Origin: an uncultured delta proteobacterium
Lineage (GTDB): Bacteria; Desulfobacterota; RBG-13-43-22
Assembly (NCBI GenBank): GCA_963743305.1
Contig: CAVUPH010000039.1
Coordinates: 32,001 to 96,000 of the forward strand
Reading direction: 5' to 3'
Length of the DNA stretch: 64,000 bases
A model generated the notes under the pieces. That model ran no database searches and was not told the DNA's origin. It saw nothing but the letters and a program-made list of their open reading frames with translations. The position numbers and the translations under genes are program-made. Shown here piece after piece: positions 1-64,000 of this stretch; position 1 is the stretch's first letter, and the number at the start of each line of letters is the position of its first letter.

Positions 1-226
1 CGGTTTTCACCTCTTCCGGTTGAACTTGCAGATCCTGAAGGGTAATCCGGGCTTTATTTTTTTGATAATGTTTTAAAATGGCCTCATCCCCGTCTCTTTG
101 GATAGAGTGAACAATGGCCCTGGTCTCCTCGTAAATGCCGGAGATATCCTCCATGGATCGGGTAATGAGAGCGGCCCGGCGTTCGGGATTAAGGTCTTGC
201 AGTCGTTCCGGTCGAATAAATTCCAT
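1..226 (-). CDS. hisD: histidinol dehydrogenase, N-terminal part (runs off window)
   Basis: Manual translation from ATG at 226 (MEFIRPERLQDLNPERRAALITRSMEDISGIYEETRAIVHSIQRDGDEAILKHYQK) fits the HisD N-terminal I..V...GD.A pattern; AAGGAG RBS upstream. Confidence 0.65.
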   Translation of the reverse strand, partial: MEFIRPERLQDLNPERRAALITRSMEDISGIYEETRAIVHSIQRDGDEAILKHYQKNKARITLQDLQVQPEEVKT

Positions 227-292
227 AGATAATTCTTCTCCTTGGGAGTTTAGTACGAAAATAGAAAGGCTCGGTGATTATTACGGCTCTCT

Positions 293-370
293 TAAATCCC
301 CCTGAATCCCCCTTGGCTAAAGGGGGACTTCAACTCCCCCCTTTGACAAAGGGGGACGGGGGGGGATTTA
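293..370. repeat. palindromic ATCCCCC...AAAGGGGGA REP-like element
   Basis: Double hairpin ccccctt..aaaggggga; similar copies at 13539-13622 and 53439-53517. Confidence 0.75.
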
Positions 371-430
371 AATATTTCGCCGGCTATGACCGGGGAACCC
401 GTTTGGATATAATGAACCCTCGGGAGGTTG

Positions 431-976
431 TCAAGTAGAAAAGCGAGCCAGATAATCCCGCAAGGCATCCCTGGTGCTGGAAAAGGCCAAGTTCTCCCAG
501 GGAATTTCGGGGGGATGGAATAGTCCGATCTCCAAGGTTTCGTCCCCGGCTTGAGGCGCGCCGGCCAACCATTCGGCTAAATAGGCCACAATAACCACCA
601 AACTGCCGGGGTAAGAATAAATGTTCAGCAGGGAAGTAAGGCGGACCTCCATCTCGGTTTCTTCCAATGTCTCCCGGATGGCCGCCGATTCCACGGTTTC
701 ACCCCGGTCCACAAACCCTCCGGGGATGACCCATTGGCCGTAACCGGGCGAGATGGCGCGCCTAACCAGGACAATTCGATCTTCATAGATAGTCACGGTG
801 CAGGCGGCTATCTTGGGATCCAAATAATAGACAAACCCACAGCGACGGCAGACCAATCGTTCCGGTTCTTTGGGTTTTATCACCCGTTGATCCAAATCGC
901 CGCCGCATAAGGGGCAAAATCGGTAAGGGGGATGCCCCGGGTGGGGATGGACCATTCGGGGTTCTAAATCGACCAT
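431..976 (-). CDS. Nudix hydrolase with N-terminal zinc ribbon
   Basis: FCPLCG..C..CG zinc ribbon and Nudix box GGFVDRGETVESAAIRETLEET. Confidence 0.9.
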   Translation of the reverse strand: MVDLEPRMVHPHPGHPPYRFCPLCGGDLDQRVIKPKEPERLVCRRCGFVYYLDPKIAACTVTIYEDRIVLVRRAISPGYGQWVIPGGFVDRGETVESAAIRETLEETEMEVRLTSLLNIYSYPGSLVVIVAYLAEWLAGAPQAGDETLEIGLFHPPEIPWENLAFSSTRDALRDYLARFST

Positions 977-1090
977 ATTCAGCTATTCTACGGCAGACCC
1001 CCGGGGAAATAAAGACTTTTTTCTTGATTCCTGGGGCCATTCCCGTTAAATATAAAAGTTTATGTAAAGGAATTCAGGGAAGGAGCAGTT

Positions 1091-1744
1091 TTGGAAAAAG
1101 AGAAAACCTCGGGGAACGCCCCGTACAAGAAAAAATCAACAATCCGGGAATATGCCGAATCCATTGCCATTGCCATCCTATTGGCCCTGGTGATTCGGGC
1201 CTTTGTGGTCCAGGCCTTTAAAATCCCCTCCGGTTCCATGAAGCCGACCCTTCAAATCGGCGACCATATTCTGGTGAATAAGTTCATCTATGGGGTCAAG
1301 CTGCGTATTCCCTTTACCTCCCTCAACTATACCCTGATCCCGATCCGCCAACCCCAACGCAATGACGTCATTGTTTTTATTTACCCGATTGATCCTAGCA
1401 AGGACTTTATTAAACGGGTAGTCGGGCTTCCCGGGGATACGGTTCAGGTGTCTGATAAGAAGGTTTTTATCAATAATCAACCCTTTGAGGATGTTCATGG
1501 TTTCCACAGCGACCAGAATGTGATTCCTTATTTTGAGCAGCCCCGAGATTTCCTGGGTCCCATCAAAGTTCCCCCCAACAAACTGTTTGTTATGGGGGAC
1601 AACCGCGACGAAAGCTATGACAGCCGTTATTGGGGCTTCGTGGACCAAAAAGCCATTATCGGCCAGGCCTTTATTATTTACTGGTCCTGGGACCGGCTCA
1701 ATTTCGGCGTCCGCTGGAACCGCCTGGGGCGCCTGATAAAATAA
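1091..1744 (+). CDS. lepB: signal peptidase I
   Basis: PSGSMKPTL catalytic Ser, FIKRVVG catalytic Lys, GDNRDESYDSRYWG; AAGGAG RBS before TTG start. Confidence 0.96.
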   Translation: MEKEKTSGNAPYKKKSTIREYAESIAIAILLALVIRAFVVQAFKIPSGSMKPTLQIGDHILVNKFIYGVKLRIPFTSLNYTLIPIRQPQRNDVIVFIYPIDPSKDFIKRVVGLPGDTVQVSDKKVFINNQPFEDVHGFHSDQNVIPYFEQPRDFLGPIKVPPNKLFVMGDNRDESYDSRYWGFVDQKAIIGQAFIIYWSWDRLNFGVRWNRLGRLIK

Positions 1745-1974
1745 AGGTTCCTCTCCCCAGGCCATCCGGACCCCGAATTCGGACCTAAGACCTTAATTTT
1801 TTTAAAGCAGGCCCAAAACGGCTTGACTATTTTTGATTATTAGTTAATTATTAGATATTTGACCTGATCTGGCTCTTGATGTCCAACTCTCCACCAAAAA
1901 TAGTTGAATTTTTGGTGGAGCTTCTCCGACGCAAAGGAAATATGATGACCTGGGACATTATCCCGCAACCTTCC

Positions 1975-2010
1975 ACCCCCTCTCCCATCGGGCTTGAGGG
2001 GGTTTTTTTT
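1975..2010 (+). terminator. intrinsic terminator/attenuator upstream of pyrB
   Basis: Stem accccctc/gagggggt followed by a T run, ending 20 nt before the pyrB ATG. Confidence 0.75.
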
Positions 2011-2029
2011 AACCCCCGGGGGTTCCGCC

Positions 2030-2956
2030 ATGCCTTTTAGTCGCCACCACCTAACCGGGATGAAAGGGTTAACCCGGGAAGAGATCGAGACCATTCTGAC
2101 TACCGCCGAGTCTCTCAAGGAAATTTCCTTCCGGGACATAAAAAAAGTCCCTACGCTAAGGGGGAAAACGGTAGTCAATTTCTTCCATGAGCCCAGCACG
2201 CGTACGCGGACTTCCTTTGAAATCGCCGCCAAACGGCTAAGCGCCGATACAGTCAGTTTGTCCGCCGGAACAAGTTCTCTGGTCAAAGGCGAAACGTTGA
2301 TTGATACGGCTAAAAACCTGGAAGCTATGGCCCCCGATGTTATCGTGATCCGCCATTCCATGGCCGGTGCGCCGCACCTGCTCTCCCGCTCCGTCAAGGC
2401 CTCCATCATTAACGCCGGGGACGGGATGCATGAACATCCTACCCAGGCCTTACTGGACCTGATGACCATCCGGGAAAAAAAAGGGACGCTCCGGGGTCTT
2501 CAGGTGGCGATTATCGGCGATATCGCCCATAGCCGGGTCGCTCGGTCCAATATCATCGGACTGAAGACCATGGGGGCCAACGTGATGGTCGCCGGCCCTC
2601 CGACCATGATCCCTCCCCACCTCGATGCCTTCGGGGTGGAAGTCAGCTTTCAACTTGAAGAAATCATTCCCCGAGCAGATGTGATCATGATGCTGCGGGT
2701 CCAGTTGGAAAGGCAACAGCAATTGCTATTCCCCTCTTTAAGGGAATATTCCCGTTTTTTTGGGCTCAATCCCGGAAACATGAAAAAGGCGAAAAAGGAT
2801 GTCATCCTCATGCACCCCGGCCCGGTCAACCGGGGGGTGGAACTTCATCCCGATTTGGCCGATGGACCGTTTTCGGTAATACTCGACCAGGTAACCAATG
2901 GGGTGGCTGTTCGGATGGCCATGCTCTACCTGCTTTTGGGAGGTGAGCGGAAGTGA
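2030..2956 (+). CDS. pyrB: aspartate carbamoyltransferase catalytic subunit
   Basis: [21 protein letters not shown] and HPGP motifs; ATG at 2030. Confidence 0.97.
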
Positions 2957-4269
2957 AATATTTGATCAGGGGGGGGCGTCTCATCGATCCAGCCAATCAG
3001 ATGGACGACCTCATTGATATCTACATTCATAATGGAAAAATTCAGGACTTGCAACCCGCCGCCCCCAAGAGGACCGACAGAGAGCTGACTGATTATAGGA
3101 TCATCCCGGCCGAGGGGCTGGTGGTGACTCCCGGCCTGATCGATATGCATACCCATTTGCGGGAACCTGGCCAGGAATATAAAGAAACCATACTCACCGG
3201 CGCCCGGGCCGCCGTGGCGGGAGGCTTTGCCGCCGTGGCCTGCATGCCGAACACCCAGCCGGTAAATGACCAGCGTTCGGTTTGTGAATATATAGTGAGC
3301 AAGGCCAGAGAAGCCCGATTGGCTAAAATCTTTCCGGTAGGGGCCATCAGCATCGGTCTCCGCGGGGAGGCGCTGGCGGAGTATGGGGACCTCAAGGAAG
3401 GCGGAGCGGTGGCCCTTTCCGATGACGGCCGGCCGGTCATGAACGGCCAGTTGATGCGGCGGGCCATGGAATACGCCAAAGCCTTCCGTCTGCCCATCAT
3501 TTCCCATTGTGAAGACCTCCATTTAAGCCAATCCGGTGTTATGAACGAAGGACCGACCTCCACCTGGCTGGGGCTAAGGGGTATTCCGGCCGCGGCGGAG
3601 GAGACCATGGTCCAGCGGGACATCTTGCTCTGCCAGCTTACCGGCCATCCGTTGCATATTGCCCATGTAAGCACCGCCGGATCCGTTCAATTCATTCGAG
3701 AAGCCAAAAAAAAAGGGCTCCCGGTTACCGCAGAAACGGCCCCTCATTATTTCACTCTGACGGAAGAGACCTTAGTCGGTTTCGACACCCTGGCCAAGGT
3801 CAATCCCCCTTTGCGAAGCCGCGAGGATCTTCAGGCCATACAAAAGGGGTTGAAAGACGGAACTCTTGACGTCATCGCCTCCGACCACGCCCCTCACAGC
3901 TCGTTGGAGAAAGAGGTCGAATTTGAGCAGGCCTTAAGCGGCCTCGTCGGCCTGGAAACCGCCCTGCCCCTGACGCTGCAGTTGGTGCACAAGGGGCTCT
4001 TAACACTGCCCCAGGCTATCGCCAAGTTCACCACCGGACCGGCACGGGCATTGAATCTGGAAGGATGGGGGCAGCTCCAGCGGAATGGCCCCGCCCACTT
4101 GACGATATTGGATCCTACCTTGGAATTTCAGGTCGATGTCCAACAATTCCGGTCAAAGAGCAGGAATTCCCCCTTCAACGGCTTTGAATTGAAGGGCAAG
4201 GCCCTTTTAACCATGGTAGAAGGTCGAATCGTCCACAATCTGTTGTTCCAAACCATTGAGGGCTTATGA
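2953..4269 (+). CDS. pyrC: dihydroorotase
   Basis: [23 protein letters not shown]; overlaps the pyrB stop. Confidence 0.96.
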
Positions 4270-5642
4270 AATCCATACTGGTTGTCGACGATGAGGCCAG
4301 CATCCGGGAAATGCTGGAGATCATGCTGGCCAAAGAGGGATACCAGGTTACCACGGCCGCCAGCGGAACCGAGGCCCTGCAAAGCTTCAAAAAATACCCC
4401 GCCGCAGTGGTCCTGACGGACATCCGGATGCGGCCCCTCGACGGGTTGGCCCTGTTAAAAGAAATAAAGAACCTCCACCCCCGGACGGAAGTGATCATGA
4501 TCTCCGCTTTTGCCGATACGGAAACCGCTGTGGAGGCCATGAACGAAGGGGCCTACGACTACTTCCCGAAACCCTTTGATATCGTCGAGCTGAAAACGGT
4601 TATCCATAGCGCCTTTTCCAAGTATGAGGGGCAGCCCGAACAGCCGACACCGGCCGGGACGCCCCTTCAATACCAGACCAAGCCCCTGATCGGTCATAGT
4701 CCTCAGATAAAGCGGGTGTCCGAATTGATTCAGCGCTCCTCCCAGGTAGTCAGCAACGTCCTGATCACCGGGGAAAGCGGCACCGGCAAGGAGTTGGTAG
4801 CCCACTTGATCCACGAAAACAGCCAGCGCCGCGAATTTCCTTTTGTCACCGTTTCTTGCGCCGGGATCCCGGAAACCTTGATCGAAAGTGAACTTTTCGG
4901 TTATCGCAAAGGGGCTTTTACCGGGGCCCAGACCAACAAAATCGGATTGGTGGAAACAGCCCAACGGGGGACCCTTTTCCTGGACGAAATCGGGGAACTT
5001 TCACCCACCATGCAGGTGAAACTATTACGCCTTCTCCAGGAAAAAAGCTTCACTCCCCTGGGCGGAACCGATGAGCGCTTGGTGGATATCCGTTTTATTT
5101 TGGCCACCAATAGAAACCTGGAAAAGGAGGTTATGGAAGGACGTTTTCGGGAAGATCTCTTTTACCGGATCAACGTGGTTTCCATCCAGCTCCCTTCGCT
5201 TCGCGAAAGGCCGGAAGATATTCCCCTCCTGGCCCACCAGTTTCTGGAAAACTATTCCCGCTCCTTAGGTAAAAAGATCAATAAAATCTCCTCCTATGCC
5301 CTGAAAGTCTTAAGTCAGTATCCCTTCCCCGGAAACGTCCGGGAACTGGAGAATATTATCGAAAGGTCGGTGGCCATGGAACGTTCCACTATCGTCCTTC
5401 CGGAAAGCCTGGCTCTGGCCACTTTCAAAGGAGTGATCGCCTCCACCGGGGAACTCCCGCAGATCACTCTGCCGGGGGAAGGCCTGGATCTCGATCAAAC
5501 CATGGATAAAATAGAAAAAAATCTTATTATCCAAGCCTTAAAGCGGGCACTGGGCAATAAGCAGCGGACTGCCAATCTATTGAAAATCAACCTTCGCTCG
5601 CTGCGCTACCGAATGATCAAACACGGATTGGAACAGGAATAA
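4266..5642 (+). CDS. sigma-54-dependent response regulator (NtrC/PilR-like)
   Basis: Receiver domain (VVDDE, TDIRM), GESGTGKE, GAFTGA, LFLDEIGE, C-terminal Fis HTH. Confidence 0.93.
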   Translation: MKSILVVDDEASIREMLEIMLAKEGYQVTTAASGTEALQSFKKYPAAVVLTDIRMRPLDGLALLKEIKNLHPRTEVIMISAFADTETAVEAMNEGAYDYFPKPFDIVELKTVIHSAFSKYEGQPEQPTPAGTPLQYQTKPLIGHSPQIKRVSELIQRSSQVVSNVLITGESGTGKELVAHLIHENSQRREFPFVTVSCAGIPETLIESELFGYRKGAFTGAQTNKIGLVETAQRGTLFLDEIGELSPTMQVKLLRLLQEKSFTPLGGTDERLVDIRFILATNRNLEKEVMEGRFREDLFYRINVVSIQLPSLRERPEDIPLLAHQFLENYSRSLGKKINKISSYALKVLSQYPFPGNVRELENIIERSVAMERSTIVLPESLALATFKGVIASTGELPQITLPGEGLDLDQTMDKIEKNLIIQALKRALGNKQRTANLLKINLRSLRYRMIKHGLEQE

Positions 5643-5645
5643 ATA

Positions 5646-6213
5646 TTGGAATCATTCATCAAAAAATATAAGCGCTCGATTACTATCCTCCTCCTCGTCG
5701 GACTGGCCTTCGGACTGGGACTTACCTGGCGCTGGCTGGAGGGGACCCCCCAATACGCCTTATATCGGATTGGGGCCAGTTTAAAAAACCGCGATTCTGA
5801 AACCTTTTTATTGTATATTGATCTGGATAGCATTCTTAAGCAACAGGTGGCTGATTCTTTTTCCACGCTGTTCAAATCCTCCAATTCAGACAGCCCCCTG
5901 GGAAAGTTATTAGGGCCCCTGGGGGAGGTTAGTATCACCTTGATACCCGGGAGTCCAGAGCGGGTTGTCCGCTCTGGCTCGGCAGGAACTGGAAAATTAT
6001 CTAAAAAACCCGAATAACCCCACCCTGCCCTCGGCTTTTTTGCTGCTTTCCGCAGCTCAATTCACTACCCGGGATGACCTCTCGTTAGTAACCTTGAAAA
6101 TGGAGGGTGATCAGCTTCGGATGGCCATGCGCAAGACCGGCGGGACTTGGCGGGTGATTGAATTTAATCCCGAGGATACCCAGCGGTTGATCAGGAAGTA
6201 TCTACTTCATTGA
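5646..6213 (+). CDS. hypothetical membrane-anchored protein (DUF2939-like), split by a frameshift near 5950
   Basis: ORFs 5646-6017 and 5965-6213 overlap and read as one protein; TM segment then TPQYAL. Confidence 0.55.
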
Positions 6214-6262
6214 GTCCGAACGTAAAGCCGGCCCTTATTCCTTCGTAACCCTCTATTCTAAG

Positions 6263-6982
6263 ATGCGACCTCTTGCCGAATATATAGAGAATCCTCAGGC
6301 GATCATTGCTTTTCTGGAAAAATTACGTAAATCCATCATCCAGATGGCGGTCGTCGTCCTAGGCTTCTCTCTGATCGGGTACGTGTTTTCTAAGGATATC
6401 CTGTCCTTTCTCCAGCGGCACACCGGGGTGACCCTGGCTTACTATGCCCTATCCGAGACTTTTTTCGCACTGTTGAGTATCGCCCTGGCCGTCAGCCTGG
6501 CGGTCAGCACGCCCTTTATTCTCTTTAAGGTCTTGTCCGCCCTGCACTCCACCTTCGACAATTTCACCAGGACCATGATGTTCAGCTTCTGGCTGGGCTC
6601 GGTTTTATTATTTTACCTGGGCGCATCTTTTTGCCTTTGGATTACCTTGCCCTACGGGACTAAATTTCTCTTGGGTTTTCAAAACCAAAACCTGGAAGCC
6701 ATCATCTCGGTTCAAAAATTTATCTCTTTCTGCCTCACTTTTATCTTCGGCTTCGGAGTCATGTTTGAGTTGCCCTTGGTCATGATCCTCTTGGGCCGAG
6801 TCGGATTAGTCAAACGGTCGGTCTTTACCCGCTACCGAAGCTATGCGGTCCTAATCATCGCCATCATTTCGGCCGTTTTAACCCCCACGCCGGATGCCTT
6901 CAACATGATGCTGATGGCCGTCCCATTGTATATCCTTTTTGAAATCGGGATTATCGGCATGAGGATCTGGGAGAGAAGTTGA
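6263..6982 (+). CDS. tatC: twin-arginine translocase subunit TatC
   Basis: Six hydrophobic segments, FELP and LTPTPD motifs. Confidence 0.9.
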   Translation: MRPLAEYIENPQAIIAFLEKLRKSIIQMAVVVLGFSLIGYVFSKDILSFLQRHTGVTLAYYALSETFFALLSIALAVSLAVSTPFILFKVLSALHSTFDNFTRTMMFSFWLGSVLLFYLGASFCLWITLPYGTKFLLGFQNQNLEAIISVQKFISFCLTFIFGFGVMFELPLVMILLGRVGLVKRSVFTRYRSYAVLIIAIISAVLTPTPDAFNMMLMAVPLYILFEIGIIGMRIWERS

Positions 6983-7016
6983 CAGGCAGGCCGGCAATAT
7001 GGTAAACAATCAATAT

Positions 7017-7104
7017 GGAGGGATGGCCGAGGGGTTTAAGGCGGCGGTCTTGAAAACCGCTTTCCTTCCGGGGAACGGGGGTTCGAATCCCTCTCCCTCC
7101 GCCA
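7017..7104 (+). tRNA. tRNA-Ser(TGA)
   Basis: Cloverleaf GGAGGGA...GTTCGAATCC...TCCCTCCGCCA, anticodon loop CTTGAAA, long variable arm. Confidence 0.96.
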
Positions 7105-7127
7105 TTCGCGCCGGTATCACCCCCCCT

Positions 7128-7163
7128 TCATGCCCAGGGCGGGCACCCGCGAAGCATGAAAAT
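7128..7163 (+). repeat. CATGCCC..GCGG..ACCCCGAAGCATGAAAA intergenic repeat
   Basis: Similar copies at about 13505, 18779, 35379 and 39029. Confidence 0.75.
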
Positions 7164-7206
7164 AAGGGAAGTGGAGGCTTTGGCTTAAGCACTAACTATT
7201 ACTAAA

Positions 7207-7299
7207 GGAGAGATGACCGAGTCGGCTGAAGGTGCTCGCCTGCTAAGCGAGTGTAGGGGGAAACCTCTACCGAGGGTTCGAATCCCTCTCTCTCCGCCA
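7207..7299 (+). tRNA. tRNA-Ser(GCT)
   Basis: Cloverleaf GGAGAGA...GTTCGAATCC...TCTCTCCGCCA, anticodon loop CTGCTAA. Confidence 0.96.
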
Positions 7300-7398
7300 T
7301 CCTTAACTTCCAAAATTTCCAACGATCGCCAATCCTCCGCATATCAAGAAACCATTCTGGCAGTTCTGGCTGAGTCCTAACGGAATCGCCAGGGGTCC

Positions 7399-7575
7399 GT
7401 CAGGATTGACGGTTTCGCAAAAAGTCGCCAGGGCTGTCATTGCGAGGAGTGAAACGACGAAGCAATCCCCAAGAATCAGCTAGTTACCATGGTGGGGATT
7501 GCTTCCCCCGGATCAAGTCCGGGGTCGCAATGACAGGTTTTTGGACTTTTTGCGAGGTTGTCAGGATTGACGGTT
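7399..7575. mobile_element. MITE-like palindromic element (TCGCAAAAAGTC...GACTTTTTGCGA ends, GTCATTGCGA...TCGCAATGAC core)
   Basis: Terminal inverted repeats and nested hairpins; near-identical inverted copy at 34372-34529; 16-bp direct repeat at 7399-7414 and 7560-7575. Confidence 0.8.
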
Positions 7576-7586
7576 GATCGTTTTTT

Positions 7587-8282
7587 TTACTTGAGGCTTT
7601 TTACTTTTTCCCGGCAGGCTTGCAGGTAAGATTGCAGTTTAGGTGGGTGGGGAGTCTGGGGATATTTATTAATAATACCCTCGAAACGTCCCAAGGCGGC
7701 CCGATAATCACCCTTTTTCAGGTAGAATTCCCCTATATAAAATTCATGGGCCACAATATTCTTTTGGGCCTCCTCTCGGTTAATCTTGGCCTGGGTGACA
7801 TATTCACTTTGCGCATGGTTTTTGATGAAGCGGTCAAATTCCTGAACGGCTAAGAGGGCCTTTGATTGGTCCCGGTCAATAGTGGGCATCTGTTTAAAAT
7901 AGCTCATGCCCTGCATGAAGACCACATAGGCGATCACCTCGTTGGTGGGATGCATCCTTTCAAATTCCTTGTAACTGGTGGCCGCCAATTCGTAGTCCTT
8001 GTTCAGATAGTAGCTGTCCGCCAATTTCAATTCAGAGAGAACGGCGTATTGACTATAGGGAAACCGGTCTTTTATTTTTTGAAAGGCTTCGGTCGCCCGC
8101 TCGTATTTTTTCAACTGATAGGCATCCAGTCCTTCTTGGATCAAGGCATCCGCGCTCTGCTCGGTTTCATCCTTGGTGGAACTGGAAAACCAGCCGCACC
8201 CTCCGGCCGACAAAAGAAAAAAACCAACCGCCAGTAAAATGAATCCGCGCCTTCCGCCAAAATAAAAAAGACTCTTTTTCAT
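7587..8282 (-). CDS. bamD: outer membrane protein assembly factor BamD
   Basis: Lipoprotein-type signal (GGC), TPR helices, RFPYS, HPTN, DRDQS, HEFYIGEFY; ATG overlaps the trxB stop. Confidence 0.9.
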   Translation of the reverse strand: MKKSLFYFGGRRGFILLAVGFFLLSAGGCGWFSSSTKDETEQSADALIQEGLDAYQLKKYERATEAFQKIKDRFPYSQYAVLSELKLADSYYLNKDYELAATSYKEFERMHPTNEVIAYVVFMQGMSYFKQMPTIDRDQSKALLAVQEFDRFIKNHAQSEYVTQAKINREEAQKNIVAHEFYIGEFYLKKGDYRAALGRFEGIINKYPQTPHPPKLQSYLQACREKVKSLK

Positions 8283-9190
8283 AAGGAACTCAGATAGTTT
8301 TCTACCGCCAGAACCGCCGTGGCCGCATCGCCTACCGCCGTGGAAATCTGCCGAACTAATTTTTGACGCGCATCCCCGGCGGCAAACACCCCGGGAATGG
8401 ACGTGGCCATAGTCTGATCGGTTGGAATAAACCCTTGGGAATCCAAAGAGATCTCCCCCCGCAACCAATGGGTATTCGGTTGAATCCCCACATAAATGAA
8501 CGTCCCCTGTACCTTTAGCGTTCGACCGCCGGAACCATCCGCATTCTTGATACGCAGGGCCTCCACCTGATCCACCCCTTCGATCGATTCCACCACGTTT
8601 TTCCAGATAGGTTCAATCTTGGGATTGGTCAGGGCCTTTTCCTGCAAGACCCGGATGGCCCGCAGTTGGTCGCGCCGATGAATCAAATAGACCTTGGTGG
8701 CGAAGCGAGTCAAATAGGCGGCTTCCTGAACGGCGCTGTCGCCTCCCCCGACTACGGCGATTTCCTGGCCCTGATAAAAAGGCCCGTCACAGGTGGCGCA
8801 ATAGGAAACCCCCCGGCCGGTCAGCCGCTCCTCCCCGGGGACCCCCAGCCGCTTGTGCATGGCCCCGGAGGCGATAATTACGGACTGGGCCTGATAGTTT
8901 TGCTGGGCCCCTTGAATGATTTTTTCCGGGCGGCTGAAATCGACCCTGGTGACTTCATCGGAAACGATCGAGAGGCCGAAACGTTCAGCCTGTTGCCGCA
9001 TGCGGTCCACCAAGTCAAAACCGGAAATGCCTTCCGGGAAACCGGGGTAATTATCCACCCAATCGGTGGACAAAACCTGCCCGCCGGGGACCAGTTTCTC
9101 GATCATCAAGGTTTTTAACTTGGCCCGACAGGCATAGAGACCGGCGGTCATCCCTGCGGGTCCTCCACCAATAATAATAACCTCGTGCAT
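8279..9190 (-). CDS. trxB: thioredoxin-disulfide reductase
   Basis: GGGPAG, GVSYCATCDG, GGGDSA, FAAGD. Confidence 0.96.
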   Translation of the reverse strand: MHEVIIIGGGPAGMTAGLYACRAKLKTLMIEKLVPGGQVLSTDWVDNYPGFPEGISGFDLVDRMRQQAERFGLSIVSDEVTRVDFSRPEKIIQGAQQNYQAQSVIIASGAMHKRLGVPGEERLTGRGVSYCATCDGPFYQGQEIAVVGGGDSAVQEAAYLTRFATKVYLIHRRDQLRAIRVLQEKALTNPKIEPIWKNVVESIEGVDQVEALRIKNADGSGGRTLKVQGTFIYVGIQPNTHWLRGEISLDSQGFIPTDQTMATSIPGVFAAGDARQKLVRQISTAVGDAATAVLAVENYLSSL

Positions 9191-9248
9191 CGAAATCCCC
9201 AACCAGGTCAAATTGAAACAGATAAGCGGCTAAACGCCCGGACAGGGG

Positions 9249-9578
9249 CTACAAAACCTTCTTTATGGCAGTCTCCAAGGTCGTTTTGGATACCGCTCCG
9301 GTAATCTGCTCGGCCACGGTACCGTTCTTGAACAGGATCAGCGTGGGGATGGCCCGGATACCGTATTGACCCGGTATTTTCGGATTTTCATCCACATTGC
9401 ATTTCCCGATCTTAATCTGGCCTTCATATTGGCCGGCCAGTTCCTCGACCACTGGCGCAATAGCGCGGCAAGGACCGCACCAAGCCGCCCAGAAATCCAC
9501 CAAAGCGGGAACGGCGGCATCTAATATTTCGATTTTGAAATTTTCATCGGTCACTTCGGTAATGTTCTTATCGGCCAT
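9249..9578 (-). CDS. trxA: thioredoxin
   Basis: WCGPC active site. Confidence 0.97.
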
Positions 9579-9601
9579 ACGATCTCCCTCCTTGCCTTTC
9601 T

Positions 9602-9655
9602 AAATTATGTGGACAGTTCAATTGGCGCCCACCAATTGAACTGTCCACATAATTT
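9602..9655. repeat. perfect 24-bp inverted repeat with a 6-nt loop
   Basis: aaattatgtggacagttcaattgg-cgccca-ccaattgaactgtccacataattt. Confidence 0.9.
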
Positions 9656-9834
9656 GAGAATGGTAATCCCCTTTCCCCTATTTGTCAATAGTCCCCTTTT
9701 TTCTCTCGAAGAGAATTCGGTTCGGGGTATTCCGCTGGATTAGGGAAAGTTGACAATTCTTGTTGACAAATTTCATGAATATAATATACTTATTTGTTTA
9801 TGTATCTTAAATTCTAGTAAAAGCGTCAAAAAAA

Positions 9835-10872
9835 ATGACTAATCGTTACCAGGAAGCCGGGGTGGATATCACCCGGGGGAACGCCTTTGTGGACCGGATT
9901 AAGCCCCTGATCCGTACAACCTTCACCCCGGGGGTGATTACCGACATCGGCGGGTTCGGTGGACTGTTTCGATTGGAGACCTCGTCTTTTCAAAGGCCGG
10001 TACTGGTATCTTCAACCGATGGCGTGGGCACCAAACTAAAGATCGCCCAAGGGCTCAATCAGCATCAGACCATAGGCCTTGACCTGGTAGCCATGTGCGT
10101 GAACGATATCATCGTCCAGGGGGCGACCCCTCTTTTTTTCCTGGACTACCTGGCCACGGGAACAATGGATTTGGACACGCTCACGTCCGTTGTCGAGGGC
10201 ATTGTCGAGGGTTGTCGCCAGGCGGAATGCGCCTTGATCGGAGGAGAAACAGCGGAGATGCCCGGACTCTACGCGCCGGAAGAATACGATTTAGCCGGTT
10301 TTGTGGTGGGTATTGTGGACCAGGAACGACTGATCGACGGGAGTCGAATACAGCCTGGGGATCGTCTGATCGGACTGGCCTCCAACGGACTGCACAGCAA
10401 TGGTTTTTCCCTGGTCCGGAAAGTTTTTTTCACGGATCAGCAGTTCGATCCCCAACAGGTCCTGCCGGAATTAGGCATCCCTTTGGGCGAGGAACTGCTG
10501 AAGCCCACCCGAATTTACGTCAAGTCCATCGTCTCGCTGCTAAAAAAATATCCCCTCAACGGTTTGGCCCACATTACCGGGGGCGGAATCATTGAAAATT
10601 TGCCCCGAATCTTGCCCGACCACTGCCAGGCCCGGATTCAGGGCGATAGTTGGGACATCCCTCCCATTTTCCCCCTGCTGAAAAAACTGGGGGCGGTTTC
10701 GGAGGAGGAGATGTGGCGAGTTTTTAATAACGGGCTGGGGATGATCTTAGTCGCTTCGGCGGAACAGACACTTTCGATCCAAGAGGAATTGTTCCGACTG
10801 GGGGAAAAGACCTTCCTGATCGGTGAAATTATCGCCCGCCCCGAATCGGGGCCGGCGGTACTTATTGATTAA
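9835..10872 (+). CDS. purM: phosphoribosylformylglycinamidine cyclo-ligase
   Basis: [36 protein letters not shown]. Confidence 0.97.
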
Positions 10873-10907
10873 TCCTATTAAAAATTATTAATAAAAGGAG
10901 TTATACA

Positions 10908-11099
10908 ATGGCCAAAGTTTGTGCGGTATGCGGTAAAGGATCACAGATCGGGCATAATGTCAGCCATGCCAATAATAAGACTTTCAAACTCTGGAGTCCG
11001 AACCTGCAACGGATTAAGACCGTCTATCAGGGTACGGTCAGGCGAATCCAGGTCTGTACCCGCTGCCTCCGGTCAGGCAGGGTAATTCGGGCCTCGTAA
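10908..11099 (+). CDS. rpmB: 50S ribosomal protein L28
   Basis: [25 protein letters not shown]. Confidence 0.96.
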
Positions 11100-11130
11100 C
11101 CCTAGCCAAAAATAATTGCAATATTTCTGG

Positions 11131-13320
11131 CTATACTAATAAACACTGCCACGGATTTAAAGATAGCCCGCCTCGGATCAATGATATAACCCGGGTAACC
11201 TGAAGGACCCCTTTGATCTTTTTGATCCCGGAAAGGACCTTTTGCAGGTGCCGGGCATCGACCACCTCAATGGTAAAATTGTAAAAGGCTTTTTTGTCCA
11301 GCGTGGTATAGGCCTCGGCTTTTAAGATGTTCGATTCCGCGGAAGTTATCGCCGTGCTCACCTGCGCCAGCATCCCCTTGTCGTCGGTTGAAGAAATTTC
11401 CACTTTTACCGGGTAATAGGCCCCCCGGTCTTTTTCCCAAAGTACCTCTACCAACCTTTCAGGATCCTCATGGGTGATCCGCGGGCAGGACCGGCCATGA
11501 ACCGTTATTCCCCGGCCCCGGGTAATAAAGCCGATGATCGGATCCCCGGGGAGGGGTGCGCAGCAACGGCCGAAGCGGATCAGCACGTCATCCACTCCCC
11601 GAATGACTACCCCTCCGGCGGGTTTGGTTTTTTTGGGTTTTTTAGGGAGTTCTAAGGGGATCTGGTCCGGATCCTTTTCAACCTCCGGTCGTGGGGCAAT
11701 CCGGTTGATGATCTGCTTAATGGAAATCTTGCCAAAACCGATGGCCGCCAGCAGGTCCTCCCCTTGTTGAAAAGAAAATTCACGGGCAATTTGCAACAGG
11801 GATTCTTGTTTCATCTGCTGAGAAACGTTCAGGTGCAAACGCCTTAATTCCTTCTCCAGCAAATCTTTCCCGAGAGTGATGCTGCGGGTCCGTTCTTCGT
11901 TCTTGACCCACTGCCGAATCTTGGACCTGGCCCGGGAGGTCTTGGCGACCTTGAGCCAGTCCTTGCTCGGTTTACGTTTGGCCGAGGTGATAATTTCCAC
12001 AATATCGCCGTGCCGCAAGGTGAACCGCAGAGGCACCATCTTGTTGTTGACCCGGGCTCCGGTGCAGCGATGGCCCACATCGGTGTGGATGGCGTAAGCG
12101 AAGTCAATGGGGGTGGCCCCTTTGGGCAGGGTCTTAACCTCACCGCGGGGGGTGAAGACGTAGACTTCGTCAGGGAAAAGATCCACACGCAGGGTTTCTA
12201 AAAATTCCTTGGCATCCGGATATTCTTTTTGGGATTCCAGCAGTTGGCGGACCCAGGAGAATTTTTTCGCGTCGGTTTCATCCAGGCGGCCCTCTTTATA
12301 CTGCCAGTGGGAGGCGATGCCCTCCTCGGCCACTCGGTGCATCTCAGCAGTCCGGATCTGAACCTCGATGCGTTCCCCGTAGGGACCAATGACCTTGGTG
12401 TGAAGGGATTGATAGTGATTGGCCTTGGGCAGGCTGATATAATCCCGGAATTTTCCGGGAATCGGTTTCCACAAAGCGTGGATGAGACCTAAGGCCTCAA
12501 AGCAGGCGGCCACTTCCGGCACGATCACCCGGAAGGCGATCAGGTCATAAAGCTGGTCGATTTCCAGGTTCTGGTTGATCATTTTCTGGTAAATGCTGTA
12601 AAAATGTTTGTGTCGCCCCTCCACCCGACACTCGAGGTGGGCTGCCTCCATTTTATCTTGAAGGATGGTTTTGACCTCCCGGATATAAGACTCTCGCTCC
12701 TCCCGTTTCTTAGCCACCCCCAGTTTGATTTCCTGATATTTTTCAGGCTCCAGATAATATAAACAGAGGTCCTCCAGTTCCGTTTGGATGCGGCGCATCC
12801 CTAAGCGGACGGCAATCGGGGCATAGATTTCCAGGGTTTCTCCAGCGATCTTCCGCTGCTTCTCCTGGCTATGAAAACCCAGGGTGCGCATATTGTGGAG
12901 CCGGTCGGCCAGCTTGACTAGGATTACCCGGATATCGTCCGACATGGCTAAGATCATCTTCCTGAAATTTTCCGCCTGCCGTTCTTCCAGGGTCTGAAAA
13001 TGAAAGCTGCTGATTTTGGTCACTCCGTTGACAATGCGGAGGACCTCCGGTCCGAACTGTTCCTTGATCATCTCGGGGGTCGCCAGGGTGTCCTCCAGGG
13101 TGTCGTGCAATAGTCCGGCAGCGATGGTCACCTGATCCATCTTCATTTGAGTCAATATCCAGGCCACTTCCAACGGATGGGAGAGGTAGGACTCCCCGGA
13201 AAGACGGACCTGCCCCTCGTGGACCTTGGCGGAAAAAACATAGGCTTTTTCAACGAGTTCAATGTTGGCCTGAGGCCAATAAGAAAGGATCTGATCGATG
13301 ATGGTGTTGATGCGGATCAT
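11131..13320 (-). CDS. rel: bifunctional (p)ppGpp synthetase/hydrolase (RelA/SpoT homolog)
   Basis: HD hydrolase (LLHD), YQSLHT, EVQIRT, TGS (DFAYAIHT), CC region and ACT domain. Confidence 0.95.
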   Translation of the reverse strand: MIRINTIIDQILSYWPQANIELVEKAYVFSAKVHEGQVRLSGESYLSHPLEVAWILTQMKMDQVTIAAGLLHDTLEDTLATPEMIKEQFGPEVLRIVNGVTKISSFHFQTLEERQAENFRKMILAMSDDIRVILVKLADRLHNMRTLGFHSQEKQRKIAGETLEIYAPIAVRLGMRRIQTELEDLCLYYLEPEKYQEIKLGVAKKREERESYIREVKTILQDKMEAAHLECRVEGRHKHFYSIYQKMINQNLEIDQLYDLIAFRVIVPEVAACFEALGLIHALWKPIPGKFRDYISLPKANHYQSLHTKVIGPYGERIEVQIRTAEMHRVAEEGIASHWQYKEGRLDETDAKKFSWVRQLLESQKEYPDAKEFLETLRVDLFPDEVYVFTPRGEVKTLPKGATPIDFAYAIHTDVGHRCTGARVNNKMVPLRFTLRHGDIVEIITSAKRKPSKDWLKVAKTSRARSKIRQWVKNEERTRSITLGKDLLEKELRRLHLNVSQQMKQESLLQIAREFSFQQGEDLLAAIGFGKISIKQIINRIAPRPEVEKDPDQIPLELPKKPKKTKPAGGVVIRGVDDVLIRFGRCCAPLPGDPIIGFITRGRGITVHGRSCPRITHEDPERLVEVLWEKDRGAYYPVKVEISSTDDKGMLAQVSTAITSAESNILKAEAYTTLDKKAFYNFTIEVVDARHLQKVLSGIKKIKGVLQVTRVISLIRGGLSLNPWQCLLV

Positions 13321-13489
13321 GGATTATTAGTAGAATGAACATTGAACATCGAACGCTGAACTTCGATTGAAAAACAAACCTCCGTCATGTTTTTCGTTCA
13401 ACTTTTCAGCGACCCTTCCAGCGTCCAAGCAGCGCAAAAATGACTTACCGCCTACGAGGGGAAGGGGATGATGAAAGGTCAAGGTTATT

Positions 13490-13668
13490 TATGTTCTAAA
13501 CCCCCATGCCCGGGGCGGACACCCCGAAGCATGAAAATCCCCCCCGCATCCCCGGCTCTTGCCCCGCTGCAAGCGGGGTCTAAGGGGGGAGTTGAAGTCC
13601 CCCTTTAACAAAGGGGGATTTCCAACGAGCCGAAATAACCCCCAAACCTTTTATTTTCGTATTAACCG
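13490..13668. repeat. composite intergenic repeat (CATG..GAAGCATGAAAAT left part, palindromic interior, TATTTTCGTATTAA right part)
   Basis: Same boundary motifs at about 39015-39232 but with a different interior. Confidence 0.6.
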
Positions 13669-13669
13669 G

Positions 13670-15391
13670 CTAAAGTCGGGGCGACTCCGCGGCGATAATT
13701 TTCTGAATCGCCTCCAGGACCTCTTCCACTTTGACCAGTTCCATCTGTTTCGTCCTTCGGGGCCGCAACTCGACTTGGCCTTGTTTCAACCCCTTGGGGC
13801 CGACGGTGACCCGTAGGGGAATACCGATCAGGTCCCCGTCTTTAAACTTTATTCCCGGCCTTTCGTCCCGATCATCGAGTAACACCTCGATCCCGGCCTT
13901 TTGGAAGGATTCATAAAGGGCCATAATGGTGGCCTGCTCCGCTGACCCCGGTTTCCAATCAATGGGGGTGATCAGGACCTGGAAGGGTGCCAGGGCCAGA
14001 GGCCAGACAATCCCGTCCGAATCATGGTTTTGTTCGATGGCCGCGGCCACGGTCCGGCCCACGCCGATCCCGTAGCAACCCATGATCATCAACTGCTCCC
14101 TTCCCTGTTCGTCGAGATAGGTGGCCTTCAATGCTCGGGAATACTTGTCCCCCAATTTAAAAACGTGCCCCACCTCAATACCCCGGTAAGAATCCAGCGG
14201 AGCCTGGCAGCGGGGACAGGGTTCTCCGGATCTGACTTGACGCAAGTCGGCCCAGGTGACAGGGGGGACATCCACCTCCCAGTTCAGGTCCAGATAGTGC
14301 TGGTCAGCCTCATTGGCCCCCATGATGAAATTTTTCAATCCCTGGAGAGTCTGATCCGCCCAGAGAGGGACGGTAAGCCCCACGGCACCCGCAAACCCCA
14401 CCGGAGCACCCGTTAACTGCTCCACGAGGCGCTCATCCGCCAGGGTGATTTCATCTAAACCCAACGCCCGCAAGACTTTGGTTTCATTCACCTCTTGGTC
14501 CCCCCGCACCAGGACGGCCACCGGACCGGCGGAGGTTTGATAAAGAATGGTCTTCACCAGACGATCTGCCGGGACCGACAGAAATCGGGCCACCTCCTCC
14601 ACCGTTCGCTGCCCCGGGGTGTGCCGCTTCTCCCGGGGACGAACCAGGGCCTGGGGCTCTTCCCGGGGCTGCCAGGCGGAAACGGCCCGTTCCACATTGG
14701 CGGCGTAGCGGCAGGCGCTGCAGGCCATGACGGCATCCTCCCCGGTCTCGGCCAAGACCATGAACTCATGAGAAAAGCTCCCGCCGATGGCCCCGCTGTC
14801 GGCTTCCACCGCCTTGAAGCGCAGACCGCAACGTTCAAAGATCCGCCGGTAAGCCTCGAACATCTTGGCATAGGAAAGTTCTGCGCCGGCCTCGTCCCGG
14901 TCGAAGCTGTACCCGTCCTTCATCCCGAACTCCCGCCCCCGCATCAATCCGAACCGGGGGCGGATTTCATCCCGGAACTTGGTCTGAATCTGATACAGGT
15001 TAACGGGCAGTTGGCGGTAGGAACGGATCTCGTGGCGGATTAAATCGGTGACGACCTCCTCGTGGGTAGGTCCCAGACAATAGGCATGATCGTGACGATC
15101 CTTCAGGCGGAACAGCTCCTTCCCGTACTTTTCCCATCTTCCGCTTTCCTGCCAGAGCTCCGCCGGCTGCAGGGCCGGCAGGATGACTTCCTGGGCACCG
15201 GCCCGCTCCATTTCCTCCCGGATGATGGACTCCATTTTTCTCAGGGAGCGGACTCCCAGGGGAAGATAGCTGTAAATTCCGGAAGAGAGTTTGCGGATCA
15301 AGCCCGCCCGAACCATAAGCTGGTGACTGATGACCTCGGCTTCAGCCGGTTTTTCCTTCAGCGTAGGAATATAAAGTTGGGAAAAAAACAT
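13670..15391 (-). CDS. proS: proline--tRNA ligase
   Basis: LGPTHEE, KFRDEIRPRFGLMRGREF, INS editing domain, MGCYGIG. Confidence 0.97.
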   Translation of the reverse strand: MFFSQLYIPTLKEKPAEAEVISHQLMVRAGLIRKLSSGIYSYLPLGVRSLRKMESIIREEMERAGAQEVILPALQPAELWQESGRWEKYGKELFRLKDRHDHAYCLGPTHEEVVTDLIRHEIRSYRQLPVNLYQIQTKFRDEIRPRFGLMRGREFGMKDGYSFDRDEAGAELSYAKMFEAYRRIFERCGLRFKAVEADSGAIGGSFSHEFMVLAETGEDAVMACSACRYAANVERAVSAWQPREEPQALVRPREKRHTPGQRTVEEVARFLSVPADRLVKTILYQTSAGPVAVLVRGDQEVNETKVLRALGLDEITLADERLVEQLTGAPVGFAGAVGLTVPLWADQTLQGLKNFIMGANEADQHYLDLNWEVDVPPVTWADLRQVRSGEPCPRCQAPLDSYRGIEVGHVFKLGDKYSRALKATYLDEQGREQLMIMGCYGIGVGRTVAAAIEQNHDSDGIVWPLALAPFQVLITPIDWKPGSAEQATIMALYESFQKAGIEVLLDDRDERPGIKFKDGDLIGIPLRVTVGPKGLKQGQVELRPRRTKQMELVKVEEVLEAIQKIIAAESPRL

Positions 15392-15393
15392 GG

Positions 15394-16494
15394 TTATCCT
15401 TTCTCTTGAACCATTTTTTTAATTTCCGTCAGTAGGGTGGCCACCAAATCCGCCTCCTTGACCCTGCGTACCAGCCGGCCCCGGGCAAATAACATTCCCT
15501 GGCCTTTTCCCCCGGCAATGCCGATATCCGCTTCCCGGGCCTCACCCGGTCCGTTGACCACGCAGCCCATAATGGCCACTTTGATCGGGGTGGTGACTTT
15601 CTGAACGGCCTTTTCCACCTGACGCACCAGGGGGATCAGATCGATTCGGCAGCGGCCGCAGGTAGGGCAGGAGATGATCTCCACTCCTCGTTCCCGGAGT
15701 TTAAGGTTCCGCAGAAGCTCAAAGGCCACCCGGATCTCCTCCTTGGGCGGGGCCGTCAAGGAAACCCGCAGGGTGTCACCGATTCCCTGATAAAGGAGCA
15801 GGCCTATTCCCAAGGTGGATTTGATCGTCCCCGAAATCAGAGTCCCGGCCTCGGTGACCCCCAGGTGAAAGGGATAGCGCACCTGGGAGGCCAGCCCCTG
15901 ATAGGCCCGGATAGTCTGCATCACGTCCGAGGCCTTCAGTGATATTTTCAGGTTCGTAAAATGATGCTTTTCAAACAGCTCAATGTGGCGCAAGGCCGAA
16001 TCGACCATGGCCTCGGCCAAGTGCTCCTCTCCCTGGCCCTGCAGATCTTTTTCCAAGGAACCGGCATTGACCCCGATCCGGATGCAGACCCCGCGATCCC
16101 TGGCCTCCTGGATGATCCGGATGACCTTGGCCCGGGACCCGATATTCCCGGGATTAATCCGGATCCCCGCGGCCCCGGCTTTCATGGCTTCCAGGGCCAG
16201 GCGGTGGTCAAAATGAATATCGGCGATCACCGGCAACGGGGATCTTTCCACTATGCCCCCTAGAGCCCGAGCAGCCTCGAAATCCGGCACCGCCACCCGG
16301 ATCAATTCGCAGCCCGATTGGTATAAGTTATTTATTTGCTTTACTGTACTGGCTATAACCCGAGTATCGGTATTCGTCATGGACTGAACCACAACCGGGT
16401 GTCCTCGGCCGATCAGGACCCCTCCTACTGAGACCGTATTGGTTTTCCGCCGCGGTCTGGGGCGGAAGGATTTTGAAAAGCAATATGATTCCAT
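15394..16494 (-). CDS. ispG: (E)-4-hydroxy-3-methylbut-2-enyl-diphosphate synthase
   Basis: VQSMTNT, ADIHF, RINPGN, CPTCGR, MGCVVNGPGE; exact start uncertain. Confidence 0.96.
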   Translation of the reverse strand: MESYCFSKSFRPRPRRKTNTVSVGGVLIGRGHPVVVQSMTNTDTRVIASTVKQINNLYQSGCELIRVAVPDFEAARALGGIVERSPLPVIADIHFDHRLALEAMKAGAAGIRINPGNIGSRAKVIRIIQEARDRGVCIRIGVNAGSLEKDLQGQGEEHLAEAMVDSALRHIELFEKHHFTNLKISLKASDVMQTIRAYQGLASQVRYPFHLGVTEAGTLISGTIKSTLGIGLLLYQGIGDTLRVSLTAPPKEEIRVAFELLRNLKLRERGVEIISCPTCGRCRIDLIPLVRQVEKAVQKVTTPIKVAIMGCVVNGPGEAREADIGIAGGKGQGMLFARGRLVRRVKEADLVATLLTEIKKMVQEKG

Positions 16495-16635
16495 TTTAAA
16501 AAGAATTGACAACCCCGGTCAAATGGGTTAAAAATTTTATCAGGCTGTTATTTTCTTCTATTACTATTTTTATACCATAAATTATCGTTAGACAAGTGGT
16601 TTTGATCCAGTTTCTGGAAACCCCTGCCCTTCCGG

Positions 16636-17574
16636 ATGGAATATTCCCCCGACCATGAATTGAAAGGTCTCATTGAGCTTGTCAGCAATGTGAACGACGC
16701 TTTCACCGCCGCTTTGTTTCTCTACAATCCACAGCGGGATCGGCTTTTACTGAGCGCTTACCATACCTTGAGCCTCCAGGTAAACCCTAAAACCACAATC
16801 CAGCCGGGAGACAGCCTCATCGGGTGGGTGGCCAAAAACGAACAGCCCGTGAATGTGGCCCAGTTCGATCGAGATAACCGGAATCTGAAACTCTATCTGA
16901 GAGATGAGGGCATCAAATCCTTTATGGCCGTCCCGGTGGGGGACGCCGGGGTACTTTGTGTAGACAGCAAACGCAATTATGTCTTTACCGATAAAAATCA
17001 GAAAATTCTGCAGGATTTTGCCAGGGTCATCTACCAGGTTCTGCAAAATCAAATTCTCTGCTGTCAGGAATTGAAGCAGCGCCGGCTATTGGATTTTATT
17101 TACCGGATTAACACCCTATCCCGAGAAAACCATGACCTGCAGGAGTACTACCAGAAGATACTGAGGGCCTGCCGCATTTTTTCCGGCACCGATGCGGCTT
17201 TTTTGGCGTTGCTGCCCCGGAAAGGGGATCGTTATACCATCGTGGCTTCCGAGGGCAAGTTATTCGCCCCCATGAAAAAGAACTCGATCCCCATCGACAT
17301 GGGCCTAACCGGTTGGGTTATCAAAGAAAAGAAACCCCTGGTCCGACGGGAGATGAAACCCAGAAATCACAAGTCCTATGTTTTTTTTCCGGACGATCCC
17401 TGCGGGCAGTTTTGTTCCTATATCGGGTTGCCTCTATATTTTTTTCAGAAATTGTACGGGGTGATGAATTTGGTGGGCTACCAGGAGAACCACTGGGAGG
17501 ACGAGGAGATCCAGGCCCTCCTGCTGACCGGCCAAACCATTATCACTTCCATTCTCTACCGGATGAACGATTAA
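16636..17574 (+). CDS. tandem GAF domain protein
   Basis: Two G.IGWV/GLTGWV GAF-like segments with SFMAVP and SYIGLP; no output domain seen. Confidence 0.8.
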   Translation: MEYSPDHELKGLIELVSNVNDAFTAALFLYNPQRDRLLLSAYHTLSLQVNPKTTIQPGDSLIGWVAKNEQPVNVAQFDRDNRNLKLYLRDEGIKSFMAVPVGDAGVLCVDSKRNYVFTDKNQKILQDFARVIYQVLQNQILCCQELKQRRLLDFIYRINTLSRENHDLQEYYQKILRACRIFSGTDAAFLALLPRKGDRYTIVASEGKLFAPMKKNSIPIDMGLTGWVIKEKKPLVRREMKPRNHKSYVFFPDDPCGQFCSYIGLPLYFFQKLYGVMNLVGYQENHWEDEEIQALLLTGQTIITSILYRMND

Positions 17575-17750
17575 TAGAGGGCGGACTCGATAGATGTCCG
17601 TCAACAGACCGAGGGCGATTAAGCCCCGGTCTGGGGTAGGGGTGGAACCATTTGAATTCACTTCAAATGGCGGGGGAGGGAAAGCCCTCCCCCGCCGAGC
17701 AGAAAATCGCTTTTTGACTTTTTGCGAGGTTAATAAGGACTATCGGGTAT

Positions 17751-18773
17751 ATGCTGCGCCGCTTATTGGGATTATTTTCAGAAGACCTGGCCATGGACCT
17801 GGGCACGGCCAATACTCTGATCTATAAAAAGAAGCAGGGGATCGTCCTCAATGAACCTTCCGTGGTGGCGATAAACAATGAAACCGGACAGGTGCTGGCA
17901 GTGGGCAAAGAGGCTAAAGAGTATCTGGGCCGAACCCCGGCCCGAATCTCGGCCATTCGCCCCATGAAGGACGGGGTGATCGCTGATTTCGACGTGACTC
18001 GGGAGATGATCAAATACTTTTTATTCAAAGTCCGGGAACGGTCCCGTTTTTTTAGACCGAATTTAGTGATTGGGGTGCCTTCGGGGATCACCATGGTGGA
18101 AAAGCGGGCCGTAGTGGAATCCGCCCTGGAAGCCGGAGCCCGGGACATCTTCCTGATCGAAGAACCCATGGCAGCGGCCATCGGGGCGGGCCTGGAAATT
18201 CAGAAACCTCAAGGAAACATGGTCGTGGATATCGGCGGCGGCACCACCGAAGTGGCGGTTATTTCCCTTTTCGCCACCGCGTATTGCGAATCGATCCGCG
18301 TGGCCGGGGACGAACTGAACGAGGCGCTCATCTACCATCTGCAAAAGAAACACCATCTGCTGATCGGAGAGAATACCGCCGAGCAGATCAAGATAAACTA
18401 TGCCTCGGCCTATCCGCTGGACGAACCTATTCGGTTTTCCGTTTCGGGAAAGGAAGTTTTTTCCGGCATTCCCAAAACGATTGAATTAACCGACCGGGAC
18501 CTTCGGGAAGGCATGGCCGAACCCATTTGGGCTATCGTCGATGCCGTCAAAAGGGCCTTGGAAAAAACTCCGCCCGAATTGTCGGGGGATATCAGTCAAA
18601 AAGGCATCACCCTGGCCGGGGGCGGGGCCTTATTGAAAGGCTTAGACCGCTTGATCCATAGGGAAACGGGCCTGGAGGTGCATATTGCCGATGATCCCTT
18701 AACCTCGGTCGTACTGGGGGCCGGCAAGGCCTTAATTGACACCGACTACTATCTTAAGGTTTTTATTAATTAA
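17751..18773 (+). CDS. mreB: MreB-family actin-like protein (stand-alone paralog)
   Basis: DLGTANT, IEEPMAAAIGAG, DIGGGTT, LAGGGALL. Confidence 0.93.
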   Translation: MLRRLLGLFSEDLAMDLGTANTLIYKKKQGIVLNEPSVVAINNETGQVLAVGKEAKEYLGRTPARISAIRPMKDGVIADFDVTREMIKYFLFKVRERSRFFRPNLVIGVPSGITMVEKRAVVESALEAGARDIFLIEEPMAAAIGAGLEIQKPQGNMVVDIGGGTTEVAVISLFATAYCESIRVAGDELNEALIYHLQKKHHLLIGENTAEQIKINYASAYPLDEPIRFSVSGKEVFSGIPKTIELTDRDLREGMAEPIWAIVDAVKRALEKTPPELSGDISQKGITLAGGGALLKGLDRLIHRETGLEVHIADDPLTSVVLGAGKALIDTDYYLKVFIN

Positions 18774-18844
18774 CCCCACATGAGCGGAGCGGGCGCCCCG
18801 AAGCATGAAAAGGCTATTTACCTATTGACTAAAGAGGTCTGGAC

Positions 18845-19636
18845 TTGAATCTGAAAAAAGAATTTAATTTGGCCCTGAAAGCCGTCCTGGGGGCCGGCCG
18901 GATACTGCATAGCGGTTTTCAGACTCCTAAAGGGTATCGGCTCAAAGGTGCGATCGATTTGGTGACCGAATGGGATCTAAAGTCACAGCAATGGATTACC
19001 TCCCGGATAAGAGCTCAATTCCCCGACCATGATTTCCTGGTCGAGGAGGGCGGACTCGAACGCCGGACCTCCCCTTTTTGCTGGATTCTGGATCCGTTGG
19101 ATGGAACGACCAATTTCGTGCACGGCTTCCCGGTTTACTGCGTATCCCTGGCCCTGCTTAACGGGCGGGAAATCGTGCTGGGCATCGTCCACAACCCGGA
19201 GCTTGAAGAAACCTATTGGGCCATCAAAGGACAAGGGGCATTTTTTAACGGTCGGCCGATCCGGGTTTCCACCGTGCCCCGGATTTCCCAAGCGCTGCTG
19301 GCTACCGGTTTCCCTTATAATATTAAGAAAACCCACCGCCGGGTGGTTCGACGTTTTGAAAAGATCATTACTCGTTCCCAAGGAGTCCGACGCCCCGGGT
19401 CGGCCGCTCTGGATCTCTGTTGGGTGGCCCGCGGGGTGTACGATGGATTCTGGGAGGAATATTTAAAACCCTGGGACACGGCGGCCGGGATCCTTATGGT
19501 AGAAGAAGCCGGCGGCCGGGTTACTGATTTTACCGGCCGTTCCGGCCCGGCCTTCAAAAAGCAAATTTTGGCCACCAACGGGCTGCTCCACCAGGAGTTG
19601 CTCGAGTTACTGAATATTGAAGGAGAAGTCGAATGA
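18845..19636 (+). CDS. suhB: inositol monophosphatase family protein
   Basis: WILDPLDGTTNF, GSAALDL, WDTAAG. Confidence 0.92.
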   Translation: MNLKKEFNLALKAVLGAGRILHSGFQTPKGYRLKGAIDLVTEWDLKSQQWITSRIRAQFPDHDFLVEEGGLERRTSPFCWILDPLDGTTNFVHGFPVYCVSLALLNGREIVLGIVHNPELEETYWAIKGQGAFFNGRPIRVSTVPRISQALLATGFPYNIKKTHRRVVRRFEKIITRSQGVRRPGSAALDLCWVARGVYDGFWEEYLKPWDTAAGILMVEEAGGRVTDFTGRSGPAFKKQILATNGLLHQELLELLNIEGEVE

Positions 19637-19842
19637 TTTTTAAAATATCCGCCGAACAACTACGGGGACGCTTCGATTGTTTCAGCCAGTTCAAACGGAA
19701 TGATCTCGTTTGTCTCAGTCATTGCGCCTTAAATATTCGCTGTGCCCTGGCAAAAAGAGAGTGGTTCGATCAGGAAGCCAATGAGGACTGGATCTACCCG
19801 CCGTTGCCCTTGGATGGGAACTTTGATCTGGGGCAGGGTTGA
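19633..19842 (+). CDS. small Cys-rich hypothetical protein
   Basis: ATG overlaps the suhB stop (ATGA); four Cys (DCF..C...C...C). Confidence 0.5.
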   Translation: MIFKISAEQLRGRFDCFSQFKRNDLVCLSHCALNIRCALAKREWFDQEANEDWIYPPLPLDGNFDLGQG

Positions 19843-19868
19843 GGGTATTATTGTTTGACGGCCGGCAC

Positions 19869-20165
19869 CTAAAGCTGGGTGGCCAATTGCCGCAAACTGT
19901 CCACCACAAAATGCTGAAGGAAAATAATTACTAAGATCATCACCAGCGGAGAAAAATCAAATCCCCCCAGGGCTACCGGCAGGCGTCGTCGGATGGGGCG
20001 CAGAACCGGTTCGGTTACGGCATAGAGAAACCGGACGATGGGGCTGTAGGGATCAGGACGGACCCAGGAGAGGATCGCCTGGGCAATAATAATCCAGGTG
20101 TAGGCCGTCAGCAGGTAATCGATGATGATGGCCACGGCATTGATGAAATTTCCCAAAACAAACAT
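19869..20165 (-). CDS. yggT: YggT family membrane protein
   Basis: ILSWV.PDP, TEPVL.PIRR, DFSP. Confidence 0.92.
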   Translation of the reverse strand: MFVLGNFINAVAIIIDYLLTAYTWIIIAQAILSWVRPDPYSPIVRFLYAVTEPVLRPIRRRLPVALGGFDFSPLVMILVIIFLQHFVVDSLRQLATQL

Positions 20166-20370
20166 AATTTCCTACCCGACTCCAAAATTCTAGCATTATT
20201 ATAGACTAATTCAAAAGTATCTGAGAGATCCTTTTCCCGCTCGGGAAAAGAACTTTCACCTCAATTCTGCCATACCATACCCCCTCATAAGTTTCAAGCG
20301 GTTTATTATCCCCCGGCAGGTCAAATTCCTTTGAATTTTTTGTATTTTTACGGTAAAAAGAATACACGGT

Positions 20371-20447
20371 GCGCCCGTAGCTCAGTTGGATAGAGCGTCG
20401 GACTTCGAATCCGCAGGCCGCCCGTTCGAGTCGGGCCGGGCGCACCA
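20371..20447 (+). tRNA. tRNA-Arg(TCG)
   Basis: GCGCCCG acceptor stem, TAGCTCAGTTGGATAGAGC D arm, anticodon loop CTTCGAA, GTTCGAGTC, CCA end. Confidence 0.96.
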
Positions 20448-20876
20448 GTTTTACCGCCCTTTGCCTATCATTACCATCCGTTCGCTGCCCTTCAACTGAC
20501 CAGTTTATGGTTATTCGCCCTTTGAAGTGGATGGCTACAACCTAATGATAGATTAACCGGGAATTGGGCCTCCGGCCAAGACGACGGAACAACATCAAAA
20601 TTCATCCTGAATGGCCCCATAAAAATTTGTCGCATCTTCCCGAAACTTATCGATGAACTGATCCTGATGCATATCGTCGTATCGTTAATTGTTTTAAGAC
20701 GCAACTCCCGACGAGCTTACGCCCCTCGCACCTGCAAGCCAGATTTTTGATCTTTTTTGTTAAGGATTTCCACCCCTTCAAACTCCAGCAATATTCTGAT
20801 AAAAATATCTTTCCTTTTCTCTTTGAAGTAGGTCATTTTCTCAATACCATAAACTGGACAATACCGAGGAGGAGTT

Positions 20877-22436
20877 ATGCCGAACCGTAATCCCAGTCGC
20901 CACCAAGGACGATTTCTGTGTATTTCAGTTTGTCTTGTGTTGCTGTCTTGCATCGTGATCCCCGAAGCGAAGGCTGCCAATTTCCCGGTTACGGTCTTTA
21001 CGGACAATGCCTCGGGCGGATTGGCCGGTACGGGCGCCGGTGATCCCGGCGACTTGCGTGCGCAGATCCTGGCCGCCAATGCGGCCGGGGGGACCAACAC
21101 CATTTCATTCACCTGCGGCGCGCCGCCTTGTACGATTTCGCTTGGCGGCCCCCTGCCGGCGATTACCGGCGATCTCTCCATCGACGGTGTTACCATGGGA
21201 GATATCGTCATCGACGGAGCCGGCACCTACCGGATTTTCTTCGTTGACACCGGCACGGTGGCTCTTCAACACCTCGTCATCCAGAACGGTCGTGCCCAGG
21301 GCGGCGCAGGCGGCACTGGCGATGGTGGCGGCGGCGGCGGTGCCGGTCTGGGCGGCGGTCTGTTTGTCAATCAGGCCTCTGCGGCGGTAACGTTAACCAA
21401 TGTGCGGTTCATCGGGTGTTCGGCAATCGGCGGCGCCGGCGGGAATTATGTCAGCCAAGCCTTTCCGGGCGGTGGCGGCGGAGGACTGGCGTTTCCGGGC
21501 GGCAGCAGCACGGCCAATACCGGTGCTCCGGGCGGCGGGGGAGTTCAAGGCGCGGGTACTGATGTCCCCGCAGGCGCTAATGGCAGTGCCGGCGGTGCCG
21601 GCGGCGGTGGTGGTGGTGGACGGCTTGGCGCCGGAACCCCTGGCCTCGGCGGGTCGGGTTACGCCACCAACGGCGGCGGCCAGGATGGAAGCACTGCAAA
21701 CGGCGGTAACGGCGGTTTCGGCGGCGGCGGTGGTGGTGGGCCTTTAGGCACTGGGGGCACCGGCGGATTTGGGGGCGGTGGCGGCGGTACCGGAACTTCC
21801 ACCCTGGCCGGCAACGGCGGTGCCGGCGGCGGCGGCGGTGGCAGCGATGGAGGCACAAGAGGAACAGGCGGCTCCCTCGGATCCGGCATCAGTGGCGGTA
21901 ATGCGGGAACGGGAACCGGTGGCGGTGGCGGTGGGGCGGCGGTCGGCCCGGCGGTTTTTGTGAACGCCGGCACTTTGACCGCAACGAATGCAGTGGCAAC
22001 AAGCTCGACGGCGACAGCCGGTTCGGGTGGCACGGGTCGGACGGGTGGCGCAAGCATCGGAGCGGACGGCGCGGCGAACTCCACCTCTTTGTTCAACTTC
22101 GCTGGAACCGTAAACGGTTCCGGAACGACCGGCCCGCTAACTCTATTGAATCCGCCGCAGACCATCACCTTTGCCACACCAGCTCCCACGCCGGCATTCG
22201 CGAAAGGGGGCACGTTCACGGTCAGTGCCGCGGCGACGTCGGGCCTGCCCGTGACCTACAGCAGCCAAACGACGGAGGTCTGCACGACCGGAGGCACGAC
22301 GACGCCGGCGACGGTGACCATGGTCACGACCGGCACCTGCATCGTGGCCGCGAATCAGTCGGCGACGGCACGTTTCTTCCTGCACCCGAGGCGACACAGA
22401 CCATCAGCATCACCAGCAAGGTTTTATTACCGTTAA
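20877..22436 (+). CDS. secreted glycine-rich surface protein, probable frameshift near 22360
   Basis: Signal peptide (AKA-A), LRAQILAAN, long GGGGG tracts, C-terminal QTITF..ATSGLPVTY..CT Ig-like module; GGAGG RBS. Confidence 0.75.
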   Translation: MPNRNPSRHQGRFLCISVCLVLLSCIVIPEAKAANFPVTVFTDNASGGLAGTGAGDPGDLRAQILAANAAGGTNTISFTCGAPPCTISLGGPLPAITGDLSIDGVTMGDIVIDGAGTYRIFFVDTGTVALQHLVIQNGRAQGGAGGTGDGGGGGGAGLGGGLFVNQASAAVTLTNVRFIGCSAIGGAGGNYVSQAFPGGGGGGLAFPGGSSTANTGAPGGGGVQGAGTDVPAGANGSAGGAGGGGGGGRLGAGTPGLGGSGYATNGGGQDGSTANGGNGGFGGGGGGGPLGTGGTGGFGGGGGGTGTSTLAGNGGAGGGGGGSDGGTRGTGGSLGSGISGGNAGTGTGGGGGGAAVGPAVFVNAGTLTATNAVATSSTATAGSGGTGRTGGASIGADGAANSTSLFNFAGTVNGSGTTGPLTLLNPPQTITFATPAPTPAFAKGGTFTVSAAATSGLPVTYSSQTTEVCTTGGTTTPATVTMVTTGTCIVAANQSATARFFLHPRRHRPSASPARFYYR

Positions 22437-22521
22437 TTAGAAAAGGTGAGACTTTGGAGTAAATGGGGATGATTCCGGATGGTTAATTATAGATCGGAAT
22501 TTCAAAGGCCTATCTAAGAAC

Positions 22522-22568
22522 GACTTCGAATCCACGGGCCGCCCGTTCGAGTCAGGCCGGACGCAGCA
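22522..22568 (+). repeat. degenerate copy of the tRNA-Arg 3' half (attR-like)
   Basis: 42/47 identity by manual alignment to 20401-20447. Confidence 0.85.
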
Positions 22569-22967
22569 TCAAATCAAGCTTTTCCTACCTGTAATTTGGT
22601 AGCAAGTGACAAAAAATGTTGAGTTCAATCGGAATAGGATGAATTCGGGACGTATTTCTCTCCCCAAACAGGGCCGGCTTTTCCTGTTTTCCGCCTTCTT
22701 TTATCTTTTTCCAAATTCCCTAAAATAAATACAACTCCTTATATTAATTATTTATTTTAGCCATCAATCTTTTGGCCTTCCTATCCCCTCCTCCACATCC
22801 CCGGCAGGTTGCCGGGGTCCAAAAACCTCCCTGGTATTAAATTTGCTGAGTTTACTCCATATCTAAACAAAATCCCAAAAAGTGCCGATGTAGTCGTTAT
22901 CAAGAATTTTAAGATTTCAACAATTTTTTCTTTCCAACGATTGGAAAGCAACTTGAAGGGAGGAGCT

Positions 22968-25329
22968 ATGATTGGAGCAAAATTCAAGAAGTCATTTATG
23001 GGTGGACTGCTTTTAGGATTATCTTTATTGCTGCTTTTGACTTCACCGGCCCTGGCCGTGGAAACCCATTGGACTGGAATGAACAGCGAGTGATTGGATT
23101 GTACCGGAGAATTGGGATCAACGGGGTGCCTGACCAAGGATATGATGTATTTATTGACCTCCCGGGGGCCTATGTTTTTTATCCAGCTTCCGATGTTTCA
23201 CTTCATAATTCCGGCAACCCAACGCTCAACTCGCTGTTGTTGGATCCCTCTGACCTTCAGGCAGGAGATGTCAGCCTCGAACAAGTCCAGGACATTCTGA
23301 CTGTCAAAAACACTACGATCGGTAATAACGGCACGGCCAATTACTTCCTTAACGCCGGGACCAACAAAGTCTTGCAGGACCTGACCTTGGGCACCACCGT
23401 AAATGGGGAAGGAAACTATATCATGACCGAGGGATCCCTATCGGTCGGTGGGCATGAAACACTGGGCCTGGCCGGATCAGGGATTCATATTTCAATTTCA
23501 GAAGCTTTCAAGCACATCGCCTTGGGAAGATCACCTTCTTTGGGATGCACTCCTCATGTGACTCCTCCTCACCATGTCACCCCTCCGCCAGTGACGCTCC
23601 TCTGTCAGTGCCATCCATTCAGTGGGCAAAAACCTTTATCTGGGGGTTGAACGCCTCGGCTTTGGCGAATTCGATCTAGCCGACAGCAGCCTGGACGTCG
23701 GCGGGTCAATCAGAGTGGGGATAAAGGGGACAGGGGTACTTTGAACCAGACCGATAGCACTGTAAAAATAAAGGGTAACGATACGACTCCCTTGACCAGC
23801 GAGGGCATCCTTTCCTCCGCTCCCGTCTTTTCCGCGTTATCCAAGAGTAACCTGAAAAACAATCCACTAGGATGCGTTTCCAGCCGGCAACCGGGATTAA
23901 TCGTGGGCCTCGAAAACGTGCACAGCGAAACGAAAACATCGACAACTTGGCCAATATAACCTTTCGGGCGGTACCCTCAATGTCAATTATAGTGAGATCA
24001 TTGGGTTAGATGAAGGCGGAGATGGTACCTTTACTCAGTCAAATGGCGTCCATACCATCAATGGAAATCTCTACCTGGGAATGAACAGCGGCAGCTTCGG
24101 AGTTTTTGATCTTTCCGTGAACCCTCTTCCGAGTCCGGACACTCCTACCCCTCCTTCTGTCGGCCTCCTGGACGTCTACGGCTTTGCCTCCGTGGGCTAC
24201 TTAGGCCAAGGCGATTTTCTCCAGGATGGCGGAACGGTTAAGATCAGGGGTATCGATCAAGAGGTCAACCTGAGAGGGAAGTCGCTCTCCACAACTATAA
24301 CCAAGGTCGCACCATTAGGCTGCAACCAACCACAACAATATATTGGTTTTACGGTCGGACGTGGGGGAATTGGAACCTATGAGTTGGATGACGGGGAACT
24401 TTTGGTGAGCCGCGGCGAGGTTATCGGGATGCTTTCCGGATCCAACGGCACATTTAGTCAGTTCGGCGGCAATCATTTCATCGGCGGAAATATGACCATC
24501 GCCCGGGACCCGGGGAGTAACGGCCTCTACACCCTTGGCGATCCTAATGCCGATCCTGATGCCGTTGCCCCCAACGGTACTTTGAAGGTCCAGGGCAGCC
24601 TGTTGAATAACGCCGGCGGGACCTTTAATTACTACAGTGGGGAACTTCAGGCCAGCGTAATCAATAAAGGGACTTTCAACGCTTATGGTCCCGGAACCAG
24701 GACCTTCCCGAGCCAGTTCTTCAATTATGGGACTTTTGAGCTCCAAGGCCAACCCGCTGGGTACGGCCGCCTTCGCCCAGAAATTCCGGAATTATGGTGT
24801 CTATAAAAGCAGTGGGAACCCAGGCGTCGATAACCGGTTCACCTACCTTTATGTTGCCAACCAAGGCTCTATCTATACCGAGTCGACGGATAATTATTAT
24901 GTCACCAAGGAGTTTACCAATACCAGCACCCAAAATACCGCTTGGAAAACCGATACAGCCAACCTGATCTTCACCGGCCCCGGCCGGAAACCCTTCAAAA
25001 CCGGCAGCTTGAACCTGGGGCCTTCGGGGTTTACCAACAACTTTGCCTGGGACAGCCTGGGAATCGAAGACAATGCGAGTGTCCAGCTCCTCGGCCATCT
25101 TTATGCAGATCAGATTCGAGGGGTTAATGTGAATCCCGTAACCAAAAAAGTCACCAACCTTTTTGGATACTGCGGGATCCATATTTACTATGATACTTCA
25201 GATAGTTATAACACATATCTGAATGGCTGGATACTGACTACCCCTTATGGAAAACCGGTGGGACAATTCACTTCCACTGGTTTTGAAGCTTATCGTCTGC
25301 CATTAAAAGACTTACAGATTTATCGCTAA
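22968..25329 (+). pseudogene. secreted beta-helix/autotransporter-passenger-like protein broken by several frameshifts
   Basis: Signal peptide ending ALA-VETHWTG; repeated G.G.Y.L.GG.L.V...E.IG and GTFTQ motifs across ORFs 22809-23093, 23069-23650, 23741-23959, 24081-24806 and 24685-25329. Confidence 0.65.
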
Positions 25330-25400
25330 GGAGGTCTAATAACTTGATTTAAAATAAAGAACTAGGAGCGAGGAAGGCTTTGCTCCTTCCTACCCTCTCC

Positions 25401-25441
25401 ACCCGGCACATAAGTCATCCAGCTCATGTGCCGGGTTTTTT
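25401..25441 (+). terminator. intrinsic terminator
   Basis: acccggcacat...atgtgccgggt followed by a T run. Confidence 0.6.
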
Positions 25442-25777
25442 ATTCTCATCGGGTTAACATAAAAAAAAGCAGACATTACGTTTGGTATTTGATTTGGCCT
25501 GAATCCCGGACTCGATCCGGGATCCAGGGTAAGAGAAGCTAAAAGGATCCTGGATTCCGGATCGCGCTTCACTTGTCCGGAATGACGAGCTAATTCGGTT
25601 CCTTGGAAACCTGCTTTCAGGCTTCGTGGGTACCCGATTCGAGAGCCTTCTGCGGGTTCATCAGGCTATAAACCTCCCCATTATCCCCCTACTTTCTTTT
25701 GTTGAAAAATAGGCCCCCATTCGCTATAGTCGATTACGGCTTAGTTTCCGGTTCTATTTGATCCCCTGATAGCCCAG

Positions 25778-26581
25778 ATGAATTCTTTACTAATAAAATT
25801 AAGCATTTTCATGCTTTGCGGTGGTCTGCTGGCCGGGTGTTCCCGGGGTCCGGCCAAATCTCAATCCATCACCGTTGCCGGGTCCACTTCTGTTCAGCCC
25901 TTTGCGGAAAAGTTGGCCGAAATATACATGGAAGTCAACCCGGAGACCATCGTCAATGTCCAGGGCGGGGGATCCACGGCCGGGATCACCTCCTGCCGGT
26001 CGGGAGCCGCTCAGGTCGGCACCTGTTCCCGGGAGTTGCGCGACGAGGAAAAGGATTTGCACCGCATCGTCATTGCCCATGACGGCATCGCTATTATTGT
26101 TCATCCCGGAAATTCGATTACCAATCTCTCGATCGAACAGTTGCAAGGAATTTTTACGGGGAGAGTCCGGTCGTGGTCCGAGCTGGGATGGGTAAATAAA
26201 CCCATTCATTTCGTCACCCGGGAGGAAGGTTCGGGGACCCGGGATGCCTTTGAACATTTGGTCATGGGTAAAAAAGAGATCTCCGACGAGGCCCTGGTCC
26301 AGGACTCCAACGGTTCGGTACGGGAGATAATCGCCAATGACCCGCAGGCGATCGGCTACATTTCTTTTGGGCTGGTCAATCATCAGGTAAAAACCCTGTC
26401 CGTCAATTCCGTTGTCCCTTCTTTGAAGACGATCAAGGACAAACAATACCAGTTGACCCGGCCCTTTCTCTTTGTAACACAGGGTCAAACCTCGGCGGCC
26501 ACCAAAAAATTTATTGATTTCGTGCTGGGCGCCGACGGACAGCGGATACTGGAGCATGAGGGCCTCATCGGCATCCATTGA
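25778..26581 (+). CDS. pstS: phosphate ABC transporter substrate-binding lipoprotein (short PstS-like type)
   Basis: Lipobox LLAGC, GSTSV, GGGS, REEGSGTR. Confidence 0.9.
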   Translation: MNSLLIKLSIFMLCGGLLAGCSRGPAKSQSITVAGSTSVQPFAEKLAEIYMEVNPETIVNVQGGGSTAGITSCRSGAAQVGTCSRELRDEEKDLHRIVIAHDGIAIIVHPGNSITNLSIEQLQGIFTGRVRSWSELGWVNKPIHFVTREEGSGTRDAFEHLVMGKKEISDEALVQDSNGSVREIIANDPQAIGYISFGLVNHQVKTLSVNSVVPSLKTIKDKQYQLTRPFLFVTQGQTSAATKKFIDFVLGADGQRILEHEGLIGIH

Positions 26582-26583
26582 TC

Positions 26584-27420
26584 ATGAAAGAAAAAATTAT
26601 TGAAAAAATCCTCATGATCCTGGCCTTTTCCGCTATCGGGCTGCTTCTGCTGATCACCGTTTTTATTTTCCGGGAGGGGTTTCCAGTCATCCTGAAAGCC
26701 GGACTCCAGGATTTTCTTTTCAGCGCCAAGTGGGCCCCTACCAAAGGACATTTCGGAATCCTGGCCATGATCATCTCCTCCCTGGCGGTCACGTTCAACG
26801 CCATCCTCCTGGGAGTGCCCCTGGCCTTGGCCTGCGCCATTACCCTGGCGGAGTTTACTCCGCCCCGTTGGGTAGTCGTATTAAAACCCACCATTGAACT
26901 CCTGGCCGGGATCCCCTCCGTGGTCTTCGGGTTCCTGGGAGTGATCTTTCTGGTTCCCCTGATCCGAGAATACCTCGGCGGGCCGGGGTTATCCCTTCTG
27001 GCCGCCTCCGTCATCCTGGCCATCATGATCCTCCCCACGATTACCAGTATTTCGATTGACGCCCTCCAGGCCGTACCCTTGTTATATAAAGAGGGTGCCC
27101 TGGCCATGGGCGCCACCCATTGGCAGGCTATTCGCTACGTGTTGCTTCCGGCCGCCCGTTCCGGTGTGGTCACCGCCATCATCCTGGGCATGGCCCGGGC
27201 CATCGGGGAAACCATGGCCGTCATCATGGTGGCCGGGAATGCCCTTAAAATCCCTACCTCGTTCCTGGACCCGGTCCGGACCTTAACCAGCAACATTGCC
27301 TTGGAAATGGGCTATTCCACCGGAGATCATCGCCAGGCCCTTTTCGCCACCGGGATCATCCTCTTCGTTTTTATTATGGCCTTGAATATCCTGGCCACCA
27401 CCCTGATGCGCCGAAAATGA
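26584..27420 (+). CDS. pstC: phosphate ABC transporter permease PstC
   Basis: LAGIPSVVFG, ARAIGETMAV. Confidence 0.92.
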   Translation: MKEKIIEKILMILAFSAIGLLLLITVFIFREGFPVILKAGLQDFLFSAKWAPTKGHFGILAMIISSLAVTFNAILLGVPLALACAITLAEFTPPRWVVVLKPTIELLAGIPSVVFGFLGVIFLVPLIREYLGGPGLSLLAASVILAIMILPTITSISIDALQAVPLLYKEGALAMGATHWQAIRYVLLPAARSGVVTAIILGMARAIGETMAVIMVAGNALKIPTSFLDPVRTLTSNIALEMGYSTGDHRQALFATGIILFVFIMALNILATTLMRRK

Positions 27421-28256
27421 AATTTTTCTCTCCCATCGTCTGGCAGATTATGGTCAAGACCTTGCTCTGGACCCTCACCGGTTTGACCATCGGCATCCTT
27501 TTTTTTATCATTTTCGTCGTCTTCGTTAATGGCGTACCGCAAATTTCCTGGGAGTTTTTATCTACTAATCCGGTCGATATGGGCCGGTCCGGCGGCATTC
27601 TGGCCACAATTGTCAGCACCTTATACATTATTGTGATTGCCCTCCTTTTTGCCACCCCCCTGGGGCTGGGAACGGCCATTTATCTGACTGAATATACCCG
27701 GGAAGGCCCGGTCACCCGGATCATCCGCTTTGGCACGGAATGCCTGGCCGGAATACCCTCGATTATCCTGGGTCTCTTCGGGTTTGCCATCTTCGTCATG
27801 GCCTTCGGCTGGGGTTGGAGCCTGCTTTCGGGAGGTCTGACCCTTTCGGTCATGTTGCTGCCGACCATCATCCGGACCTCGGAAGAATCCATTCTGGCCG
27901 TTCCCCGGGAATACCGTGAAGTCAGTTTTTCTTTGGGGCTGGGCAAATGGCAGACCATCACCCGCATCGTCCTGCCCAGCGCGCTGCCCGGAATCGCCAC
28001 CGGGATCGTGCTGAGCATCGCCCGCTCCATAGGAGAGACCGCCGTCATCATCTTCACCGCCGGGTCATCCCTGCGGTTCCCCAAAACCATTTTTGAATCC
28101 GGGCGCACACTGGCCGTGCATTTTTATATCCTGGCCCGGGAGGGGATATCCATGCCCATGGCCTACGGCACTGCGGCTGTCCTGATCATCGTTATCCTGG
28201 TAATCAATGTCAGCGCTTACGTGATGATGCGCTATTTCTTAAAAAAATATTCATAG
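27417..28256 (+). CDS. pstA: phosphate ABC transporter permease PstA
   Basis: LAGIPSII.GLFG, ARSIGETA. Confidence 0.92.
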   Translation: MKFFSPIVWQIMVKTLLWTLTGLTIGILFFIIFVVFVNGVPQISWEFLSTNPVDMGRSGGILATIVSTLYIIVIALLFATPLGLGTAIYLTEYTREGPVTRIIRFGTECLAGIPSIILGLFGFAIFVMAFGWGWSLLSGGLTLSVMLLPTIIRTSEESILAVPREYREVSFSLGLGKWQTITRIVLPSALPGIATGIVLSIARSIGETAVIIFTAGSSLRFPKTIFESGRTLAVHFYILAREGISMPMAYGTAAVLIIVILVINVSAYVMMRYFLKKYS

Positions 28257-28291
28257 AAGCGTCACCCGGATCGCCCCTACCTAATTTCATC

Positions 28292-29048
28292 ATGGCTCCT
28301 AAAATCGAAATAAAAAACCTTTCCGTGGCTTATAATAGAGTCTCCGCCCTGCGGGGGATCAATCTCTCGATTTTCGAAAAGGAAATCACCGGGATTATGG
28401 GGCCGTCGAACAGCGGGAAAAGCACGCTTCTTCAGAATACTAAACCGGCTCATCGACCTGACCCCCCAGGTGACTATCGAGGGGCAGGTCCTGCTGGATG
28501 GAGAGAACATCCTGGATCCCCAATATGATGTCAACCGCCTCCGGACCCGGGTGGGAATCGTTTTTGCCAAACCCATTCCCCTGCCCCGTTCCATTTATGA
28601 AAATCTGACCTTCGGACCCCGCCTCCACGGGGTTCGGGACCGCCGTCTTCTCGATGAACGGGTGGAGGCGAGCCTTAAAGCCGCCATCCTCTGGGGCGAA
28701 GTCAAGGACCGCCTCCATGAGTCGGGCTTGAAGTTATCCGGAGGCCAGCAGCAGCGGTTGTGCATCGCCCGGACCCTGGCCATGCAATCAGAGGTGATCC
28801 TTTTAGACGAGCCCACCTCGGGTCTCGACCCTATCTCCACGGCCAAGATTGAGGAGGCACTGCGGACGCTGAAAAAAGACCATACGGTGGTCATCGTCAG
28901 CAATAACACCAAACAGATCGCCCGTATTTCCGACCAGGTGGCTTTTATCCTCCTGGGGGACTTGATCGAATACGGGCCGCCTGACCAGATTTTCACCATG
29001 GCCAAGGACAAACGGACCGAAGATTACGTTTCCGGACGCTTCGGCTAA
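28292..29048 (+). CDS. pstB: phosphate ABC transporter ATPase PstB, frameshift near 28430
   Basis: Walker A GPSNSGKST in ORF 28292-28528; [24 protein letters not shown] and C-terminal GRFG in ORF 28470-29048. Confidence 0.85.
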
Positions 29049-29061
29049 TAAAGGAATCTTA

Positions 29062-29820
29062 GTGCCCGAAATTACCATCAATCATTTGAACCTGCACTAC
29101 GGGTCCTTCCACGCCCTCAAGGACGTCTCTTCATTTTTCAAAACCCGGACCATTACGGCCCTGATCGGTCCCTCGGGTTGCGGCAAGTCCACGCTCCTGC
29201 GCTGTCTGAACCGGATGAACGATTTGATCGCCGGGGTCCGCATCGAGGGAGAGGTGGTGATCGGGGACAAAAACATATACGCCCCGGCAACCAACCTGAT
29301 TAAACTGCGCCGGGAGGTGGGCATGGTCTTCCAACGTCCCAATCCCTTTCCCCTCCCCATTTCGGAAAATGTCCTTTTCGGGCCTAAAATGCACCAGATC
29401 CTGCCCAGGGAAAAAAGCCGGCGCGACGAAATCGTTTTCAATTCCCTTTCGGCTGTGGGGTTGTGGGAAGCGTTAAAAGACCGCTTGGCTCTGTCCGCCC
29501 TCACCCTGACCCTGGAACAACAGCAACGCCTCTGCATGGCCCGGATCCTGGCCCTGGAGTCCCGCATCGTTCTAATGGACGAACCCTGCTCGGCCCTGGA
29601 CCCCATGGCCACGGAAAAGATCGAGAGCCTGATGCTGGAGCTTAAGGAAAAGTACACCATCGTCATCGTCACCCACAATATGCAGCAGGCCGCCCGCATC
29701 TCCGATGAATCCGGTTTTATGCTCCTGGGCGAACTGATCGAGTTCGGTACCACCGGCCAGATCTTCACCAAGCCCCGGGATGAAAGAACAAATGATTATA
29801 TTACCGGGAGATATGGATAA
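29062..29820 (+). CDS. pstB: second PstB-family ATPase
   Basis: GPSGCGKST, GMVFQRPNPF, LMDEPCSALDP, VTHN, C-terminal GRYG. Confidence 0.9.
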   Translation: MPEITINHLNLHYGSFHALKDVSSFFKTRTITALIGPSGCGKSTLLRCLNRMNDLIAGVRIEGEVVIGDKNIYAPATNLIKLRREVGMVFQRPNPFPLPISENVLFGPKMHQILPREKSRRDEIVFNSLSAVGLWEALKDRLALSALTLTLEQQQRLCMARILALESRIVLMDEPCSALDPMATEKIESLMLELKEKYTIVIVTHNMQQAARISDESGFMLLGELIEFGTTGQIFTKPRDERTNDYITGRYG

Positions 29821-29881
29821 CAAAATTGAGGCCTCCCAACCAAAAGGGCGAACAACTCTAAATATCAACCGGCGATCAATT

Positions 29882-30535
29882 TTAATTTTGTTGCTGGTGT
29901 TTGATTACTTTCCCCTCGATCATGTAGATCACGTGTTCGGAGATGTTGGTAGCCAGATCGGCGGTCCGTTCCAGATTGTGGGCGATTTTCAGGAGGTGCA
30001 AGGCCCTCTCGATTGTCGACGGGGCGGCTATCATGTAGGTGATCAGTTCTCGCAAAATCTGGGAGGCCAAACCGTCCACCATGTCGTCCCGTTCGCAGAC
30101 GCTGACCGCCAGGTCCGGATCTTCATGGACAAAGGCATTGACGGCGTCTCGCAGCATGCCGCTAGCCGCCTCAGCCATCCGGGGCAGGTCCAGCAAAGGT
30201 TTAACCAAAGGTTGGGTGATAAGGAAAAGGCCGTTTTCGGCGCTGTTGGCGGCGTGATCGGCAATCCTTTCCAGGTCATTGTTGATTTTGAGACTCATCA
30301 AGATGGTCCGCAATTCTTTGGCCTTGGGACTGAATTGGGCGATCATCGTCGTACAGAGGTCATCGATCAGGATTTCCGTCTCATTGGCCTTTTTTTCACT
30401 TTTTTCGATGACCTGAAGGAACAAATCCCGGTCGCTTCTTAACAGCCCGACGATGCTGTCGTCGATCATTTTTTCCACCAGGAGGGCGTATCCGATCAAG
30501 GTCTTCCTGAGCCCGACAATTTCCTTTTCCAACAT
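29882..30535 (-). CDS. phoU: phosphate signaling complex protein PhoU
   Basis: DLERIADH and NLERTADLATNISE repeats. Confidence 0.93.
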   Translation of the reverse strand: MLEKEIVGLRKTLIGYALLVEKMIDDSIVGLLRSDRDLFLQVIEKSEKKANETEILIDDLCTTMIAQFSPKAKELRTILMSLKINNDLERIADHAANSAENGLFLITQPLVKPLLDLPRMAEAASGMLRDAVNAFVHEDPDLAVSVCERDDMVDGLASQILRELITYMIAAPSTIERALHLLKIAHNLERTADLATNISEHVIYMIEGKVIKHQQQN

Positions 30536-30546
30536 AGTTCCCCCGA

Positions 30547-31314
30547 TCAACCAAATTTTCCGGTTAAATATTCTTCCGTCCTCTTGTCCTTGGGAACGGT
30601 GAACATCGTTTTCGTCAATCCGTGTTCAATCAATTCTCCGAGGTAAATAAAAGCCGTATAATCGGACACCCGGGCCGCCTGGCCCATGTTGTGGGTGACC
30701 AGGAGCATGGTGACGGTTTCTTTCAGGTCCGCGATCAAGGCTTCTATATGGGAGGTCGATTTCGGATCCAGGGCGGAAGTCGGTTCATCCAGTAATAGAA
30801 TTTCCGGATTCATGGCCAGGGCCCGGGCGATACACAGCCTTTGTTGCTGGCCTCCGGACAAAAAGGTCCCCTTGCGATGCAGGAAATCCTTGACCTCGTT
30901 CCACAAGGCGGCCTGCTGGAGTGACCGTTCCACGATCTCCTCGGTTTCCTTTCGGCTGAGCCGAATCCCATTCAATTTATAACCGGCAATGACATTTTCA
31001 TAAATGCTCATGGTGGGAAAGGGGTTCGGTTTTTGGAAGACCATGCCGATTTTTTTGCGGAGCACGATCGGTTCCATGGCGTAAATATCCTTATCCCGCA
31101 GATAGATCTTGCCTTGGATGTTAGAACCCGGGATCAACTCGTGCATCCGGTTGATGCAGCGGATGATCGTGGTCTTGCCGCATCCCGAAGGCCCCATCAA
31201 GGCGGTGACCTTATTGTCTCCGATGGCTAGGGAAACGTCCTTCAGGACGCGGTTATCTCCATAACCGGCGGAAAAATGTTCAATGCGTAAGACGTTTAGA
31301 GTTGGATCTTCCAT
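30547..31314 (-). CDS. pstB: phosphate ABC transporter ATPase PstB
   Basis: [34 protein letters not shown]. Confidence 0.94.
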
Positions 31315-32141
31315 CTTTTTGAGACTCTCCGGGCGATCAGATTAAACACCAAAACCAGGCTGACCAGGATAAAAGATGCCCCCCAGGCAAATTGGTGAAA
31401 TTCGGGATAAGGGCTGGTGGCATAATAAAAAATGATATGGGGCAGGGACTCCATGGGTTTAAAGAGGTTCCAGCTTAAAAAGGGATTGCCAAAGGAGGTG
31501 AAGAGCAGCGGAGCGGTTTCCCCGGTGATCCGAGCGATACCGAGTAAAATGCCGGTCACGATGCCGCTGAGACCGGACGGTATAATCACCTTTAAAATGG
31601 TCCGGTGGTAAGGCACCCCCAGGGCCAGGGAGGCCTCCTTCAGATGATAAGGAATGAGTTTCAGGGTCTCCTCCGTGGACTTGATGATTACGGGAATCAT
31701 CATCAGGCTCAAGGCGATACCCCCGGAAAAGACCGAGAAGCTCCTGAAGGGACGAACGATCCAGGTATAGGCGATGATGCCGATGACGATCGAGGGGGTG
31801 CCTTGCAGGATTTCGACACACAGTTTTACCGTTCGCGAGAGGAAGCCCTCCCGCTTTTCCGAGAGGTAGATTCCCGAGGCTATCCCCACGGGCACGGAGA
31901 AAAGGCTGGAGAGTATAATCAGGACAAAAGTGCCCACAATAGCGTTAAAAACCCCGCCCCCGATTTCTCCCGTGGGCCGGGGAACCTCGGTCAGGAAAGC
32001 CCAGTTGATGGAACTGATCCCGTTTTTCCCGATATAGAAAAGGATCAGCAGCATGGGCGAGATGGAAAGAAAGGAGAGGAGGATAATAGCCCCTTTGAAG
32101 CAATTATTTTTAAATATGCGCCAAGCCGCGTTCGCTTCCAT
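31296..32141 (-). CDS. pstA: phosphate ABC transporter permease PstA
   Basis: [19 protein letters not shown]. Confidence 0.93.
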
Positions 32142-33058
32142 CAGGTGACTTCCCTCTCGGCGGCGATGCTGACCTTCTTGATGATATAGTTGCCGATGAG
32201 ATTGACCACCAGGGTAACCAGAAACAGCACCAGGGCGATGTTGATCAATGAGGAAACGTAAATCTCCAGGGTGGCCTCGGTAAATTCATTGGCGATGACG
32301 CTGGCCATGGTATTGGCCGGATCAAAGATGCTGTGGGGAATGCTGTTCCGGTTGCCGATGAGCATGGTCACGGCCATGGTCTCTCCCAGGGCCCTTCCCA
32401 GGGAGAGTAGAATACCGGCGATGATCCCGGAGCGGGCATAGGGCAGGATGATCCGCTTAACGACCTCATAGCGGGTGGCCCCGAGAGAATAGGCGGCTTC
32501 CTTGAGATCGGCCGGGGCCAGGGCAATAACTTCCCGACCGATCGAGGCGGCATAGGGGATGACCATGATGGCCAGGATGAGGGAAGAGGATAACAACCCG
32601 ACGCCCTCGGCCAAGACACCCATCTTGATCTCTAAGGCCCTGACGATGGGAATAAGCACAAACAAGCCCCAAAACCCGTAGATCACCGAGGGGATTCCGG
32701 CTAAAACCTCAATGGAACTCTTCAGGAAGGAAGAGAGGGCCCCCTCCTGATAATATTCGCCGAGTAATACAGAGATCGCTATGGAAAAGGGAATCGAGAT
32801 GAGCAAGGCCAGGAAAGAGGTCGCCAAGGTCCCCACCAAAAAGGGAAGGGCCCCGAATTTGCTGATTACCGGATCCCAGAGACGTCCCGCAAAAAAGGAA
32901 AGACCGAAAACCTTAATAGAAGGCCAGGCACTAATCAGCAAGGTGATAAAGATACCCAGGAGCAGGGCAACAATTAAATAGGCAAAAAAGGACAAAAAGT
33001 GTGAAAACCGCTGTTCCGATTTATCGATGACCCAGGTGTTGTTTTCCGTTTCTAGCAT
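32141..33058 (-). CDS. pstC: phosphate ABC transporter permease PstC
   Basis: LAGIPSVIYGFWG, GRALGETMAV, IANEF. Confidence 0.93.
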   Translation of the reverse strand: MLETENNTWVIDKSEQRFSHFLSFFAYLIVALLLGIFITLLISAWPSIKVFGLSFFAGRLWDPVISKFGALPFLVGTLATSFLALLISIPFSIAISVLLGEYYQEGALSSFLKSSIEVLAGIPSVIYGFWGLFVLIPIVRALEIKMGVLAEGVGLLSSSLILAIMVIPYAASIGREVIALAPADLKEAAYSLGATRYEVVKRIILPYARSGIIAGILLSLGRALGETMAVTMLIGNRNSIPHSIFDPANTMASVIANEFTEATLEIYVSSLINIALVLFLVTLVVNLIGNYIIKKVSIAAEREVT

Positions 33059-33182
33059 ACCAACCGAATCGCTTTATAAGGATATTTAGAAAAATCCAAA
33101 GGGTCAAGGATTCGAGGACACAATCCCGCTGAACCAAGATCGAACCCTGGAACCCTCGACCCCTATTTTCGTACTAAACCCC

Positions 33183-34229
33183 CTATTTTAAAACCGGTTT
33201 GCCGTTAAAGGTCATCGAGTGGACCAGTTTATCTGCTTTGGCAAAGGCATCCTTGGAGAGGGGGGCATAGTGCAAGGCTTCGGCATATTTCTGACCGTCG
33301 GTAATGACCCATTTTATTAATTTGGCCAGGGTTTCCGATTTTTCCAGGGTCTTCCCACCATAATTCTGCTCTTTGTAGAAGATCAGGTAGGTGAAACCGG
33401 CAATGGGGTAACCATCCTGGGCATCGGTATCCGTCAAAGAGACGTTCATATCCTCCGGCAATTTGGTGTTGGCCGCCAGACTGGTCGACTTAATGGTCGG
33501 TTCGATGAATTTCCCGGCCTTATTTTTCAAGGCGGCGGCCGGCATATTGTTTTGCAGGGTGTAGATGAGTTCCACGTAGCCGAGAGAGCCGGGGATCTGC
33601 TTGATCAGGCCGGCTACTCCGGGATTGCCTTTGCCCCCCAGTCCGACCGGCCAGTTCAGAGAGGTCCCCATACCGACCTTAGCTTTCCATTCGGGACTGA
33701 CTTTGCTTAAGTAGTCGCTGAAAATATTGGTCGTGCCGCTCCCGTCGGAACGATGGGCCACGGTTATGGCCAGGTCCGGAAGATGCACCCCCGGATTTAA
33801 GGCCGTAACCCGCGGGTCGTTCCATTTCTTGATCTTTCCCAGAAAGATGTCGGCGATCAAATCGGGCGCAAACTTCAATTTAGGATTGTCGGGTAGATTG
33901 TAAGAGATGACCACGGACCCGAGACAGGTGGGGACATGAACGATCGGGGCCCCGGCCGCCTTTAACTGGTCCTCGGTCATAAAGGCATCCGTGCCGCCGA
34001 AGTCCACCACCTTGCTGCTAAGTTGCTTGATCCCGCCACCGGAGCCGATTCCCTGATAATTGATCTTGACCTTGTACTCCTGGAAGTATTCGTAAAACAT
34101 TTTTGAATAAAGGGGTTGTGGAAAGGTGGCGCCCGCACCCAATAATTCCATATCGGCCGCCCAGGCGGCAGTCCCCAACCCCAAGATCACCAAACCAACC
34201 AATAAAAACAATTTACCAATGAATTTCAT
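33183..34229 (-). CDS. pstS: phosphate ABC transporter substrate-binding protein PstS (E. coli type)
   Basis: GAGATFP, GSGGG, HRSDGSGTT. Confidence 0.95.
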   Translation of the reverse strand: MKFIGKLFLLVGLVILGLGTAAWAADMELLGAGATFPQPLYSKMFYEYFQEYKVKINYQGIGSGGGIKQLSSKVVDFGGTDAFMTEDQLKAAGAPIVHVPTCLGSVVISYNLPDNPKLKFAPDLIADIFLGKIKKWNDPRVTALNPGVHLPDLAITVAHRSDGSGTTNIFSDYLSKVSPEWKAKVGMGTSLNWPVGLGGKGNPGVAGLIKQIPGSLGYVELIYTLQNNMPAAALKNKAGKFIEPTIKSTSLAANTKLPEDMNVSLTDTDAQDGYPIAGFTYLIFYKEQNYGGKTLEKSETLAKLIKWVITDGQKYAEALHYAPLSKDAFAKADKLVHSMTFNGKPVLK

Positions 34230-34298
34230 TACCTTCCCCTCCTTAAGAATTTTTGATTTTAGATCATGCTCTTTCTCTGTTAAGGAGGTGCAACTGCC

Positions 34299-34318
34299 AG
34301 GTTAATTTTATGTTACAT
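34299..34318 (-). promoter_or_regulatory. Pho-box-like site upstream of pstS
   Basis: Minus strand ATGTAACATAAAATTAACCT, 11-bp-spaced TAAC repeats about 70 nt before pstS. Confidence 0.55.
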
Positions 34319-34371
34319 CTCTCTTCGAGGGACGACTTCCCTGGAAGTCGTCTCGTCTTCAAGGGGCAAAT

Positions 34372-34529
34372 TTGATGGACTCGCAAAAAGTCAGAAAACC
34401 TGTCATTGCGACCCGGACTTGATCCGGGGGAAGCAATCCACACCATGGTAATTAGCTGATTCTTGGGGATTGCTTCGTCGCTTCACTCCTCGCAATGACA
34501 GCGCTGGGGACTTTTTGCGGACACATCAA
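34372..34529. mobile_element. MITE-like palindromic element (inverted copy of 7405-7565)
   Basis: ttgatggactcgcaaaaagtc...gactttttgcggacacatcaa with a GTCATTGCGA core. Confidence 0.8.
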
Positions 34530-34692
34530 AATTGGCCATTTACGGGGGTACTTGTTTGAACCGCGGGGTGGATTGTAAGGGGATTATTGGGCGATTTCTA
34601 AAGCGTTGCGACCGATTTTTATACAGCCATGAGGCTGAAACTTTGACCGAAGAAGATAGTACCCAACCCAGGTTCTATCGTCAAAACGTTCT

Positions 34693-35158
34693 TCAGACGC
34701 TATCCAACCGGCCTTCCAACCAGCGAATCACTTCTCGGTAGTCCGCGGCCCCGTTGGAGTCTGGGGCATATTGAAAAATTGGCCTTCCGAAAGCCGGCGC
34801 TTCGGTAAAGGAAACACTCTCCCGCACCAGGGGGGCCACCTTGCTTGGAAAAAGCGATTCCAATTTCTCCGCTGAATCGCCGGCGGGCCTCCACTAATCC
34901 CGGCCCGGAAGGGACCAGATACAATTCGGGCATCACGGTTTCAATCACCGGCAGCGCGCTGGAGGCGGACAAGGCCTGCAATAGCACCTCGCCGTCATTG
35001 GAAACCCCCAGAGACAGGCCCGCACTGCCCTGGGGATCATTGTCTATCAACAAAACCCGCTGTCCCTTTTCCGCCCACCCGGCGGCCAGGCTGACCGCGG
35101 TGGTCGTCTTGCCTACGCCCCCTTTGTGGTTCATTACGGAAAAGATTAGGGATTTCAT
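34693..35158 (-). pseudogene. ParA family ATPase with an internal deletion and frameshift
   Basis: KGGVGKTT and LIDNDPQG at the N-terminus; C-terminal [24 protein letters not shown] in another frame; central DCPP region absent. Confidence 0.75.
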
Positions 35159-35247
35159 ACAAGCCTCCTTTTAGACACCCGGGCATAAGGTGGGCACCCA
35201 CAAAGCACGAGAATAAATACCAGAGCTGTTTAAGCCTCAAATGCTCC

Positions 35248-35344
35248 GTCATTGCGAGGAGAGAAGCAACGAAGCAATCCCCCAAGCAGCTTACAACCTT
35301 TCCCAGAGCCTTGCGGGGGATTGCTTCGCTTCGCTCGCAATGAC
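35248..35344. repeat. GTCATTGCGAG...CTCGCAATGAC palindromic repeat
   Basis: Same core as the elements at 7405, 34372 and 54940. Confidence 0.8.
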
Positions 35345-35471
35345 ACAGGTATTTGAACTTATTTACATACGACCTCCCCATGGCCTGCGGACACCCCGAA
35401 GCATGAAAATCCCGGGTAGGGTAGGCTTTAGCCTCCCTGTTTGGGCGACTAAAGTCGCCCTTACCCCCTCA

Positions 35472-38400
35472 TCATTCGATGTTCGATGTTCGTTTTGTTG
35501 TTCTCGTGTCAGCCCCCCCCGGCTCGATTAACAATGGGATTTCCCCGGTCTGGTTTTTGGCCAAGGAACGATCCAAGAAGGCCCTGGACAACAGGCCGCC
35601 CAACCCGACGGCCAGCAGGTCCGCCACCCTGGATAGGAAGCCCATCGATCCTCCCCCCAAACCGGAGAACAAGAAAGAGGTCAGGGAACCGCCTAATCCC
35701 AACCACAGGGTGGTGCGCAGCATCCGGTTGGGCGGTCGTTCACCGGTCCCTTCGCCAGCTCGGGTCCGGCAGGCATCAGCGTACAGCAACTGGTTGACCG
35801 ACAGGCTTTGTTGGAACAGTCGCCCGGCTTCCTGACTTGTTCCGTATCGTAACAGACCGTACGCCCCAGGTCCTCCGGCCCCGACCATCATGGCCAGGCC
35901 TTCCGGGATGGTGTTCCCCCATTCCCTTCCGGACAGCAGACCCTTCTCCGGAACGGTGTATTCCCTTTCCATAATCTCCGGATCCGGAGGTTCCATGGCC
36001 AGGGAAAGGCAGGCCAGGTTGATCCAGAGCGGCTGCCAGACCCCGATTTCCTGCTCCATCGATCCGCTGCGAGAGAACAGTTCGGAAGCGATATCCACCT
36101 GGTTGTTCACCACCAGGAAGCGGATGCTTTTTCTCAAATTCTCGTAAAATGACCGGCCGCCGGCGATAGCCGCCGGCACTTTGCGGATGTCGTCATCCTC
36201 AAGAACCAGGTCGGCGGTGTGGCGAGCCAGATCGGCCCCTTCCCTCCCCATAGCCATACCTACATCCGCCACCTTGAGGGCCAGGACATCATTGAAACCG
36301 TCTCCCACCATGGCCACTTTCAGTCCGGCGCTCTGGTAGGCCTGAATAATTTCCAGCTTCTGCGTGGGGCTGAGTCGGGCGAAAATATGGGCCCGGGTCG
36401 CTACACCCATCAGGCTGGCGCGGTTCAACCCTTTCAGGTTCAAGGCGTCCAGGATAACCAGCGGCTCCTCCCCGCTCAAACCCAGCTCCTGCCCGATATG
36501 GTTGGCGGTCAGGCTCTGGTCGCCGGTGATCACGGTGGTGCGTATGCCGGCCCGCTGCAGTTCGGCGATCATTTCCCTCGCCCCGGGCCTGATGGGGTCC
36601 GCCAGTCCCACCAGTCCGGACCAGACCAGACTGCCCGATTCCGGATGATCCAACTCACGCTTCTTAACCCGGCCCCAGTAAAAAGCCACCCCCAGGACCC
36701 GGAGACCCTGCCCGGCCATCCGGGAATTCTCCAGTTCGATACGCTCCCGGTCCTCCTCCTCCAGGTTCAGCGTATCTCCGTCCTGGAACCGGAAACGGCA
36801 CCTTTCCAGGACTTCCAGCGGGCTGCCCTTGACCACCGTCAACTTCCGTTCCTCATCCCAACGGTGGATCGTCATCATCAAAGGGGTCTTTTCGCGGCGG
36901 TGGCGGATATCCAGCAGCGGGTGCTCACTGCGCAGGGAGGCCACCGGCAGACCGGCGTCCTCCGCCAGGACGATCAAGGCCTTTTCCGTGGACGAACCTT
37001 CCAAAGACCGCGGTCCGGCGGTTTCCACCAAGACCTCATTACATAAGGTCGTGCAGGTAATCAGCCAGGAGATATCCGGGTCCCTTAAAAGGACGAATTC
37101 CCGCCCGTCGCCATCCCGGAATCTCCCCCGGGAAACCATCACCCGTTTCCCTCCGGCCTGTATTTCGGCCGCGGTCATCCGGTTGCGGGTCAACGTCCCG
37201 GTTTTGTCGAAACAGACCACCTGGATCGAGGCCAAGTTGGCCAGCACGCGCAGACGGTGGACCAAAATGCGTTTTTTACGAAGTTCCACGTGCCCCAGGG
37301 CAAAAGCGCTCAGGGCCAGGGTGGAGATTCCGGAAGGGATGGTCGCGGCAATCAAAGCCAGGGTGTCTCGCATGATCCGGACAAGACCGAAGCCGCGCAG
37401 CAACGAAAGCAGCGCATAGGCGAATGAAGCGCCCAGGGCCAGCCGAAAAAAATGGTAGGTTATTTTTTTGATCTCCCCGGCCGCCACGGTCTCCGGGGGG
37501 AACACCGCGCCTAAATACTGCTGCAGGCGTCCCAGGACCGTATGCGTCCCGATGGCCACCACCACGGCCCGCCCACGGCCTTCCGCTACCAGGGTGCCCC
37601 GATAAATCATATTCCGCCGCTGGGGAATGGGCCAGTCTCCCCCTTTGAGGGCACTGGGGAACTTGTGCTCCGGGAGGCTTTCCCCGGTCAAGGCGGCCTC
37701 GTTCAGGCTCAAATGGTGCGCCTCGATCAGGCGGGCATCGGCCGGGATTCGCGATCCCACCTGAAGATCCAGCAGGTCCCCGGGGACCACTTTTCCGAAT
37801 TCAATCTCCCGGACCGATCCGTCCCGCACGACCCGGGCCTGGAGCAAAACCCGGTGGCTGACCCGCTTCAGGCTTTTTTCAGCCCGGCTTTCGATGACCG
37901 TGCCCACGGCGATGTTGGACAGGGCCACCCCCAGGGTCAGCAGACCGTCGAACACCCGACCGGTGATGATAGAAAAACCGGAAGCCCCGGCGATGAGCAG
38001 GATGGGCCAGGACAGGCTCAGCCCTTTGAGGATGTCGAACAGGGTCCTCCGGGACAAAATAGGCAGCTCATTTACCCCATAACGAACGTTCCGGGCCTCC
38101 GCTTCTATTGCGGACAATCCCATGGTCTCCGAGGTATCCAGCCGCCGGATGAGCTCTTCGACTCCCAGCAGATGCCAGGAATCCGAACCGGGGTCCGGTT
38201 GAATCGGTTCCCCGACCGCTCCGGCATGGCCGGAATCCCGGGAGACGCCCCGGCCCGGTGAATAGCGGCCTATCAGGCGTTCCAGGCTTTCTATCAGGCT
38301 CTTTACTGATTGGGGCGATTGGTAGTGAATCAGGGCGGTCCCGGTCAACGGATTGGCGGCCACCCGGATGATCCCAGCCTTTCCCTTGATTCCGGTTTCC

Positions 38401-38486
38401 AGAAAGCGGGCCAACGCTTCGGACCCCCGGAGGCCGGCGAGCTGAAACCGTATCCTTCCCTTTAGTTGGTGCACCACCCGGATCAT
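35472..38486 (-). CDS. P2-type cation-transporting ATPase-like protein with N-terminal HMA2-like domain; ion site degenerate
   Basis: GRIRF..NPLTGTALI N-terminus, LTGES, DKTGT, TGD, GDGFND; TM4 reads IPSG rather than PEG. Confidence 0.85.
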   Translation of the reverse strand: MIRVVHQLKGRIRFQLAGLRGSEALARFLETGIKGKAGIIRVAANPLTGTALIHYQSPQSVKSLIESLERLIGRYSPGRGVSRDSGHAGAVGEPIQPDPGSDSWHLLGVEELIRRLDTSETMGLSAIEAEARNVRYGVNELPILSRRTLFDILKGLSLSWPILLIAGASGFSIITGRVFDGLLTLGVALSNIAVGTVIESRAEKSLKRVSHRVLLQARVVRDGSVREIEFGKVVPGDLLDLQVGSRIPADARLIEAHHLSLNEAALTGESLPEHKFPSALKGGDWPIPQRRNMIYRGTLVAEGRGRAVVVAIGTHTVLGRLQQYLGAVFPPETVAAGEIKKITYHFFRLALGASFAYALLSLLRGFGLVRIMRDTLALIAATIPSGISTLALSAFALGHVELRKKRILVHRLRVLANLASIQVVCFDKTGTLTRNRMTAAEIQAGGKRVMVSRGRFRDGDGREFVLLRDPDISWLITCTTLCNEVLVETAGPRSLEGSSTEKALIVLAEDAGLPVASLRSEHPLLDIRHRREKTPLMMTIHRWDEERKLTVVKGSPLEVLERCRFRFQDGDTLNLEEEDRERIELENSRMAGQGLRVLGVAFYWGRVKKRELDHPESGSLVWSGLVGLADPIRPGAREMIAELQRAGIRTTVITGDQSLTANHIGQELGLSGEEPLVILDALNLKGLNRASLMGVATRAHIFARLSPTQKLEIIQAYQSAGLKVAMVGDGFNDVLALKVADVGMAMGREGADLARHTADLVLEDDDIRKVPAAIAGGRSFYENLRKSIRFLVVNNQVDIASELFSRSGSMEQEIGVWQPLWINLACLSLAMEPPDPEIMEREYTVPEKGLLSGREWGNTIPEGLAMMVGAGGPGAYGLLRYGTSQEAGRLFQQSLSVNQLLYADACRTRAGEGTGERPPNRMLRTTLWLGLGGSLTSFLFSGLGGGSMGFLSRVADLLAVGLGGLLSRAFLDRSLAKNQTGEIPLLIEPGGADTRTTKRTSNIE

Positions 38487-38586
38487 TGTCCCCTTGCCTG
38501 TTTTCGCAAATAGTCCTATTTTGGTTGGTATTATCCCCCAAAAATAATCAAAAAAGCAACGCCTTCCCGCCCAAGGATTATTTTTT

Positions 38587-38603
38587 TTCACAGAAATGTA
38601 ACC
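38587..38603 (+). promoter_or_regulatory. Pho-box-like site
   Basis: TTCACAGAAATGTAACC. Confidence 0.45.
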
Positions 38604-38706
38604 TATCGGAAATCAAATCTATTCATAAACTATGCCATACTTTCTGTCGACAACAATGATATCCATATTTAAACGACCTGAACCATAAGGGTAACAGGGG
38701 GAGAAA

Positions 38707-38907
38707 ATGAATCTAAAGGAAATGGAACCAACGGACAAAAAGACAAACCACCTGATTTATTCCGGTCCTTCCGGGCCGGCCTACGACTCATCAATCCCTA
38801 AAACGGAAGATGCCGCCCTTCATCCGGCCTTCGGCCGGAAAGAAAAGATCTATCGGCACCCTTTCCAGGAGGATGAGGATTTCCGGGAATACTACCGCCT
38901 CCGATAA
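38707..38907 (+). CDS. small hypothetical protein
   Basis: GGGGAG RBS before ATG; 66 aa. Confidence 0.4.
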   Translation: MNLKEMEPTDKKTNHLIYSGPSGPAYDSSIPKTEDAALHPAFGRKEKIYRHPFQEDEDFREYYRLR

Positions 38908-39357
38908 CTGCCGAGGTGGGAAAGTGCATTACCTTCGACACTTCGTCCTTTGGGCTCGGTCCCACCCCCATTCCGGTAGGGATGCCGGGAGCCGGGGCCC
39001 ATGAAGCCCCGATTTTAAACTAAACCTCCATGTCCGGGCGGGCACCCCGAAACATTAAAATTCCGAGGCCCCCCACCCCTCAAACGTTCGACTGAGCTCA
39101 CGCCGAAGTCCCCTCCCGCGTCGGGGAGGGGAAGTATAAGAACTCAGGCCGTTCATTAGGGCTCCCTCTCCCCCACGCGGGTGGGGGTGTGGGGGATATC
39201 CGCAGTTAAATGCTATTTTCGTATTAAACCCTCATGAATATCTACCGTCCCCCGTGAAAAGGGCTTTCAATAATAAATTTTTTCAGCCCCTGTTTTTACC
39301 TTAAAATCATTGGATCGACATAATTCCGCCATATTCCCGGGGCTATAATGCCCCCAT

Positions 39358-40071
39358 ATGTTGTACCGAGTCAAAACCAGCCCTCAAGTAATAGACAGCT
39401 CGGCCTTCAGCCTCTCCCCCGATCTGATTCAACGCATATTAAAATGGGCCAAACCGCTGGGGCACCACTCCCGGCCGGGCGACGCCAACCTGGGATTCGG
39501 GTTCCTGTATTACGGTCTGGTCCGGGCCGTGCGTCCCAAACACATCCTGGTCATCGGCTCCGGACACGGCTTCTCCGTGGTCTGCCTGGCCCTGGGTCTG
39601 AAGGACAACGGGCAGGGGCGGTTGTCCTTTATCGATCCCTCTTATTCCCTGATGAAGAACGGGCCTTTTCATACGGTCGGCGGCCAGTCGAAATGGAATC
39701 ACCCGCAAGACGTGAAAGATCATTTCGCCCGGTTCGGGGTGGACGACTGGGTGACCCATTACAAGCTGCGCAGCGATCAATTCTTCCCTGATTATTCCCG
39801 GCGGCAACTGCCGCCTATTGATCTGGCCTTTATCGACGGCAATCATGCCTACCAGGCCGTCCGCTACGATTTCCTGCAAACCGCCGGGAGGGCGCGAAAA
39901 AACAGCTACCTCTTCCTGCATGACACCAACATCTACGTGCGGGAAATGTTGGGCCATGCCGGGGTCAAACGTTTCCTCCAGGAACTGAAAAACGAGCCCG
40001 ATTTTTTTGAATGCCTCGACTTTCCTTTTTCATCCGGAGTTGCCCTGATCCGGCTTCTTAAAGAAGAAACC
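39358..40071 (+). CDS. class I SAM-dependent methyltransferase (Methyltransf_24-like); reads in frame into the psd N-terminus
   Basis: LVIGSGHGFS, IDLAFIDGNH, LFLHDT; end coordinate approximate. Confidence 0.75.
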
Positions 40072-40768
40072 ATGGAAATCCGAACCCGGGTCATTATCGG
40101 CGCCGCCTTCCTGCTCCTGATTGCGGCCTATCTGTACTGGCGCTATATCTGGTTCTTCCGCAACCCCGGCCGGGCGACGTCAGGGATCAGGGCTAGTCAG
40201 CCCGGCCGATGGCCGAGTCGTCTACGTCCAGGAAGTCGGCCCCCGGGAAAAGATCATCGCCATAAAAAAAGGGGCGTCCGCCAGCATCAATGATATCTGC
40301 CGTCAGGACCTGGCCTGTCCTAAAATACACATCGGCATCTTTATGAGCCCTTTTAATGTTCACTACAACCGGGCCCCGCTTTCCGGAGAAATCAAATTCA
40401 TCCACCATTATCCCGCCGACCCGGACAATGTCCAGATGCTGCCCATGCATTGGCGCTCCCTGTTCCGACGGACCGATTACACCCGAAATTCCCTGCACCT
40501 GTTGCAAAACGAACGGACCGTGACCTGCATCGAAGGGCTTTACCGGGACCAGCGTCTGCCCTGTTATGTCGTTCAGATAGCCGGAAAGCGGGTCCGGGGC
40601 ATCGAAAGTCATTTTAAGCCCGAGCAACAAGTGGCGCGCGGAGAGATATTCGGTATGATTCGGATCGGGTCGCAAGTGGATATCGTGGTCCCGCGGGCGA
40701 CGGGGCTGAAGATCCGGGTTCGAACCGGTGACCGGGTCCGGGCCGGGGAAACCCTGTTAATCGAATAG
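40072..40768 (+). CDS. psd: phosphatidylserine decarboxylase family proenzyme, frameshift near 40180
   Basis: FFRNP, SPADG, IFMSPFNVHYNRAP, QIAG, FGMIRIGSQVD self-cleavage motif. Confidence 0.8.
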
Positions 40769-40805
40769 GCAAGAATTTTTCAAATTCTTAAAGGAGTTGA
40801 CTGCC

Positions 40806-43278
40806 ATGGAAGCCCAAACCGTAAAAATCGATATGCACCTCCACTCCAAGTACTCCCGCAACCCTTCCACCTGGATCCTGAAAAAAATCGGCTGCCCGGA
40901 AAGTTTTTCCGAGCCCCTGCGCCTTTATCAACTGGCCCGGCAACAAGGGCTGACCCATGTCACCATCACCGACCACAATCAACTGGATGGGTCTCTGGAT
41001 ATCGCCCACCTGCCGAACGCCTTTGTCAGCGAGGAAGTCACCACTTATTTTCCGGAAGACCGCTGCAAACTCCATGTCCTGGTTTACCGAATCGATGAGG
41101 CCATCCACCGGGAAATACAAACCCTCCGGGAAAATGTCTTTGAGCTGGCGCCCTACCTCCGTTCCCGGGGAATTTTTCACGTGCTGGCCCACCCCCTTTA
41201 CGGGGTCAATGAACGGCTGACGCTCCGTCATTTCGAACAATGCCTGTTGCTGTTCAATTATTTCGAGCTGAACGGGGCCCGGGACGGGCAACTCAATGTC
41301 CTGTTGCGGGACCTCCTTTCCCGCCTCCGCACGGGAGGACCTGGACAAGCTGGCCGATCGGCACCACCTGGCCCCTTACGGAGACCGGCCCTGGGAAAAG
41401 CATCTGACCGGGGGCTCCGACGATCACAGCACCCTGTCCCTCGGGCGGCAATATACGGAGGTGCCCGGCGCCCGGACGCTGAATGACTTTTTTCAGGGTC
41501 TGGAACAGGGGCGGTCCGTCGTCGCCGGAGAGGCTTCCTCCCCGGCCTCGCTGGCTCGCACCCTCTACAGCATTGCCTACCAATTTTACTGCCACAAGTT
41601 CAAGTTGGACAAGTATCTCCATAAAGACCTGCTCCTGCGCCTGTTGCACCGTTTTCTCCATTCACCGCAGCAGGGGGAATCCCGGCTGGTCTCCAAGGTC
41701 TACGACCTGTTCCAGGTCCACCTGCGGTCCTCCAAAACCCAGCAAACCCTGCAGTCCCTCCCGGATTACCTGCGTTTCGAAATCTATAAGTTGCTGGCCG
41801 GCGACCCGGCCTTGAAACAATTCCTGAAGAATGGCGATGATCAAACCCGGCCGCTGGAGGAAAAGTGGTTTTCCCTGGTCAACCAGATTTCCAACCGCAT
41901 TCTTTTCCAGATCGGAAACGTCCTCTTGGATAACCTGTCCCAAGGAAACGTCTTCGGCCTTTTCCAAGCCGTAGGTTCCGCCGGTTCGCTGTATTTCCTC
42001 CTGGCCCCCTATTTCATCGCCTTTTCCCATTTCGCCCAGGACCGGCAACTGGCCGGAGAGATCAGCCGATCCTGTCCCCTCGGCCCGCCCGACCGCGCCA
42101 AACGCCCGGCGCCTGAGGATCGCCCATTTTACCGATACCTTTTATCAGGTCAACGGGGTGGCGCTGACCCTCCAGCAACAGGTGGCCATGGCCAAAAAGA
42201 ACAACAAGCGGCTCACGGTCGTCACCTGTGACTGGATCGACGAACAGGACACTGAACCGGAAATCAAGAAATTTCGCCCTGTCGGATCCTACGACCTGAC
42301 CGAGTACCCGGAATTCAAACTTCATTTTCCGCCTTTCCTGGAAATGCTGCAGTACTGTTACCGGGAACAATTCACCGCCATCCACACGGCCACCCCGGGT
42401 CCGGTCGGGCTGGCGGCCCTGGCGATCGCCCGCATCCTGAAGCTGCCCTGTTACAGCACCTATCACACCTCGATCCCGCAGTACGCCCGCTACCTGACCG
42501 AGGACCCCGATATCGAAGATCTCGCCTGGAAATATATCTGCTGGTATTACGACCAGATGGACCGGGTCTATGTCCCCTCCCAAAGCACCCGGCAGGAATT
42601 GATCGGAAAAGGCCTGGCCGCGGACAAGATCCAACTCTTCGCCCGGGGCATCGATACGCAGCGGTTTCATCCGGACAAGCGGAACGGTTATTTTGAGGCC
42701 CGTTTCCCCGTCCGGCCGGGGTTCAAGCTCCTCTACGTCGGCCGGGTCTCCAAAGAAAAAAACCTGCGGGTCTTAGGCGAGGCCTATAAGCGGCTCTGGC
42801 GCCAGCGAAAAGACCTGCAGCTCATTATTGTGGGGGACGGTCCCTATTTGAAAGAATTTCAAGACTGGATGAGTGATACCCCCTGTCTGTTTACCGGGTA
42901 TTTAGACGGGGAGGACCTGGCGGCGGCCTATGCCTCGGCCGATCTGTTCATCTTTCCCCAGCAGCACGGATACCTTCGGGAATGTCATTCTGGAGGCCCA
43001 GGCCTCGGGATTGCCGGTCATTGTGACCGACCAGGGCGGGCCCAGGAAAACATTCTGTCCGGTGAAACGGGGCTGATCGTCCCCGCGGATGACCCCCAAG
43101 CCCTCGGCGACGCCGTGGAAAACCTGTTGGCCGATCCGCTGCGCCTGAAACGCATGGGACAGGCGGCGCGGCAGTTTCTGGAAGACCGTTCCTTCGAAAA
43201 GGCTTTCCAGGAAACCTGGGAGATGTACCGCCACCCACTCCAACCCCGGGCAGAGCGTCCTGGCCGAAAGCCGTATGA
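40806..43278 (+). CDS. PHP-domain/GT4 glycosyltransferase fusion, several frameshifts
   Basis: DMHLHS, TDHN, AHP and GGSDDH PHP motifs; ATPGP, YHT, LLYVGRVSKEKN and TFGNVILEAQASG GT4 motifs spread over four frames; end approximate. Confidence 0.75.
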
Positions 43279-43340
43279 ATCCGGAATGACAGTCCAAGAC
43301 CAAGGCCAAAAAACCATTTCCTACTGCAAAGGAACCCGCA

Positions 43341-44642
43341 ATGTCCAACCTCTATATTTTAGACACCAATGTCCTGCTGCACGATCCGAACGCCCTATTT
43401 GCCTTTCAGGAAAACGAAGTCATCATTCCGCTGGCCGTGGTGGAGGAAATCGACAACCAGAAAAAAAGGCAGGACGAAATCGGCCGCAATGCCCGGGTGG
43501 TCTCCCGGAAACTGGATGCCCTGCGGGTCCACGGCAATCTGGCGGAGGGATTACCCCTGCCTACGGGCGGGCGACTGCGCATCGAGTTAAACCACCAGGA
43601 TTGGCACAGCCTCCCGGCCGCCCTGGATACCCAGAAGTTCGACAATCGCATCCTGGCCGTGGCGCATTATTTCAACCGCCGCCAGGAAGGCGGCACGGTC
43701 CTGGTCACCAAGGACTTGAACCTGCGGATCAAAGCCGACGTACTGGGGATTCAGGCTGAGGATTATCAGTCGGAAACGGTCAATTATCAGCGCCTGTATA
43801 CCGGGGCCGGGGAACGGAACCTGAACGCCGAGGAACTCAACCGCTTCTACCGGGAAGGCCAGGTGCAGGTCTCCGATCCCGGCACCGCCTTGCCCCATCA
43901 GTTTTTCATTCTCCGCAGTCAAGACAGCCCCTCCCAGTCCGCCCTGGCCCGGCACTTCCGGGACACCCTCCTGCCCCTGTCCCACGGAGAGACCACCAAT
44001 TGGGGCGTTAAGGCCCTGAACAAGGAACAAAAATTCGCCCTGGAGCTGTTGTTGCACGATCCGATCAAGGTGGTCACCCTGGTAGGCAAGGCCGGCACCG
44101 GCAAGACCCTGCTGGCCCTGGCCGTGGGGTTGGAAAAAGTAATCGAGCAAAATCAATTTACCCGGCTGTTGATTACCCGTCCGGTTATCCCCATGGGACA
44201 GGACATCGGCTATCTCCCCGGTTCCAAGGAAGAAAAGCTGCGCCCCTGGATGCAGCCCATTTTCGACAATCTGGAGTTTCTCTCCAATAGCGCCTCACAG
44301 CCCTCGGCGGTGGTGGAGGATTTACTGGAACGGGGCCTGATCGAGATGGAGGCGCTGACCTACATCCGCGGCCGCAGCATTCCCCGACAGTTCATCATCT
44401 GCGACGAGGCCCAAAACCTTTCCCCCCACATGATCAAGACCCTGATCACCCGGGTCGGCCGGGGGACCAAGATCGTCTTTACCGGGGACCCGGAGCAGAT
44501 CGATCATCCCTACCTGGACGCCAACAGCAACGGCTTGAGCTACCTGGTGGAAAAGCTGAAAGGCGAGGAGATCACCGGCCACGTGACCTTGATCAAAGGG
44601 GAAAGGTCCCAAGTGGCCGAGTTGGGGGCCCGGTTGTTATAA
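43341..44642 (+). CDS. PhoH family protein with N-terminal PIN domain
   Basis: LDTNVLL PIN motif, GKAGTGKT, GYLPG, YIRGRS, DEAQN, GDPEQID. Confidence 0.93.
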   Translation: MSNLYILDTNVLLHDPNALFAFQENEVIIPLAVVEEIDNQKKRQDEIGRNARVVSRKLDALRVHGNLAEGLPLPTGGRLRIELNHQDWHSLPAALDTQKFDNRILAVAHYFNRRQEGGTVLVTKDLNLRIKADVLGIQAEDYQSETVNYQRLYTGAGERNLNAEELNRFYREGQVQVSDPGTALPHQFFILRSQDSPSQSALARHFRDTLLPLSHGETTNWGVKALNKEQKFALELLLHDPIKVVTLVGKAGTGKTLLALAVGLEKVIEQNQFTRLLITRPVIPMGQDIGYLPGSKEEKLRPWMQPIFDNLEFLSNSASQPSAVVEDLLERGLIEMEALTYIRGRSIPRQFIICDEAQNLSPHMIKTLITRVGRGTKIVFTGDPEQIDHPYLDANSNGLSYLVEKLKGEEITGHVTLIKGERSQVAELGARLL

Positions 44643-44893
44643 CAAATCGTTATCGGAATACCGCTTTACAGGCCCCGGTTCGCCTCCCTCTGGAGCCGAC
44701 GATGATTCTTCATTTGTTTGCAAGAAATTCACCAATTCACCACTGATTATTAACACAAACCTGCTATATATTCCCTGACTCAAGACCGAAGACCAGGCAG
44801 TCGCTCCTGGGTTATGGCTATCAGCCGGATCTGGAGGAAGGTATCATCGCGGAATTTGACCGGGCAATTAGAAACTATGTTGAGCCGGAAGAC

Positions 44894-45211
44894 TTGGGAA
44901 AGGGGTCCATCGAGGTGAAAAACTGTTGGGGCGAGATGGAAAAACTCCCGCTGAAAGACCCTATCCGCATTCTTTGCCTGGATACCAGGCAAAAGGCCAG
45001 TTATATTATCATTCAACGGGGGATCACCATGCACTCCCGTATAACCTTCCGGAAAGCCGGTGAACTGCTTAGGGCCTTCCCGATCGATCTGATTTTTTCC
45101 CAACGGCAAGGCCTGGTCCTCTACCGTGGCCATTTTATCACGGAGATTCCCCAACCTCTCCGGGAAAAAGTCCTGGCTTTTCTGCCGGAAGAAGAACAGC
45201 GAGCCGCCTGA
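44894..45211 (+). CDS. hypothetical protein (true start may be upstream)
   Basis: Open frame between phoH and the acyltransferase; no motif recognised. Confidence 0.35.
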   Translation: MGKGSIEVKNCWGEMEKLPLKDPIRILCLDTRQKASYIIIQRGITMHSRITFRKAGELLRAFPIDLIFSQRQGLVLYRGHFITEIPQPLREKVLAFLPEEEQRAA

Positions 45212-45375
45212 TATCGAAGAGGGTACGGCTTGGACCATCCCCGCCACCGCTGGTAGGCCCAAACCGTTAGTCCTTCTTCATCCATTTATTTCGGATAACC
45301 AATCCCGTTTCCAAGAGTCCGGACCCTAAAAAAAGCAGGGTGCCGGGTTCCAAGGCGGGTGAGGTGGGACCCCCA

Positions 45376-47301
45376 CTATAGACTCGAAATAAGGCTGAAC
45401 AATCGCCGGCCTTCAGGCCGCGTTGGCGGTCTGAGGGCTTTCGGCCTCTTCCGCCCCGGGAAACCGGCCAAGGACCTCGGCCGGATCGGGGTCTGATGGT
45501 GGCTTAGGAAGAAGTCGGCGCCTGCTTTTCCCAGGTATTTTTCCAGCACCACCGGGTTGGTCTTGGCCAGGTCCACCAAAATCAATCCGTCCACCACCCG
45601 GCTGAATTGGGCATCGATATTGAAGCCCAACAGCTTACCCCCTAATTTCAAATACTGTTTCAAGAAAATGGGAATGCCTTTCTGATCCGCTTCCAGTTCG
45701 GCGATCCAATCCGATACCTCGGCCGCATCCCGGATCATGGAAGCCACCGCCTGGTCCATCCAGCCCTTGCGGAGGTCCTGCCGGTAGGGGCGCTTGGCCT
45801 TGACCCAGCGGGCCAGCTCCGGACGATAATTTTGCTCCCGCAAGAATTTTATCAGCAGGGTTTTAGAAACGCGCCGGTAGTCGTCGCTGATGCTCACCGG
45901 CCCGAAGAGAAAGCGGTACCGGGGGTAGCGGACCACATACTGCCCGATGCCTTTCCAGAGCAGCATCAGGGTACTGAAGGCCTTTTGGTATTCCCGGCGG
46001 ATGAAGGATCGCCCCAATTCCAGGGCGGGATGAACCTGCAGGAAAAAGTCGTTGTGAAATTTAAATAGGGAGGTGGTGTAAAGCCCTTTCTTCCCGTAGC
46101 GGCTTAAAATCAAATCCGTGGGCCCCAGACGGTAAGACCCCACCACTTCAAGGGTCTTCTTCTGCCAAAGAATCAGGTGGTGATAATGCGAGTCAAAAAG
46201 GTCCAGGTCGATGGATTCTCCGGTCCCCTCCCCGGCCTCCCGGAAAGTGATTTCCCGCAACCGGCCCACTTCCCTTAAAACATATGGGATCTGAGAGGCG
46301 CGGGCCCAGAAAACCTGCAAAGTCTTCCTGCTCCAGGAGCATCTGAGCATCGGGCAGATTGCGGACTTCTTCCAGCAGGAAATTCTTAACGGTGGGAACG
46401 ACCAGAGGCTTCCAGGCCCGTCTCCGCTTCACCTGCTGCTTTTCTGCACTCTTTTGATTCAGAGGCAAGACGCTTACCCAGCAGATAGGTTCGCTGCCGG
46501 AGATAGTCGATCAGCTCCCGATCGTTTGGAAAACGCTCTATTTTTTTGAAGGGGATCGGCTGACCGATCTTGATTTCAATCCGGGAATCCATTTTGTTCA
46601 GCAGCTCATGGGACAGCATGGCCGTCCGGAGCAGCGGGTGGATCAATCCCAGGAGATGAAACCAGGCGCTGTTTCTTCCCTGAAAATAGACCGGAACCAC
46701 CGAGGCCCTGGTTTTCCTGATCAGGCCGGCCACCAGCTCTCCCCACTCCGGGTCGGTGATGGACCTCTTTTTCAAATGCCAGTGGGAGACTTCACCGGCC
46801 GGGAAAATCCCCAGCAGGTTTCCGTTTTTCAGCCAGTCGATGGACTCCCGCAGACCCTTTAAGGTTCTTCCCGGCCGATTCTTTCCGTCCAAAAGGGTCC
46901 ACGAAAATCAGGTGATCCCGCACTTCCGGGATCCGTTCCAAAAGATAATTGGCCATGATCTTCACATCCGGCCGGACCTTGAGGAGCAGATCGGCCAGGA
47001 CGAGGCCTTCGATGCCTCCAAAAGGATGGTTGGCGACTACCACGACCGGTCCCCGACGGGGCAGACGGGCCCGGTCAAGCTCGGATATTTGGTAGCCGAT
47101 GCGCAGTTGGGCCAGCGACCGCTCGAAGAAGGATCGGTCGTCCGATCCCCCGGCCACCTGGTCGTACATCCTGTTCAGGCGGGGAAAGGACAGCGCCCGT
47201 TCCAGAGAGGCCTCGATCAGAGGAAAAAATTTGCGGGGCCAGGGGCGATTGAACTGAAAATCTAATTTAAAGGGGAGGACTTCCGACCTTGTTGCTTCCA
47301 T
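45376..47301 (-). CDS. bifunctional PlsC-like O-acyltransferase/GNAT N-acyltransferase (OlsF-like architecture), frameshifts near 46870 and 46400
   Basis: ANHPFGG.EG and IFPAGEV (PlsC); GRLREITFR.AGEG, YRLG, ELGRSF and LKQYLKLGG (GNAT); AGGAGG RBS. Confidence 0.8.
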
Positions 47302-47455
47302 GACCTACCTCCTTTTTTTAAGGTTTACAGCCAGTTTCTGGAAAAAGGTTTTACCGGAACTGCGTGGCAATTTGATGGTGCGGAGGTGAAAATTAGATAA
47401 CTTATTAATATTTCGGTATTTTTAAATGAATATTTAACAAAATTGATAGAATTCC

Positions 47456-47472
47456 TTCATCAAACTGTCACA
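47456..47472 (+). promoter_or_regulatory. Pho-box-like site
   Basis: TTCATCAAACTGTCACA; CTGTCAC half-site; near-identical site at 50433-50449 on the minus strand. Confidence 0.6.
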
Positions 47473-47493
47473 TTCCTACTATATCTTGGGGTC

Positions 47494-47844
47494 ATGGTTG
47501 ATAAGGACACTACTCCAATTCGATGTCCCCACTGCGAGTCCGAGGCTATCTATCGCTATGGCAAGACCTGGAACAAGAAACAGCGTTACTTCTGCCTGGT
47601 CTGCAGCCGGCAATTCGTCCTCGATCCTGAAAGGGTATCGATGAAGGAGAAACCGACCTGCCCGGCATGCGGCCGGCCCATGCACGTCTATCGCCGTTAT
47701 CCCCGGGTGATCCGGTTCCGTTGTTCCGGCTATCCCGACTGCCGCCACTATCTCAAAATGTTTCTCAAAGGAGGAATGTGCTACAATGAGCTACTACGTC
47801 CATCAAGTTCCTGGCCGACTGCGTATCAAATCGCCCTCGATTAA
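47494..47844 (+). CDS. double zinc-ribbon protein (IS1 InsA-like plus topoisomerase C4-like)
   Basis: CPHC..QRYFCLVC and CPAC..CSGYPDC; no transposase catalytic domain. Confidence 0.65.
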   Translation: MVDKDTTPIRCPHCESEAIYRYGKTWNKKQRYFCLVCSRQFVLDPERVSMKEKPTCPACGRPMHVYRRYPRVIRFRCSGYPDCRHYLKMFLKGGMCYNELLRPSSSWPTAYQIALD

Positions 47845-48157
47845 AAACAATCAGACGGAAGCGGTGGTGGTGGAAAATCTTCTGAAGGAAATGGAAGGTA
47901 TTAAATCCACCTCGGTCAGCACCCTGACCGGCAGCGTGGTAGTAAATTATGACTCTCGGATGGTCAGCGATCAAATGATCATCTCCCGATTGACCGACCT
48001 GGGACATTTTAAGCCGGCCCAGGCCAAAACCAACGACGAATATATCCAGGGGGCCTTTTCCACTGCCGGAGAGATCGTCTGGAAGGCCTTCTTCGGTTCT
48101 TTTGTGGATGTCGCCCTGGCCGGCACGCCGATATCATTTGTCTCCGTTTTGATGTAA
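47786..48157 (+). CDS. HMA2-like domain protein
   Basis: HQVPGRLRIK..TGSVVVNYD; AAGGAGG RBS. Confidence 0.8.
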   Translation: MSYYVHQVPGRLRIKSPSIKNNQTEAVVVENLLKEMEGIKSTSVSTLTGSVVVNYDSRMVSDQMIISRLTDLGHFKPAQAKTNDEYIQGAFSTAGEIVWKAFFGSFVDVALAGTPISFVSVLM

Positions 48158-48196
48158 TAATCCCCCAAAGCTCTTTTCTTGTCTCAACCCTCCTTC

Positions 48197-48225
48197 ATGC
48201 CCCGGTATCCGGGGCATCTTTTTTT
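48197..48225 (+). terminator. intrinsic terminator
   Basis: atgccccgg-tat-ccggggcat followed by a T run. Confidence 0.75.
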
Positions 48226-48366
48226 GGTAACCTGTTCGGCCCGGATTAGAAGTCCGGAGTACCTTTGGAAAATCCTTCGCCGAGACCCGGCAGCCTCACC
48301 AAATTGGTGGGACCTCCCCAAAGGGGAAAACGCCTTTTAAATGAAAGGACGCCTTCCGGATCTTGT

Positions 48367-48654
48367 TCAATCGGCCCTCTGCCCGCCGGGCAGTCCTTTT
48401 TTCTTGAAATAATTATTGGGCTTGGGTCTCCCGGCCTTGGCGGACGCCCACTGGTAAAATACCGGCAGGGGCGGGGACCCAGCCAATTCCTTGATAATCC
48501 TGTTCACATCCCGGTCCGATTCTTTCCCGGCGTTGACCTTTAAGATCTGCGGGCAATCACGGCAAACCTCATAACTCAAATCGCGAAGGGCCCTTTCCTG
48601 TCGCTTCCGGCAGGTGCCGACTTTCATCGTGGCTTTTAGTCTTTTACAAAACAT
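48367..48654 (-). CDS. hypothetical Cys-containing protein
   Basis: GGTGAGG RBS; FC..C..CRDC. Confidence 0.45.
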   Translation of the reverse strand: MFCKRLKATMKVGTCRKRQERALRDLSYEVCRDCPQILKVNAGKESDRDVNRIIKELAGSPPLPVFYQWASAKAGRPKPNNYFKKKGLPGGQRAD

Positions 48655-49046
48655 GGGTGCCTCACCTTCCTGAAATTGGGTACTTACAGTTTCATAACTA
48701 TTCTCTATGATCTCTGGGTGCTCTGTGAGAGATCGTCTTTGGTCTTTGGTTGTGAATAGGCGGCGTTAATGAATCCGGTCAATATTATTTTGTGACCGCC
48801 AATAACCTAAATACGAATTTACCAGGGAAGCGTTACAGGAATATGAAGGAAAGGTTTTTTTTAGGGATTAAACTCGGTGGCCGGACCCGGTTTTCGAGAG
48901 GAGAGACGACTGGATAACTGGAATAGGGAACCGGCGGGCAATCACCGGTTCCCTATTATTGGGTTGATTAGTTCAGTCTCTCTTTTGTCAAGTGACCTGT
49001 CTTTGACGGCAAGTCGGTCTCCGCTCCATCACGACCAAGATCTCTT

Positions 49047-50378
49047 TTATTGGGCAAACCGGCTCACGGCAAAATCACCGTTGTGATTGATAACCGCCCA
49101 GGCCGTATTGGTTTCCCGATCGAGGCCGTGCGTTCCCAACGGGTATTCGGCTTTCCACGGGCCGGCGACGAATTTTTTGAAGCTGGTTCCTGAATTCAAC
49201 TCCACGGCATTGACCCACCGGCCCCGTTCATTCTTGGCCACGAGGCCGGAACCGCCCCGACCCACTTTGTTTCGGTCAAAGGTCATCGAAAGGGCGTAGG
49301 TGTCGGTCTGATCGCTCCCCAGGTCGGCCATACCCCATCGGAATAGTATTCAAGGGTCAGGCGGGGACCGTCGACGGTGAAGATGTAAAAACCCACGGCG
49401 TACCTTTCCCGAGACAGGGAGGTCTGGGCCCTTTTCTGACCGTACCACTTGGGGTCATCCAGGGTCTTGGGCGTATAGAATTTGCTGCTGTTGGAGGCGC
49501 AGATCAGTTCCCGGGCTTTGTAGGCCCCGTTCGGACTGACGATGATGGAGCGCTGGTGGATGTGGTCGTGGCCAATGATGTAGTAGGCGGCGTTGTTGAG
49601 CTGCAGGCTGGCAAAGAAAGCATCTTGCCAAGCCGGGTGGGCATTCGCGTATCCGGTGAAAGGCGAATCCTGGTGGTTTTCACCCATCAGATTCTGGTGG
49701 GAGAAGACGAAAACATGTCCCGGACCGCGGGTGTTTTTATCAAGACGGCTGCTGATCCAGTCCTGCTGGTCGTCGACGGAGTAGCCATACATGTAATAGG
49801 GCGAAGGGGTTCACGCTCTTGCTGGGGGTTACCCAGGGGTCGATGATGACGAAGCGGGCGTCATTGCCCGCGGTACCGTAATCGAAAGAGTAACTCATGC
49901 CGTCCAGGTCGGCGCTGACCGACGTCGGGCTGTTGAAGTTCGTCGCGCCGAAGGTGTTCCCCCTGCCTCGGGTCTGCGGGAAGCTTTTCCTAAATTGAGT
50001 GATGCCGTAATTATTGTTCCCGTTGGGTTTGGCATACGTCTCGTGATTGCCGCGCATGGGGAAGAAGCCGATCTTGGAATCATACAACAGTTGCACGGCG
50101 GCGGCACGGGTGGCGATATCCGTGTCGTTGCCGTTTTCGGTTAGGTCGCCGACCTGGATAACGAACTTTACGCCGTGCTTGATGAACTGCTCATTGAGCT
50201 GTTCGATAATTGAAACCGGGACCCCGTTGGGATTCTTTCCGGCCGGGTCGGCAGGAGCCGTCCATTGCGTGTCGGCCATGACCCCGAATTTCCAGGGTTC
50301 AGCCGATGCGGATCCTATCCCGACCAGCAGCCCGGTGATTAAGACCAACAGGGCGCTTAAACCAAAGATTCTTTTCAT
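49047..50378 (-). pseudogene. secreted metallophosphoesterase paralog, frameshifted and internally deleted
   Basis: ADTQ, GDL, RGNHE, GHDH; C-terminal WVNAV..TAWAVINHNGDFAV as in 51198-53036. Confidence 0.75.
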
Positions 50379-50432
50379 CCTTCCCTCTCCTTTCAAAATT
50401 CTTAAATCTGCTCTTTTAATTTTAGCGGGCTG

Positions 50433-50449
50433 TGTTACAGTTTGATGGC
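50433..50449 (-). promoter_or_regulatory. Pho-box-like site upstream of the metallophosphoesterase
   Basis: Minus strand GCCATCAAACTGTAACA. Confidence 0.55.
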
Positions 50450-50871
50450 CAATTGGGGTCGATTTGAAGTTCTCCCCCCCTCCCTTTTAGACCCTCTCGG
50501 GAAATGAATACGAAGGAAAGTTTTTTTAGGCTTCGTTCGCGATGGAGGCGAAGAAACCCACCCACCCGATCATTGCGAGGGGTGAAGCGACAAATCGATC
50601 CTCGACAATTGGATGATGGTCAGATAATGGTTTTTTAACCGAATTGTCATACTGGCCGACGTCCTTCGATTTTGCACCCGGCAATCTTTCAGAAAGCCTA
50701 CCGAAAACTGAATTCCCCTCCTGGAGTTCATTTCCTTCCCTGTAATTGAATCTTTATCAGCCGGTCATCCTCCCGTTACATTCCTCCGGTATGGTACTCC
50801 CCAACGTTCGGATCACCGAGGTGATTCGGACTTATTAAAGATGTCATAATTGTCTGTACATACCACCGACC

Positions 50872-50955
50872 GTCATCCCCGAGTGTTTTTGTCGGGGATC
50901 CAGAATCGTAGCAGATAGGGGCTGGATTCCCGCCCAGAAGCACTGCGGGAATGAC
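50872..50955. repeat. GTCATCCCCG...CGGGAATGAC palindromic repeat
   Basis: Nested hairpin; related pieces at about 25500-25590 and 63612-63655. Confidence 0.7.
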
Positions 50956-51197
50956 GATAAGAGAACATCGAGATAGTCGGTTTTATTATGAGACCGTTAA
51001 TAATCCCCTCGGCTTTAAAATTATCTTCTCAAAACAAAATGATCCGCGTGGAAGCGTGAAGGAGGTGAGGCTTTTCGCGAGACGAACCCAACGAGTAAGA
51101 CAGGTTTTCCTGTCCAAGGACACTAAATTGTTTACGGGAACGTATAGTAGAACAGACAACATTCTAAAATCTAACAAAAATTTGAAAGGAAAATAAG

Positions 51198-53036
51198 ATG
51201 AAAAGAATACTTTGTTCCAAAACATTGTTGGCCCTGCTGCTCGCGATTTTCATCGCGGCAGGGTCGGCATCCGGAGAACCCTGGAAATTCGGCGTCATCT
51301 CGGACACCCAGTGGACCATAAAAGACGACGGCAAGAACCCTAATACCTGCGCCGCCGACATCATTAAGCAGGTAGATCAGCAGTTCATCGCCGAGGGTGT
51401 TAAACTCGTTGTCCACGTCGGCGACATGGTGAACACAGGCAGCCAAGTCAATGACTACGTACGGGCGCTCTATGCCCAGGACCTGTACAATGCGGGCATC
51501 GGCTTTTACCCGCTGCGCGGCAACCACGAGGCAGCCAACGGAATCTATACGGGCTCAGGTGAAGACTATACGTATGCCTACCCGCAGATCGTGCCTGGCC
51601 CCAACGCCGGTTTTAATAATAACACCCCGGACAGCATCACGACAGCCCTCATCCCCATCGACGACCTAAACCCCGACACCGGCAATCCCCCGGAGGACAA
51701 GACCAAACATAAAATCTTCAAAGTGGGCGGTAAATTCTCCGCACCAGACAGCGTCAATACTTACACCGGCGGAGTGTCGTACGCCTTCGACTACAAAAAC
51801 GTGACCTTCATGCTGCTCGACCAGTTCAAATCTCCCGATTACTACACCAGCTACATCCCGGATCAGCAGGCCTGGATCGAAAGCACCCTCTCCAGCCGTC
51901 CGGCCAACACCCACGCTTTCGCCTTCACCCACAAGAATATCCTGGGCGGCAACCACAAGGACAATATGTTCGGTGGTCCCGCCAGCGGCAACGATCCGGG
52001 GGACGGCTACGGGATTGACCCCAGCACCCCGATTTCTACTACCCCGGGGCTTACTGTTGGTGGCAAGCAGTCCGCCATGAAGACCTTCCTTGACTCGATG
52101 CAGACCAACAAAGTCAAGTACGTGATCTCAGGCCATGATCACCATCACTATAACTCCGTAGTCACCAGCCTCGATCAACAGAGCAAAGTCCATCAGCTCA
52201 TCACCGCTTCCGATAGCTCCAAGTTTTACACGCCTGGCACTCCCGTCTCACCCAATGACGCGCCGATTGAGCAGGATCTGGCCCGTATCGGATATTACAT
52301 CTTCACCGTGGACGGCCCGCGCGTGACCATCGACTACTATGCCGACGACCATGGCAATTGGCAGTCGGACTCTAAATTCCCCAATAACAACGTAGACCTC
52401 ATCAACTTCCCCCTCGGGACCACCCCTACTCTCAACTTCGTCAAGCGGTCCACCACGGGCTACAGCTTGAACGGTATAGAGAACCTCGTTGCTCAAGGCG
52501 CGTCCTATGCCATGACCGACGACACCGACGTTGCCGCCCATATGGAACGCGGGTATGTCGGTACCTCCATGGCCATCCTCGACGGCATTAACGGAAGCAC
52601 GGCCACGACCAATTACGGCAAAGCGACCGAAAAAGCCGTCAACACCGGCTGGGCGCCTAAGAATAACGGCACCCGGAAGTGCTCTGATGATCCCGAAAGC
52701 GATATTCTGACCCTCTGGGGCATGGCCGACCTCGGCACCGAGCAGGCCGATACCTTTGTCCTCTCCATGAGCTACGATCATCACCGCTTGCTCCCGGTTC
52801 AATTCGGACACGGCTTGTTAGGCCTGGCCACCCCGGATGAGAAAGGCAACTGGGTCAACGCCGTTGATATGAATTTTGGTGACGGCAGCGTCAAAAAATT
52901 TGTCCTCGGCCCCTACAACTCGAGCTATGGTCTCGGCACCTATGGTATCGACCTAAAAAAACACACGGCCTGGGCGGTCATTAACTACGATGGCGATTTC
53001 GCCGTAGCCGGTTTTAGACATTTCGGAAAAAGATAA
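51198..53036 (+). CDS. secreted calcineurin-like metallophosphoesterase
   Basis: Signal peptide, SDTQ, VGD, RGNHE, GHDH. Confidence 0.85.
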   Translation: MKRILCSKTLLALLLAIFIAAGSASGEPWKFGVISDTQWTIKDDGKNPNTCAADIIKQVDQQFIAEGVKLVVHVGDMVNTGSQVNDYVRALYAQDLYNAGIGFYPLRGNHEAANGIYTGSGEDYTYAYPQIVPGPNAGFNNNTPDSITTALIPIDDLNPDTGNPPEDKTKHKIFKVGGKFSAPDSVNTYTGGVSYAFDYKNVTFMLLDQFKSPDYYTSYIPDQQAWIESTLSSRPANTHAFAFTHKNILGGNHKDNMFGGPASGNDPGDGYGIDPSTPISTTPGLTVGGKQSAMKTFLDSMQTNKVKYVISGHDHHHYNSVVTSLDQQSKVHQLITASDSSKFYTPGTPVSPNDAPIEQDLARIGYYIFTVDGPRVTIDYYADDHGNWQSDSKFPNNNVDLINFPLGTTPTLNFVKRSTTGYSLNGIENLVAQGASYAMTDDTDVAAHMERGYVGTSMAILDGINGSTATTNYGKATEKAVNTGWAPKNNGTRKCSDDPESDILTLWGMADLGTEQADTFVLSMSYDHHRLLPVQFGHGLLGLATPDEKGNWVNAVDMNFGDGSVKKFVLGPYNSSYGLGTYGIDLKKHTAWAVINYDGDFAVAGFRHFGKR

Positions 53037-53080
53037 TCCGGCCAGGATGGATTGACAGAGATAGCATTCAAAAGTCGGTA

Positions 53081-53119
53081 AATTGAAGAAACCCGCGGGA
53101 TCCGTGGGTTTCTTCAATT
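53081..53119. terminator. terminator-like hairpin
   Basis: aattgaagaaacccgcgg/ccgtgggtttcttcaatt. Confidence 0.6.
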
Positions 53120-53588
53120 TTAATACGCGCCTCAGCCGGTAGAGCAAGGGTTTTACCGGATTGATTCGATTGAGGCGGACCGCCTCCTGCTGGAGCTGGG
53201 AAATGCCAACCCTTCTGGGAGGAACCCGCCAAATTCGCAAGCGCCATCCTTCCTCCTACCCAGCGCCGCTGCATCGGGGAGGGTGAAGACTACGGGTGCG
53301 TATATAAACGGACCGTTTTCTTTCTTTCCCTTCTCTTTGACTTTACCGCTTTAGGGATCTATAATTCCCCGAATTCAACATTGCCCTTGCTTGGGTGGTT
53401 AGTATGTAAATAAGGTTCGGTGGCTATCCCAGCTCTTTCAAATCCCCCTAAATCCCCCTTTTGTAAAGGGGGACTTTGACTCCCGCCTTTGAAAAAGGGG
53501 GGTCGGGGGGGATTTACGTGCTTCGCGGGTACCCCCCCCGGTAGACTTGCTTTTAAAGATGAGATTGTGGAAAACAGGAGGCTCCAAA

Positions 53589-53939
53589 ATGATCGAGCAA
53601 TGGCTGGCTGAGGTGAAGAAAAAAGCGGATCCCGAGGGCCTGGGCATGATCCTGGTCCATAACGGGATCGTTCGGGCTACCTCCAAACAGGGCCATCCGG
53701 TGCGCGGGATGAACCTTTCCTATGATGAGGAGAAGCTCAAAACCGTCGTCGCCGAACAAAAGAAGAATGACGGCATCTTGGATATCAAGGTCTGGATCAA
53801 CCGGGGAGACCTGAAGGTGGGGGACGACATCATGCTGCTCCTGGTGGCCGGGCGCTTTCGAACAGACGTGCTCCCGGTTTTTGAATCGCTGCTATCTGCC
53901 ATCAAACAGGAAATTGTCAGCGAGCGGGAGATTGCCTGA
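53589..53939 (+). CDS. moaE: MoaE-like molybdopterin biosynthesis protein
   Basis: GMILVHNGIVR, GDLKVGDDIM, AGRFR; AGGAGG RBS. Confidence 0.8.
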   Translation: MIEQWLAEVKKKADPEGLGMILVHNGIVRATSKQGHPVRGMNLSYDEEKLKTVVAEQKKNDGILDIKVWINRGDLKVGDDIMLLLVAGRFRTDVLPVFESLLSAIKQEIVSEREIA

Positions 53940-54372
53940 GAATAGGGCTTGACCACCCTTTCAGACAACGGGCCAAGCGTTAAACCAGGACCAAAGACAA
54001 AAGACGATCTCTCGCAGAGCGCCAGAGATCGCAGAGAACGTATAATTTTTGATTGCCGCGCCCGCCTTAGTCGGGGCGGCAATCAAAAAAATCTCCCGCT
54101 TCGCGGATAAAACCCCGCCGGAGGCTTGATTTCTTTTGAAAAATCGGCTTCTTCGCGATTTTTTAAAAAATAACTTGGTCTTTCTCTGCGCCCTCGGCGA
54201 ACTCGAGCGAAGCGGGCGAGAGATAAAAAGAACGCCCCGTGTAATCGAATTTTTATTTGCCGGTCATCCTCCCGCCACATTCTTCCTCTATCGTATTCTC
54301 AGAATCTGGGTACCGCGGTGATCCGGACATAATCCACTTCGTGAATTGAAAAAAGGCTTCAGGAGGAAAGCG

Positions 54373-54643
54373 ATGGAAAAGAAACATTTTTGATCCGAAA
54401 AGGATCGGTATGGTCTTTTGCCCTCGTTGTTACGGCCAAGGCTATATAGAAGATCCGAGGCTTCAATGTTGTCCGGTGTGCCAAGGGTTTGGGTTGATCA
54501 AGAACGCTCCTCCTGTCGATCCCCATAGTCCTTTCGCCCCGGCTCGGACTGGATTCCCACCAATTCTCCGGGATAAGGGTATCCGTCTTATTTTACTTGT
54601 AATTCCTCGCCGGGTACCCTTCCTAGGTCTACGTCCCTCTTGA
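54373..54643 (+). CDS. small CxxCxGxG zinc-finger protein, probable homopolymer frameshift near 54390
   Basis: AGGAGG RBS with ATG at 54373; CPRCYGQG and CPVCQGFG motifs in the ORF from 54410. Confidence 0.5.
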
Positions 54644-54899
54644 TATAGGCCTCAAAATTTTTTTTGACCGGGGCGTATCGTTCCTCCATTAAAGGACCTG
54701 ATTTCAATCTCAAAATCCGGAAATCGATTTTTTCCTCCCCCAACTTCTTTTGGAGCGCCTCCTCGACCAACCTGCCCGTCGTTCCGGTGCAGACGAGCTT
54801 GTGCTTTATTAAGGAACGGTAATTGTATTCAAACCATTCGATCAAATCCTTTTTGCGGTTGTCATGCGCCACCAGCGCGATATTCTTGATCTTCTCCAT
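54588..54899 (-). pseudogene. mgsA: methylglyoxal synthase with an in-frame internal deletion
   Basis: IALVAHD, TGTTG and LKSGPL present; GGDQ and DP..PHD.D segments absent. Confidence 0.75.
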
Positions 54900-54940
54900 G
54901 GAATCTCCTTCGCTGCAAGTCTTTTAACAAAACCATCAAG

Positions 54941-55090
54941 AAAGACGGGCTCGCAAGAAGTCTCCAAGGTGGTCATTGCGAGGAGAGAAGCGACGAAGCA
55001 ATCCCCCATAATCAGCTAATTGCCAAGGTGGGGGATTGCTTCGCCTCGCTCGCAATGACGAGCTTTTCGACTCTTTGTGAGGTCATCAAG
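54941..55090. mobile_element. MITE-like palindromic element
   Basis: ctcgcaagaagtc...gactctttgtgaggtcatcaa ends with a GTCATTGCGA core. Confidence 0.75.
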
Positions 55091-55346
55091 ACTTGGGTCT
55101 TGTCTTATCTAGGATAACCAGGCCATGTTACCGTTTGAAGGCGGATTTCAAGCGGTTTGATATAGAACAGCCTATGGGGGATTGCTTAGTCGTTTAACTC
55201 CTCGCCATGATAGACTAAAAGATTTTTTTGAGAGGTATCCGGTTTTAAGAAGAGGAGAAATCTTTGTTCAGCAGGACCCTTCCCCAATACATTCTTTTTT
55301 GGTAATATATAATTTGCAATATAATAGAATCTCAAGGAGATCATTG

Positions 55347-56705
55347 ATGAGACTGCTGATCATTGGCGGGAGCGATGCCGGGATAAGCGCGGCTATCCGG
55401 GCCCGGGAATTGGATCCATCTATTTCAGTCGGGGTAGTACTCCGCGATGCCTATCCCAACTACAGCATTTGCGGCATCCCTTTCTTTATCAGCGGCGAAA
55501 CGGCCGATTGGACGAATCTGGCCCACCGGTCTCTGGGGGAGCTAGAGGAAACCGGTATCGAGATTAGAAGGAACACCCAGGCCCTGCGACTGAACCCGGA
55601 ATCCAAAGAAGTACTCGTAGGCGATTCGTCCGGCCGTTCGGAATCGATGAAATACGATCGATTGATCTTGGCTACCGGCGCCCAACCCGTCGTCCCTTCC
55701 CTGGAAGGATTGAGTCAACCCGGAGTTTTCCAAATGCGCTGGATGGAGGACGCCCTGGCCCTGGCCCGCTTTATTGACCAAAGAAAGCCCCGTCGGGCGG
55801 CCATTGTCGGCGCGGGGTATATCGGTCTCGAAATGGCCGATGCCTTGAGCAAGTTGGGGATTGAAGTTAACCTGATCCAACGTTCCTCGCAGGTCTTGAA
55901 AACACTGGACCCGGAGTTGGGTGGATCGGTCAAGAGTGAATTGGAGCGGCACGGGGTTCGTGTTTTGACCGGCCGACCCCCGGAAAGCATTCGGAGAAAC
56001 GGCGATACATTGCGGGTTCTGGGACCGGAGGGCTTGGCCGTCGAAGCGGACCTGGTGCTGGTGGTGACGGGCGTCCGGCCGCAAGCCGCCCTGGCAGCGG
56101 ATTCCGGTGCCGCCACCGGAATCCAAAACGCTATAAAGGTTAACCGCCGGATGCGGACCAGCCTGACCGATGTCTTTGCCGCCGGAGATTGCGTCGAAAC
56201 CTGGCATCGTCTTTTGGAGACCTTTGTTTATCTGCCCCTGGGTACCACTGCCCACAAACAGGGAAGGGTAGCCGGTGAGAATGCCGCGGGCGGGCAGGCG
56301 CTGTTTGCCGGCAGTCTGGGGACCCAGGTCGTCAAGGTTTTTGACCTGGTGGCCGCCCGGACCGGTCTCCTGAACCGGGAGGCCCTGGAGGCCGGTTTCC
56401 AACCGCTTTCAATAAAAAAAGAGCTCTGGGACCACAAGGCCTATTATCCCGGTGCCAAAAAACTGATCGTCCATCTGACCGGGGACCAGGAAAGCGGACG
56501 ATTGCTGGGGGCCCAAATTTTGGGGCCTTATGGGGCCGAGATTTCAAAACGGATCGATATCCTGGCCGCGGGGCTCTATGCCGGCCTAAACGTCCAGGAT
56601 CTGCCGGAGATGGATCTCAGTTATACGCCGCCCCTATCAAGCCCCTGGGATCCGGTCCAAATGGCCGCTCTATCCTGGCTGGATGAAAAGGCCAGGATAC
56701 AATAA
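55347..56705 (+). CDS. CoA-disulfide reductase/NADH oxidase family flavoprotein
   Basis: IGGSDAG, YSICGIP single Cys, GAGYIGLE, AAGDC, DLSYTPP. Confidence 0.88.
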   Translation: MRLLIIGGSDAGISAAIRARELDPSISVGVVLRDAYPNYSICGIPFFISGETADWTNLAHRSLGELEETGIEIRRNTQALRLNPESKEVLVGDSSGRSESMKYDRLILATGAQPVVPSLEGLSQPGVFQMRWMEDALALARFIDQRKPRRAAIVGAGYIGLEMADALSKLGIEVNLIQRSSQVLKTLDPELGGSVKSELERHGVRVLTGRPPESIRRNGDTLRVLGPEGLAVEADLVLVVTGVRPQAALAADSGAATGIQNAIKVNRRMRTSLTDVFAAGDCVETWHRLLETFVYLPLGTTAHKQGRVAGENAAGGQALFAGSLGTQVVKVFDLVAARTGLLNREALEAGFQPLSIKKELWDHKAYYPGAKKLIVHLTGDQESGRLLGAQILGPYGAEISKRIDILAAGLYAGLNVQDLPEMDLSYTPPLSSPWDPVQMAALSWLDEKARIQ

Positions 56706-56736
56706 TGGTTTGGTTTTTATAGAAAAGGGGGATTGT

Positions 56737-57936
56737 TTACGCTTTCAGCAACGGGGCCTTGTCGGTCAGTTCCCAGGGTAGCCCGATGTCCATGCGGCCC
56801 ACATGTCCGTAAGCCGCCAGCTTGCGGTAAAAGCCGCCCTTGACCACGGCCGGCTGGTAGCGGAGGTTGAATTGTTTGATGATCCCGGCCAGACGGAAAT
56901 CAAAATGGTTCTTGATCAGCCCGGAAATTTCTTTGTCCGGAATGGTGCCGGTGCCGAAGGTCTCCACCTCGATGCTGGCCGGTCGCGGGAGACCGATGGT
57001 ATAGGTGAGCTGCACTTCACACTCCCGGGCCAGGCCGGCGGCCACCACGTTTTTGGCCGCGTAGCGGGCCGCGTAGGCCCCGATACGGTCGATTCGCAAG
57101 GGATCCTTGCCGCTCAGAGCCGCGCCGCTATGCCGGGCGTATTCCCCGTAGGTGTCGATGGCCGTCTTCCGGCCGGTCAACCCGGAATGGACAGCCGGTC
57201 CGCCGATCAGGAAAGGCCCGTCGGGATTGATGAAAATGCGGGTTCGGTCGTCCGGCTGGATCTCTTCGTCATGAAAAATCTGGTCCACCACCACTTCCCG
57301 GATATCGTCGGTCAACTTTTTCAAATCGGGCCCTCCGGCCTGGGGCGACATTTTCTGGCTGGCAATCACGGTCACACTGTGAATACGGGAGGGGTGCCCG
57401 CCACGGTATTCCACGCCCACCTGGGTCTTGCCGTCCGGAGACAGGTAGGGCAGCACTTTTTGCAGACGGGCCGACGTCAGTTTCCTGGCCAGTTTATGGG
57501 CCAGCCACAGGGGCAGAGGGATCAGGGCCGCGGTCTGATTACAGGCGAAACCAAAAATGTTCACCTGGTTCTTGATCAGGATGCGGTCCATCTCCTCTTC
57601 CGAAATAGTGGCCTCATTAAAAAAAGTCTGGTCTTTGGGCGGCAGCTCCTTCAGGCTGGTGATGATGCTGCAGGTCTTGGCGTTGAAGGCCTGGTGCTCA
57701 TAACCGATCAGGTTCAAGACCTTCCGGGCCACCCCGGGGAAATCCACCGTGGCGCTGGATTCGAACCGGGCGGCGATAAACAGGATGGCCGTGGCCACGG
57801 CGCATTCGGCGATTACCCGGGAAAAAGGATCCTGCTGCAGAAAATGGTCCACAATGGCATCGCTGATCTGGTCGCAGAGTTTGTCGGGATGCCCTTCGGT
57901 GACCGACTCGGACATAAAGACAAAATCCTCTTTCAT
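56737..57936 (-). CDS. metK: methionine adenosyltransferase paralog (divergent)
   Basis: SESVTEGHPDK, DGKTQV, GLTGRK, SGKDP, AAYGH; GAGDQG motif replaced. Confidence 0.85.
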   Translation of the reverse strand: MKEDFVFMSESVTEGHPDKLCDQISDAIVDHFLQQDPFSRVIAECAVATAILFIAARFESSATVDFPGVARKVLNLIGYEHQAFNAKTCSIITSLKELPPKDQTFFNEATISEEEMDRILIKNQVNIFGFACNQTAALIPLPLWLAHKLARKLTSARLQKVLPYLSPDGKTQVGVEYRGGHPSRIHSVTVIASQKMSPQAGGPDLKKLTDDIREVVVDQIFHDEEIQPDDRTRIFINPDGPFLIGGPAVHSGLTGRKTAIDTYGEYARHSGAALSGKDPLRIDRIGAYAARYAAKNVVAAGLARECEVQLTYTIGLPRPASIEVETFGTGTIPDKEISGLIKNHFDFRLAGIIKQFNLRYQPAVVKGGFYRKLAAYGHVGRMDIGLPWELTDKAPLLKA

Positions 57937-58031
57937 GGGGTCTCCTTATTCATCTTATGCTGTCTATACCATTATTCTTAGGGTGATCTTATTGCACACT
58001 TTAGAATCGGAACTTCTCTGCCGCGTTTTTT

Positions 58032-61000
58032 TCAGCCAAAAATTGATTGATTTTTGGCTGTTTCGTTGATCAGCAGGGGGGCCACGGCCGTCCCGCCGAT
58101 GACCAGCCCGTCGATGAGCCCGACCGGCGAAAGCTGCATAAGGGACCGCAACCCGGGCACGAACAGGGTCGAGATCTGCAACAGCACGGAAGCGGCCAGG
58201 GCCTGGGTCAACAAACGGTTGGGCGGCAGCTTTTCCTTGGAAAAGATACTGATATGGTCGGACCGGCAACTGAAGGCATGGAGCAACTGGCCGATGCTCA
58301 GGCTCATGAACGCCAGGGTATTGGCCTGGGGACCCCGGCCGTAGCGGACCAAGCCGTACCCGTAGGCCGACAGGGCACCGGCGGACAGCACCCCGGATTC
58401 GATCATGATCTTTTTAAAATCCTGCCGGCGGATGATCGGCTCTTTCGGGTCCCGGGGCGGTTTGGTAAGCACATCCGGCTCCGGCAGTTCCATGGCCAGG
58501 GCCAATCCGGGGAAGATGTCCGAGATCAGGTTGATCCAGAGAAGCTGCATGGCGTTCAGCGGCTCGCCCAGGCCGACCGCCAGCGAGCTGAAAACTACGA
58601 TGATTTCGCTCATGTTGGTAGCCAGCAGGAAATGAATGGCCTTGCGGATATTGTTGTAGATGGTCCGGCCCTGCTTGACGGCGATGATCATGGTTTCGAG
58701 GCGGTCATCTTCCAGCACCACGTCGGCCACCTCGCGGGCCACGTCGGTCCCGGATCTTCCCATGGCCACCCCGATGTCGGCCACTTTCAGGGCCGGTCCG
58801 TCATTGATCCCGTCCCCGGTCATGGCCACCACCCGGCCGGCCCGCTGCAGGGCCTGGACGATTTGCAACTTGTGGGCCGGGCTGACCCGGGCAAAGACCT
58901 GGACCTTTTCCGCCAGGGCCTCCAGCAAGTCCGGTTGCAGACTGTCCAGGTTGCTGGAATCCAGGATCTCCAGGTCCTCGTTGCGGTTCAGAGTCAGTGA
59001 CCGGCCGATGGCGTAGGCGGTGGCCGACTGGTCGCCGGTGATCATGACCGTATCGATGCCCGCCGTGTGGAACTGGCCGATCAACTCCTTCACCCCTTCC
59101 CGGACCGGATCGCCCATGCCGACCAGGCCGAGCCAGGTCAGGCCGCCGACCGCATCGGGGTCTTCCAGAAGATCCGCCCCGTCCGACAGCAGCGCGTACC
59201 CCACGGCCAGAACCCGCATGCCTTTTCCGGCCAGGCGCTCATTCTCCATTTCCAGTTCCAGACGGTCCTCTTCCGTGAGCGGTAATCGCTCCCCGTCACG
59301 CATCCAGAAATCGCAAAGGGCTACGACCTCCTGGGGGTTCCCCTTGACCGCCGCTACCCGTTGCCCTTCCTCGGCGGTCCGGTGCAGGGTGATCATGTAG
59401 TTTCGGGTTTCCGTACGCAGGGCCGTTTTTTCAACCGGGAACTGTTCCCGGAGACTCTGAATGTTGACACCGGCCGTCAAGGCCAGGTGAATGAAGGCGT
59501 TCTCCGTGGAAGATCCGCTGACCAGCACATTACCGTCCTGGAAGACCGCGAGCCCCTTGCCCTGGACTTCACGAGTTTTTTGCTGGTACACGTCGGCGTC
59601 GGGGATGAGGGAGCTGACTTCGCTTTCATTGCAGAGGACTGAAATATGGATGAGCTGAAGCAACTCCGGCCGGATGTAAGGATTGACGACTTCTTCCCCC
59701 TGCTTGAACTGATCTTTTTCCAGGTGGATGCGCCGCATCCCCACATTGAGCATGACCACGGACATCCGGTTCAGCGTCAGGGTCCCGGTCTTGTCCATGC
59801 AGATGGTCTGGACCGACCCCAGGGTTTCCACGGCTTCCAGATGCCGGATGAGGACATTGTATTTGCGCATGCGCCGCAAGCCCAGGCCCAACGTGGTGGT
59901 GGCCACGGTGGGCAAGCCTTCCGGGACGGCCGCCACGGCCAGGGAAATGGAGCTCTTCAGCATTTGGAGAAATCCGTAACCCCGAAGAAGGCCGATGACG
60001 AACACCAGACCGCAGACCGCCCCGGAAATCAAGACCAATTGACTGCCCATGGTATCGAGCTGCCGTTCCATGGGGGTTTCCGGGGTCTGGGATTCCCCCA
60101 TCAGGGTCTGGATCCGGCCGATTTCGGTAAACCGGCCGGTGCCCACCACCAGAGCCAATCCCTGCCCCCCGGTCACCAGGGTGCCCATATAGGTCATGTT
60201 GGTCCGATCCGCCAGCGCCACCTCCATCTGCAGCGACGCCCCGTCGGACGCCTGCCCAAAGACCACCAGGGTCTCCGAGGTTTTGGAGACCGGCAGGCTC
60301 TCCCCGGTCAACGCGGATTCATCGATGGTCAGGTTATGGGCCTCGATCAGCCGGGCATCGGCGGTTATATATGTACCCGGACGCAGCACCAGGATATCCC
60401 CCGGGACCACCTCTTCGGCCCTGATTTCTTCGGCCTTCCCGTCCCGGACTACAAGGGCGTGGGGCCGCACCAGGGTCTTCAGAGAGTGAATGGTCTTCTC
60501 GGACTGGCTTTCGGTGACATAGCCGATGACGGCATTGATCAACACCACCGAGGCGATGACCACGGCATCGGCGATCCCGGCCGTGGCCACGGAAATACCG
60601 GCCGCCACCCCCAGCAAGGCTACCGGGAGAGATTTGAACTGGTCGATGAAGATGCTGAAGCCCGAGCGGGGTACCGACTCGGGCAGGACATTGGGGCCGA
60701 ATTTTTTCAGGCGGGAAAGGGACTCCGACTGGGGCAACCCCAGAGCGGAATGGGAGCCGAGCTGTTCCAGCAGATCATGGGCCGCCAGGAAATGCCAGGG
60801 TTGGGCCGTCTGCTCTTCGGAATGGACGACCAGATTCCGGACCTTCCGACGGCTGGAGGCGGTTTTTTGACCGAAAACAGGGGCCAGGGGATGGCGGGAT
60901 TTCGCCTCGGCCGATTCCGTCCGGCGGTTTCCAGACTGTCTTTCCGGAAAAAAATGGGGATAAAGGCCGGCCTTTCTTTCCCGGCCTTCCTTTATCCCGT

Positions 61001-61238
61001 TGTTTGGCTGAAAATTAAGGACCAGTGTTCGAAGCAGCGCTCCCAGATCCTCCGGGGTCCGATGACCGTTGAACCGGATGAGTACATGGCCGGTCAGAAT
61101 ATTGGCGGAAAAAGAATATACTTCCCCGTCTTGGTTCAATTGATTGGCCAGATACTGCTTCAATTCCTCCGAACGGTAAAGGCCCTGGACCCGGTACCGG
61201 GCTCGGCCCCGGACCACCGTATGGATGGCTTCAACCAC
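58032..61238 (-). CDS. P2-type (Ca2+-ATPase-like) cation-transporting ATPase with N-terminal HMA2-like domain
   Basis: GRARY..NILTGHVLI; LTGES, VAAVPEGLP, DKTGT, GDGINDGPALK, LATNMSE, LWINLISD. Confidence 0.92.
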   Translation of the reverse strand: MVEAIHTVVRGRARYRVQGLYRSEELKQYLANQLNQDGEVYSFSANILTGHVLIRFNGHRTPEDLGALLRTLVLNFQPNNGIKEGRERKAGLYPHFFPERQSGNRRTESAEAKSRHPLAPVFGQKTASSRRKVRNLVVHSEEQTAQPWHFLAAHDLLEQLGSHSALGLPQSESLSRLKKFGPNVLPESVPRSGFSIFIDQFKSLPVALLGVAAGISVATAGIADAVVIASVVLINAVIGYVTESQSEKTIHSLKTLVRPHALVVRDGKAEEIRAEEVVPGDILVLRPGTYITADARLIEAHNLTIDESALTGESLPVSKTSETLVVFGQASDGASLQMEVALADRTNMTYMGTLVTGGQGLALVVGTGRFTEIGRIQTLMGESQTPETPMERQLDTMGSQLVLISGAVCGLVFVIGLLRGYGFLQMLKSSISLAVAAVPEGLPTVATTTLGLGLRRMRKYNVLIRHLEAVETLGSVQTICMDKTGTLTLNRMSVVMLNVGMRRIHLEKDQFKQGEEVVNPYIRPELLQLIHISVLCNESEVSSLIPDADVYQQKTREVQGKGLAVFQDGNVLVSGSSTENAFIHLALTAGVNIQSLREQFPVEKTALRTETRNYMITLHRTAEEGQRVAAVKGNPQEVVALCDFWMRDGERLPLTEEDRLELEMENERLAGKGMRVLAVGYALLSDGADLLEDPDAVGGLTWLGLVGMGDPVREGVKELIGQFHTAGIDTVMITGDQSATAYAIGRSLTLNRNEDLEILDSSNLDSLQPDLLEALAEKVQVFARVSPAHKLQIVQALQRAGRVVAMTGDGINDGPALKVADIGVAMGRSGTDVAREVADVVLEDDRLETMIIAVKQGRTIYNNIRKAIHFLLATNMSEIIVVFSSLAVGLGEPLNAMQLLWINLISDIFPGLALAMELPEPDVLTKPPRDPKEPIIRRQDFKKIMIESGVLSAGALSAYGYGLVRYGRGPQANTLAFMSLSIGQLLHAFSCRSDHISIFSKEKLPPNRLLTQALAASVLLQISTLFVPGLRSLMQLSPVGLIDGLVIGGTAVAPLLINETAKNQSIFG

Positions 61239-61244
61239 GTGCGG

Positions 61245-61925
61245 CTATTCGTTCTTCTTGCCCCGTCCCCGGGTGATCTCCGGTGCAGAGGGGGTTTCGC
61301 CCTCGCTAGAGACGGATCTCGCCCCGCTGCCCTTGGGAAGAAGGGAAGAGGCCACTTCCTTGACTCCCTCCACCACGCCGACCAGCATATCCTTCACTGA
61401 TCGGACGGCGGTATTGCCGATGGCGCCGGCGGCCTCGATGGCGCCGCCCACGGCCACTTTGGCCACTTCCTCGACGTTGCCCCCCACTTCCTTCGTGGCC
61501 TCGATCACGCCGTCCACGGCCCGCCGGGCTACCAGGCCTACGTCGGCCCCGATCTCCGCGGCGCCTTTCACGGCCCCTTTGACTGTCTGGCTGGCCACCG
61601 AAACCAAGTCGCCGCCCACGTCGCTGATGCCCATGATCACGCCCTTGGCCACGCTCTTGGTGCTGAGGATCAGGCCCGTGCCGACCTCCTCCGTAGCCTG
61701 GATAGTGCCCTTGACCACATCCTTGGCGACGCTCAGGCTTTCCGTGACCACCGCGCCGCCGGCCCGCAGGGTCGTGGAGACCGTGTTGCGCACCAGGCTG
61801 ACGATCTCGGATTCGATTTCATTGATGCCCTTCAAGCTGCTGACCACGCCTTCCTTGACGGAAGTGCCGGCCTTCCCGATGGTTTCATCCACATTGACGC
61901 CTGTCTTCTCCTGTTTTTCAGTCAT
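61245..61925 (-). CDS. Gly/Ala/Val-rich protein with 11/22-residue amphipathic repeats
   Basis: Consecutive 11-mers such as SVAKDVVKGTI, LSTKSVAKGVI, SVASQTVKGAV, LVARRAVDGVI; start overlaps the upstream stop. Confidence 0.8.
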   Translation of the reverse strand: MTEKQEKTGVNVDETIGKAGTSVKEGVVSSLKGINEIESEIVSLVRNTVSTTLRAGGAVVTESLSVAKDVVKGTIQATEEVGTGLILSTKSVAKGVIMGISDVGGDLVSVASQTVKGAVKGAAEIGADVGLVARRAVDGVIEATKEVGGNVEEVAKVAVGGAIEAAGAIGNTAVRSVKDMLVGVVEGVKEVASSLLPKGSGARSVSSEGETPSAPEITRGRGKKNE

Positions 61926-62413
61926 TACTTTTCTCCCTTAGGTTTCGATTTCAAAAAAATGTTTAAGGCGTACCAGAAGGCCGTGTACCAGGCCGGGGCC
62001 ATGAAGTTGCCGCGGCTGATTTGGTAAATGCCCATGATCAGCAGGGCCCCGAAAGACAGGGTCCCCGCATCCATTTCCCCGCCGGTAAATTTTTTGATCT
62101 TATTTTCTACCTGGTTATATGTTTCAGATACCTGTAGATAAATATTGGAAGAAGGCGAACCGATTTGTTTGGCCTGTCCGGGGAAATAGGTTCGGGCCAG
62201 ATCTTTCATCATTGCCGGGTCCAGGGAATGCTTGATCAGGATGCTGCCGGTGACGGGATTGGCCGCCACCTCATGGATATTGGGATACTTCCCCGCCAGG
62301 TCCTTCAGAGACTGGAAAAAAGCAACGTCCCCTTTTCTCGATGGGATTCTGAGCCGAAACCGCCCGGAGGTGGCGTGGCTGATATAGGCATCAGAAGGCA
62401 AATTGTTGAACAT
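61925..62413 (-). CDS. HMA2-like domain protein with C-terminal hydrophobic segment
   Basis: HATSGRFRLRI..NPVTGSILI; GALLIMGIYQI..APAWYTAFWYA. Confidence 0.82.
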   Translation of the reverse strand: MFNNLPSDAYISHATSGRFRLRIPSRKGDVAFFQSLKDLAGKYPNIHEVAANPVTGSILIKHSLDPAMMKDLARTYFPGQAKQIGSPSSNIYLQVSETYNQVENKIKKFTGGEMDAGTLSFGALLIMGIYQISRGNFMAPAWYTAFWYALNIFLKSKPKGEK

Positions 62414-62447
62414 GACGGTTCCCTCCCTTAAAGGCCGGACTAATTAA

Positions 62448-62750
62448 TTACCTTTGATCTTCTGCTTCAATGGTACCGTCCACGCCTGTCGCCGCCATGG
62501 CTCCGGACCCGGCTTCTTCCAATTCGGCCCTGGTCTCGGCTATTAGGTCCTCCACCACTTCCTGGGCCTCGGCCGCCACTTCCCGGCCTTTCTGGTAAAG
62601 CAGAAAACCGCCCTTGATCGCGGCTTTGGCCATGGGCTTGACAACACTGGCCAAAACAGGTATGACCACAGGTGCCAGAATGGAAGAACCGATACCAATG
62701 GCCAAACCCGTGACGATATTGCCTTTCAGACCGTTATCGAATAGACCCAT
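62448..62750 (-). CDS. small membrane protein (DUF5132-like)
   Basis: GLAIGIG..LAPVVIP..KPMAKAAIKGG..EDLIAE; AAGGAG RBS. Confidence 0.75.
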   Translation of the reverse strand: MGLFDNGLKGNIVTGLAIGIGSSILAPVVIPVLASVVKPMAKAAIKGGFLLYQKGREVAAEAQEVVEDLIAETRAELEEAGSGAMAATGVDGTIEAEDQR

Positions 62751-62858
62751 ATCATCTGCTCCTTTCTCTTTGAAATAAAAATAATAGCTTTTTTCTCTCT
62801 ACTATAATAACAATTAAATCATTATTTGACTACCCAATAGCAATTTCAGGGAAATTTC

Positions 62859-63575
62859 ATGAAACCGATCCCTTTGACAAAACGAATAATCTTTGCCCTG
62901 GACGTTGAAACCCCGGGAGAGGCTCGGGCCTGGGTGGAAAAACTGGAAGACCGGGTGAAGTTTTTTAAAGTCGGGCTTCAGCTTTTTCTGGCCGGAGGGT
63001 TCGAAATCGTCGACTGGATTTTGAAGCGCGGCTCGGAGGTGATGCTGGATCTCAAGTTCTTCGATGTGCCCCAGACCGTGGCCTCCGCCGTCAAGCAACT
63101 GGCTGGCCGGGGGGTATCTTTTACCACCGTTCATGGCAACGACGCCATCCTCCGGGCCGCGGCCGAAGCCAAACAGGGGGTGAAAATCCTGGCGGTTACT
63201 GTTTTGACCAGCCTGGACCAGGGGGACCTGAACGACCTTGGTTTTCAATGCTCCGCGGAAGATCTGGTCCTATCCCGGGCTCGACGGGCCCTGCAGGTCG
63301 GCTGCGACGGGGTGGTCTCCTCAGGCCTGGAAGCGCCGAGGTTGCGAAAGGAACTGGGAGAGAATTTCCTGGTAGTGGTGCCGGGGGTCCGGCCCGTTGA
63401 AAACCGAGTCGATGACCAGAAACGGATTGTCACCGTCCGGGATGCTTTTTTGAACGGCGCCGACTACGTGGTCATCGGCCGCCCCTTGAAACAAGCCGCC
63501 GATCCCCTGGCTCTGGCCGCGGAGATGCAGCAGCAGATCCAAGAAGCCTTAAACGATCCCCATCCGATAAAATAA
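62859..63575 (+). CDS. pyrF: orotidine-5'-phosphate decarboxylase
   Basis: FALD, KVG, DLKFFDVPQT, VTVLTS, PGVR, VIGR. Confidence 0.96.
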   Translation: MKPIPLTKRIIFALDVETPGEARAWVEKLEDRVKFFKVGLQLFLAGGFEIVDWILKRGSEVMLDLKFFDVPQTVASAVKQLAGRGVSFTTVHGNDAILRAAAEAKQGVKILAVTVLTSLDQGDLNDLGFQCSAEDLVLSRARRALQVGCDGVVSSGLEAPRLRKELGENFLVVVPGVRPVENRVDDQKRIVTVRDAFLNGADYVVIGRPLKQAADPLALAAEMQQQIQEALNDPHPIK

Positions 63576-63905
63576 GTCTTCGCCCAGGCGCTTGGAGCGC
63601 CACGAAAAACCGTCATTCCGGACGAGTCACGCGATGTAACGGGATCCGGAATCCCATCCCTCGGTAGAGGGGTTTAAAATATCCCCCCGGCAAACAGGGC
63701 CTTCACGAAATCCCCATAGGGCCAGACCTCGACCTTATCAAATGTGTTTATTATTTATACATTATGTTTATTATTTATACATATTATAATATTACTATTT
63801 TCAATAAGTTATAATTAAATTAAATCATTTTGTATATTTTCAAAACAACGGCAGTCGGATTAAGGAAGGGGTCTTACTGAACAAAATTATGTTTGTTATT
63901 AATTA

Positions 63906-63918
63906 AATCAATTAGTTA
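63906..63918 (+). promoter_or_regulatory. IHF-binding site
   Basis: AATCAATTAGTTA matches WATCAANNNNTTR. Confidence 0.6.
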
Positions 63919-63936
63919 TGTTAGCTACCCCTTTCT

Positions 63937-63951
63937 TGGCACAGCCTTTGC
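63937..63951 (+). promoter_or_regulatory. sigma-54 (-24/-12) promoter for the gene starting at 63991
   Basis: TGGCACAGCCTTTGC with 10 nt between GG and GC; GGAGG RBS and ATG downstream. Confidence 0.8.
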
Positions 63952-64000
63952 TTATTAAATAGTCAATACAAATCAAAACGGAGGGTCATCATGGCTGAAA

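Follow-up and report, generated by a model that had tools for sequence, protein, structure and literature searches.

Five adjacent genes on the minus strand of the window (the whole 64,000-nucleotide stretch of DNA that was analysed) pair a P-type ATPase of the calcium-pump class with three accessory proteins and a paralog of MetK, and the question they raise is whether they belong together and, if so, what they would build. The initial annotation had described them as tightly spaced, and reading the sequence confirmed all five co-directional open reading frames, each where it had been placed:

62448..62750 (-), DUF5132 small membrane protein (Pfam PF17195, E 3.1e-10)
61925..62413 (-), CoBaHMA (HMA_2) hairpin protein (Pfam PF19991, E 1.4e-17)
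61245..61925 (-), REP, a soluble protein of amphipathic 22-residue repeats (alignment, AF2 model, periodicity)
58032..61238 (-), P2A-type ATPase with an N-terminal CoBaHMA domain (Pfam and NCBIfam)
56737..57936 (-), MetK paralog (metK TIGR01034, 365 bits)

From these coordinates, the DUF5132 gene lies 34 bp from the HMA_2 gene, which overlaps the REP gene by 1 bp, while REP and the ATPase are 6 bp apart and the ATPase and MetK paralog 95 bp.

Conservation of the module

For comparison, 80 loci were retrieved via the CoBaHMA-hairpin protein, from Nitrospirota, Thermodesulfobacteriota, NC10 and others. The complete five-gene set occurs in identical order and strand in 56 of the 80, and REP is the sole missing gene in a further nine. 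Recurrence of order and strand in so many related loci is far beyond chance, and a synteny check across genomes finds the genes together across phyla: they are one conserved operon-like module. Additional DUF5132 sites in a phylum sample tell the same story, with 10 of 13 adjoining an HMA_2-P2 ATPase and 8 of those 10 also having the MetK paralog. REP itself was detected in 30 of 401 sampled genomes of the phylum, few families accounting for most. Many carriers of the module are oxygen-avoiding bacteria, and phosphate-uptake genes often lie alongside. The gene set had been called undescribed, and the searchable literature indeed gave no description of it.

The pump

Pfam assigns the ATPase the domains E1-E2_ATPase, Cation_ATPase_N and Cation_ATPase_C, with HMA_2 at residues 5-61; this N-terminal CoBaHMA domain (residues ~5-61) is accompanied by a linker of ~85 residues. 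Its closest solved relatives are SPCA1 (1.2e-149), LMCA1 and SERCA, with which it shares the full P2 domain set, the TGES, DKTGT and PEGLP motifs and the N and D of TM6, and from which it differs in the extra CoBaHMA domain and linker. PEGLP, DKTGT, TN.SEI and WINLisD are conserved across the 57 family members compared, as are an N and E in TM5 and the N and D in TM6. These motifs and relatives uphold the earlier assignment to the P2 rather than the P1B class. The TM5 pair is kept here, whereas SPCA1 has S and A; by SERCA numbering, we take it to be SERCA-like. The top NCBIfam models are PMR1-type and SERCA-type Ca pumps, although the ATPase scores below the cut-offs of both of these equivalog models. 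Judged by its sequence, the pump would export a divalent cation of the Ca2+ type from the cytoplasm, most likely Ca2+ and possibly Mn2+.

The accessory proteins

In the DUF5132 protein, a hydrophobicity scan places a hydrophobic stretch at residues 10-38, containing GLAIGIG; the order is a GxxxGxG segment, a basic helix (KP.AKAAIKGG) and then an acidic E/A-rich helix. Among 43 aligned homologs G19 never varies and G21 is kept in 90% or more, in agreement with the initial view of a GxxxG membrane protein.

The HMA_2 match of the hairpin protein spans profile positions 9-153 of 154. In its alignment a linker helix follows the CoBaHMA domain, and the helical hairpin that forms the C-terminus is highly conserved (YQISRGNF.APAWYTAFWYALNIFLKS); an AF2 model (pLDDT 72.7) predicts the succession beta0-beta1-alpha1-beta2-beta3-alpha2 followed by helices at 90-110, 116-133 and 141-155. 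For CoBaHMA domains an interaction with anionic lipids has been proposed (Gaschignard 2024, as cited in another paper). The window holds one more such protein, preceded by a Zn-ribbon gene:

47443-47844 (+), Zn-ribbon protein (Pfam Zn-ribbon families)
47786..48157 (+), stand-alone CoBaHMA protein (Pfam HMA_2, E 3.4e-15)

This pair recurs next to the operon in other genomes; the Zn-ribbon cluster is present in 18 of the 80 loci and small HMA_2 genes in many.

REP matched no Pfam or NCBIfam family above cut-off. Its alignment has a mean column identity of 54%, and the amphipathic repeats recognised earlier are borne out by a period of 22 residues (self-similarity 0.53 at offset 22) and by a mean hydrophobic moment of 0.39 against 0.20 +/- 0.025 in 500 shuffles. 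The AF2 model (pLDDT 72) is all-helical with seven helices and predicts a compact helical repeat, not an obvious membrane binder; among known structures its matches are confined to designed helical repeats (E 2e-3, TM about 0.5). The sole leads to known families point to proteins that coat inclusions or droplets: Senescence (11/38 members), Phasin_2 (11/38), Synuclein (3) and Perilipin (1). They are mostly sub-threshold, one paralog exceeding the Senescence cut-off (25.5 vs 24.6 bits), and could be compositional.

A MetK-derived protein

The fifth gene was recognised from the start as a MetK paralog, and this is confirmed: the same genome has a canonical metK (589 bits) elsewhere. The paralog, always a second copy beside the pump, scores 365 bits against a TIGR01034 cut-off of 309. 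It belongs to the same three-domain fold family, and H14, D16, E42, K245, K265 and D271 are retained in all 54 paralogs. Unlike MetK, it carries E55R, Q98L, D118N, D238H and K269R (E. coli numbering). In a residue table against E. coli MetK, D238H is found in 54/54 paralogs, E55R in 50/54 and D118N in 46/54, while Q98 is kept in 0/54. Taylor and Markham reportedly found in 1999 that D118N and D238N lower SAM synthesis about thousand-fold. By these residues the triphosphate/Mg/K site is retained and the methionine pocket remodelled, Q98, D238 and E55 being methionine-binding in E. coli MetK according to PMC1282579. The usual mode of methionine binding would then be closed to the MetK-derived protein, whose role may be to supply or process an adenosyl compound or one that contains phosphate. 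The replacement of methionine-binding residues had not figured in the initial annotation.

Phosphate surroundings and upstream motif

Phosphate and lipid genes also lie in the window:

29882..34229 (-), pstS-pstC-pstA-pstB-phoU phosphate uptake operon (Pfam)
45376-46350 (-), GNAT Acetyltransf_5 (Pfam)
46386-46892 (-), acyltransferase (Pfam)

The pst-phoU operon is 22 kb away from the five genes here. Elsewhere, the Pho-regulon neighbourhood that had been noted does recur, with pst/phoU at most 8 kb from the cluster in 26 of the 80 loci and in several lineages, though these 26 are Nitrospirota-heavy and not independent. The other two genes (45376..46892) are presumably an ornithine-lipid-synthase-type pair. 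GNAT5 is found in 14/80 loci and a PlsC-type acyltransferase in 9/80, and in one locus (L123) a fused GNAT5-acyltransferase form adjoins the cluster. A glycosyltransferase and a methyltransferase also fall within this window (Pfam), and in other families alkaline phosphatase, an Exo_endo_phos protein and ornithine-lipid-type genes adjoin the operon.

Upstream of the operon stands a conserved promoter-proximal motif, TAGGYAAGTAATGAAA, and 57 of its 66 PWM matches in 1.03 Mb belong to the operon. The copy at this locus is degenerate:

62811..62836 (-), GGGTAGTCAAATAATGATTT (PWM 13.4 bits)

Its score compares with a median of 29.6 bits in 49 sites of other loci, and it is contained in the region's only promoter-like stretch, with promoter-like hexamers at 62849-62804. 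The motif is unlike the Pho boxes upstream of pstS; of 65 regions upstream of the operon, only 12 have a Pho-box-like dyad, and every one of these is from Nitrospirota. In single loci the operon motif also stands upstream of an OprO/P phosphate porin gene (L079) and an MntP-like efflux gene (L030).

Comparison with known systems

The initial annotation had likened the module to the ferrosome toolkit, and the likeness holds in part. P1B ATPases with P1B-6 hallmarks (TM4 SCA/SCV, HNx(S/T)) bear an N-terminal HMA_2 domain in three loci (L131, L134, L136), so a pump with an N-terminal CoBaHMA is common to both systems, as are small hydrophobic GxxxG proteins, extra HMA_2 proteins and anaerobic carriers; a stored mineral that contains phosphate would be a further likeness. 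Kinship of DUF5132 to FezA is no more than a possibility: Pfam DUF5132 at E <= 1e-4 had no match in the fez-like genomes examined, and two fez-locus proteins of similar appearance scored probabilities of 59.5% and 2.7% in hhalign. The module differs further in its P2A-type pump, which has PEGLP and neither SCA nor HNx(S/T), whereas FezB is P1B-6; in its surroundings of pst/phoU and phosphatases rather than Feo/Fur; in REP and the MetK paralog, both missing from the fez-like loci that were read; and in lacking a counterpart of their GlyZip/GxxxG-rich proteins. In E. coli, FezA and FezB together are enough to give ferrosomes (10.1101/2025.09.22.677801), and the iron that ferrosomes store is in the form of phosphate (10.64898/2026.06.16.732667).

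An equally close model, missed in the initial annotation, is the PacL-type plasma-membrane platform. According to PMC13460109, PacL proteins are small, sit in the membrane and combine a GxxG transmembrane motif with glutamate/alanine repeats; their genes directly precede those of P-type ATPases, whose metal-binding domains they bind. The PacL-Ctp effluxosomes of mycobacteria (DUF1490 scaffold and P1B ATPase) resemble the module in that a small membrane protein has both a TM motif of glycines and a cytosolic helix rich in E and A, its gene lying upstream of a P-type ATPase with a non-canonical N-terminal HMA-like domain. They differ in that 0/43 DUF5132 members match DUF1490 or DUF6110, even at E <= 10; in the P2 rather than P1B pump and three more conserved genes here; and in that the module is not in Actinobacteria.

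The ccyA (calcyanin) neighbourhood of Microcystis, absent from the initial annotation, offers another comparison. Microcystis makes Ca carbonate inside its cells, and ccyA is linked to this amorphous mineral. There, ccyA and a Ca2+/H+ exchanger are flanked by DUF5132 proteins and a CoBaHMA-hairpin protein, for which co-expression with ccyA is reported (10.1101/2024.07.07.602159). Both systems thus set DUF5132 and a CoBaHMA C-terminal hairpin protein beside a calcium transporter; there it is an exchanger with calcyanin as marker and here a Ca-type ATPase, and the passages on Microcystis mention neither REP nor a MetK paralog.

Possible roles: a store, a platform or a remodelled membrane

The module may build a hitherto unknown ion store or pumping platform. 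We lean, tentatively and at somewhat less than even confidence, towards a ferrosome-like, membrane-bounded cation(-phosphate) store that the module would build or load with a Ca-type pump. The three accessory proteins would place the pump in a specialised, curved membrane domain: DUF5132 through its GxxxG transmembrane segment and the acidic helix after it, the CoBaHMA protein anchored by its helical hairpin, and REP as a soluble amphipathic 22-mer-repeat protein. The whole would be wired to the cellular phosphate economy. Besides the conserved gene set and the pump class, a store is suggested because FezB-like P1B-6 pumps bear the same HMA_2 domain and FezA with FezB is sufficient for ferrosomes, which hold iron phosphate, because REP is amphipathic with inclusion and droplet coats as its only family leads, because pst/phoU, phosphatases and ornithine-lipid-type genes occur nearby and the operon motif also precedes an OprO/P gene, and because related proteins flank ccyA. 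Against it count the equally good fit of the accessory set to a plasma-membrane platform, an operon motif unlike Pho boxes with a Nitrospirota-heavy pst proximity, the unmatched DUF5132 and missing GlyZip counterparts, the predicted compact fold of REP and its possibly compositional Pfam leads, and the sub-cut-off scores with the NCBIfam Ca-pump models. The platform is a serious contender, if not a probable one: DUF5132 would act like PacL, as a scaffold that is small, crosses the membrane once and binds the N-terminal CoBaHMA of the pump through its acidic E/A-rich helix, stabilising and clustering the pump in the cell membrane for Ca2+ or Mn2+ export once polyphosphate buffering and anionic phospholipids are lost to phosphate stress, with the basic CoBaHMA patch sensing anionic lipid. 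The shared layout and gene position argue for it, as do the proposed CoBaHMA-lipid interaction, the motif upstream of the MntP-like efflux gene, and the lipid genes beside the operon, phosphate-limited sulfate reducers replacing >90% of their phospholipids according to PMC5193443. It has to contend with the missing DUF1490 and DUF6110 matches, and it leaves the conserved soluble REP, the second, hairpin-anchored CoBaHMA protein and the MetK paralog unexplained.

Improbable, in our estimate, is lipid remodelling under phosphate starvation, where the MetK copy would be a working SAM synthetase feeding methylation or aminocarboxypropyl transfer for phosphorus-free lipids, and pump and helpers, in neither a special compartment nor a platform, would tune the remodelled membrane's cation balance. 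The paralog's score above the metK cut-off fits this, and so do the ornithine-lipid-type genes, glycosyltransferase and methyltransferase that share the window and recur; yet the three methionine-binding residues are replaced (position 238 being H throughout and position 55 mostly R), D118N prevails, and the genome has a canonical metK. That the genes are neighbours without a common function, merely co-carried on a mobile or conserved stretch, is barely credible. The patchy spread within the phylum would suit such hitchhiking, but flanking genes vary while order and strand persist across phyla, the upstream motif is nearly operon-specific, and copies of the module decay as units.

A conserved five-gene operon

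The operon consists of five genes that lie on the minus strand and are listed here from 5' to 3'.

Genes of the operon
62448-62750, minus strand: DUF5132 protein (Pfam DUF5132, E 3.1e-10)
61925-62413, minus strand: CoBaHMA-hairpin protein (Pfam HMA_2 model matched nearly end to end, E 1.4e-17)
61245-61925, minus strand: amphipathic-repeat protein (REP), without family
58032-61238, minus strand: P2-type ATPase with the complete P2 domain set and an N-terminal HMA_2 stretch
56737-57936, minus strand: MetK paralog (metK model 365 bits, cut-off 309)

The ORF coordinates agree with the initial annotation, which had read five minus-strand genes here. Genes one and two lie 34 bp apart, genes two and three overlap by 1 bp, and the next two gaps measure 6 bp and 95 bp. 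Promoter-like sites in 56400-63000 were found only upstream of the first gene. An inverted repeat with a 12-bp stem (58033-58060), which may be an attenuator or a processing site, spans the stop codon of the ATPase gene before the 95-bp gap to the MetK paralog.

The CoBaHMA-hairpin protein was aligned, the alignment was run against one genome per species, and the best 80 loci of 217 relatives were compared. These belong to Nitrospirota, several orders of Thermodesulfobacteriota, NC10 and a few metagenome-assembled genomes with other labels. Searches with phmmer recovered DUF5132 in 79 of them, the ATPase in 73, REP in 72 and the MetK paralog in 66, frequencies that are conditional in that all 80 loci were picked via one of the five genes. 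The complete set keeps its order and strand in 56 of the 80 loci, which answers in the affirmative the question of synteny raised at the outset; nine more are ordered in the same way and lack REP. The remaining 15 clusters are partial, 12 of them being cut by contig ends and the other three, L034, L054 and L106, lying inside contigs. The five-gene module is real and widespread. It is also unevenly spread: across an even phylum sample of 401 genomes, DUF5132 was found in 35 and REP in 30, concentrated in a few families. Where DUF5132 occurs outside REP-bearing clusters, an HMA_2-bearing P2 ATPase adjoins it in 10 of 13 places, and in eight the MetK paralog does as well. The set appears to be undescribed in the searchable literature; the primary description of the CoBaHMA family, which lay outside that search, may list the ATPase fusion.

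Among sequencing runs, the best DNA run contains 0.22 of the words. A sediment RNA library (X17) yielded contigs 85-99% alike across all 30 bins, with one piece spanning the DUF5132/HMA_2 junction; these were rejected as evidence for transcription of this operon, being sequence of relatives with DNA carry-over possible.

A P2-type pump with a CoBaHMA domain

The closest solved relatives of the pump are human SPCA1 (1.2e-149), Listeria LMCA1 and SERCA. It has the P2 domain set and the ion-site residues of a P2A Ca2+-ATPase (the Glu of PEGLP, the TM6 Asn and Asp), and in the 57 family members compared, conservation extends to PEGLP, DKTGT, the TM6 pair Asn/Asp and the TM5 pair Asn/Glu. The proposal of a P2/SERCA-type pump without a P1B signature thus holds, given PEGLP in TM4, the Cation_ATPase_N and Cation_ATPase_C domains and the Ca-pump relatives. 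None of the NCBIfam Ca-pump equivalog cut-offs is reached (618 against 798 bits for the PMR1-type model, 506 against 703 for SERCA-type and 392 against 507 for PMCA-type), and for this reason the pump belongs to a separate P2A-like clade with a putative Ca-type ion. Since the two TM5 positions keep Asn and Glu where SPCA1 has Ser and Ala, we take the ion site to be of the SERCA kind and to comprise two sites, by the usual SERCA numbering.

At its N-terminus the pump carries Pfam HMA_2 (PF19991), which one report equates with the CoBaHMA family (10.1101/2024.07.07.602159). Members of that family have the HMA fold with beta0 as an additional strand, keep a His ahead of beta1 and carry basic positions on both beta1 and beta2 (PMC8890360). 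These features recur in the operon, with PF19991 matches, conserved H13, R18, R20 and K27, and modelled beta0 (10-15) and beta1 (18-22); in the alignment the four conserved residues belong to the 162-residue CoBaHMA-hairpin protein. Its model runs from beta0 and the HMA core through a linker helix into a helical hairpin (116-133/141-155), whose sequence is near-invariant across phyla. The pump N-terminus retains H6, G11, R12 and R14, and in the window HMA_2 is carried by the pump and, in addition, by two more proteins.

The DUF5132 protein and the comparison with ferrosomes

An alignment of 43 DUF5132 homologs shows three common elements: a GxxxGxG segment that is hydrophobic, and two helices, one basic and the other acidic and E/A-rich. 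The conserved GxxxGxG supports the early description of this gene product as a GxxxG membrane protein. DUF5132 is mentioned in the searchable literature only in a Microcystis ccyA study, which places two DUF5132 genes and a CoBaHMA-hairpin protein next to ccyA and a Ca2+/H+ exchanger, with correlated expression (10.1101/2024.07.07.602159). For the pump CoBaHMA domain (1-90) with the DUF5132 helix (34-90), the predicted complex scored 0.28 against a mark of 0.32, which speaks neither for nor against binding.

Ferrosomes are lipid-bounded mineral granules. Their fez clusters and the operon have in common an N-terminal R-rich/HMA-like domain, which occurs both on the pump and on stand-alone proteins (here HMA_2, with the conserved H and GR.R). 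The pump class differs. FezB is a P1B-6 ATPase with an SCA-type TM4 motif and N-X18-HNx(S/T) as its hallmarks, according to one review (PMC13460109), whereas the operon pump has PEGLP in TM4, Cation_ATPase_N/C and Ca-pump relatives. The association with iron homeostasis is likewise missing: the recurrent neighbours of the operon are pst/phoU, phosphatases and lipid genes, and neither Feo nor Fur was found among the recurrent neighbour clusters.

HMA_2 itself occurs in 68 of the 401 genomes of the phylum sample. In three loci (L131, L134 and L136) it lies at the N-terminus of P1B ATPases that show the P1B-6 hallmarks, with SCA or SCV in TM4 and, close to the C-terminus, HNx(S/T). Because these FezB-like pumps carry HMA_2, the domain is common to the operon and to fez-type clusters; a second pump in the same loci, of the CPC type, has HMA_2 too. 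Pfam DUF5132 has no match in these fez-like genomes, and their GlyZip-rich small proteins have no counterpart in the operon. The FezA-type groups are small membrane proteins with a conserved GxxxG; when DUF5132 was aligned by hhalign with two small proteins of a similar TM plus acidic helix layout from the fez-like loci, the probabilities reached only 59.5% (E 9e-5) and 2.7%. A homolog search with one fez-locus small protein gave four relatives, all without a Pfam family.

A likeness in layout is offered by the PacL scaffolds, which in the same source have a single TM with a glycine motif and an E/A-rich cytosolic region and are encoded upstream of a P-type ATPase (PMC13460109). Scaffolds of this type bind the N-terminal domain of their pump and stabilise it. 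DUF5132 has this layout in the 43-homolog alignment and this gene position in 65 of 80 loci, and 0 of 43 members match either of the PacL domains DUF1490 and DUF6110 at E <= 10.

In one genome (G041), the MetK gene of the P2 operon is directly followed by a divergent pair (L112:2598-5341): one gene encodes a DUF5132 protein, the other an HMA_2-P1B ATPase of 814 aa with a CPC motif (474 bits on TIGR01525). As a FezB this ATPase was rejected, with CPC present and HNx(S/T) absent; its likeness is to the CPC-type pump that accompanies the FezB-like one in the fez-like loci.

The MetK paralog

A canonical metK (589 bits) is found elsewhere in the same genome, and the cluster copy is therefore a paralog, as initially suggested. 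We aligned 54 cluster paralogs to E. coli MetK and use its numbering. H14, D16, E42, K245, K265 and D271 are kept in all 54, and the paralog combines a score above the model cut-off with the triphosphate/metal residues of MetK; D163 (53/54) and K165 (44/54) are also largely retained. Methionine is bound in the E. coli enzyme by Q98, D238 and E55, as a review has it (PMC1282579). That set is lost in the paralogs, with Q98 retained in 0/54, D238H in 54/54 and E55R in 50/54, and further replacements are K269R (54/54), D118N (46/54) and R229P (37/54). Taylor and Markham, in 1999, reportedly found that D118N and D238N cut SAM synthesis about a thousand-fold and spared tripolyphosphate hydrolysis much more. 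Together with the replaced methionine-site residues, these effects make an ordinary SAM synthetase role unlikely for the paralog.

Upstream motif and phosphate neighbourhood

Of the 65 upstream regions that could be used, 49 have a motif, TAGGYAAGTAATGAAA, ahead of the operon's first gene. A -35-like GACA comes after the motif, joined in several loci by a -10-like hexamer. A weight-matrix scan of 1.03 Mb at a threshold of 18 bits gave 66 matches, 57 of them directly upstream of the operon; the rest lie ahead of REP paralogs, of genes for an MntP-like protein, an OprO/P phosphate porin and an LMW phosphatase, and of some other genes. The window's own site is a degenerate copy (13.4 bits). The motif was also considered as the start of a leader peptide (AGG-N6-ATG), and this was rejected as the short frames diverge in length and sequence after six codons; a DNA site beside the -35-like GACA is favoured over it. 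At the gathering score, Rfam gave nothing in nine loci and only chance-level microRNA rows in window 56000-64000, and for that reason the motif is not a known riboswitch.

Within 8 kb of the 80 loci, pst/phoU genes recur in 26, a Zn-ribbon protein in 18, a GNAT Acetyltransf_5 protein in 14, DUF3562 in 11, an acyltransferase in nine and LMWPc in eight. The cluster of other families has genes for an alkaline phosphatase, for an Exo_endo_phos protein and for a fused GNAT-acyltransferase next to it, and the window carries the same neighbour genes farther off. TAGGYAAGTAATGAAA was rejected as a Pho box, pstS upstream regions instead carrying GTAACA/TTAACA repeats with an 11-bp period. Such different, classical-looking Pho boxes mark the Nitrospirota pstS promoters; upstream of pstS in L041-L109 (e.g. 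L048, L052 and L073), three to four of the repeats form a clear Pho-box array. A Pho-box-like dyad was seen in 12 of 65 operon upstream regions and in 61 of 2000 random windows. The phosphate link of the operon is thus real at the level of gene neighbourhood, and direct control by the Pho system is conjectural.

The repeat protein and the nature of the module

Among the accessory proteins REP shows the strongest conservation, at a mean column identity of 54%. Its 22-residue period and strong amphipathicity confirm the amphipathic repeats first noted at 61245-61925. The predicted structure is all-helical (pLDDT 72); with this model Foldseek returned designed helical repeats only, and an ESM Atlas search gave no named cluster or family. 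Searched as a profile against 1.84 billion representatives, REP has 775 relatives at E <= 1e-3. The window REP has no Senescence- or phasin-type Pfam match; among 38 members, weak leads were to Senescence (11/38), Phasin_2 (11/38), Synuclein (3) and Perilipin (1), the 11/38 staying below the gathering score. One REP paralog, L057:14341-15042, lies just over the Senescence cut-off (25.5 against 24.6 bits). These families are coats of droplets, granules or curved membranes, and the weak matches may reflect composition.

What the module builds can be read in two main ways. We lean, tentatively, towards a membrane-bounded compartment, a reading to which we give somewhat less than an even chance. 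A platform in the plasma membrane ranks next and is a serious possibility in its own right; it would extend the PacL/Fez principle (a small scaffold, an HMA-like domain and a P-type pump) from P1B to P2 pumps. Any other reading stands well below these two.

The compartment reading has a more specific form, which we consider less likely than not and yet worth stating: an unseen lipid-bounded organelle for a Ca-type cation and phosphate, the non-iron counterpart of the ferrosome, in many anaerobic Nitrospirota and Thermodesulfobacteriota. The P2-type pump would load it, the CoBaHMA and DUF5132 hairpin proteins would shape it and REP would coat it, while the MetK-derived enzyme, having abandoned methionine, might supply or trim a phosphate-bearing partner and a dedicated regulator acting at TAGGYAAGTAATGAAA would turn the system on.

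The operon is a concrete and widely distributed candidate for testing. It brings DUF5132 and CoBaHMA, whose one earlier tie was to intracellular carbonate in cyanobacteria, together with a Ca-type ATPase in anaerobes unrelated to these, and connects all of these parts with the way in which sediment and soil bacteria handle phosphate. The natural MetK derivative, with its triphosphate site intact and its substrate pocket rebuilt, is of interest for enzyme evolution.

Related genes and further copies

Operons that lack REP have a REP-like gene (233-470 aa) downstream on the opposite strand, behind its own copy of TAGGYAAGTAATGAAA (L056:12990-14556 and L057:14341-15042, both minus strand). In a genome of the same genus (L030:13748-14386, minus strand), a gene for an MntP-like putative Mn efflux protein, absent from the window, lies between the MetK paralog and a flavoprotein gene; the motif stands before it in a strong copy (26 bits).

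Several genera of the window's own family have the cluster, and some of the additional copies show decay as whole units. At L028/L035 (G014:C15), L024/L034 (G014:C28) and L023 (G010:C23) the first three genes are present as additional copies. Behind one of these stands a truncated remnant of the ATPase fused to the C-terminal part of MetK, the result of decay in duplicated clusters.

Directly upstream of pstSCAB-phoU and on the same strand as these genes, 35472-38591 (minus) encodes a second P2-like ATPase with a fused CoBaHMA domain (ATP2). Its ion site looks degenerate, since PSGIS replaces PEGLP in TM4 and a 5-residue gap deletes the TM6 Asp. The ATP2 ortholog in L114 is 46% identical and does not lie beside pst genes. 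Between the two pumps, 39358-53036 encodes a methyltransferase, a GT4 glycosyltransferase, a PIN-PhoH protein, a GNAT and acyltransferase pair and two metallophosphoesterases, and together with pst it looks like a phosphate-starvation island; one of the metallophosphoesterases (612 aa) has an N-terminus that by eye resembles a signal peptide.
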